A stretch of 37,323 nucleotides of DNA from a virus (taxonomy: Duplodnaviria; Caudoviricetes), in IMG/VR virus record IMGVR_UViG_3300032116_000607, positions 1 to 37,323 of that record; one strand, 5' to 3'. Shown piece by piece: positions 1-37,323 of the stretch. Numbering within the stretch: the first letter of the stretch is position 1; each line of letters opens with the position of its first letter. A program made the translations under genes and the position numbers. Under the pieces are notes generated by a model, which made no database searches, had not been told where the DNA came from, and saw only the letters and a list, made by a program, of their open reading frames with translations.

Positions 1-283
1 CTGGAAAAATAGGGGGGTGGGGGTGCTTGATTTGAAAAGAGGGCCGGGGGGTGTTCTGGTTTTCAAAAGTGCGTCGTCGAATATGCAAAATAGTATGTAT
101 GTAGTGGTGGGGTAACAACATGCCACCGTTGGGGGGTCGGGGGTAGGTAGGGTAACAGTATAGTCAATCCGTCACACCCTCCCCCTGTTAATCTACACTC
201 CACTTCACTAATACTTAACCCTAACAAATGTCTGCGAAGCAGACCGATTTTATTTTCTAGGCTGCGCTTGCCTCGCGCTATGC

Positions 284-326
284 CTTAACTGGCGTTAGGC
301 TCTGCCATGTCTTAACTGTGGTTAAG
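284..326. promoter_or_regulatory. Two operator-like palindromes CTTAAC-N4-GTTAAG (284-299 with one mismatch; 311-326 perfect)
   Basis: CTTAACtggcGTTAGG and CTTAACtgtgGTTAAG; the same motif recurs perfectly at 2086, 3064 and 5090. Confidence 0.65.
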
Positions 327-354
327 CTCTCCCGTTTTAATTCGCTAAGTCGAT

Positions 355-383
355 TTGGTCTAAGCGTCTATCTGGTCTATATA
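355..383 (+). promoter_or_regulatory. Putative sigma70-type promoter for ORF 442
   Basis: TTGGTC-N17-TATATA; near-duplicate of the box at 4998-5026; followed by a 5' hairpin at 391-411. Confidence 0.6.
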
Positions 384-441
384 TAAATCACTGGCGGGGA
401 AGTCCTGCCAGATACACTTAAACGAATGGAATAAACACTTT

Positions 442-1296
442 ATGACTAATGTATCTCTTATTGCTTCCGGTATCGAACAACATCGTGACGGAACGGCGCA
501 AGCGCAAGCGGGTATTGCTAACATCTCGCAAGGTATCATGGATAACTGGTTCTACTCAATGCGCTGGTCGTATGGTTCGGGTGATAACGAAGTGTCCGGC
601 GTTTCCAATCTCGGCGATATGTTCAAGCACAAGTCGAACGGCAACGATGGCGCTGACTCCAAGTATCTTCCCGCTATGTATCGGGCGGTTGCGGATAACT
701 TCGGTATTGAAGGCGCTATGTCCTCGGCTGATAAGATGGCGTTTCAACGTGCGTTCACTATTGCTGCGGCTCGGTTCGCTGAGGTTCCCGTTGAAATTGT
801 CCAAGCTAACGTCAAGCGCAAGGGTAAGACTGTTAAGATTGCTGCGGTTCAAGTGCCTGCTTCGGTCGCGTATGATTTGGCTGACGATAACGGCGCTCCT
901 AATGATTTAGGGCGCGAGCTTATGGAACGGGTAAAGTCTAATCTTGAATTGCAATCGGCTGTTGTGCCTGACGATGCCAAGCTATTCGAGCAAGCTCAAG
1001 CCCTCAAGGTCAACTGCGTTGGCGGTCAACATCCAGTATTCGGCAAGGTTCCGTCTGCCACCGACATTGCTAACAGGTTGCATCCTTCGGCTGTTGGTGC
1101 TGGTGTCATGCAAGCTAAGGGTAACAGGTCTAAGCCAGTCAATGCCGACAAGTTCGGCGAGTCTCTAGAGTTTGTGACTAAGTGCTTAGACGAAGTGCTA
1201 GGCGATAATGACGAAGCTGGGTTTGCTCCATCAACTGCGGTTGAAGACAAGCTGCGCGCTCTGGCTGAAAAGATTGCTGCCTATTTCGCAGCGTGA
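442..1296 (+). CDS. Hypothetical early protein, 284 aa, stand-alone transcription unit
   Basis: Long ORF with its own promoter and terminator; T-ending codon bias (GCT, GTT, TCT); no motif recognised. Confidence 0.85.
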   Translation: MTNVSLIASGIEQHRDGTAQAQAGIANISQGIMDNWFYSMRWSYGSGDNEVSGVSNLGDMFKHKSNGNDGADSKYLPAMYRAVADNFGIEGAMSSADKMAFQRAFTIAAARFAEVPVEIVQANVKRKGKTVKIAAVQVPASVAYDLADDNGAPNDLGRELMERVKSNLELQSAVVPDDAKLFEQAQALKVNCVGGQHPVFGKVPSATDIANRLHPSAVGAGVMQAKGNRSKPVNADKFGESLEFVTKCLDEVLGDNDEAGFAPSTAVEDKLRALAEKIAAYFAA

Positions 1297-1329
1297 TTAA
1301 CTGGCGGGGGCTGCGGCTCCCGCCTTCCG

Positions 1330-1360
1330 CCTCGCGGCCTTCGGGTCGCGGGGTTTTTTT
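1330..1360 (+). terminator. Rho-independent terminator
   Basis: CCTCGCGGCC-TTCG-GGTCGCGGGG stem with a UUCG loop, followed by T7. Confidence 0.9.
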
Positions 1361-1457
1361 GCGTCCGCGTCGGGGCGCGGATTTTTCCGCGCCCTTTGTC
1401 CCCGAAGGGGACAAACAAACAAATTAACGCCAATCGAAGATTGTCATAATTAATCTA

Positions 1458-1534
1458 TGATAGAAGTGATGATAGTCACCAATGATAGTGTTCTACCTAT
1501 GATAGTCACTTATCCATGATAGTTGCGGTGATAG
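1458..1534 (+). repeat. Six TGATAG direct repeats (iteron-like)
   Basis: TGATAG at 1458, 1470, 1483, 1500, 1517 and 1529. Confidence 0.85.
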
Positions 1535-1539
1535 TAAGG

Positions 1540-1587
1540 GCTAACTGGTTGGGTGAGCGCCTGAGCTAACTGGTTGGGTGAGCGCCT
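1540..1587 (+). repeat. Perfect 23-bp tandem direct repeat
   Basis: GCTAACTGGTTGGGTGAGCGCCT at 1540-1562 and 1565-1587. Confidence 0.95.
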
Positions 1588-1591
1588 CGAC

Positions 1592-1615
1592 CGTTAGGTT
1601 GAACTCAACCTAACG
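1592..1615. repeat. Perfect 11-bp inverted repeat
   Basis: CGTTAGGTTGA-ac-TCAACCTAACG. Confidence 0.95.
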
Positions 1616-2004
1616 TCCAAAATGGGCAAAGTCAACAAGAAAATGCAAAGTAGGCAAAATAATGCAAAGTTATGGTGCGGCTTTAAAACAATAACTTTAG
1701 TTTTCCTTATTTTTCAATGGTTTACACCCCTATTGTAGAAAGTTATAAAGTTATTGGGTTGTGAAGCCGGATTTTGATTTTTGACAGTGCGCATCTGTCC
1801 GACCCCTTCTATGCAGTGCGAAGGGCAAAAAGTGCCGGGCTCTCTATTTTCCCTACTACATTATAACTTTAAAACTATACTATACTACTACCCCCAAAAA
1901 CTCCCACACTTCTGCGCCTCTCCAGCCATCCTCATATTGTTAGAAAACCAATGAGGGACTTCTAACATTACACAAAGTCCTACAATACCAAATCCCACCC
2001 TCAT

Positions 2005-2033
2005 TTGACATAAGAGGGACTTTATGCTAATTT
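2005..2033 (+). promoter_or_regulatory. Strong sigma70-type early promoter
   Basis: TTGACA-N17-TAATTT with extended -10 TG at 2025-2026; AT-rich context upstream of the early ORF cluster. Confidence 0.8.
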
Positions 2034-2085
2034 AAATAATCGGCAGGACGTCGATGACCCCGCACACCAGTGCAAACACAAAACG

Positions 2086-2101
2086 CTTAACTGGAGTTAA
2101 G
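2086..2101. promoter_or_regulatory. Operator-like palindrome adjacent to RBS
   Basis: CTTAACtggaGTTAAG immediately before AAGGAGCA (2103). Confidence 0.65.
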
Positions 2102-2115
2102 CAAGGAGCAACACA

Positions 2116-2316
2116 ATGACACAGGTCTTATGCAGAGACTGCTACACGCCGTTCGCAGTTGAACGGTTCCGCCTAGGCTACACTACATGCCTAGACTGCG
2201 GCGACACCGCTGCGCGGCAGGTCGTATTCACGACCGCACCAATCAACAAGTCCAACTACATGCTGATTACTAACGTAACCGAGCTGGCTCAACTCAACCC
2301 AAAGAGGACATCATGA
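2116..2316 (+). CDS. C4 zinc-finger protein, DksA/TraR-like
   Basis: CRDC-x15-CLDC spacing with the intervening ERFRLGYTT segment; AAGGAGCA RBS. Confidence 0.7.
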   Translation: MTQVLCRDCYTPFAVERFRLGYTTCLDCGDTAARQVVFTTAPINKSNYMLITNVTELAQLNPKRTS

Positions 2317-2525
2317 TGACCGACTTCTACACCTACGTGCTTAGCTACTACGGACCGTATGGCCTCTACCCAATGGGCGTTACGTTAGCCGACGTGAAGG
2401 CAGCGACCGAGATACACAAGAAGCGCACACGCATAGCCTTCGACGGAGACAGCCACGACAGAGAGCAAGTGCGCGACATACTGATAGCGATGTTCGGTTA
2501 CGAATGGCCGGAGGATGCAGCGTGA
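2313..2525 (+). CDS. Hypothetical protein, 70 aa
   Basis: ORF coupled by ATGA overlap; GAGG RBS. Confidence 0.75.
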   Translation: MMTDFYTYVLSYYGPYGLYPMGVTLADVKAATEIHKKRTRIAFDGDSHDREQVRDILIAMFGYEWPEDAA

Positions 2526-2686
2526 TGAAAAGTAAGTCAGCACTATTCGCCAAAGGCACCGCACTACGTGCGCAGCTGGAAGCCAGAGGCTACGAAATCA
2601 TCGACGTGGATGTCGAAGTGCCAGACGAACTCAAAGGTATGAGCATGGCGCAGATATACGAGAAACTAAAGGAGCAAGACCAATGA
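2525..2686 (+). CDS. Hypothetical protein, 53 aa (MKSKS...)
   Basis: TGATG coupling and a GGAGG RBS favour ATG 2525 over 2504. Confidence 0.7.
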   Translation: MKSKSALFAKGTALRAQLEARGYEIIDVDVEVPDELKGMSMAQIYEKLKEQDQ

Positions 2687-2778
2687 ACACCATACTACAC
2701 GCAGCAGCCGAGATATTCTTCACGAGCGCAGGCATCTTCGCAATCTGGGCGATACACAACACACTCAAGGGGAAGTGA
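2683..2778 (+). CDS. Small hydrophobic protein, 31 aa (not in ORF track)
   Basis: AAGGAGCA RBS at 2669 and ATGA overlap; MNTILHAAAEIFFTSAGIFAIWAIHNTLKGK. Confidence 0.65.
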   Translation: MNTILHAAAEIFFTSAGIFAIWAIHNTLKGK

Positions 2779-2779
2779 C

Positions 2780-3241
2780 ATGGGTTACAGGTCAGAGGTA
2801 GACATAGTCTTCTACGTGCCTAACGACAGTGAGACAGCATACGGACTGCTCAAGTTATGGTTTGACGAAAACTATCCGCATGCTGAAGCGAAGGACGAGT
2901 GGTGCGCCACCATCCAGTATGACGAGGAGAACCTAGCTATCTTGGTCTCATACCAAGACGTCAAATGGTATGACTCATACGAGCACCCGCAAGCGGTGGA
3001 GAAGGCGTTCGAGGACATCGACACACTGCTAGACCACCAGCACCTAACTGCAGTGGCCCAAGGCTTAACGCCAGTTAAGGAAGACAACCCAGACATCACG
3101 CCGTTCAACGTAGCGTGGGAGTTCGTAAGATTAGGAGAGGAGGACAATGACACAGAGATGCGCATGAGCGCCAATGCAGACTATGTAATAGCGGTAAACC
3201 GCTCAACAGAAATATCATTCACACCAAGGAAAACAACATGA
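2780..3241 (+). CDS. Acidic hypothetical phage protein, 153 aa
   Basis: ORF with AAGGGG RBS; MGYRSEV start. Confidence 0.85.
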   Translation: MGYRSEVDIVFYVPNDSETAYGLLKLWFDENYPHAEAKDEWCATIQYDEENLAILVSYQDVKWYDSYEHPQAVEKAFEDIDTLLDHQHLTAVAQGLTPVKEDNPDITPFNVAWEFVRLGEEDNDTEMRMSANADYVIAVNRSTEISFTPRKTT

Positions 3242-3417
3242 CATTCGAAGAGAAACAAGCACTGCGCGAGATGCGCGACGACATGGTAGACGAGCACGAC
3301 AAGAGCCTGATTAAGAAAGCACTCAACTATATCTACGACGTCGAGCGCAAGCTGGCAGCGATACGGGTGTTTGCAAAGGCCATCGACGCCGAGTCCAAGA
3401 CCAAGGGAGAAGAATAA
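3238..3417 (+). CDS. Hypothetical protein, 59 aa (not in ORF track)
   Basis: AAGGA RBS and ATGA overlap; MTFEEKQALREMRDD...KGEE fills the gap exactly. Confidence 0.7.
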   Translation: MTFEEKQALREMRDDMVDEHDKSLIKKALNYIYDVERKLAAIRVFAKAIDAESKTKGEE

Positions 3418-3689
3418 TGCTAACCGCAGTTAAGCGGTGGCTGACGTTCCACTTGGTTAAGATAGCGTCACAGCTGGACGGTGAGTTATTCATGCGTCTG
3501 TGCGAGGTGGCTGTAATGGCTAAGTACTTAGACCAGATGGACGTGGTGCGCCTCGAACAAGAGCATGCCCATGACCACGACTATTATAACGAGAGGGAAG
3601 ACTATGACACAGATAGCAATACGACATATAACATCAACGCAACCAACAAGACCAACAAGACCAACAAGACCAACCGCAAATTCCACTAA
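3417..3689 (+). CDS. Hypothetical protein, 90 aa
   Basis: TAATG coupling and GGAG RBS; 3' end overlaps the next ORF. Confidence 0.6.
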   Translation: MLTAVKRWLTFHLVKIASQLDGELFMRLCEVAVMAKYLDQMDVVRLEQEHAHDHDYYNEREDYDTDSNTTYNINATNKTNKTNKTNRKFH

Positions 3690-3918
3690 TAACGTAGTAG
3701 GCATAGGCACAGTGCTGCCGGGCCGCGAAGATAACGCAGCGGATATAGCTACTATCAAGCTCTTAACCGAGGTTGAGGCTATGCGCCGCCAGCTACGCGC
3801 ACTCGAACCGCAGCTTAGCAAGATGATAACGGATTTCGGCTGGCGTCGTGGTAACAGTGGCTACCGTGAGTTCTTCCTACGCAACGAGCTGAACCGCCAG
3901 CAATACACGGAGAAATGA
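3604..3918 (+). CDS. Hypothetical protein (MTQIAIRH...)
   Basis: GAGGG RBS before ATG 3604; same frame as the track ORF starting at 3565. Confidence 0.6.
   Translation: MTQIAIRHITSTQPTRPTRPTRPTANSTNNVVGIGTVLPGREDNAADIATIKLLTEVEAMRRQLRALEPQLSKMITDFGWRRGNSGYREFFLRNELNRQQYTEK
3642..3674 (+). repeat. 9-bp tandem repeat (ACCAACAAG)x3.7
   Basis: Directly visible; lies in the overlap of two ORFs. Confidence 0.9.
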
Positions 3919-3919
3919 G

Positions 3920-4078
3920 ATGACCGAGGCAAAGAAGCTGACCAAAGACCGGAACTACTACCGGATGCTGAGTGACGCAGAGTTAATCGCCTATACCAAG
4001 ACCCATACGCAGCTAACCGAGTTAGAGGTCGTGCTAGCAGAACGCCTCAAAGAGGCACGTAGGTTACACCACATATAA
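3920..4078 (+). CDS. Hypothetical protein, 52 aa (not in ORF track)
   Basis: GGAG RBS; MTEAKKLTKDRNYYRMLSDAELI...; fills the gap. Confidence 0.7.
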   Translation: MTEAKKLTKDRNYYRMLSDAELIAYTKTHTQLTELEVVLAERLKEARRLHHI

Positions 4079-4095
4079 GCAAAGGAGAAGATACC

Positions 4096-4995
4096 ATGTT
4101 AAACTGGAGCACATACAACGCACTACCCCGCCTACACAGCTACGCAGCTGCACTAAAGCGTTGGGAAGAAACCGTCCCAATCAGAGGCGATGCAAACGGA
4201 ACCAAGCCGATAGGCAGGCGCGACCAGAAGTGGTTTAGCATCTGGAAGCGCGACGACAAGGCAGTGTGTATCGGATACTCATACTGGAAGGACAAGGGCA
4301 AAGCTCTACTAGCTTACTACCCAGACGGGCGTGTGGCTATCGAGCAGAATATAGGTGCATCATGTCGTGAGCGCATACAGCGTATCGCAGGGCTAAACAT
4401 CCAGCGTAAGTCGGGCGAGGACTGGGTGGCTGCAGCTACATACCAAGACGGAGAGGAAGTCATCGGGCATTACCCGCTGCAGCTACGCTACAATAGCCCA
4501 CGCAAGGCGACATTCATCCTGCACGAGAACAGGGTCCCTACATACCTCAACCCCGTGCCTGTCTACAGACATGTCCTAAACCGCAAGGCCAAGGCAGAGA
4601 TAATGCCACGGTTCAAACCGTTCATGGATTACGTCGAGGTCATGGCTAAGCTAAGCGTGAACGAAGCGGATATTAGTCCGTGGACCAAGGAGAGCAGAGA
4701 TAACCCGCGCCTACCGACTGCTACCGTCGAAGAGCGTAGGGAGATGGGTATGCCAAACAGATGGACACCTGAATGGCAATTAGGCTTCATTAGCTTAATA
4801 GAGAGCGGCGAGACCGAGAACTGGTACAAGGCTATGACATGGCTGAGCGCAGGTCACTGGCGGTTACTGTTGAACGAAGCCAAGCTCACCGTGATGCACA
4901 CGGTGCATAAGGAGTATCGTGACGTGCTGTTCACCAAGGTCAGGGCAGATGCAGGCAAGCTGGTGTATGACCGCTACGGCCAGTATTTCAGGTGA
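4096..4995 (+). CDS. Hypothetical phage protein, 299 aa
   Basis: Long ORF with AAGGAG RBS; no motif recognised. Confidence 0.85.
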   Translation: MLNWSTYNALPRLHSYAAALKRWEETVPIRGDANGTKPIGRRDQKWFSIWKRDDKAVCIGYSYWKDKGKALLAYYPDGRVAIEQNIGASCRERIQRIAGLNIQRKSGEDWVAAATYQDGEEVIGHYPLQLRYNSPRKATFILHENRVPTYLNPVPVYRHVLNRKAKAEIMPRFKPFMDYVEVMAKLSVNEADISPWTKESRDNPRLPTATVEERREMGMPNRWTPEWQLGFISLIESGETENWYKAMTWLSAGHWRLLLNEAKLTVMHTVHKEYRDVLFTKVRADAGKLVYDRYGQYFR

Positions 4996-4997
4996 GT

Positions 4998-5026
4998 TTG
5001 GTCTAAGCAGCTACCTGTGGTATAAC
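4998..5026 (+). promoter_or_regulatory. Putative promoter of the AAA/VWA operon
   Basis: TTGGTC-N17-TATAAC with extended -10 TG; shares TTTGGTCTAAGC with the box at 354. Confidence 0.7.
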
Positions 5027-5089
5027 CGTAGGACAATAAAGAGCCGCACAAGCGGACGCAGAGTAACAACCACAACAACCAAGCAAAGT

Positions 5090-5105
5090 CTTAACTGTAG
5101 TTAAG
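5090..5105. promoter_or_regulatory. Operator-like palindrome in the AAA gene leader
   Basis: CTTAACtgtaGTTAAG, 7 nt before AAGGAGCA. Confidence 0.65.
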
Positions 5106-5124
5106 CAATAACAAGGAGCATATC

Positions 5125-6198
5125 ATGAGTGCATTAAACTTCGGCACAACTGTGTCACTCGCAGAGGCAGCAAGCCTTATCATCAACTGCCCAAACAATC
5201 GGTTCTTCCTTCAAGGTGAGCCGGGTATTGGCAAGTCTTCTATTATGGGCGCACTGGAGCGGCACTTCGGTGATGCGTATGCCTATGCGTATTTCGACTG
5301 CGCACAAGCCGACCTTGGCGACATCGCCATGCCGAGTATCAATCGTGACAAGCAGATAACCGAGTATTTCGCTAACGCTGTCTTCCAGATACAATCAGGC
5401 AAGCCTGTGGTTATCATGCTAGACGAGTTCACTAAGGCACCGCAGCCTGTGCAGAATATGCTCCACCCCCTACTGGAGTCGCGCAAGCCACGGCTAGGTA
5501 ACAACGTGCTGCGCGATGGTTCCATCGTGCTTATGACTGGCAACATGGCAGGCGAAGGTCTTGGCGATACAGTCAAGCCACATACACGCAACCGCGTAAC
5601 TACGGTTACGGTGCGCAAGCCAGACGCAGACGAGTGGTTGGCATGGGCAGTTACTAACGACATCGACCCTGTGGTTATGGCGTGGGTTAACCAGTTCCCC
5701 CATGCGATGGCGTCCTACATGGACGGTGACCAAGAGAGTAACCCATACATCTTCAACCCCAAGCGGATGCAGGGTAGCTTCGTATCAGGCCGGTCGTTGC
5801 AGCTTGCGTCTAACGACGTACTCAAGCAGCGTGATAAGCTCACGGCCAACGCGCTACTCGCAGCCATGGTGGGCACAATCGGTGAGTCTGCTGCGCGGGA
5901 CATGCATGCCTTCGTTGAGTATCAAGACCAGCTACCTACGTGGGATGAAGTCATCAAAGACCCAGCCAAAGCCAAGCTACCCGATAGCCCCGGCGCATGC
6001 GCTGTTATGGTCTTCGGTGCGATTGCCAAGATTGAGCGCAACACAATCACGCCGTTCATGGAGTATGTCGAGCGCATGGCGTCCGAGTGGCAAGCTGTGT
6101 TTGCAATCAACCTGTCTAAGAACCCAGACAAGAAGCAGATTGGCTACACGTCCACCAAGTTCCGTGACTGGGCACTGGCTAACGTAGATATCCTGTGA
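5125..6198 (+). CDS. MoxR-type AAA+ ATPase
   Basis: Walker A GEPGIGKS, Walker B VIMLDE, sensor-I TGN, RNR arginine finger and SGRS sensor II; next to a VWA gene. Confidence 0.9.
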   Translation: MSALNFGTTVSLAEAASLIINCPNNRFFLQGEPGIGKSSIMGALERHFGDAYAYAYFDCAQADLGDIAMPSINRDKQITEYFANAVFQIQSGKPVVIMLDEFTKAPQPVQNMLHPLLESRKPRLGNNVLRDGSIVLMTGNMAGEGLGDTVKPHTRNRVTTVTVRKPDADEWLAWAVTNDIDPVVMAWVNQFPHAMASYMDGDQESNPYIFNPKRMQGSFVSGRSLQLASNDVLKQRDKLTANALLAAMVGTIGESAARDMHAFVEYQDQLPTWDEVIKDPAKAKLPDSPGACAVMVFGAIAKIERNTITPFMEYVERMASEWQAVFAINLSKNPDKKQIGYTSTKFRDWALANVDIL

Positions 6199-6380
6199 CC
6201 GAGGAGCTTCACGTCGTGGATGTGAAACGTGTGGTGCCTGTGTCGATATGGCAGGTCAATCTGTCCAACGGCAAAGTCATGCACGTTTCAGCCTTCGACC
6301 ACCCCGACGAGCTATCCGCGTACGTATACGCAACTAACAGACTAAAGGAGCAAGCTAATGGCACTAACAGCCGAGCGTAA
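6195..6380 (+). CDS. Hypothetical protein, 61 aa
   Basis: GTGA overlap with the AAA gene; fills the intergenic space. Confidence 0.55.
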   Translation: MTEELHVVDVKRVVPVSIWQVNLSNGKVMHVSAFDHPDELSAYVYATNRLKEQANGTNSRA

Positions 6381-7554
6381 ACTAAGTAAGGTCGTGATTG
6401 ACCTCATGCGCAACCCGTTGTTCGCAGACATGTCCGGTATCTTTATGATGGGCACGAAGCAGGTGAGCGACACGGTGCCAACTGCGCATACCAACGGGCG
6501 TGATGAGGTGTATGGGCGTGAGTTCATCGATGCGCTATCCATACAGGAGGTAGCTTTCGTCGTGGTGCACGAGTCATTCCACAAGATGTATCGCCACCTG
6601 ACTACGTGGAAGAAGCTGTGGGATGAAGACCCACGGCTAGCCAACATGGCCTGTGACTACGTCATTAACCTAGAGATTGTCACCCGTGACCCGAACCGCA
6701 CTGTGGTGTCTATGCCGCAGAAAGATGGCAAGCCCGTAGGTCTTATCGACCGCAGGTTCGCAGGTATGAACACCAAGCAGGTCTTCGATATGCTCAAGCA
6801 GGAGCAGGAAGAAGGCGATGGTGGCGGAGGCGGTGGTGATGGCGAAGGCATCGACCAGCATGACTGGGAAGGTGCGAACGACCTGACCAAAGAGGAGAAG
6901 GAAGAGCTGGTTAAGCAGGTAGACCAAGCCATACGGCAGGGGATGATTGCTGCACAGAAGATGCACGGCAAAGGTGCGGGCGGTATGTCGCGTGAGTTGA
7001 CCGACATCCTCGAGCCCAAGGTGGACTGGCGTGAGCAGCTACGTGAGTTCGTCAACGCCACGTGCGCTGGGCGTGACTACTCATCATGGCGCAAGCCTAG
7101 CCGGAGGTTTCTATCATCGGACATCATCATGCCGAGCCTTACGGGCGAGCGTGTGGGCAACATCATCATTGGCTGCGACACGTCTGGTTCAATCACCAAC
7201 GAGGACCACGCACGGAACCTGTCGGAGACTGACGCTATCTTATCCGTGGTTACGCCTGACAAGCTGCACATCATCTATTGGGACCACACGGTAGCTGCGC
7301 ATGAGATATACGACGACTCGACACGCGGTTCGTTCCGCACGTCTACCAAGCCCATGGGTGGTGGGGGTACAAACCCCGACGCTATGGAGGCATATCTCAA
7401 GCAGCACGATATCAAGGCTGACTGCATCATCATGTTCACAGATGGCTACGTGCCTAACTGGGGTTCGGACTGGAACGGCGCACCGATACTGTGGGTAATT
7501 ACAGGTGGTGGGCGGATGACCGCATCAACAGGCAAGACAATACATATCGACTAA
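6358..7554 (+). CDS. DUF2201-like metallopeptidase + VWA domain protein
   Basis: HESFH (HExxH), acidic/Gly linker, MIDAS-type DTSGS...GGGT...FTDG. Confidence 0.88.
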   Translation: MALTAERKLSKVVIDLMRNPLFADMSGIFMMGTKQVSDTVPTAHTNGRDEVYGREFIDALSIQEVAFVVVHESFHKMYRHLTTWKKLWDEDPRLANMACDYVINLEIVTRDPNRTVVSMPQKDGKPVGLIDRRFAGMNTKQVFDMLKQEQEEGDGGGGGGDGEGIDQHDWEGANDLTKEEKEELVKQVDQAIRQGMIAAQKMHGKGAGGMSRELTDILEPKVDWREQLREFVNATCAGRDYSSWRKPSRRFLSSDIIMPSLTGERVGNIIIGCDTSGSITNEDHARNLSETDAILSVVTPDKLHIIYWDHTVAAHEIYDDSTRGSFRTSTKPMGGGGTNPDAMEAYLKQHDIKADCIIMFTDGYVPNWGSDWNGAPILWVITGGGRMTASTGKTIHID

Positions 7555-7565
7555 GGAGCAAACCA

Positions 7566-8417
7566 ATGAGTATCTCAAGTTCATCAATGCTGGTGGAGAT
7601 GAACATCTCCGTATGGACAGCAGCAATCATCGACCGCAAGGCAACCGACAAGGCGACGCTAGACGCACACGCTGTGGCTGACGCTGGTAAGTTCAGGAAG
7701 AACCTTATGGCTGGCACTAGCTTGCGTAAGGACATAGCTGACTACGCTGCGCTGTGTCGCACGTGGCACAACGGACGCACACTGCCTTGGTCTGACAAGG
7801 GCGTGAGGCTACTGCCTACGTCTATGTTTCTAGAGTATAAGCGCGAAGCTGACGCACGAGCGAGCTACTTTAACTCGAAGGTGACTAAGTTCGTAGCTGA
7901 GTATCCCAATCTAGTTGAGGCTGCACGGCATAACCTTGGTGACCTATTCAATGCAGGTGACTACCCAAGCGCGGATGATGTGGAGTCCAAGTTCGCGTTC
8001 CGTCTGGTGTTCAGCCCTGTGCCAGAGGTGGGTGACTTCCGTATCGACGTAGCGAGCGACGAGCTGGCCCATCTGCGTAGCCAATACGAGGCGGCATACA
8101 CTGACCGTGTGGGTGACGCGATGAAGACCACATGGAACAAGCTGCACTCGACACTGCTGACCATGAGCGAGAAGCTGACCGAGCCAGAGGGTGAAGAGAC
8201 CAAGCAGTTCCGGTCTACGTTCGTAACCAACGCCCAAGAGATGTGTCAGCTACTGACGCACCTGAACATAACTAAAGACCCGGAGCTAGAGTCAGCTAGG
8301 CAAGCACTGGAGAAGGCCATTCGTGGCGTAGACGTCGATAACATACGCAAGGACGAGATAGCACGTAGCGACCTCAAGACGCAGGTAGACTCGGTGCTTG
8401 GACAATTTGACTGGTAA
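7566..8417 (+). CDS. DUF3150-like helical protein
   Basis: AAGGAGCA RBS defines ATG 7566; TLPW...RLLP and DYPS motifs; position after AAA/VWA is typical of this module. Confidence 0.65.
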   Translation: MSISSSSMLVEMNISVWTAAIIDRKATDKATLDAHAVADAGKFRKNLMAGTSLRKDIADYAALCRTWHNGRTLPWSDKGVRLLPTSMFLEYKREADARASYFNSKVTKFVAEYPNLVEAARHNLGDLFNAGDYPSADDVESKFAFRLVFSPVPEVGDFRIDVASDELAHLRSQYEAAYTDRVGDAMKTTWNKLHSTLLTMSEKLTEPEGEETKQFRSTFVTNAQEMCQLLTHLNITKDPELESARQALEKAIRGVDVDNIRKDEIARSDLKTQVDSVLGQFDW

Positions 8418-8431
8418 GAAGGAGCATTACA

Positions 8432-9313
8432 ATGACACAGCAGAAAGTGAATTACCCGCTAGACGTGCACAATACATACTGGCCAAGCTACGACGACGCA
8501 GACTCACTAAGGCGCGCTGAGCGGTCCAAGGTGCATCCGTTCATGGCGCAGCTAATCGAGGCACTGCAAGTCAAGCGTCCAAACTGGGAGTTCGAGGCTT
8601 CTGGTTACGGCACTGTTAACCACAGCGGTGAGGTAAACGACATACTTCACTCATCCTTCGACATCTACGACAACGGGGAGAAGCTGGCCAGCATAGACAA
8701 GGAGTTCAAAGGCAACGGGCATGTGTATGCAGTTAAGAACCACCGTCTCGTTGCAGCGCGTGAGCGTGGGCTATGGACAAACCGTAAGAACCTCAAAGAC
8801 ATAACCGCAGTTATACTCAAGAACGTCTACCCACACACAGTCGCAGAGATAGCAGATGCCAAGTACAAGGCGAGCCATAGCTCCGCGCAGAGCGCCAGCT
8901 ACAGGGCTAGACAGCTTCACATCCGTGCGGTTGAGAGGCTGGCAGCGCCAGCGTTAGAGTTTCTATCATCGCAGTGGGACGCGTTTATGGCCGTCCCTAC
9001 GGGCAACCTCCATGTGGACGAAGCCAAAGAAAAGTTCTTTGAGCTACGTGATAACGCAGAAGCAGCCAAGGTGCTTGCAAACAGCCCACACTGGGTGGTG
9101 GTTGAGCGTCCACGAGACTTTATCGTGCAGCCGGTGGGTAAAGAAGCATACGCATGCAGTCTGGAGTCCATGCCTGACCAAGTGAAGATGGCGCTAGGTC
9201 TACTCAAGATGACTGAGAAGGACACGTTGATTAATGACATAGGTGTACGCACCGACGTGGACACTTTCTTTATTTTACACAACCCAGTTGACGTACCACC
9301 CGAAGAGGGATAA
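8432..9313 (+). CDS. Hypothetical phage protein, 293 aa
   Basis: Long ORF with GAAGGAGCAT RBS. Confidence 0.85.
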   Translation: MTQQKVNYPLDVHNTYWPSYDDADSLRRAERSKVHPFMAQLIEALQVKRPNWEFEASGYGTVNHSGEVNDILHSSFDIYDNGEKLASIDKEFKGNGHVYAVKNHRLVAARERGLWTNRKNLKDITAVILKNVYPHTVAEIADAKYKASHSSAQSASYRARQLHIRAVERLAAPALEFLSSQWDAFMAVPTGNLHVDEAKEKFFELRDNAEAAKVLANSPHWVVVERPRDFIVQPVGKEAYACSLESMPDQVKMALGLLKMTEKDTLINDIGVRTDVDTFFILHNPVDVPPEEG

Positions 9314-9338
9314 ACACTCATAAGAAGGAGCAAACAAC

Positions 9339-9641
9339 ATGGCGTCAACGCCAGAGAAAAGAGTCAAAGAAAAAATCGTCAAGGTGTTGAAGGAGGAAGG
9401 AGTTTACTACTTCTTCCCCGCCACCCATGGCTTTGGCCGCAGTGGCGTCCCTGACATAATATGCTGTGTGAACGGTTACTTCTTGGCCATCGAAGTCAAG
9501 GCAGGGACCAACAAGCCAACCGCCCTACAAGTGCGTGAGATTGAAACGATACGCCGGTCTAACGGCGTAGCCGTGGTAGCTAACGACGAGAACTGGGACA
9601 TGGTGCGCGGACTGGTGCACAAGTTGAAGGAGCAGGGGTGA
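9339..9641 (+). CDS. VRR-NUC family nuclease / Holliday junction resolvase-like
   Basis: PE...GVPDIICC...FLAIEVK...PTALQ motif. Confidence 0.88.
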   Translation: MASTPEKRVKEKIVKVLKEEGVYYFFPATHGFGRSGVPDIICCVNGYFLAIEVKAGTNKPTALQVREIETIRRSNGVAVVANDENWDMVRGLVHKLKEQG

Positions 9642-10237
9642 TGGATGTGGAAACCGACACCTGCAAGCAGATAGCCGCCCTAGCGGCTACGCATACCCAA
9701 CGCGAGATAGCTAAACTTGTCGGTATGAGTCGCACAGCGGTATGTAAAAGACTTGTACACATGGGGGTTCGCACACAGAACGCTAGAGGACGCAAGCGTT
9801 TACCTTCCGTGAAGGGTATATGTCCCGCATGCAAGGTAGAGTTTGCGTTAGACTCTAACCAGAGAGACCATATTAAAAAAGGGCAGCAGCCGTGTTGCAG
9901 CAAAGAGTGTTTACGTCAGCACAAAGTAAACTGGGCTACTAGTTACGAGAACTATAGGAGCGGGCCGGAGTCTAATCGCTGGAAACATGGCTACGCGAGT
10001 ATTGAAACACTTAAGAAGGTAATTAGTTATCTAGACGAGCACGGTAACGTGCCGGTTACTGAAATCCGTAATGCAGTAGGTGGATGTACTTATGCTACTG
10101 CGTCAAAGGCAAGGAGGGCGTTGGATATACCGTTACAAACAACCTTTAAGCATGGTTATTATTCCAATGTCGCCATAGAAGCGCGTGATACCATACGGAA
10201 AATCAACAAACTTATTAAAGAAGGAGCAAGAGCATGA
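9638..10237 (+). CDS. HTH + Cys-rich DNA-binding protein
   Basis: QREIAKLVGMSRTAVCKRL HTH; CPAC...CCSKEC; NRWKHG and FKHG motifs. Confidence 0.7.
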   Translation: MMDVETDTCKQIAALAATHTQREIAKLVGMSRTAVCKRLVHMGVRTQNARGRKRLPSVKGICPACKVEFALDSNQRDHIKKGQQPCCSKECLRQHKVNWATSYENYRSGPESNRWKHGYASIETLKKVISYLDEHGNVPVTEIRNAVGGCTYATASKARRALDIPLQTTFKHGYYSNVAIEARDTIRKINKLIKEGARA

Positions 10238-10470
10238 CTACTATTACCGAAATCCGTGACAACCTAATCGAAGTATTCAACGGGCTGCGCGATGGCACTG
10301 TGGATATTAAAGACGCAGTTGAAATCAACAACACCGCTGGCAAAATCATCAACAGTGCCAAGGTGCAAATCGCTTACAGTGCGCTGCGCGGCGAAGCCCC
10401 GAACATACCCTTCCTACAGACAGCCGTGGCACCGAAGCAGAGGGCGCTTAAGAAGGGCCAAAGCAAATGA
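10234..10470 (+). CDS. Hypothetical phage protein, 78 aa
   Basis: AAGGAGCA RBS and ATGA overlap. Confidence 0.8.
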   Translation: MTTITEIRDNLIEVFNGLRDGTVDIKDAVEINNTAGKIINSAKVQIAYSALRGEAPNIPFLQTAVAPKQRALKKGQSK

Positions 10471-10796
10471 CCAAGATTAAAGGCCGAGGCCAGACCGACC
10501 AAGATATTATCCGTGCCATTGGCTACATAACTGACGATAAATATATCGCAGCGTACTACGGTGTGGATGTGAAGCGCGTCAATCACCTACGCAAGGAGGT
10601 GGGCAACCACAAAGCCAAGGTAGCACAGGCTATATACACCAGCCAGAAGAGCGCACCCACAGGAATGAACAGCGACTCCGAGCGTAGGTGGAACGCCAAC
10701 GCAAGGGAAGGTTCGGCTGACTTACTCGCGGCGCTAAATAAGTTCTTCGAGAAGCGACTGCTTGAGAAGGCAGCACTGGAGCGAAGCAATGGATAA
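10467..10796 (+). CDS. Hypothetical protein, possible HTH
   Basis: ATGA overlap; DKYIAAYYGVDVKRV is HTH-like. Confidence 0.7.
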   Translation: MTKIKGRGQTDQDIIRAIGYITDDKYIAAYYGVDVKRVNHLRKEVGNHKAKVAQAIYTSQKSAPTGMNSDSERRWNANAREGSADLLAALNKFFEKRLLEKAALERSNG

Positions 10797-10947
10797 CCCA
10801 CGGTCTCTAGTGCATTTGCATTTACCAAAAGTGTTTTCGTTTCGGATAATGTCAGCGCTCTTTGATAACGGCGATGCGGCAATCGTGTTCTCACTACAGG
10901 TGTGGCGGGGCGGTGTGTCGTTAACGATGATGCTGCAAGCGAAATAG
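10789..10947 (+). CDS. Hypothetical protein, 52 aa
   Basis: GGAG RBS before ATG 10789. Confidence 0.5.
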   Translation: MDNPRSLVHLHLPKVFSFRIMSALFDNGDAAIVFSLQVWRGGVSLTMMLQAK

Positions 10948-10955
10948 GAAAACAC

Positions 10956-11033
10956 ATGACACTAAGGCAGTTCCTGCAGGATAATTTCGGCTGGGATATT
11001 TATGATTGGAATGAAGATGACATCAGGTTCTGA
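10956..11033 (+). CDS. Micro-protein, 25 aa (MTLRQFLQDNFGWDIYDWNEDDIRF)
   Basis: AGGA RBS; fills the gap; not in ORF track. Confidence 0.5.
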   Translation: MTLRQFLQDNFGWDIYDWNEDDIRF

Positions 11034-11217
11034 AGTGCGCAAGTCCAAGTATGGCCTCAACGCGATGGAGGTCGGTGACATCCGCACATTCAATGCACCA
11101 ACCAAGGAAGAGCAGAAGCGTATACGTCGCGCTGCGCATAACCGTAATGCGCGTAGCAAAAAGTACTTCATCACGCGATGCAAGGGCGACGTCCTCTACA
11201 TAACAAGGATACGGTGA
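11017..11217 (+). CDS. Small basic protein, probably nucleic-acid binding
   Basis: KYGLNAMEVGD...RRAAHN...ITRIR; start position uncertain (11002-11017). Confidence 0.65.
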   Translation: MTSGSEVRKSKYGLNAMEVGDIRTFNAPTKEEQKRIRRAAHNRNARSKKYFITRCKGDVLYITRIR

Positions 11218-13037
11218 TGGACATCTTGAACATCGACTTCGAGACCTACTACGACCGCGCCTTCTCGCTCTCCAAGATGACGACGGAGGAGTATATCCGT
11301 GACCCGCAGTTCGAGACCATAGGCGTTGCCGTTAAGCGCAACGAAGAAGAGACTGTATGGTTCACCGGCACCAACGCGCAAACCAAGCGGTGGCTACAAC
11401 AGTGGGACTGGGATAACAGCATAGCTGTGGCTCATAACGCCATGTTCGACATGGCAATCCTTAACTGGCGTTACGACATTCGACCCAAGCGCATCGCAGA
11501 TACCCTGTCTATGCTCCGTGCTATTGATGGACCGCATGCTGGTAACAGCCTAGCCAGAGCAGTTGAGCGTTACGGTCTGGGCGAGAAGGGCGACGAGGTT
11601 ATCAACGCGCTAGGTAAGCGGCGACTGGACTTCACTGACGAGGACATGGCCCGTTATGGTGAGTACTGCATTAACGACGTAGAGCTGACGCAGAAGTTGT
11701 TTACTGTCTTGGCACCGCTCATGCCCGTGTCCGAGCTGCGTCTGATTGACCTGACTATCCGGATGTTCACCGAGCCGGTGCTGGTGTTGGATAAGAGTAT
11801 CTTGGCTGCGCATTTGGATAACGTACAAGCCAAGAAAGAAGAGCTTATGGCTAAGCTTAACTACGACAAGTCCGAGCTGATGAGTAACCCGAAGCTAGCG
11901 GAACTGTTGGAGTTTCATGGTGTGTCACCGCCCATGAAGGTGAGCGCCAAGACAGGTAAGGCAGCATTCGCCTTCGCCAAGAGTGATGAACTGTTCAAGG
12001 CACTGCTCGACCACCCCAATCCACAAGTGCAAGCCATCGTCGCTGCGCGGCTGGGCGTGAAGTCTACACTTGAGGAGACGCGGACCGAGCGGTTCGTAGC
12101 TATTGCTGACCGGGGACTACTACCAGTTCCACTACGCTACTACGCAGCACATACAGGCCGGTGGGGTGGCGACGACAAGGTCAACCTCCAGAACCTACCG
12201 CGCAAGTCACCGCTCAAGAAGTCTATGCGGGCACCAGAAGGCTATGTGTTTATCGACTGTGACTCGTCGCAAATCGAAGCGCGGACCTTGGCGTGGCTAG
12301 CTGGACAGAACGACTTGGTGGATGCCTTCGACAAAGGTGAGGACGTCTATAAGATTATGGCGTCGTCTATCTACGAAGTGCCTATTGATGACGTGACGGA
12401 TGACCAGCGGTTCGTGGGTAAGACCACCATCCTTGGTTGTGGCTACGGCATGGGAAGTAGTAAGTTCCAAGCGCAGCTTAAGACATTCGGTGTAGAGTTG
12501 GACTCAAAAACCTGCGCGCATATTGTGTACAAGTACAGGGACCAGTTTAGCCAGATACCGCTACTGTGGGAGCAAGGGGATAAGGCGTTAGAGGCGCTTA
12601 TGTCCACTAGGACCGCACAACTGGGTGAGCACGAAGCACTGCTAGTAGATATGTTCGGTATCAGGTTACCCAACGGTATGTACCTGCGGTACGATAACTT
12701 ACGCAAGGAGCCAGACAAGAAGTCGGGCCGGGACCAGTTCGTCTACGACGTCAAGAAGGGTCGGGCTACGCTACCTACGTACATATACGGCGGGAAGCTG
12801 ATTGAGAACGTGTGCCAAGCCTTGGCCCGTATCATTATCGGTGAGCAGATGCTGATGATTGCACGACGCTACCGTGTGGTGATGACCGTGCACGACGCCG
12901 TGGGGGTGATTGCCCCCATAGAAGAAGCTGACAAAGCCCGTGCGTTTGTTGAAGTCTGCATGCGCATGCGACCTAAGTGGGCCGCAGCGTTACCGTTGAA
13001 CTGTGAGAGCAAGATAGGAGCAAGTTATGGCGGATGA
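11217..13037 (+). CDS. polA: Family A DNA polymerase with 3'-5' exonuclease
   Basis: ExoI DFET, ExoII HNAMFD, ExoIII YCIND; motif A DSSQIEAR, motif B KTTILGCGYG, motif C VHDA; TGATG coupling gives start 11217. Confidence 0.96.
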   Translation: MDILNIDFETYYDRAFSLSKMTTEEYIRDPQFETIGVAVKRNEEETVWFTGTNAQTKRWLQQWDWDNSIAVAHNAMFDMAILNWRYDIRPKRIADTLSMLRAIDGPHAGNSLARAVERYGLGEKGDEVINALGKRRLDFTDEDMARYGEYCINDVELTQKLFTVLAPLMPVSELRLIDLTIRMFTEPVLVLDKSILAAHLDNVQAKKEELMAKLNYDKSELMSNPKLAELLEFHGVSPPMKVSAKTGKAAFAFAKSDELFKALLDHPNPQVQAIVAARLGVKSTLEETRTERFVAIADRGLLPVPLRYYAAHTGRWGGDDKVNLQNLPRKSPLKKSMRAPEGYVFIDCDSSQIEARTLAWLAGQNDLVDAFDKGEDVYKIMASSIYEVPIDDVTDDQRFVGKTTILGCGYGMGSSKFQAQLKTFGVELDSKTCAHIVYKYRDQFSQIPLLWEQGDKALEALMSTRTAQLGEHEALLVDMFGIRLPNGMYLRYDNLRKEPDKKSGRDQFVYDVKKGRATLPTYIYGGKLIENVCQALARIIIGEQMLMIARRYRVVMTVHDAVGVIAPIEEADKARAFVEVCMRMRPKWAAALPLNCESKIGASYGG

Positions 13038-13458
13038 ACCGCACGACGCAGTCAAGCTGCTACTTGCACGGATGGAGAGTCATCCAGAGGAGTTTAGGCT
13101 TAAAGACCCGTCGTACCATGACCGATGGTATAACCACATGAGCGCTATAAACTCTTACGGAAATGAGGCTGACATAGCTGCACTTGATGCAAAGGTACGT
13201 GATATCCGCATGGCTGAAGTTCACGAGCAAATAATGGAGGAGTTGCTTAACGGCGACGAGCGCCGTGCGCAGGAAGAGAAAGAGAATGAGTATGAGCGGC
13301 ATCTTGCAGCCGCATTGCAGCACACGCAGCAGCAAGCGATGCAGCAGAATATTCAGAACGCCATACTGCGCATCGACAGCATCGGCAACGTCGGGGTTGG
13401 TAATGTAACGCCAAGTACGCAGTTAGGTGGTGTAATATCAATTAACAGAGGAGAATAG
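13027..13458 (+). CDS. Hypothetical protein, 143 aa
   Basis: AGGAGCA RBS. Confidence 0.8.
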   Translation: MADEPHDAVKLLLARMESHPEEFRLKDPSYHDRWYNHMSAINSYGNEADIAALDAKVRDIRMAEVHEQIMEELLNGDERRAQEEKENEYERHLAAALQHTQQQAMQQNIQNAILRIDSIGNVGVGNVTPSTQLGGVISINRGE

Positions 13459-13460
13459 CG

Positions 13461-13646
13461 ATGGAGTACATACTAGCAATAATAAGCGTGTCTGCACTGG
13501 CCTACTTCAGTTACCAGCTTGGTAAAGGTAGCGCAGACGGTAAAATTATTACCATCAAACGTGAGAACGAGCGGCTCAATGCAAAGCTGCACAAACTAAC
13601 AGACCGCGACTCCAAGGGTCGCTTCGTAGGTAACAAGAGCAAGTAA
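13461..13646 (+). CDS. Small membrane-anchored protein
   Basis: N-terminal hydrophobic stretch, short coiled segment, RDSKGRFV tail; GAGGAG RBS. Confidence 0.75.
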   Translation: MEYILAIISVSALAYFSYQLGKGSADGKIITIKRENERLNAKLHKLTDRDSKGRFVGNKSK

Positions 13647-13669
13647 CAACCAAAGAAGGAGTAAGTACC

Positions 13670-14206
13670 ATGAACGTTATGTCTAAAATACGTCCGAACA
13701 CTCGTAAGGAAGAAGTTTTCAATACGCTGGGGCTGCACCCTAACAGCACAACTAAAGAGCTAGCTGCCCTTATGCCCCACCACGCGATAGGCGACATATC
13801 GCATGCGATAAGTTCGATGGCGGGTAAGAACCTAGTATTCGTGACAGGCAAAAAGCGCGAGGAGGGTCCATCGGGTCGGATTACGACGCACAGTGCGTAC
13901 TCCGTAAAGTACAAGAAGGTCGATAAAGATGCGGCACCACAACCAATCCCACGGCCTGAACTGTTTAATTCGCTTATCGAGACGCTGGAAACAGAGATTG
14001 CCGTGCTGACGCAGTGGAAAGAAGCTGCACTACTTCGCTATCCAGACTTAGAAGTAGACCCACTGGTGTTGGAAGCACGGGCACTACTGGCTGCGGAAGC
14101 GGAAGCGCAGGGCAGCATAGCGGCCTCACAAGCTTATATTACCGGTAATAGGGACCACACTGTAGCAGTTCAGGCTTTGGTTAAGGCGTTAGGAGCTAAG
14201 AAATGA
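13670..14206 (+). CDS. Putative winged-HTH protein
   Basis: TTKELAALMP...ISHAISSM...LVFV pattern; AAGGAG RBS. Confidence 0.6.
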   Translation: MNVMSKIRPNTRKEEVFNTLGLHPNSTTKELAALMPHHAIGDISHAISSMAGKNLVFVTGKKREEGPSGRITTHSAYSVKYKKVDKDAAPQPIPRPELFNSLIETLETEIAVLTQWKEAALLRYPDLEVDPLVLEARALLAAEAEAQGSIAASQAYITGNRDHTVAVQALVKALGAKK

Positions 14207-14961
14207 CTGAGGAGAAACGACCGAGCCTGATGATTGCCACCCCCATGTACGGGGGCATGTGCACAGGGCACTATGTGCAAGGTCTACTTATGACCATGAA
14301 CAAGATGCGCGAACTGGGTGTCAACGTGGCATGGTGCCAGATTATGAACGAGAGCCTTATCACACGGGCACGTAATGAACTGGCACGGGTGTTCCTTGAG
14401 AGCGACCATGACTACCTCATGTTCATCGACGCTGACATTGGCTTTGATGCAGAGGCCATCGCGCACCTCATGCTGGCCGACAAGGACATCGCATGCGGCA
14501 TCTACCCGAAGAAGGAAGTGAACTGGGATAGCGTCAACCGCGCTGCCCTTGAAGGTAAGACGGACCTTGCAAACCACGCCGGAGCATTCGTGTTCAACAT
14601 GGTAGGTGGAGCCAATGTGGAGACCGACGAGACAGGCTGCATCGAAGTGCGGCATGGCGGCACAGGCTTCATGCTAATCAAGCGTGGTGTTTTCGAGGCA
14701 CTTGTGCCTCATGTACCAACCTACCGCGTGTCGTCGTTCCAAAACCCAGAGACGGGTGAGTACGACAAGCCGTTGACCCATGAGTTTTTCGCTACCAGCA
14801 TCGACGAGACCGGTGCACTGCTAAGCGAAGATTACCATTTTTGTGAACTGTGGCGCAACCACGGTGGCAAAATACACGCCCACCCGTTCATCAAGCTACA
14901 TCATGTAGGCACGTATGTGTTTGGTGGTGACATCTTGCAGAGCGGCGGCAATCTAAAGTGA
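14203..14961 (+). CDS. GT-A fold glycosyltransferase-like protein
   Basis: IATPMYGG, ITRARN, FIDADI (DxD), GTGFMLI, LSEDY. Confidence 0.85.
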   Translation: MTEEKRPSLMIATPMYGGMCTGHYVQGLLMTMNKMRELGVNVAWCQIMNESLITRARNELARVFLESDHDYLMFIDADIGFDAEAIAHLMLADKDIACGIYPKKEVNWDSVNRAALEGKTDLANHAGAFVFNMVGGANVETDETGCIEVRHGGTGFMLIKRGVFEALVPHVPTYRVSSFQNPETGEYDKPLTHEFFATSIDETGALLSEDYHFCELWRNHGGKIHAHPFIKLHHVGTYVFGGDILQSGGNLK

Positions 14962-14974
14962 AGGAGCAAATGAA

Positions 14975-15457
14975 ATGAGTATGAGAAAGAAAGTCATAGC
15001 AGGGAACGTTATAAAGCTGCTTAAGCAGGGCTATTCGCCCAAGGAAGTTACCCAGCGTATGGCGGTAAGCTACAACTACGCATGGAAGTTGAAGAAAGAT
15101 TTAGAGAAAGCGGCGAAAGAAGCCGTAGCTGAAGTCAAAGAATGGGTCGAAGAGAAAGTCGAACCCAAACCCGAACCCGAAGTCAGTGGGGTGGGTAAGG
15201 TGCTAGACGCAAGGGCGGAACAATATGGTTCGTTCATGCAGTCTTCGGATACGGTTATCAGGATTAAGAGCATTCTACACAATGTGGTGGCTCGTAACGA
15301 AGTGCTCCTATACCCTGACCAGCTACAGGCGTTGGATATGATTGCGACCAAGATAAGTCGCATCGTGCATGGCAACCCAAACCACCTAGATAGCTGGATT
15401 GATATAGCCGGATATGCTACGTTAGTGGCCGACCGTCTCCAAGGGAAAATCAGATAA
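14975..15457 (+). CDS. HTH + DUF6378-like domain protein
   Basis: RAEQYG...KISRI...DSWIDIAGYATL; N-terminal HTH-like segment. Confidence 0.75.
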   Translation: MSMRKKVIAGNVIKLLKQGYSPKEVTQRMAVSYNYAWKLKKDLEKAAKEAVAEVKEWVEEKVEPKPEPEVSGVGKVLDARAEQYGSFMQSSDTVIRIKSILHNVVARNEVLLYPDQLQALDMIATKISRIVHGNPNHLDSWIDIAGYATLVADRLQGKIR

Positions 15458-15458
15458 C

Positions 15459-16130
15459 ATGACAGCGTGGTCCTATAGTAGCATCAAGACCTTCGACCAG
15501 TGTCCGAAGAAGTACTTTCACCTCAAGGTGATTAAGGACGTAAAGGACGACCCCGGCGAAGCAGCTATCTATGGGACCAACGCGCATGAAGCAGCCGAGC
15601 ACTACATCAAGCACGGTACTCCTATACCAGAGAAGTTCAGCATCATGCGGCCCGTCGTGGAAGTGCTGGCCCAGTTTCCGGGCGAGAAGCACACCGAGCT
15701 GAAGCTAGGCGTAAAGAAAACGGGTACTGGCTACGAACCATGCGGCTTCTTCGATAAGGACGTATGGTGGCGCGGCATCGTCGATTTGCTCATCACAAAC
15801 GGCACAACTGCCCACATGGTAGATTACAAGACCGGCAAGAACGCTAAGTATGCGGACATGAAGCAGCTGGACCTGATGGCTGGTGCAGTGTTCGTGCACT
15901 ACCCAGAGATAACCAAGGTTAAGTCGGGGCTGGCGTTTGTGGTGTCCAACGAGTTTCCTAAGAAGACCCACAAGCGTGAGCACTTGGATACGTACCTATC
16001 TGTGTTTGATAATCAGCTAGAACAGCTTGAGGCCAGCATGGATAATGGTGTATGGAACGCAAAGACCAGCCCGTTATGTGGTTGGTGCCCAGTTAAAAGC
16101 TGTGAGCATTGGAAACCACGGAGGCATTGA
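15459..16130 (+). CDS. PD-(D/E)XK exonuclease, Cas4/AddB-like with 4 Cys
   Basis: SYSSIKTFDQCP, GIVDLL, DYKTG, QL, CGWCPVKSC. Confidence 0.9.
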   Translation: MTAWSYSSIKTFDQCPKKYFHLKVIKDVKDDPGEAAIYGTNAHEAAEHYIKHGTPIPEKFSIMRPVVEVLAQFPGEKHTELKLGVKKTGTGYEPCGFFDKDVWWRGIVDLLITNGTTAHMVDYKTGKNAKYADMKQLDLMAGAVFVHYPEITKVKSGLAFVVSNEFPKKTHKREHLDTYLSVFDNQLEQLEASMDNGVWNAKTSPLCGWCPVKSCEHWKPRRH

Positions 16131-16408
16131 TGGCAAGGGATTACAAAGCCGAGTACGATAAATACCACGCTCGCCCAGAGCAGAAGAAGAACCGTGCTTC
16201 GCGCAATGCGGCCCGTGCCAAGATGACTAAAGCCGGTAAGGTGCACAAGGGCGATGGTAAAGACGTTGCCCACGTAAAAGCATTCGACAAAGGTGGTTCC
16301 AATAAGACGGGACTGCGTGTAGAAAGTAAGGCCGCTAATCGGTCGTTCCTCCGTGATAAGAAGGGTAACCTCGTGTCGGAGCGCAGCAAACGGGAACGCA
16401 AGAAGTAA
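16130..16408 (+). CDS. Small basic HNH-like protein
   Basis: GDGKDVAHVK...GGSN...LRVES...NRS; TGATG coupling. Confidence 0.7.
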   Translation: MARDYKAEYDKYHARPEQKKNRASRNAARAKMTKAGKVHKGDGKDVAHVKAFDKGGSNKTGLRVESKAANRSFLRDKKGNLVSERSKRERKK

Positions 16409-16424
16409 CCACGAAGGAGCAATC

Positions 16425-17969
16425 GTGCAGATAATTGATAACAAGGCGCTGCTAATTACAGCGCCGAACGCACATACTATACCCCAATACATTACAAAGA
16501 GCGCCGTGGTTGAAGGTGGAGCCGTAGCCGTACACTGGGGGCTACACGAGGCTACGCGCTTAGCTCAGCTTGGTTATGACGGCGTGCCGTCCCCTATGCT
16601 CCGCGACTACCAGTGGACTGGTAAGTATGCGCCGTTCGACCACCAGAAAGAGACAGCTTCGTTCTTGTCTATCCGCAAACGCGCCTTCTGCTTCAACGAG
16701 CAGGGCACAGGCAAGACGGCTAGCGTCATATGGACGGCTGACTACCTGATGAAGAAGGGCAAGATTAAGCGCGTACTGGTGCTATGCCCATTGTCGATTA
16801 TGAAGTCGGCTTGGCAGCGCGACCTATTCACCTTCGCTATGCACCGCTCGTGCAGCGTTGCGCACGGTGCAGCCCCACAACGCAAGAAGATTATCGAAGC
16901 AGGGGCAGAGTTCGTCATCATTAACTTCGACGGTCTAGCTATCGTCAAGGACGAGATAATTGCAGGTGGCTTCGACCTTATCGTGGTGGACGAGGCGAAC
17001 GCATATAAGAACGTGCAGACCAACCGCTGGAAGATTTTTAGCCAGATTGTGAACCTCACTGACCCACGGCTTTGGATGATGACAGGTACACCCGCTGCGC
17101 AGTCTCCCATAGATGCGTATGGCTTAGCTAAGCTGGTTAACCCAGAAGGTTGCCCTAAATACTACACCGAGTTCCGAGCTTCTATCATGCACAAGGTGAC
17201 CCACTTTAAATGGGCACCGAAACCACACGCAGCTGAGTACGTGCATAACATATTGCAGCCAGCCATCCGGTTCGAAAAGAAAGACTGCTTGGACCTACCC
17301 GAAGTTACGCACGTGTCGCGTGACGCACCGCTGACAACACAGCAGAGCAAGTACTACAAGATGCTCAAGGACCAGCTGCTGATTGAGACGGGCGGCGAGG
17401 AAGTCAGTGCGGTCAACGCAGCTACGCAGATAAACAAGCTGCTGCAGATAAGTGGAGGCGCGGTCTATACGGATACTGGCGAGGTGCTGGAGTTCGATGT
17501 GTCTAACCGGGTTAACGTCGTACTCGAAGTCATAGAGGAGGCCAGCAACAAGGTGCTGGTCTTCGTGCCGTTCACGCACACTATTGAGATACTTCGCGCT
17601 AGGCTGGAGAAGGAAGGCATCTCGTGTGGCGTCATCAACGGCAAAGTATCACTGAATAAGCGCAGCGACATCATCGAGCGGTTCCAGACGAGCAAAGACC
17701 CACATGTGCTTATCATCCAGCCACAGGCTGCATCGCACGGTCTGACTCTAACGGAGGCGGATACAATCATCTGGTATGCGCCAGTAACCAGCGTGGAAAC
17801 ATACTTGCAGGCTAACGCCCGTATCGACCGTCCCGGCCAGAAGAACGCCATGACCATCGTGCATATCAAGGGCAGTCCGGTAGAGGAGCGGCTGTATAGT
17901 ATGCTCCAGAATAATATCACCAACCACAAAAAACTTATTGACTTGTATAAGGAAGTTATGGAAATATAG
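16425..17969 (+). CDS. SNF2-family (SF2) helicase
   Basis: EQGTGKT, VDEAN, TGTP, QANARIDRPGQ; GTG 16425 follows AAGGAGCA. Confidence 0.93.
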   Translation: MQIIDNKALLITAPNAHTIPQYITKSAVVEGGAVAVHWGLHEATRLAQLGYDGVPSPMLRDYQWTGKYAPFDHQKETASFLSIRKRAFCFNEQGTGKTASVIWTADYLMKKGKIKRVLVLCPLSIMKSAWQRDLFTFAMHRSCSVAHGAAPQRKKIIEAGAEFVIINFDGLAIVKDEIIAGGFDLIVVDEANAYKNVQTNRWKIFSQIVNLTDPRLWMMTGTPAAQSPIDAYGLAKLVNPEGCPKYYTEFRASIMHKVTHFKWAPKPHAAEYVHNILQPAIRFEKKDCLDLPEVTHVSRDAPLTTQQSKYYKMLKDQLLIETGGEEVSAVNAATQINKLLQISGGAVYTDTGEVLEFDVSNRVNVVLEVIEEASNKVLVFVPFTHTIEILRARLEKEGISCGVINGKVSLNKRSDIIERFQTSKDPHVLIIQPQAASHGLTLTEADTIIWYAPVTSVETYLQANARIDRPGQKNAMTIVHIKGSPVEERLYSMLQNNITNHKKLIDLYKEVMEI

Positions 17970-17971
17970 TA

Positions 17972-18001
17972 TTTGACACTGTCAAAGATTAGTGGTAGCT
18001 A
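17972..18001 (+). promoter_or_regulatory. Putative promoter with a palindrome over the -35
   Basis: TTGACA(17973)-N17-TAGCTA with extended TG; TTTGACA-C-TGTCAAA perfect inverted repeat. Confidence 0.7.
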
Positions 18002-18044
18002 ACAATATAACAAACCACAATCACAACCAAGAAGGAGCAAGCAT

Positions 18045-18446
18045 ATGGATGATTTACCCGTAGACCAGCTTGTGCGCGTCTATCGCAAGATACGTGATGT
18101 CGTGCAGGCTAAGGAAGACGCCCACAAAGCCGAGATTACAGAGCTTAAGGGGCAGATGGACCTAGTTAGCGCCAAGCTACTTGAGGTCTGCAACACACAG
18201 AACGTGGACAGCCTACGTACCAAAGAAGGTACGATAACTAGGCGCGCTGCTACCCGCTACTGGACGAGCGATTGGGAGTCCATGTACAAGTTTCTTAAGG
18301 AGAATGATGTGATGCATCTTCTCGAACAGCGCATCCACAATGGCAACATGCGTAATTACCTAGAGGAGAACCCCGATAGTCTACCTGTCGGCCTCAATGC
18401 AGATACTAAGTATGTGCTTTCGGTTCGCAAACCAACAACCAAGTGA
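18045..18446 (+). CDS. Phage replication-module protein, coiled-coil N-terminus
   Basis: AAGGAGCA RBS; lies between helicase and SSB-like gene; function not assignable. Confidence 0.8.
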   Translation: MDDLPVDQLVRVYRKIRDVVQAKEDAHKAEITELKGQMDLVSAKLLEVCNTQNVDSLRTKEGTITRRAATRYWTSDWESMYKFLKENDVMHLLEQRIHNGNMRNYLEENPDSLPVGLNADTKYVLSVRKPTTK

Positions 18447-18454
18447 GAGAAACA

Positions 18455-19381
18455 ATGACCAATTTGACCATCTTTAAAAACCCAAACGCTATGACTGCCG
18501 GAGCACTGCCACCATCCAAGATGGGTACGCAGATTGCTGCGAGCATGGGCGGTTATAACCGCATCGCCACCAACACCAACGGCACGTTCAAGCGTATCGT
18601 AAACGGTGAGCAGGTCGGCAAAGCCATCCGTGGTGAGTTCAACGCCATCATCCTTGCTATGCTAGAGAAGCCTAGCCGCAGCTTCTACGCTAGTGACTAC
18701 GACCCCGACGCTAAGGGCACTGCACCTGACTGCTTCTCTAACCTAGGTGACAAGCCAGAGGCATCCGCCTCCAACCGTCAGGCGTCTAACTGTGCCAGCT
18801 GCCCTAAGAACATAGACGGTTCGGGTAAGAACGGTAAGGGTAAAGCCTGTCGCTTCAGCCGCAAGGTCGCGTTGTTCTTAGACGGTGACGAGTCCGGCGA
18901 CGTGTATCAGTTCAACATCCCAGCTAAGTCGCTATTCGGTAAGGGCACCGGTAACACCTTGCCGTTCGAGCAGTACTGCCGCCACTTGGTGTCTAACGGT
19001 GCAGCGCCTGACCGCGTGGTGACCACCATCGCATACAACCTCGACGCAGAGACTATGGAGCTTAACTTCACTGCTGACCGGTTTATTGACCTAGAAGAGC
19101 TGGAGCGCGTCACTGAGGCACAAGAGAACGCCGCCACGACCCGTCTGATTAGCTTCGACATCGTGAAGGCTGCTGCCGCAGAAGAACCTGCTAAGCTTGC
19201 AGCACAAGCCGAGCCGAAGGCGAAGAAGCCATCGTTCTTAGACGCTGATGATGAAGACGAAGAGGAAGAAGAACTTCCCGAGCCAGTAAAGCGTCCATCC
19301 AAGAAGGCCACCGCTGAACCTACCGGCACTATTGCTGCTGTAGTAAGCCGGTGGGGCGACGACGAAGAAGACGACGACTAA
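18455..19381 (+). CDS. Putative ssDNA-binding/annealing protein
   Basis: Very acidic C-terminal tail (WGDDEEDDD), Cys cluster DC..CASC..AC and replication context. Confidence 0.65.
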   Translation: MTNLTIFKNPNAMTAGALPPSKMGTQIAASMGGYNRIATNTNGTFKRIVNGEQVGKAIRGEFNAIILAMLEKPSRSFYASDYDPDAKGTAPDCFSNLGDKPEASASNRQASNCASCPKNIDGSGKNGKGKACRFSRKVALFLDGDESGDVYQFNIPAKSLFGKGTGNTLPFEQYCRHLVSNGAAPDRVVTTIAYNLDAETMELNFTADRFIDLEELERVTEAQENAATTRLISFDIVKAAAAEEPAKLAAQAEPKAKKPSFLDADDEDEEEEELPEPVKRPSKKATAEPTGTIAAVVSRWGDDEEDDD

Positions 19382-19623
19382 TGAGTAGCGGTTATAGCTT
19401 ACGGATACAGGAGGCAAACGCCAAGGCGAGCAAACACAAGTTGGGTGTTCGCCTAGGTAGGCTCTGCATTGCGCAGGACATTCCTGTAGCCGTAGTCGCT
19501 AAGTGTACAGGCGTAACAAGGCAGACAGTATATAATTGGTTCTGTGGGACTTCCATCCCACAGGGCACTCCCGCCGCCCTTATAGCTGTATACATGGCAA
19601 GTCTGGAGAGTTCTGTCTCCTAA
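19381..19623 (+). CDS. Cro/XRE-like HTH protein
   Basis: VAVVAKCTGVTRQTVYNWF; TAATG coupling. Confidence 0.82.
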   Translation: MSSGYSLRIQEANAKASKHKLGVRLGRLCIAQDIPVAVVAKCTGVTRQTVYNWFCGTSIPQGTPAALIAVYMASLESSVS

Positions 19624-19686
19624 CGGAGCAGGGAGCATTTTCTTTTAGAAGTGGGCTTGTGAGTTGCCCTATGGAGTAGTGTCTGC

Positions 19687-22521
19687 GTGGCGGAGGAATT
19701 TGACCTTTTATCAGCGGTGCAGCCTCAAGAGGGTTGGTACGCTATCGTCGGGCTTAGCCCAGACAATAAACAGCAGGAGTTAGTAGAGACCCGCGAGGAA
19801 GCGGACGAATGGGCAAAGACCTTCCTCAACCAAGGTAAGAACGTATTCTTTGGTGTAGCTAAGTACACAGACGGTAAGAGCCGCAAGAAAGAGAACGTGA
19901 AGGCGCTTAAGTCGCTCTGGCTCGACATAGACTGCGGACCAGAGAAGGATTACGATACACAGGACGAAGGCTTCACGGCTCTTCGTGCGTTCTGTAAGAC
20001 CGTAGGTATGCCCAAGCCTATCGTGGTTAACTCGGGGCGCGGTTTGCACGTATACTGGCCGCTAACTGAAGAAGTTACACGCGAAGAATGGGAGCCAGTG
20101 TGCGCACGGTTGAAAGAAGTCTGCGCCACCAAGGGGCTACGTGTAGATAACAGCTGCTTTGAGGCAGCGCGCATCCTGCGTATTCCCGGCACTTTTAACT
20201 TTAAGGGTGATGACCCACTGCGCGTAGAGGTTCTGGTGGTCGGCAAGCCGACGTCCATGGCAGACATACGTGACATACTTGGCGTTAAAGAGACTAAGCC
20301 GTCGCCCCTAGGCGACCTTCCGGTGTTCGCACCTAGCCCGTTATCCAAAGTCATACAGGCTAGCATGGAGTCCAGCTTCGCCAAGATTATGAACCGTGGG
20401 GACAAAGGCTGCGCACAGCTTAACTCCTGTTACGAGGACCGCGAGCATATATCCGAGCCACGTTGGTTCTCGGCGTTGTCAATCGCAAAGTTCTGTAAGG
20501 ACCGTAATAGGGCGATACACAAGCTATCTGCAGACCATCCGGACTACGACCCTGACAAGGTTGAGCAGAAGATAGGACACATACTCGGGCCGCACACCTG
20601 CGCAGAGTTCGAGAAGAACAATCCCGGCGGATGCGGAAAGTGTCCACACGCTGGCAAGATACGCTCACCTATTACGCTAGGCAAAGAGCTGAAGGAGGCA
20701 ACTCCGGAGGACAACGTAGTCATAGAAGAGACGAAGCTGGGGGCGATAAAGTTCCACATACCCGAGTTTCCCTTCCCCTACGTGCGTGGCAAGCATGGGG
20801 GCGTATGGCGCAAGGTTGCGCCCAAGGACGAGGAAGAAGGCGTCGAAGACGTTGCGCTTGTGTATCCGTACGACATCTACGTGGCCAAGCGGATGGATGA
20901 CCCTGTTGAGGGTGGCGTAGCCCTTATCCGACTGCACACACCGCAGGACGGCGTCAAAGAGTTCACGGTGCACAATTCCAAGATGGCGGACGGCACCGAG
21001 CTGAAGAAGCTTCTCGCTTCTAAGCACGTGATGTTGAGTTCGAAGACCGACTACGCATATCTAGTCGATTACATAGTTAAATCAGTGGCACAGTTTTTTC
21101 ATAACGAGAAGGTAGAGCAAATGCGAAATCAATTTGGATGGGTCGATAACGACAGTAAGTTTATCATTGGCGACCGTGAGATAAGTGCGGAGGGGACGTA
21201 CCATAGTCCACCATCTTCCGTTACCAAGGTAGTAGCGGAGCACATGACAGCTAAGGGCACACTGGATAAGTGGCGCGAAGTGTTCGACCTGTACGGACGT
21301 CCGGGCCTTGAGGGGCATGCGTTTGCAGCAGCCACCGCCTTCGGTGCGCCTCTCTTGCGCTTCTCCGGCCAGCGTGGGGCGATTATCAACGTGGTGCACC
21401 CTAAGTCGGGCACGGGTAAGACGACAGCCCTACAGATGGCTAACAGCGTGTATGGTGACCCTGTGGCGCTATGCGCGAAGAAGGACGACACGTTCAACTC
21501 GAAGGTGTTCAAGATAGGCGTGTTCTGCAACCTGCATATCAGCTTCGACGAAATGTCCAACACTGAACCTAAGCAGTTGAGTGAGCTTGCCTACCTGATT
21601 ACACAGGGCACCGGCAAGGACCGCATGAAGGCGTCCGCCAACGAGCTTCGGGCAAACCTGACGTCGTGGCAGACCATAGCACTGTGCTCGTCTAACCACT
21701 CGTTCTACGAGAAGCTGGAAATCAATAAGGGTTCGCCTGATGGTGAAACCATGCGCATCATCGAGTACAGCATCGACTATTCTGACGCGATTGACATCGA
21801 GTATGGCAAGAAGATGTTCGACCACCAGCTGCTCGAGAACTACGGGCATGCAGGTGACATCTACGCACGGTACCTGATTACGCACTATGATGAGGTGAAG
21901 GCGCTCTATGCTACGGTCCAACAGCGCATCGACACCAAGCTTAAGCTAACACAGCGTGAGCGTTTCTGGTCGGCAACAGCGGCTGCTAACATAACGGGCA
22001 TCTACATTGCCCTACATCTGGGCCTATGTAACTGGGACATTGCTGCCATTTTCAAGTGGACGTGCAAGATGGTGCTCAACCTACGCAACACCATGACCCC
22101 ACCGCCTGAAGGCGACCAGCAGATACTGGGTGAGTTTATGAACGCCCGTCTCGGGAACATTCTTATCGTCAACGACGGGGTAGACCGTCGCAGCAAGATG
22201 GCGGAAGTACCGGCACTAGAACCAAAGCAGGAGCTTATGATACGCTACGAGCCTGACACAGCTAAGGTGTACATAACTGCTAGCTCGTTCCGTGAGTATT
22301 GTGGTGCACGTAACATTGCTTACCGCTCTACGATTAACGCTATGAAGGCCAAGGGCCTGTACCTCGACGCGGAAAACAAGCGCATGTCCAAGGGCATGAA
22401 AGTCAACACGGTGCCAGTGCAGTCGCTAATCTTCGACGCTAACCACCCAGACTTCAGCGGCATTACGGACCTGTTTAATAACGTAGTGTCTGCCGCGAAG
22501 CCGGACTCCGACGAAGAGTGA
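19687..22521 (+). CDS. Primase-helicase (AEP/RepB-like primase + DUF927/SF3-type helicase)
   Basis: LWLDID, SGRGLHVYW, RILRIPG; Cys cluster HTC...CGKC; Walker A SGTGKTT and Walker B ISFDE. Confidence 0.9.
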   Translation: MAEEFDLLSAVQPQEGWYAIVGLSPDNKQQELVETREEADEWAKTFLNQGKNVFFGVAKYTDGKSRKKENVKALKSLWLDIDCGPEKDYDTQDEGFTALRAFCKTVGMPKPIVVNSGRGLHVYWPLTEEVTREEWEPVCARLKEVCATKGLRVDNSCFEAARILRIPGTFNFKGDDPLRVEVLVVGKPTSMADIRDILGVKETKPSPLGDLPVFAPSPLSKVIQASMESSFAKIMNRGDKGCAQLNSCYEDREHISEPRWFSALSIAKFCKDRNRAIHKLSADHPDYDPDKVEQKIGHILGPHTCAEFEKNNPGGCGKCPHAGKIRSPITLGKELKEATPEDNVVIEETKLGAIKFHIPEFPFPYVRGKHGGVWRKVAPKDEEEGVEDVALVYPYDIYVAKRMDDPVEGGVALIRLHTPQDGVKEFTVHNSKMADGTELKKLLASKHVMLSSKTDYAYLVDYIVKSVAQFFHNEKVEQMRNQFGWVDNDSKFIIGDREISAEGTYHSPPSSVTKVVAEHMTAKGTLDKWREVFDLYGRPGLEGHAFAAATAFGAPLLRFSGQRGAIINVVHPKSGTGKTTALQMANSVYGDPVALCAKKDDTFNSKVFKIGVFCNLHISFDEMSNTEPKQLSELAYLITQGTGKDRMKASANELRANLTSWQTIALCSSNHSFYEKLEINKGSPDGETMRIIEYSIDYSDAIDIEYGKKMFDHQLLENYGHAGDIYARYLITHYDEVKALYATVQQRIDTKLKLTQRERFWSATAAANITGIYIALHLGLCNWDIAAIFKWTCKMVLNLRNTMTPPPEGDQQILGEFMNARLGNILIVNDGVDRRSKMAEVPALEPKQELMIRYEPDTAKVYITASSFREYCGARNIAYRSTINAMKAKGLYLDAENKRMSKGMKVNTVPVQSLIFDANHPDFSGITDLFNNVVSAAKPDSDEE

Positions 22522-22718
22522 AGGTAGCTGGAGTCAGCTACGATATAAACTGGCGCGCCTTTACCAAGGGCGCGTCACTCTTTTTCCCGTGCCTCGACCC
22601 TAAAGCCGCCAAGCGCGAGATACGCCCTGTGCTACGCAGACTGAAGCTAAAAGTGGTGTACCGCAGCGTCGTGGACACCAAATCTGGTATTAGGGGTTTA
22701 CGCATCTGGCGAATATGA
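22518..22718 (+). CDS. Small basic protein, 66 aa
   Basis: GTGA overlap; GASLFFPC...GLRIWRI. Confidence 0.75.
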   Translation: MKVAGVSYDINWRAFTKGASLFFPCLDPKAAKREIRPVLRRLKLKVVYRSVVDTKSGIRGLRIWRI

Positions 22719-22730
22719 CTATGCATGACA

Positions 22731-22798
22731 CCGGAAGATGCTCCTTCCGTTTGGTTGATACTACCCCCGCTGGCGCTACTCCCCGGCGGGGGTTTTTT
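22731..22798 (+). ncRNA. Candidate anti-Shine-Dalgarno small RNA
   Basis: Hairpin CGGAAG-ATGCTC-CTTCCG contains TGCTCCTT, the complement of the AAGGAGCA RBS. Possible promoter TTTACG-N17-TATGCA (22697-22725). Ends in a terminator. Confidence 0.55.
22763..22798 (+). terminator. Rho-independent terminator of the + arm
   Basis: ACCCCCGCTGG-cgctactcc-CCGGCGGGGGT stem followed by a T-run, at the convergence point of the arms. Confidence 0.9.
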
Positions 22799-25700
22799 AT
22801 GGGCGGAACATCTCCGCCATGCCGATGTCTTTCCCAGCAGTCTTCTTCTCAAGCCGCATACCCTGCACAGTGCGCTCCCGAACATCTGCACGACCCTTGA
22901 GTGACCGCATGATGCTCTCTTCGGTAATAATAAAGCTAGGGTCTGGATACGTGCGGTTGAATGGAATAATCTCGTCAGTGATAAACTCTTGCAGCTGTGC
23001 CTTAGAGGTAATCTCACCCTCACGTATCTTCCTATCCAAAGTGGATAGCAGCTGGGTCTTTTCTGCTTTTATCTTCTTGTCGTTTTTACCGCGAGTAATG
23101 TAGTAGTCCTGCCAACGAGCAAGGCGTAGTGGGCGGAAGCCCGATATCGTGCGGAACGTATCGAGTGCAGAGATGTCGTCCTTATCAATGATAACGTCGC
23201 CCTTACGGCTAACAACGCCTTCAGCTTCTCCCTGCCCTGCAGCGACCCATGACCGGACAAACGCTGGGGCTAGCTTCTTTACGGCACCGTACATATCGCC
23301 TTCGGCAAAGTTGTCCTTCGCATTGAACGCCTGAATTAGCATCTGCCCACCTGCTACGTTAGCCAGCAGTGTTTTTATTACGGTGTCCCCAGTAGAGTCG
23401 CCTGTGACAGCTTCACGGAACCACATATTCTTGAGGTCAAGCGACGTACGGCTAGATATTTCTGTGTTCGACAAAGCGCCAACTGGACCGTGTATAAGAA
23501 TATCGGCCATCGACACGTCGCCAATCATAGGCTCACCGAACTTGTCCATTATCCATGCACGGAACATGATGTCGGAGTCGTAGGCGACACGCGGGTCGAG
23601 ACCCATAAGCTTGCGCACGTCCTCATCGTCTTCTTCATCAAAGCTCTCGGACAGCGCCAATGCCATGACCGTGTATAGAGGCATGCCGAGAAGGCCACCG
23701 AATACGCCAGCCATCATCAACACGCCGCCTAGCTCCTTCATAGCGCCAGCACGTGCAGCTTTTGCTTCTGGTGAAGCTCCGGGGTACAGCCCACGACCGA
23801 TATCCCGCATCGCCCCCACTAGGAACTTGGTCTGCAGGATAGGGTGCATCTTGAAGAGGAACAGGGCACGGGTCCAGTCTTTCTTCATAATGCTAGACCG
23901 CTCCCAGTTGGAGTAGTCGCCTAGTGTGTCCCGCACTGTGTCTAGCGCAGTTGTAACGGCCTTATCGAACACTACCTTTTCGGCTTCGGCGCTAGTATCA
24001 GTATTCTTCGCCGCCTCTGCCTTGTACGCCAACTCAAACGCCATGAAGTAGGCCGCTTGACGCGAGATGTTTTCCAGACCTTGGAACATAACACCCATGG
24101 CCTTACCAGTTAAGGCACGTGCCTCAACAGCGGTGCGCGCCGCACCCGTACGGTGCCTCTTAGCCGTTTCCCGCTCATTCTGTATTAGAGTATCCTGCAC
24201 GGTCTCAAGCACGTTGCGCTCCATGCCTGCCGCCAGTGCCCTACGTAAAAGCTTACCCTCGTCAGTATTGGCGTTAATTAGCTTCGAGCTATTGATATTG
24301 GGCATCAGCACATCGAGCTGGTCACCAGCACCGGCCAGACCAGTGCGCGTAGTCTGCACCTTGGCTTTACCCAGTGTGTTCCATATCTTCATATACTTCA
24401 GCCACATACGTGTGCCTTCTGCATACCCGTAGTCACGCCACAGGCGCGGCACCACACGTATCGGTATGGAAGTAAGCTGCAGCATGGCTGTCGCTGGCGC
24501 TGTCAGGTAGTAGAAGTATGACGCACGGTTAAGGGCGTTTATAAACGAACTCTGCGGGCTTGGATTTATCTCGTCCTCGGCCCGTGTTTCAAGCTCGTCT
24601 ATAACCGAGTTATACTTCGCCTTGAGCGTTGCATCGCGGTCAGATACGTTATCCCGGGCTTCCTCGGTCTTCAGGCGAATGTCCCCGGCATAGGCCAGCT
24701 TGCTTAGCTGGTTAGCATAGTTACTAGCTTGCGACGCGAACTGCTGCAGCAAGTCCTGCTGGAAGCCGACTACCTCTTGAGCATGCATGAACCGGCGGCG
24801 CACTGACCGTTCTGGCGTAGATAGCAACCATGTCTGGTAGATACTGTCCGTAAGGTCTTTGAAACTATTAGCGTCGATACCCTTGGTGCCCGCAAACTCA
24901 GCCTTAGCCTTGCTAACTAGGTCGAATATCTTCTGCATCATTTGGTCGTCAGACTTCATGTTCTCCTGCAGCTGCGCGATATCGTACCCTACGGTTATTA
25001 CACTGCTGTCTTCGGGGTTCACACCTAAGCGCTTAGCTATCGCCTTCTGCGCGTCCTGCATGTCCTTAGCGGAGTAGAGCTGGTAGAACTCCCGCTCCCG
25101 CGAGCCGTCCTTGGCAGCTGCTACACGCACGTAGTACTGGCCTTCGCGCATGAACGGGAAATAGTCTTTGGTGAACAGGCTGGAGTCGAGGTCGTGGAAT
25201 ATATCTCCGCTCTTCTTAGCCTCATCCGGGTTCATCACTTCGCGCATCATGTCTGCACGTAGGTCGCGCAGGCGCTTAGCTTCTGCCTCACCAGCAATAG
25301 TCGAAATGCGACCATCTAGTAGGGCAAGCTCTGCTTCGAACATGTCTTTGTAGTAGGCGCGCATCTCAAGGTACAGCTTGTGGCCATTCTTGAGTTTACC
25401 CAACTCATCCCACAGCTTGTGCACGTCACGGATACGACGGGTAAGTTCTGCAACCTGCCCAGTCTGGGCGCTAGTCTTCTGGCGGTCGATAGCAGTCTTA
25501 GATAGGTCCGCTACAAGCTTACGCATGTCGTCAGACATTTTTACCTTGTCGCCCTTTACCCCTACTACTTCCTTACCCTGCATAGTCAGAGCCTTCATCT
25601 CGGCTATTATGCGGGCGGCTAGCGCTTTGTCGTTTGAGTTCTTCAGTATGCGGGCTTCGATTTCCTTCATCGCAGGGTGATTAGCCAGCGCCTCATCAGC

Positions 25701-28700
25701 AGACTTGAACTCGTCAGGGGAGTACTCGTTTATACGGGCAGTGCTCTGCAGTGATGCCAGCACTTGCTTTTTGTCTGTCAGAAGAAACTCATCCAGCTCA
25801 CGACCTATATCTTCGGCGGCTTTGATAATGTTGGCCTTCATAGCCACCATCTTCTGCACCAGCGTGTCAATCTCACGTATGCTAGGTATGTCTGGGCCAA
25901 ACCAGTTTAGGATGCCAGACGTTGGTATAGTCTTCAGTATAGCCTTTAGCGTAGGTGGACCCATACCGTCGGAGTTGTCTTTGAACGCATTAAGGAAGGC
26001 GCTGAACTTACGCCCCTGCACAGCTTTCCCTACACCGTCAGCTATGCCGTTAGTGGACGTAGACTTCTGCGTGCGGCGCAGACCATCGCTCATGGAGGCC
26101 GACGTTTCTTCCAGCGCTTCTTTATGCTCAGGGGTGGTCTTAGGCCGGGAGTATTTTGTAGCGCGTGATGTGGTGGTGTCCCACCCACTGATATACCGCA
26201 TACCCTTTACGAGCGTGCTTTCCTGTGGGCCGTTTACGACGCGCTCGTGACCTGCGGCCAGTATAGCCTCTACATCCGCATCGCTGATTGCTAGGCTGAT
26301 ACCCAGCTTACGTGCAAAGTTACGGATAATAGCCGCAATACGGCTAAGCATATTTGGCCGGATTTGTCCGGTCTCGGACATTTCAGCTAGGACTTCTTCT
26401 ACTGCACGGGCGACCCGGTCAGTGTCTTTTGCATATGCCTCTGGGTTAGCAGCTAGCCAAGCATCAGTCTTGGTCCGTATGTTGCCATTGCCTTTGTATA
26501 GCGCGGTCAAAGCGCCGTCTAGTTCGCCACGGAACAGCTTCTCAAGGCCAACGTGACCAAGGGCTTCATGGAACAGCACCGCCTTAGCACGCTCTACGGA
26601 CTCAAGGTTGTCGGCAATCAGATACACTGTGCCGTCAGGAGCCACGAAGCCTTCTGCATTAGTGGCGTTGTCCTGCATCACAGCCCGGCGTATCTTAGCG
26701 TCAGCTATGTCGTTAACTGACTGTACCACTTCAACTACGGGTGGACCTTTCCACACCGACACGATAGCATCTACCGCTGCGCGGGCCTTTGACACGTCGG
26801 TCTTGGCTTGGCCCGGCTGCGTTTCACCCCTACGGTACTTCGACACACGGCTTTCAGCTAGGTCGATTTTAGCATCGCGTAGCTCCTTTTGGTCACCTTC
26901 CTGCAACGCTTCCTTAATGCGTATCTTGGCACCAAGCTGCTCGTCCTTGCGCATCTCTGACATGGAACGTAGCCGCGACCGGATTGGGTTCAGCATGCGA
27001 TTGTTTACGAGCTTAGCCAGCTTCTCGTTGGCGACCACCAACTCTGCTTCCGCTGCCTTGGCTTCAACGCCTGTGGTGTTGCGGAACTTGGACATTGCTG
27101 CCCGTGCTTCTTCTTCAGCCTTGGCGATGTTGTCCTGTGGGCGACCGAACTTGTCGTACGCAGCGGGACGCTCCAGCTGGCGGATAAGCTCTGTACGCTG
27201 GTTGTTGTCTATCTCGCCACGCTCACGCGCAGCATCAATCTCTGCAGTAAGCTCTTGCACCATCGACGTAGCTACAGTGGGTTTTGCGGAGTCCGTATCT
27301 GGTATAGCCGCAGCGGGAGCAACGTATGGCATGAGGTCCATAGCCTGCTCTTCGAAGTCCTTCAGGGTATCTGCAGCTGCAAACACCTCACCGTCTGGAC
27401 CGACAACCCTATATGGCTTCGGGCTAGTCTCATCAACCTGCACACTATACGCTTCGTTAGCAGGGTTAGCACGACGTATGGCGTCCTCAATGTTCTTTAC
27501 GAACTGGGCCTTGTACTGCTCGTCCTTGGCTGCGCGCTCTTGCTGCAGCCTATCAAACTCGTCGGCCTGCGCCTGACGCTCGGCTTCACGCTGCTCCGGT
27601 GCGAGCGCACCCTGCTCCAGCTTGCGCTGCTGGATTTCCTCGAACTTGTCGAGGCGGTTTTCTTCCTGTGTAGGCAGTGCACCAAACAGACCTTCTTGGC
27701 CTGCGGCTTCCACAGTGCTGGCACTGGGTGGACGTCCCCTACGCGAGTATTTGATACCCGTGGGGGAAGCTGCTGCTGCGTTTAGGCGGTCAACGGCTTC
27801 CGCTTCGTCAATTCCGTATTTGTCAGCAAATGCACGGACGCCATCGTCGTTTTGCAGGGTAGCCTCAGCAAATGCTGGCGTAATAGTGGGCGCAGCGGAA
27901 CGCGCAGGTGCAGCTTCTGCTTTTGGTGGGGGAGTATAGTCAAACCGACTAACGGCATTACGTATGCGGTCGATGGTATATTCAGGTTTATCCTTCTTAC
28001 TGATGTCTAACCCTAGACCACGTGCAATCGCGTTTATCCTAGGCGTATTAAAAGGCACACCACCAGCATCAACTGCAGAGACAAGGTCAATAGCAGACTG
28101 CTCTATAGGAGATAGCTTACGGCGCTGTGGCGCAGCTTCTGCTTTTGGTGCAGCCTGCTCAGCAAACAACGGCTCAATAGTAGAAACTTCGTTACCAACA
28201 AACTGCGAGAACGCAGCCATGCGCTCGGGTGCAATAACCTTGTCGATGCCGGTGGTCTTCATGGCGTCAACGTATTGACGCGCTATGCTCTCTACGAGTG
28301 GTGCCGGTGCTACCTGCCCCTTATCAACAAACGCAGTGTACTCATCTATCTGAGTATTTATGTCTGGTATGGTGCTAGCAGGCTCGACTCCAGCAGCTTC
28401 AGCCTCACGCGCCTGCTGCATGGCGGCTTGCTCTTCGGTGTCAACCGGAGGCAGTGTGGAAAGGTCAGGACCTCCGCCAACATCAATATCTTCTTGGGCT
28501 AGCCGTTCGGCACGTGCTTTTTCAAGTTCTGCAGCTTGCTTATCAATAGCGGCCTTCTGCTTCACCATGGTGTCTACAACCTGCTGGGCTTTCTCCAGCG
28601 GGAACCCGCGCCTAGTGAACCGCTCAACTGCAGCGGACACGGCTTCTTCAGTCGGCTCTGGCGGCAGAGCTTCAAGCTCTTGTGCAATCTCTTTCGTGAG

Positions 28701-29744
28701 CATCTCACGGTTTTCCGCACGCGTTTCACGCGCACCACCGTAGCCACCTAGGAATAGGGACGCGATGCCTTCAGACGCGGCCTGACCGGCTACACCCTTC
28801 CACGTATCTACATCGAAGCCTTCGCGCTGCAACGCTAGGTTCTGGGCCAACTGTTCTTGCCCACCTTGTACAGCTTCCGGTACAGCTTCCGTTACCGCAC
28901 CTTTAGCGGCTCCGCCTAATACACTGCGCCTTGCGCCGACTTCTACGGCTTCACGCGCTGCCACCTTAGCGGCAACATTCTTAGCGGCGTTTGCACCTAT
29001 GGTACGGGCAATCTGTGGAGCAAAACCAGTAGCCGAAGCGAGCGCGCCTATTGCACCACCAAGTGCAATCTGGTCCATATTCTTGCCGCCGTACTCCTGC
29101 GCCCGCTCAGCTGCGGCTTCGGCGTCTTTCTCAGACGCACCGCTCTTTACAAACTCGTCGTATACGGCGTCGTACACAGCACCTTTTATGGTACCCACGC
29201 CTGACGCCGTGCCAAGCCCGGCCATAGTAGCTATAGGCACAACTCCGGTACCGCCAGTGGCAACACCTGCGGCGACAAAAGGCACTGCTGAACCTGCTAC
29301 GCTAGCAATGTTTTCCAAAGGTGCATAAGTGAACGCACGAGCAGCAGCCTTAACTTCTTCCCACACGCCCTTACCTTCGGCGTCCTTCTGGATTTTGCGG
29401 GCAATTTCTAAATCTTCACGAGACCCAGCAGATTTCAAGGCGGCGGCGGCTTTAGACACGTAATCAGCTGCATCGGACACAGCATTATCAGCACCAAAGA
29501 CATCTGAGATAGACTTAACTGTACCGCTTAAACCTTCGGCTACACTCAAAGGTATGTCTGCAACAGGCGCAATCAACCCGCCGACTAGCGGGATTTTCTC
29601 AATAGAGCTAGCACCCTGCTTGGACTTACCACCTTGGTAGTACTCTTTGGCGATATATGATATAGCATCGCGCTCGGTGGCATTCTTCGGAGCGTTGACA
29701 GTGTAGCTCCTGCCGTCCGGGCCTTTTACAGTGTATGAAGGCAC
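22797..29744 (-). CDS. Large polyvalent internal virion/ejection protein, 2315 aa
   Basis: Gly/Ala hydrophobic N-region, zincin-like HEALGH (26553-26570), YFPFMREGQY (PLxRFG-like) and a long helical C-terminus; AGGAG RBS with GTG start. Confidence 0.85.
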   Translation of the reverse strand: MPSYTVKGPDGRSYTVNAPKNATERDAISYIAKEYYQGGKSKQGASSIEKIPLVGGLIAPVADIPLSVAEGLSGTVKSISDVFGADNAVSDAADYVSKAAAALKSAGSREDLEIARKIQKDAEGKGVWEEVKAAARAFTYAPLENIASVAGSAVPFVAAGVATGGTGVVPIATMAGLGTASGVGTIKGAVYDAVYDEFVKSGASEKDAEAAAERAQEYGGKNMDQIALGGAIGALASATGFAPQIARTIGANAAKNVAAKVAAREAVEVGARRSVLGGAAKGAVTEAVPEAVQGGQEQLAQNLALQREGFDVDTWKGVAGQAASEGIASLFLGGYGGARETRAENREMLTKEIAQELEALPPEPTEEAVSAAVERFTRRGFPLEKAQQVVDTMVKQKAAIDKQAAELEKARAERLAQEDIDVGGGPDLSTLPPVDTEEQAAMQQAREAEAAGVEPASTIPDINTQIDEYTAFVDKGQVAPAPLVESIARQYVDAMKTTGIDKVIAPERMAAFSQFVGNEVSTIEPLFAEQAAPKAEAAPQRRKLSPIEQSAIDLVSAVDAGGVPFNTPRINAIARGLGLDISKKDKPEYTIDRIRNAVSRFDYTPPPKAEAAPARSAAPTITPAFAEATLQNDDGVRAFADKYGIDEAEAVDRLNAAAASPTGIKYSRRGRPPSASTVEAAGQEGLFGALPTQEENRLDKFEEIQQRKLEQGALAPEQREAERQAQADEFDRLQQERAAKDEQYKAQFVKNIEDAIRRANPANEAYSVQVDETSPKPYRVVGPDGEVFAAADTLKDFEEQAMDLMPYVAPAAAIPDTDSAKPTVATSMVQELTAEIDAARERGEIDNNQRTELIRQLERPAAYDKFGRPQDNIAKAEEEARAAMSKFRNTTGVEAKAAEAELVVANEKLAKLVNNRMLNPIRSRLRSMSEMRKDEQLGAKIRIKEALQEGDQKELRDAKIDLAESRVSKYRRGETQPGQAKTDVSKARAAVDAIVSVWKGPPVVEVVQSVNDIADAKIRRAVMQDNATNAEGFVAPDGTVYLIADNLESVERAKAVLFHEALGHVGLEKLFRGELDGALTALYKGNGNIRTKTDAWLAANPEAYAKDTDRVARAVEEVLAEMSETGQIRPNMLSRIAAIIRNFARKLGISLAISDADVEAILAAGHERVVNGPQESTLVKGMRYISGWDTTTSRATKYSRPKTTPEHKEALEETSASMSDGLRRTQKSTSTNGIADGVGKAVQGRKFSAFLNAFKDNSDGMGPPTLKAILKTIPTSGILNWFGPDIPSIREIDTLVQKMVAMKANIIKAAEDIGRELDEFLLTDKKQVLASLQSTARINEYSPDEFKSADEALANHPAMKEIEARILKNSNDKALAARIIAEMKALTMQGKEVVGVKGDKVKMSDDMRKLVADLSKTAIDRQKTSAQTGQVAELTRRIRDVHKLWDELGKLKNGHKLYLEMRAYYKDMFEAELALLDGRISTIAGEAEAKRLRDLRADMMREVMNPDEAKKSGDIFHDLDSSLFTKDYFPFMREGQYYVRVAAAKDGSREREFYQLYSAKDMQDAQKAIAKRLGVNPEDSSVITVGYDIAQLQENMKSDDQMMQKIFDLVSKAKAEFAGTKGIDANSFKDLTDSIYQTWLLSTPERSVRRRFMHAQEVVGFQQDLLQQFASQASNYANQLSKLAYAGDIRLKTEEARDNVSDRDATLKAKYNSVIDELETRAEDEINPSPQSSFINALNRASYFYYLTAPATAMLQLTSIPIRVVPRLWRDYGYAEGTRMWLKYMKIWNTLGKAKVQTTRTGLAGAGDQLDVLMPNINSSKLINANTDEGKLLRRALAAGMERNVLETVQDTLIQNERETAKRHRTGAARTAVEARALTGKAMGVMFQGLENISRQAAYFMAFELAYKAEAAKNTDTSAEAEKVVFDKAVTTALDTVRDTLGDYSNWERSSIMKKDWTRALFLFKMHPILQTKFLVGAMRDIGRGLYPGASPEAKAARAGAMKELGGVLMMAGVFGGLLGMPLYTVMALALSESFDEEDDEDVRKLMGLDPRVAYDSDIMFRAWIMDKFGEPMIGDVSMADILIHGPVGALSNTEISSRTSLDLKNMWFREAVTGDSTGDTVIKTLLANVAGGQMLIQAFNAKDNFAEGDMYGAVKKLAPAFVRSWVAAGQGEAEGVVSRKGDVIIDKDDISALDTFRTISGFRPLRLARWQDYYITRGKNDKKIKAEKTQLLSTLDRKIREGEITSKAQLQEFITDEIIPFNRTYPDPSFIITEESIMRSLKGRADVRERTVQGMRLEKKTAGKDIGMAEMFRP

Positions 29745-29755
29745 CTTGGGTACTC

Positions 29756-31339
29756 CTAGTTACGCGTTGCTGAAAAACCTTCAAATGGGTCTTTTTCACC
29801 GGCACTGCCGCCTGTTTCTCCATCTAGGTTTAGCGAACCTTCCATACCGGTGCCACCAAATTTTGCGTTTATCTTTTCCATAGCTATTTTTGCTGCGCCG
29901 TAAGCAAACTGCCTAGCTTTGTTTTCTGGATATCCCTTGTCTATAAAGTCTTTGTAGAACGTTTCCACGTAGGCTTCAAAACTATTTGGTTTGACACCTT
30001 CTTTAGCCGTAGCAGCAATCGTCCTAGCAATTAGCTCGTTAGCCGCAATATTTTCCCTGCTGGTAAGCTCACGTTCAAACTGCGATGCCTTTAGGCCAGT
30101 ATTAGACATATCTACAGCGACACCAAGTATCTCTAGGTTTTCCCTACGGGTCTTGTCGTTCATCTGACCCATGATATCGAGAGCGCGGTCCTTAAGTGCC
30201 TTGCGCTCCTTCTTATCTGCACGTGCACCCGGCATAGCTGCGGCAGCGGCTTCACCCACTGCTTGCAGTAGATACGGAGACTTAGAGCTGGCCATGTTGA
30301 AGCCTATTTCTGCTAACGTCTGGTACATAGAGTCCTTACGCTGCTCTTCGTAATACTCGTCGGACGCCATCTCTTCAGCGCGGGCCAGACGCTTAGCTTC
30401 AACTTCCCGCTGTTTTTCCGTAGGACCAAACTGACGCATCAGGTTTTGGTATTCATCTGCGACTGAACGAGAACGCCCTTCAGCAGTCCCAAAATCGCGT
30501 TCGGGCATTTTGGGTGTGGCTTTACCGCCTAGGATATTGCCAATATATTTTTTCGTTTCAGCAGGCAGCTGCTTAGGGTCACCACCCTTCTTCAGCCACT
30601 TATCGACGTTACCCGGTCCCCAATTATACGCAGCTAGTGCAGTAGCCTCATCGCCGTAACGGCGATACATGGCATCAAGGTAGTCACGACCAGCACGGCG
30701 GTTTTCCGCTTCACTATCGTCCCGCATAGGCGTCACACCAAAACCGGGGTCCTTCATAGTGCCGGGCATAAGTTGCATAACGCCACGCGCACCTGCGCTG
30801 CTCACGGCATCCTGCTTACCACCGCTTTCCCAATACTCTACGTCGTCATAGAGGTTTGCCATGCCGCCCTTACCGCCACTAGCAAACGCAACCATACCGC
30901 CACCTGCATAACTGCCGTTATCAGGCTCGTCGAATATAGCGTCAGGCACAGGTAGGGTAGTTAGACCACCCATAGCCATACCCTGTGGAGGTGGGGCCAT
31001 GCCCATATCTTGAGGAGGCGGAGCCATAGGCATCTGTGGCGGAGCGCCCATACCTTGAGGCGGCATAGGCATACCTTGGGGTGGAGGACCCATACCCTGT
31101 TGTGGGGCAGGGGGAGCGCCTTGTGGTTGCCCACCACCAAGAACCTGCTGCGCTACAGTCGGCTGCTGCGCAGCTTCCATAACCTGTGCGGAACGCATCC
31201 GGTCAATAAACATACCTGCAAGCACGGCTGCAGTAGGGTCAACGATACCCATTTGCGCAGCCTGCGCAATCTTCTGCTTATTACCGGCATATTCCTTAGC
31301 GATATTTTCCGGCGCTTGGATACTGAATGGTTTAGCCAA
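29756..31339 (-). CDS. Virion protein with SLT lytic transglycosylase domain
   Basis: ESGG...GARGVMQLMPGT...ALAAYNWGPGNV; Pro/Gln/Met-rich N-region; AAGGAG RBS with TTG start. Confidence 0.92.
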   Translation of the reverse strand: MAKPFSIQAPENIAKEYAGNKQKIAQAAQMGIVDPTAAVLAGMFIDRMRSAQVMEAAQQPTVAQQVLGGGQPQGAPPAPQQGMGPPPQGMPMPPQGMGAPPQMPMAPPPQDMGMAPPPQGMAMGGLTTLPVPDAIFDEPDNGSYAGGGMVAFASGGKGGMANLYDDVEYWESGGKQDAVSSAGARGVMQLMPGTMKDPGFGVTPMRDDSEAENRRAGRDYLDAMYRRYGDEATALAAYNWGPGNVDKWLKKGGDPKQLPAETKKYIGNILGGKATPKMPERDFGTAEGRSRSVADEYQNLMRQFGPTEKQREVEAKRLARAEEMASDEYYEEQRKDSMYQTLAEIGFNMASSKSPYLLQAVGEAAAAAMPGARADKKERKALKDRALDIMGQMNDKTRRENLEILGVAVDMSNTGLKASQFERELTSRENIAANELIARTIAATAKEGVKPNSFEAYVETFYKDFIDKGYPENKARQFAYGAAKIAMEKINAKFGGTGMEGSLNLDGETGGSAGEKDPFEGFSATRN

Positions 31340-31350
31340 CTTATATCTCC

Positions 31351-33357
31351 TTAACCGCCGAGCGTCCTAGATAGACCCAATGCACCTAGACCAGTACCGA
31401 GCACTTGAGAAGCCATAGATGGTGGCGGTGCGTATGATGTCTGGGTCGAGTTCAAGCCTACAGGTATGCCGCGAAGCAAGTTGCTGTACTGGCCCAGCGT
31501 CTCCATTGGGTAGTCGCGCTGACGCAGGAAGTCTGCGTAAGCTTGGTCGAGGTATTGCTGCTGTAGACCGCGTTGCTCACTCGCTGCCGCCGCTTGGGCT
31601 TGCAGACGCTGGAGGTCCGACTGCTGCTGATACTGACCGAGGTTGCCAAGGGTCTGACCCATCTGCCCTGCTGCCTGTAACCCGGCAAGACCTTGAGAGG
31701 CACCAAACTGGCGCGACTGTTCTGCGAGACGCTGCGCTTCAAGCCCTTGCTGCTGGTTAGCGAGCATAGCCTGCATGTAGTTCTGTGAGCCAAGCTGCTG
31801 CGTATTCATCAGCGCTTCGAGGTTCTGTGAGCCTACCTGCAACCCAGCCTGCTGGTTAGCCAGCGCTGCGCGCATCGCTTGTTCAGCATTTAGCCCCTGT
31901 GTCTGCAACTGAGCAGCTTGGTTCTGCACGTTCGCCTGCTGTGCTGCCGACAAGTTAGCCAACGAAGTCTGCATGCCGATATTAGCACCAAGCTCCTGAG
32001 TACCTAGTTGTGACTGCAGGTTTGACTGCGCACGGGTAACGTCTACGCCTTGGTTAGCAAGCGCAGCACGTAGTGCGCTGTCCGCGTTCATCCCCTGTGC
32101 TTGGAACTGCTGCGCTTGGTTATTGACCCGCGCCTGCTGCTCGTTCGACAGGTTCTGCATCGCCGTCTGCAGACCGATGTTAGCGCCAAGCTCTTGAGTA
32201 CCCAACTGCGACTGTAGGTTCTGTTGTGCCCGCGTTACATCTACGCCTTGGTTAGCAAGTGCGGCGCGCAGCGCGCTATCAGCATTCATCCCCTGTGCTT
32301 GGAACTGCGTTGCTTGGTTGTTGACCCGTGCCTGCTGCTCGTTCGACAAGTTAGCCAGAGCCGCCTGCATGCCAGTCTGGAGACCCAACTCCTGCTGACC
32401 CAATGCTGCTTGCAAGTTAGTCTGACCTGCGGTCATGCCTGCTGCGCGGTCACGCTCAAACTGAGCTTGCGCATTCTCAAACGCCGCTTGCGAACCACGT
32501 GCTTGGATATCACCTAGCTGCGTACCCAGATTACGCTCACGCTCTAGACCGGCAAGTAGCTGACGGCTACCGCCATAGGTGCCCTGACGCGCAGCGCCAA
32601 GGTCTTGGGCAAGCTGGCTCTTCTTCGCGTCTGTAATGGCTTCGCGCTTCTGTGTGTCTACTACGCTTTGCACATAGGGAGACATATACTGGTCGGCTTG
32701 CGCCTGCCCGAACTGCTCTGGAGCAGACATACGCAACTGTTCAAGTGGGCCTTGGCCAAAAGAAGTCTGAGCACCCTGCATAGTAGGCGCGCTAACCTGC
32801 TGCGCTGATACCTGCTGAGTAGGTCCAAACTGGAACGCATTTAGGCTCGGGTTGTACCCCGTCTGCGCTCCCTGCATGTCGGAAGAGCTAACCTGCTGCG
32901 CGCCTACGTCACGTGTTCCACCCATTTGAAACGCATTTAGGTTCGGATTATACCCGGTCTGGGCAGTGCCCATCATAGGCGCGTTTTGCTGCTGAGCAGC
33001 TACTCCCATAGCAGGACCCATCTGGTACTGCTGAAGCTGTGGGCCACTGACCTGCTGCGCATTAAACTGCGACGGGTTATAGTTCTGCTGCAGTGCACCA
33101 AGCCCTGCTTGGTAAGCAAGTGCTGAGCCAGTACCGTACTGGTTCGGTGCACCCATGTTTAGCACATTCTGCTGAATTTGCTCTTGGGCCGGAGTGTAGC
33201 CTGCGATGCGCTGCTGGCTATACGGTGTATACTGCGTGTTGAGCGCGCCTTGCGCGCCTTGCATGAGGCTTTCAAAATACGGACGTGCGTATTCGGGCAG
33301 GTTGCTCGAAGTAGTAGTTACTTCTTGTTTCGTGGGTGCGCTAGAACCGCCAGCCAT
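31351..33357 (-). CDS. Gln-rich putative DNA ejection/pilot protein
   Basis: 66-aa and 32-aa internal repeats; Gly-rich hydrophobic C-terminus; position among internal virion genes. Confidence 0.72.
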   Translation of the reverse strand: MAGGSSAPTKQEVTTTSSNLPEYARPYFESLMQGAQGALNTQYTPYSQQRIAGYTPAQEQIQQNVLNMGAPNQYGTGSALAYQAGLGALQQNYNPSQFNAQQVSGPQLQQYQMGPAMGVAAQQQNAPMMGTAQTGYNPNLNAFQMGGTRDVGAQQVSSSDMQGAQTGYNPSLNAFQFGPTQQVSAQQVSAPTMQGAQTSFGQGPLEQLRMSAPEQFGQAQADQYMSPYVQSVVDTQKREAITDAKKSQLAQDLGAARQGTYGGSRQLLAGLERERNLGTQLGDIQARGSQAAFENAQAQFERDRAAGMTAGQTNLQAALGQQELGLQTGMQAALANLSNEQQARVNNQATQFQAQGMNADSALRAALANQGVDVTRAQQNLQSQLGTQELGANIGLQTAMQNLSNEQQARVNNQAQQFQAQGMNADSALRAALANQGVDVTRAQSNLQSQLGTQELGANIGMQTSLANLSAAQQANVQNQAAQLQTQGLNAEQAMRAALANQQAGLQVGSQNLEALMNTQQLGSQNYMQAMLANQQQGLEAQRLAEQSRQFGASQGLAGLQAAGQMGQTLGNLGQYQQQSDLQRLQAQAAAASEQRGLQQQYLDQAYADFLRQRDYPMETLGQYSNLLRGIPVGLNSTQTSYAPPPSMASQVLGTGLGALGLSRTLGG

Positions 33358-33360
33358 AAC

Positions 33361-33792
33361 TTACTCCTGTATATCCAAAGGTAGTTCAAACGACTGCAGG
33401 GTTGCTTTATACCCCTCGTCCCGGAACACCCGTTCCCAACCTACGCGCCCATGTGCTTCTATCGCGTCACACTTATTGTCCTTAGCCCAATTACGGAGCA
33501 TATCCAACATAGGCTTTTTCCACACTGCGCTTTCCTTACCACCGCACATCTCTAAGGAAAGGCACCGCTTGCGTGGGTAGTCTATAAACCGAGTTATTAC
33601 AGCACCCTTTATATCATCACCATCGAAAGCAATCCATAGCGGATAATCATATTCTAGCACGAGAGCTAGCACGTCTTCGGTTTCGTATTTACCTTGGCTA
33701 TGCGCAACGGCGTCCCGCACGTACTGCTCCACCTGCGGCCATATATTGGGCACAAGCTCTTTCGGCACCGCAGATACGCGAACCTCGCTCAT
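33361..33792 (-). CDS. GNAT-like fold virion-assembly protein
   Basis: LWIAF...GAVIT...YPRK...GG...WAK..C..IE..GR.GW pattern; position ahead of the ejection genes resembles T7 gp13. Confidence 0.6.
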   Translation of the reverse strand: MSEVRVSAVPKELVPNIWPQVEQYVRDAVAHSQGKYETEDVLALVLEYDYPLWIAFDGDDIKGAVITRFIDYPRKRCLSLEMCGGKESAVWKKPMLDMLRNWAKDNKCDAIEAHGRVGWERVFRDEGYKATLQSFELPLDIQE

Positions 33793-36659
33793 GCTAGACC
33801 TTTCCGAACTTTAGTGTCTTCGCCGCGCTTCGCTTTCTTGCGTGCTTTATGGGCCTTATCCATCAGGGAGTATAGTTTGGCAGTGCCGCGCTTATCGCTA
33901 CCACCGCCTATGCGTTTAACTGCTTCTGGTGTGAACAGTACTTCGTCGCGGGCGACACGTGCTTCCTGCTTGCCACCGATACGTGCGCGTATCGAGTCGC
34001 TTACTCCGTCACCGGGTCCTTGCAGTGGGCGTCCGCCCATGCGGGCCAGAAGCTCCATACCTGCATTACTGCTGCCATTACCGAGTTCCGATACGGTACG
34101 TGCGTCTACGACAAAAGAGCCGTTACGCATGTCTACTTCACCGCCACGGGCAAATTCACCGAAGTTATCATACGACTGCATGCCACTAGGTACGTCAGTA
34201 GGTGCCTGCCGGGACGCAGCAAGCTGGTCCTGCAGCTGCTGTAACTGGGCGTATACCCCACTTAGGTCGGTGGATGCAGGTGTAGGTATAGCATCGAAGC
34301 GCGAGTCAATCTGCCCCAACCGGTCGTAGACCCCACTCAGGTCCGTAGCTGCGGGTGAAGGCAGGCTATTGAAGCGTGAGTCGATTTGCCCAAGACGGTC
34401 GTAAACTCCGCTCAAGTCGGTAGCTGCAGGTGTGGGCAGGCTGTTGAAGCGCGAGTCGATTTGTCCAAGACGGTCGTAGACACCGCTTAGGTCCGTAGCT
34501 GCAGGTGCAGGCATGTTGCTCAGACGTGAGTCTAGGCTTCCCAACTGGTCGTAAACCCCACTAAGGTCAGTGGATGGGATACTTTCAAAACGTGAGTTTA
34601 TCTGCCCCAACTGGTCGTACACCCCACTCAAGTCAGTGGCTGGCATGTTGCTTAGACGTGAGTCCAAATTGCCCAGCTGTGAGTAAACACCGCTCAAGTC
34701 GGTGGACGGGATGCTGTCGAAGCGCGAATTTATCTGCCCCAGCTGGTTGTCGAGTTCAGAGTCTAGCTGCCCTATCTGCTCACCAAACCTATTTTCCAGC
34801 TGCCCAAACCGGTCGTAGACCCCACTCAAGTCAGTAGTGGGCAGCGTATTAAACCGTGAGTCTATCTGGTTAAACCGGTCATTTAGACCGGAGTCTATTT
34901 GGTTGAACTGGTCGGCAAAGTTAGTCTCAACCTGCCCAAGCCGGTTGTTTAGCCCCGAGTCCAGCTGGTTGAACTGGCTAGCAAAGTTGTTCTCAAGCTG
35001 CCCAAACCGGTTATTGAGGCCAGAGTCTATATTGTTAAACTGGTCAGCGAAGTTAGTCTCAACCTGCCCAAGCCGGTTGTTTAGCCCCGAGTCCAGCTGG
35101 TTGAACTGGCTAGCAAAGTTGTTCTCAAGCTGCCCAAACCGGTCGTTGATACCGGTAAGCGCCGGAGTTATAGAGTCCTGCATGATATTGAACCGGGAGT
35201 CGTACTGGTTAAACCGGTCGTCAATACCTGAGTCTATCTGCCCCAACTGCTCACCAAAGCGGCTTTCAAGCCGTCCAAACCGGTCATCAAGCGCACTGTA
35301 GTCAGGGTTAATTATGCTGTCTTCCATACGCCCAAACCGGTCGTATAGGCCGGTGAGGAAAGCTTCATCGTACCCCCCGAAACCACCAGTAGCGTTACCG
35401 CCACCACCGCCACCCGCTATTGGGTTAGGGTTAGGGATTAGATTTGTGGAAGGGCGGTTAAAGCTCATTATCTCCCCGGCCCCGGAAGGGGGAAGGCCAG
35501 CGTAATCAGGCCGCATCGACGCAGTTATAGCACCGGGACTATTTGCACTAAAATAGTTCACCATAGACTGAAAATCATTGGATGCTGGCAGTGATGCAAG
35601 ACCGCCCTCGGCAAACCCATACTGGGCCCGCTCTTCGGGGGTTAGCTCATTTACTGAACGAGGCGGTGGGTTAGATGGAGTAAAGTACTTATGCTCCGCG
35701 CCGCCAGAAGCCTGCATCTGCGCTGGAGATTGGAAAGACAGCTCACGCTTACCGGGCACATACGGGCCATTATAGTTGGACTTATATTCGTCCTCTTCGT
35801 TGTAAGTGGGCATCTTCGGCTGCATCGCGCCTGACACAGAGCTAAGCAATCCTGTACCAGCCAGCATAGGCGCAGCTTTAGTTATCATGCCGGGAGTGCC
35901 AGCAGGTAGCCCCTGAGTTACACTTTGCCCGAACTTGGAGAGCAAACCACCAGCAGCTGGAGCAGTGGTGCCAGCGGTAGTAGCAGCATTCGACGCTAGG
36001 CCAGCGATATTAGTACCCGACCCAATAGCACCATTAGTGACAGCTAAGGCTGGGCTGCTCACTGCGCCTGCGGCACTGGTAAGGGTAGGTGCAACAGTAC
36101 CGGCACCCATATTGGCCCCGAACATTCCGGCACTATCACCCAACAAGCCAGCGGCATTACCGCCAAGAATAGAGCCGCCAGCACCAACAGCGCCAGCAAG
36201 ACCAGCACCACCGAAGGCACCGAGGCCAGCCATAAGACCTTTGCTCAAGTCTCCAGTAAGTGCAGTCTGTCCTGCGGCTACCATACCAGCAGCGAGTGGG
36301 GCACCGACACCAGTAGCAGCAAGACCGAAGCCGATAAGTGTTGGAAGAAGTTTACCGAGCCAGCCAGCTTCGGGCAGACCAGTATGTGGGTTGATTGTAA
36401 GAGAGCCGCCATGCGCCATAGCTAGCTGCTGCAGCCCGTTGACTTCACCGGGGGTCATATGCACGAGCATCTTGTCGTCGCCACGACCGTAGCTCTGTAG
36501 CTGCTTAGCCATAGGGTTCTGAGTTACGGACAGACCACCAACCGCAGGCATACCGCCAGTAGTGCCGGGAACCATAGCACCAAGCTGGGGAGCAGACCCT
36601 GTTACTGAAGCATTCGACGCTGAGTTAATAATCGGTGGCATGGTGCGCGTGTCCGTCAT
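33789..36659 (-). CDS. Virion protein with large internal repeat region, 956 aa
   Basis: GRGDDKMLVH...INPHTGLPEA N-motif, Gly-rich hydrophobic segment, 11-residue repeats, 8x TDLSGVY and a GPGDGVSDSI C-domain. Confidence 0.8.
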   Translation of the reverse strand: MTDTRTMPPIINSASNASVTGSAPQLGAMVPGTTGGMPAVGGLSVTQNPMAKQLQSYGRGDDKMLVHMTPGEVNGLQQLAMAHGGSLTINPHTGLPEAGWLGKLLPTLIGFGLAATGVGAPLAAGMVAAGQTALTGDLSKGLMAGLGAFGGAGLAGAVGAGGSILGGNAAGLLGDSAGMFGANMGAGTVAPTLTSAAGAVSSPALAVTNGAIGSGTNIAGLASNAATTAGTTAPAAGGLLSKFGQSVTQGLPAGTPGMITKAAPMLAGTGLLSSVSGAMQPKMPTYNEEDEYKSNYNGPYVPGKRELSFQSPAQMQASGGAEHKYFTPSNPPPRSVNELTPEERAQYGFAEGGLASLPASNDFQSMVNYFSANSPGAITASMRPDYAGLPPSGAGEIMSFNRPSTNLIPNPNPIAGGGGGGNATGGFGGYDEAFLTGLYDRFGRMEDSIINPDYSALDDRFGRLESRFGEQLGQIDSGIDDRFNQYDSRFNIMQDSITPALTGINDRFGQLENNFASQFNQLDSGLNNRLGQVETNFADQFNNIDSGLNNRFGQLENNFASQFNQLDSGLNNRLGQVETNFADQFNQIDSGLNDRFNQIDSRFNTLPTTDLSGVYDRFGQLENRFGEQIGQLDSELDNQLGQINSRFDSIPSTDLSGVYSQLGNLDSRLSNMPATDLSGVYDQLGQINSRFESIPSTDLSGVYDQLGSLDSRLSNMPAPAATDLSGVYDRLGQIDSRFNSLPTPAATDLSGVYDRLGQIDSRFNSLPSPAATDLSGVYDRLGQIDSRFDAIPTPASTDLSGVYAQLQQLQDQLAASRQAPTDVPSGMQSYDNFGEFARGGEVDMRNGSFVVDARTVSELGNGSSNAGMELLARMGGRPLQGPGDGVSDSIRARIGGKQEARVARDEVLFTPEAVKRIGGGSDKRGTAKLYSLMDKAHKARKKAKRGEDTKVRKGLA
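34918..35143. repeat. Identical 94-bp intragenic duplication, 132-bp period
   Basis: 34918-35011 equals 35050-35143. Confidence 0.9.
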
Positions 36660-36667
36660 CTCGTATC

Positions 36668-37323
36668 CTATCTTGTGATTACGCTTATAGCGCCAATTTC
36701 ACCAAAACCAAAGACCGGAAGTGGTGCTACTCGTGTTACCGGCGGAAATTGTGCCGAAACATGCGTAATACCTATAATCGCAGATGGTGTAGCTGGGATT
36801 GCAGGGGTTACACCGGGGCTGGCAGCGACCGCAGGAAAGTGCTCAATCGACACGCCTGTATTCTCGACGCGCCACATAATTTCGATATAGCCATTGTCCG
36901 CAGGAATATCGACCACGATAGGTGTTACGGCAATAAGATGCGACGGGTCCCCCGCAGATTTACGCGACGGTATGGTAAACCGACTGTTAGAATTGGCGAT
37001 GTCAGTCCCGTTGTACCGCAGCCAAATGTCGATGTCCTGCTGGTCGTTGGTCGTGTTCTTGAACTGGATGCTATAGGACACATTATAGATGCCCTGCTGC
37101 GCAAAGGTTATGCGTGAACTACTGACGATGGAGATGCCGTTGGGAAACTCGTCACCGTTAAGAGTAAGTGCATAAGCAACGGCCACACTCGCAGCGGTCT
37201 GGTCTTGGTCGCTCGTTAGCTGGTTATATGATGTCGATACGTAACGGCCATCACCATAGAGGAAGTCGGCGTAAAGCCGGTTCGTCATGATTTGGTCTGA
37301 AATCTGAGCGCCGTTACGGTGGC
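36668..37323 (-). CDS. Beta-rich virion/tail protein, 5'-truncated by the window edge
   Basis: Frame stays open upstream of ATG 37288 to the window end (HRNGAQISDQI); GIYNVSYSIQF...DIWLRYNG beta-sandwich pattern. Confidence 0.7.
   Translation of the reverse strand, partial: HRNGAQISDQIMTNRLYADFLYGDGRYVSTSYNQLTSDQDQTAASVAVAYALTLNGDEFPNGISIVSSSRITFAQQGIYNVSYSIQFKNTTNDQQDIDIWLRYNGTDIANSNSRFTIPSRKSAGDPSHLIAVTPIVVDIPADNGYIEIMWRVENTGVSIEHFPAVAASPGVTPAIPATPSAIIGITHVSAQFPPVTRVAPLPVFGFGEIGAISVITR

Follow-up and report, generated by a model that had tools for sequence, protein, structure and literature searches.

A conserved junction element in uncultured tailed phages, predicted to encode a small RNA complementary to a tag on early ribosome-binding sites

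In the literature consulted, each phage small RNA (sRNA) targets either one mRNA of the phage or the host, and the available part of one account calls their role in lytic phages less obvious (PMC8244752). The c4 RNA of P1/P7 and Sar of P22 pair at or near a phage ribosome-binding site (RBS) and block translation, in each case of one antirepressor mRNA of a temperate phage (PMC12197685, available text). In T4 early mRNAs are inactivated through their Shine-Dalgarno (SD) sequences and late mRNAs are spared, the agent being RegB, a protein nuclease (PMC3014915; PMC1702504; available sections). Outside phages, the cuckoo/alpha-r14 sRNAs of Alphaproteobacteria (RF02344) consist of short adjacent hairpins with variable, compensated stems and an anti-SD in the loop, and the accessible text describes 2-4 such hairpins side by side, each with CCUCCUCCC in its loop (PMC4615179).

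The DNA analysed here, called the window throughout, is a 37-kb (37,323-nucleotide) piece of the genome of an uncultured tailed phage. Its + strand arm (442-22718) encodes an ATPase, a DUF2201 protein, a nuclease, a DNA polymerase, an exonuclease, a helicase and a primase, and meets a - strand arm of virion-type genes, the last of which encodes a 2315-aa DarB-like protein with its stop codon at 22797. The reading favoured here, held with reasonable rather than strong confidence, is that a unit at this junction is the predicted source of a trans-acting sRNA, transcribed from its own promoter, which likely provides delayed feedback by blocking the translation of early genes. The junction and the primase leader contain the following features.

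19673..19679, + strand: primase SD region GGAGTAG, candidate target of the terminator loop (best of 33 window starts)
19687..22521, + strand: primase/helicase, 944 aa (PHROGs)
22518..22718, + strand: conserved 66-aa ORF whose last codons contain the predicted promoter (93 homologues)
22697..22702, + strand: predicted -35 box TTTACG, within Gly-Leu-Arg codons of the 66-aa ORF
22720..22725, + strand: predicted -10 box TATGCA (hexamer starts TA in 84/85 relatives)
22731..22798, + strand: predicted sRNA of ~68 nt (59-81 nt, median 67, in 79 distinct relatives)
22732..22749, + strand: hairpin 1, loop AUGCUC, compensated stem (folding, relatives)
22739..22746, + strand: seed UGCUCCUU, complement of AAGGAGCA (TGCTCCT invariant in 32 aligned rows)
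22750..22763, + strand: single-stranded linker (UUUGGUUGAU...), which is predicted to act as a toehold for the AACCAA that precedes some SDs (folding; upstream-only cognate effect)
22764..22798, + strand: intrinsic terminator hairpin and T tract, the latter at 22793-22798 (folding, relatives)
22776..22782, + strand: terminator loop CUACUCC, exact complement of the primase SD region (a lead only)
22797..29744, - strand: DarB-like virion protein, 2315 aa, last gene of the converging late arm (phrog_10089)

Relatives were fetched through the 66-aa ORF, which gave 179 loci; 173 of these extend at least 100 nt beyond its stop and represent 117 distinct junctions. A scan with a 14-nt pattern for the element returned mostly chance loci and was set aside. 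Complete relatives are ~62-66 kb, and all come from uncultured phages. No close cultured relative was found in the phage collection by DNA match, by primase or by a match to the 66-aa ORF; the nearest cultured primases are 25-29% identical to that of the window, and two distant cultured relatives are without the element and, by eye, without a stereotyped tag on their RBSs. Three whole or partial phage contigs (L275, L276, L277) were binned into three unrelated MAGs and give no host. In the relative G002 the genes for terminase, portal and major head protein are encoded on the other strand from the 66-aa ORF, and strand was therefore taken as the early/late label. The late arm of G002 also carries a GroES-like co-chaperonin gene (L302:7278-7724) with portal and head genes on either side. 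The survey of targets covered 49 contigs and the window, with tails of up to 2.4 kb omitted from some, and after 7 near-duplicate genomes had been dropped 43 were compared.

Every coordinate and motif string given in a sequence-only reading of the window was reproduced, among them TGCTCCTT at 22739-22746 inside a hairpin at 22732-22749 and CAACCAAACGGAAGGAGCAT as the reverse complement of 22738-22757. Its two hairpins with AUGCUC exposed in loop 1 agree with the fold of the 68-nt stretch (z = -3.70, equalled by 0 of 200 shuffles), in which only AUGCUC is exposed, CUUCC is buried in the stem and opening costs ~8.8 kcal/mol. The - strand gene for the 2315-aa protein has its stop codon within the T tract of the terminator. 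The anti-SD core CTCCT was found in 115 of the 117 distinct junctions; L266 and L298, the sole two without it within 130 nt, have extra sequence after the 66-aa ORF. A hairpin rule that demanded G-C and A-U as closing pairs and a stem of 4 pairs or more, features which are not themselves evidence, was satisfied by 85 of the 93 junctions with a C-first seed. Among these 85, pair 3 is A-U in 67, G-C in 16 and other in 2, pair 4 is G-C in 63, A-U in 16, C-G in 4 and other in 2, and pair 5 is G-C in 84 and C-G in 1. RNAalifold on 16 hand-picked rows with 7-nt loops gave 5 pairs, none broken, with 7 and 6 double changes at two of them; on 25 mixed rows hairpin 1 was missed, the alignment having put the 6- and 7-nt loops out of step with each other. 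The seed remains constant while stems and terminator loops differ, at 45-100% primase identity. Inspection by eye places the anti-SD of the deepest clade in the linker, behind a different first hairpin. In five junctions (L212, L248, L271, L292, L296) the element is longer and includes either an extra hairpin or a second copy of CTCCT. The unit and its conservation are thus established at the level of sequence comparison.

The sequence-only reading had also placed a TTTACG/TATGCA promoter before hairpin 1. Both strings are present and the promoter is weak when the window is taken alone (7/12 consensus matches; absent from the sigma-70 scan list); it becomes credible because of the codon and spacing constraint in relatives. 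The Gly-Leu-Arg residues under the -35 box are invariant and their synonymous choices fixed, the Gly codon being GGT in 81/85 relatives vs 52/263 at other Gly positions of the gene and the Leu codon TTA in 77/85 vs 12/387 at other Leu positions. The spacer is 17 nt in 57, 16 in 24 and 18 in 4 of the 85, the -10 hexamer having been taken as the best of three spacers scored with a bonus for TA, and the hexamer ends 6-7 nt upstream of the stem in 72/85. TT and TA separated by 16-18 nt occur in 104/117 junctions, a generous count since placement was picked by score. At the other end a T run follows the terminator in 110 of 112 parsed cases, which results in part from the search rule, and an A run precedes its stem in 1 of 112, so that the polarity is +. 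A promoter and an intrinsic terminator are thus found on one strand by conservation, and they point to a + strand RNA starting at the foot of hairpin 1. The earlier idea of a discrete, self-promoted RNA gene is in this way backed by comparison of promoter codons, spacing and terminator, as a prediction. Eight public RNA runs were available as contigs and were uninformative as to a transcript, and three lake runs gave no match. The fall in depth from ~380 to 8 at the terminator in one public run is no evidence, the run being probably DNA and its contigs being without strand or end information.

It could instead be argued that the element has no promoter of its own and works as the 3' terminal part of the mRNA of the primase operon, either cut from it or pairing with it in cis. 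The element does terminate the early arm, and a match between the terminator loop and the primase SD on one transcript would act in cis. The promoter constraint and its fixed spacing to the stem, together with targets up to 20 kb away that lie upstream of a conserved internal promoter at 17973, make this very unlikely.

Folding does not choose the + strand, since at the stem end G-U vs A-C is 13 vs 19, and in 54 of 79 distinct relatives the better fold is that of the - strand; in the window the - strand of the 68-nt stretch folds equally well (z = -3.91). This favours what is the main rival for mechanism, in which the tag is read by a RegB-like nuclease or a RegA-like repressor, with the junction serving as a hairpin bound by protein or as a decoy on - strand late read-through RNA. 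T4 RegB cleaves GGAG in early SDs (PMC3014915, available sections), and read-through by late transcripts is plausible because the terminator has no U tract on the - strand. Such a mechanism would leave unexplained both a + strand promoter that is fixed by synonymous codon choice and ends 6-7 nt from the stem and the genome-specific complementarity upstream of the SD. No RegB- or RegA-like protein was found, none of the 44 window ORFs having a RegB-like nuclease as its PHROG name (the PHROG names being what was searched), and the adjacent 66-aa protein is without a clear match. This mechanism is regarded as distinctly improbable. A translated antisense ORF behind the - strand AAGGAGCA, which the sequence-only reading had named as a possible objection, was dropped: in 83 of 115 junctions the - strand SD is not followed by a start codon at a distance of 4-12 nt, and an ORF of at least 50 codons follows in 2. 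No late-type promoter signature was found, a point against an early-to-late timing. A late-arm promoter of the TTTACG type was considered and rejected, as its recurrent matches fall inside coding sequences.

The 66-aa ORF is, among the relatives compared, a real conserved gene that sits between primase and element in every fetched relative, the ORF having been the search query. The protein is basic and its model is confident (pLDDT 94), showing a small alpha/beta fold. It has no PHROG or Pfam match, and fold searches gave no E below 0.001 and a best Z of 4.6, i.e. no clear structural match; it is a candidate nucleic-acid-binding partner. A terminator-like hairpin lies within the ORF at window positions 22551-22577 (+).

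The sequence complementary to the seed is not randomly placed in the window. There are 13 copies of AAGGAGCA, 12 on the + strand and 1 on the - strand (the hairpin), compared with a mean of 1.3 and a maximum of 6 in 100 shuffles. All 12 + strand copies are 3-6 nt upstream of a start codon, which confirms the count and positions first reported, to which one AGGAGCA site that had been missing is added here. The three bipartite leaders, in which the match extends beyond the SD, were likewise recovered.

2103..2110, + strand: AAGGAGCA RBS of the gene at 2116
2669..2676, + strand: AAGGAGCA RBS of a 31-codon ORF at 2683 (2683-2778), below usual gene-calling limits
5113..5120, + strand: AAGGAGCA RBS of the ATPase (PHROGs)
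6345..6352, + strand: AAGGAGCA RBS of a metallopeptidase/VWA-like protein, DUF2201
7553..7560, + strand: AAGGAGCA RBS of the gene at 7566
8419..8426, + strand: AAGGAGCA RBS of the gene at 8432
9325..9332, + strand: AAGGAGCA RBS of a resolvase-like nuclease
9627..9634, + strand: AAGGAGCA RBS of the gene at 9638/9641
10221..10228, + strand: AAGGAGCA RBS of the gene at 10234
13016..13022, + strand: AGGAGCA RBS of the gene at 13027, the added site
13647..13663, + strand: bipartite leader of the gene at 13670, including one G-U pair; strongest predicted target (-15.2 kcal/mol)
14961..14968, + strand: AAGGAGCA RBS of the gene at 14975
16407..16421, + strand: bipartite leader of a SNF2-type helicase
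18024..18039, + strand: bipartite leader of a 133-aa gene

Start regions were ranked by pairing with accessibility on G001, which has the same junction as the window and a longer late arm. Early genes take all of the first 8 places among the predicted targets, and 33 early starts outrank 22 opposite-strand calls (p = 0.022), some of the opposite-strand ORFs being doubtful. Several tagged genes score just -4 to -6 kcal/mol. Two late AGGAGTA sites that had been suspected of weak pairing do pair poorly (-0.3 and -3.3 kcal/mol). A TTGACA promoter-like box occurs at window positions 17973-18000 (+), in the gap before the 133-aa gene, and in most relatives, with all three clades represented, a TTGACA/TTTACA...TA box lies ~4.7 kb before the junction.

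For the comparison across genomes a start site was defined as AGGAG followed by a start codon and an ORF of at least 45 codons. In the 26 genomes with the UGCUCCU (CA) seed, AGGAGCA is present at 195/327 early vs 3/215 late AGGAG starts, and the early rate is above the late in 26/26. The background at non-start AGGAG is 142/1293 and 90/808, or 11% on both strands. At 60% early, 1.4% late and 11% background, early starts are enriched and late starts depleted for the tag. The extension 3' of AGGAG is where the 16S tail would call for GU; as the tag is not GU, ribosome pairing is no explanation for it. The tag also changes with the seed. In the clade with the CU seed (AGGAGCU; 3 genomes) early starts have CT at 15/32 and CA at 0/32, and in that with the A seed (AGGAGA; 12 genomes) 84/127 early starts are A-first and 8/127 CA, with CA at 14/83 late starts. 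Orthologues of the 133-aa gene switch with the seed, with CAA in 20/23, CTA in 2/3 and A-first in 8/10. Some genomes do not fit, the early sites that match numbering 0/10 in G049, 0/4 in G042 and 2/8 in G038.

Duplex energies gave a similar picture, cognate duplexes being stronger at early than at late sites in 39/41 genomes and beating RNAs of other clades in 40/43; late-site avoidance is not visible in the energies (22/41 genomes). Within-clade permutations at early sites gave p = 3e-4 (26 genomes) and 0/20000 (12 genomes), and on the late arm were flat and not significant. A caveat that must be applied is that pooled p-values count shared ancestry repeatedly. The tree was a quick tree with three clades, on which the core seed/tag switch amounts to two deep events. 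Independent pairs were drawn on a primase clustering. The base 5' of the SD tracks the seed in 11 vs 2 of 14 such pairs (11/13 informative; p = 0.022). Neither hairpin 1 energies (16 vs 11 of 28) nor the +1/+2 seed bases (4 vs 2 of 7) were significant, and the +3 base showed no covariation. The complementarity of the conserved seed to initiation regions encoded elsewhere, the early enrichment, the late depletion and the clade-level switch are established by comparing the genomes, and the earlier claim of complementarity to early and not to late RBSs is upheld; the claim that seed and RBS co-vary in relatives stands at the level of clades and has partial support from independent pairs.

Two further explanations bear on these counts. 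The match might derive from shared ancestry and composition, with the junction merely a terminator region, and three of the four phylogenetically independent tests were indeed not significant; the invariance of the seed described above and the 60% vs 1.4% vs 11% contrast, with late-arm controls flat, leave this with very little probability. Equally slight is the probability that the RNA is aimed at host mRNAs as a generic anti-SD shut-off, the early tag having another cause. The CUCCU core would suit any AGGAG SD, and there is weak, sub-threshold Rfam likeness to ar14 and NsiR1, but early starts of the phage itself carry the match more often than the background rather than less often, and their sequence follows the seed.

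The terminator loop had been proposed as a second anti-SD. It is not a generic one, CTCC being present in 31 of 112 loops; where there is a match it is to the SD of the primase, whose start is without the tag. The match between loop and primase leader was better than in permuted pairs among 31 loci of <70% identity (p = 5e-5), two control stretches being not significant in the same permutation. The primase leader is in the top tenth of starts for this loop in 12/39 genomes, and the independent pairs gave 15 vs 11 of 26, which is not significant. As a lead, the primase SD may be the separate target of the terminator loop. The primase leaders vary in other respects: L248, L250, L256, L257 and L291 have a G/C hairpin and T run, terminator- or attenuator-like, directly upstream of the primase ATG, and in the A-seed clade (L246, L255, L258, L269, L272 and L273) the leader has a conserved TGACG(T/C) 12-20 nt before the start and is without an evident SD. 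A bolder and more tentative proposal, which is plausible and less probable than its negation, is of a two-headed sRNA in which head 1 recognises a co-evolved tag shared by a dozen early mRNAs and head 2 the primase SD, late genes avoiding the tag. It would be an RNA-only counterpart of RegB, with seed variants defining regulatory or exclusion groups.

On the favoured reading, a host sigma-70-type promoter would transcribe the ~68-nt + strand sRNA, and its loop AUGCUC on GAGCA and linker UUUGGUU on AACCAA would nucleate pairing. The stem would then melt (8.8 kcal/mol) and the duplex would cover the SD, so that the 30S site on tagged early mRNAs would be occluded and translation blocked. Build-up of the sRNA with time and genome copy number would be the source of delay, and the shut-off would hit the early arm late in infection, with tag-avoiding late mRNAs escaping. 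The terminator loop may bring in the untagged primase. The main rival for purpose is that the same RNA, with the same targets, silences the replication arm in a dormant or carrier state or excludes tag-sharing superinfecting relatives, as c4 does for P1/P7. The promoter resembles a host housekeeping promoter with no late-type signature, clade-specific seeds would yield immunity groups, and c4 both works at an RBS and determines P1/P7 heteroimmunity (PMC12197685, available text). A search for tyrosine integrases, the one class covered, found none in 5/5 complete genomes, no integrase or repressor match was obtained among the 44 ORFs of G002, and depletion of the tag at late starts suggests that the RNA and late mRNAs coexist. 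Dormancy or exclusion is thus unlikely, though to be taken seriously.

If the favoured reading is true, an sRNA seed co-evolving with a tag on many of a phage's own early RBSs would constitute a regulon-wide, RNA-based early shut-off, and would answer how a phage without an evident RNA polymerase of its own stops early translation. The natural seed variants (CA, CU, A) are ready-made swaps, and the seed/tag pair could serve as a compact orthogonal translation switch. No published description of the element was found. Fremin 2023 (PMC10690425) contains 8495 IMG/VR candidates; six motifs of the element had no match in the searchable part of its supplement, and a listing there is possible, as its alignments may contain the family without this interpretation.

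An Rfam search of the window gave only sub-threshold matches to NsiR1 and ar14. NsiR1 (RF02399), a cyanobacterial nitrogen-stress RNA of similar size and two-hairpin shape, was the best match (E = 0.16; 27.4 bits vs a gathering score of 39). The element resembles cuckoo/alpha-r14 in its short adjacent hairpins, anti-SD loop and variable compensated stems, and reaches 23 bits against RF02344, below the gathering score of 58.8. It lacks the repeated CCUCCUCCC loops, loop 1 being of (U/A)UGCUC type, UGCUC(CU), and loop 2 having CTCC in 31/112; unlike those sRNAs, as the available part of PMC4615179 presents them, it is phage-encoded and has matching tags on the phage's own early genes. The Rfam C4 model gave no match in the window up to E = 5, and no antirepressor or integrase match was found, many early genes being unnamed. 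The proposed RNA would resemble c4 and Sar in pairing at or near a phage RBS to block translation, and its sequence variants, as in c4-type systems, could set immunity (PMC12197685, available text). Where c4 and Sar act on one mRNA of a temperate phage, the element matches 13 window starts, in a family in which no tyrosine integrase was found. With RegB it would share the logic of inactivating early mRNAs through the SD and sparing late ones, the SD reader being in this case a predicted RNA, with no cleavage implied, rather than a protein nuclease (PMC3014915; PMC1702504; available sections).
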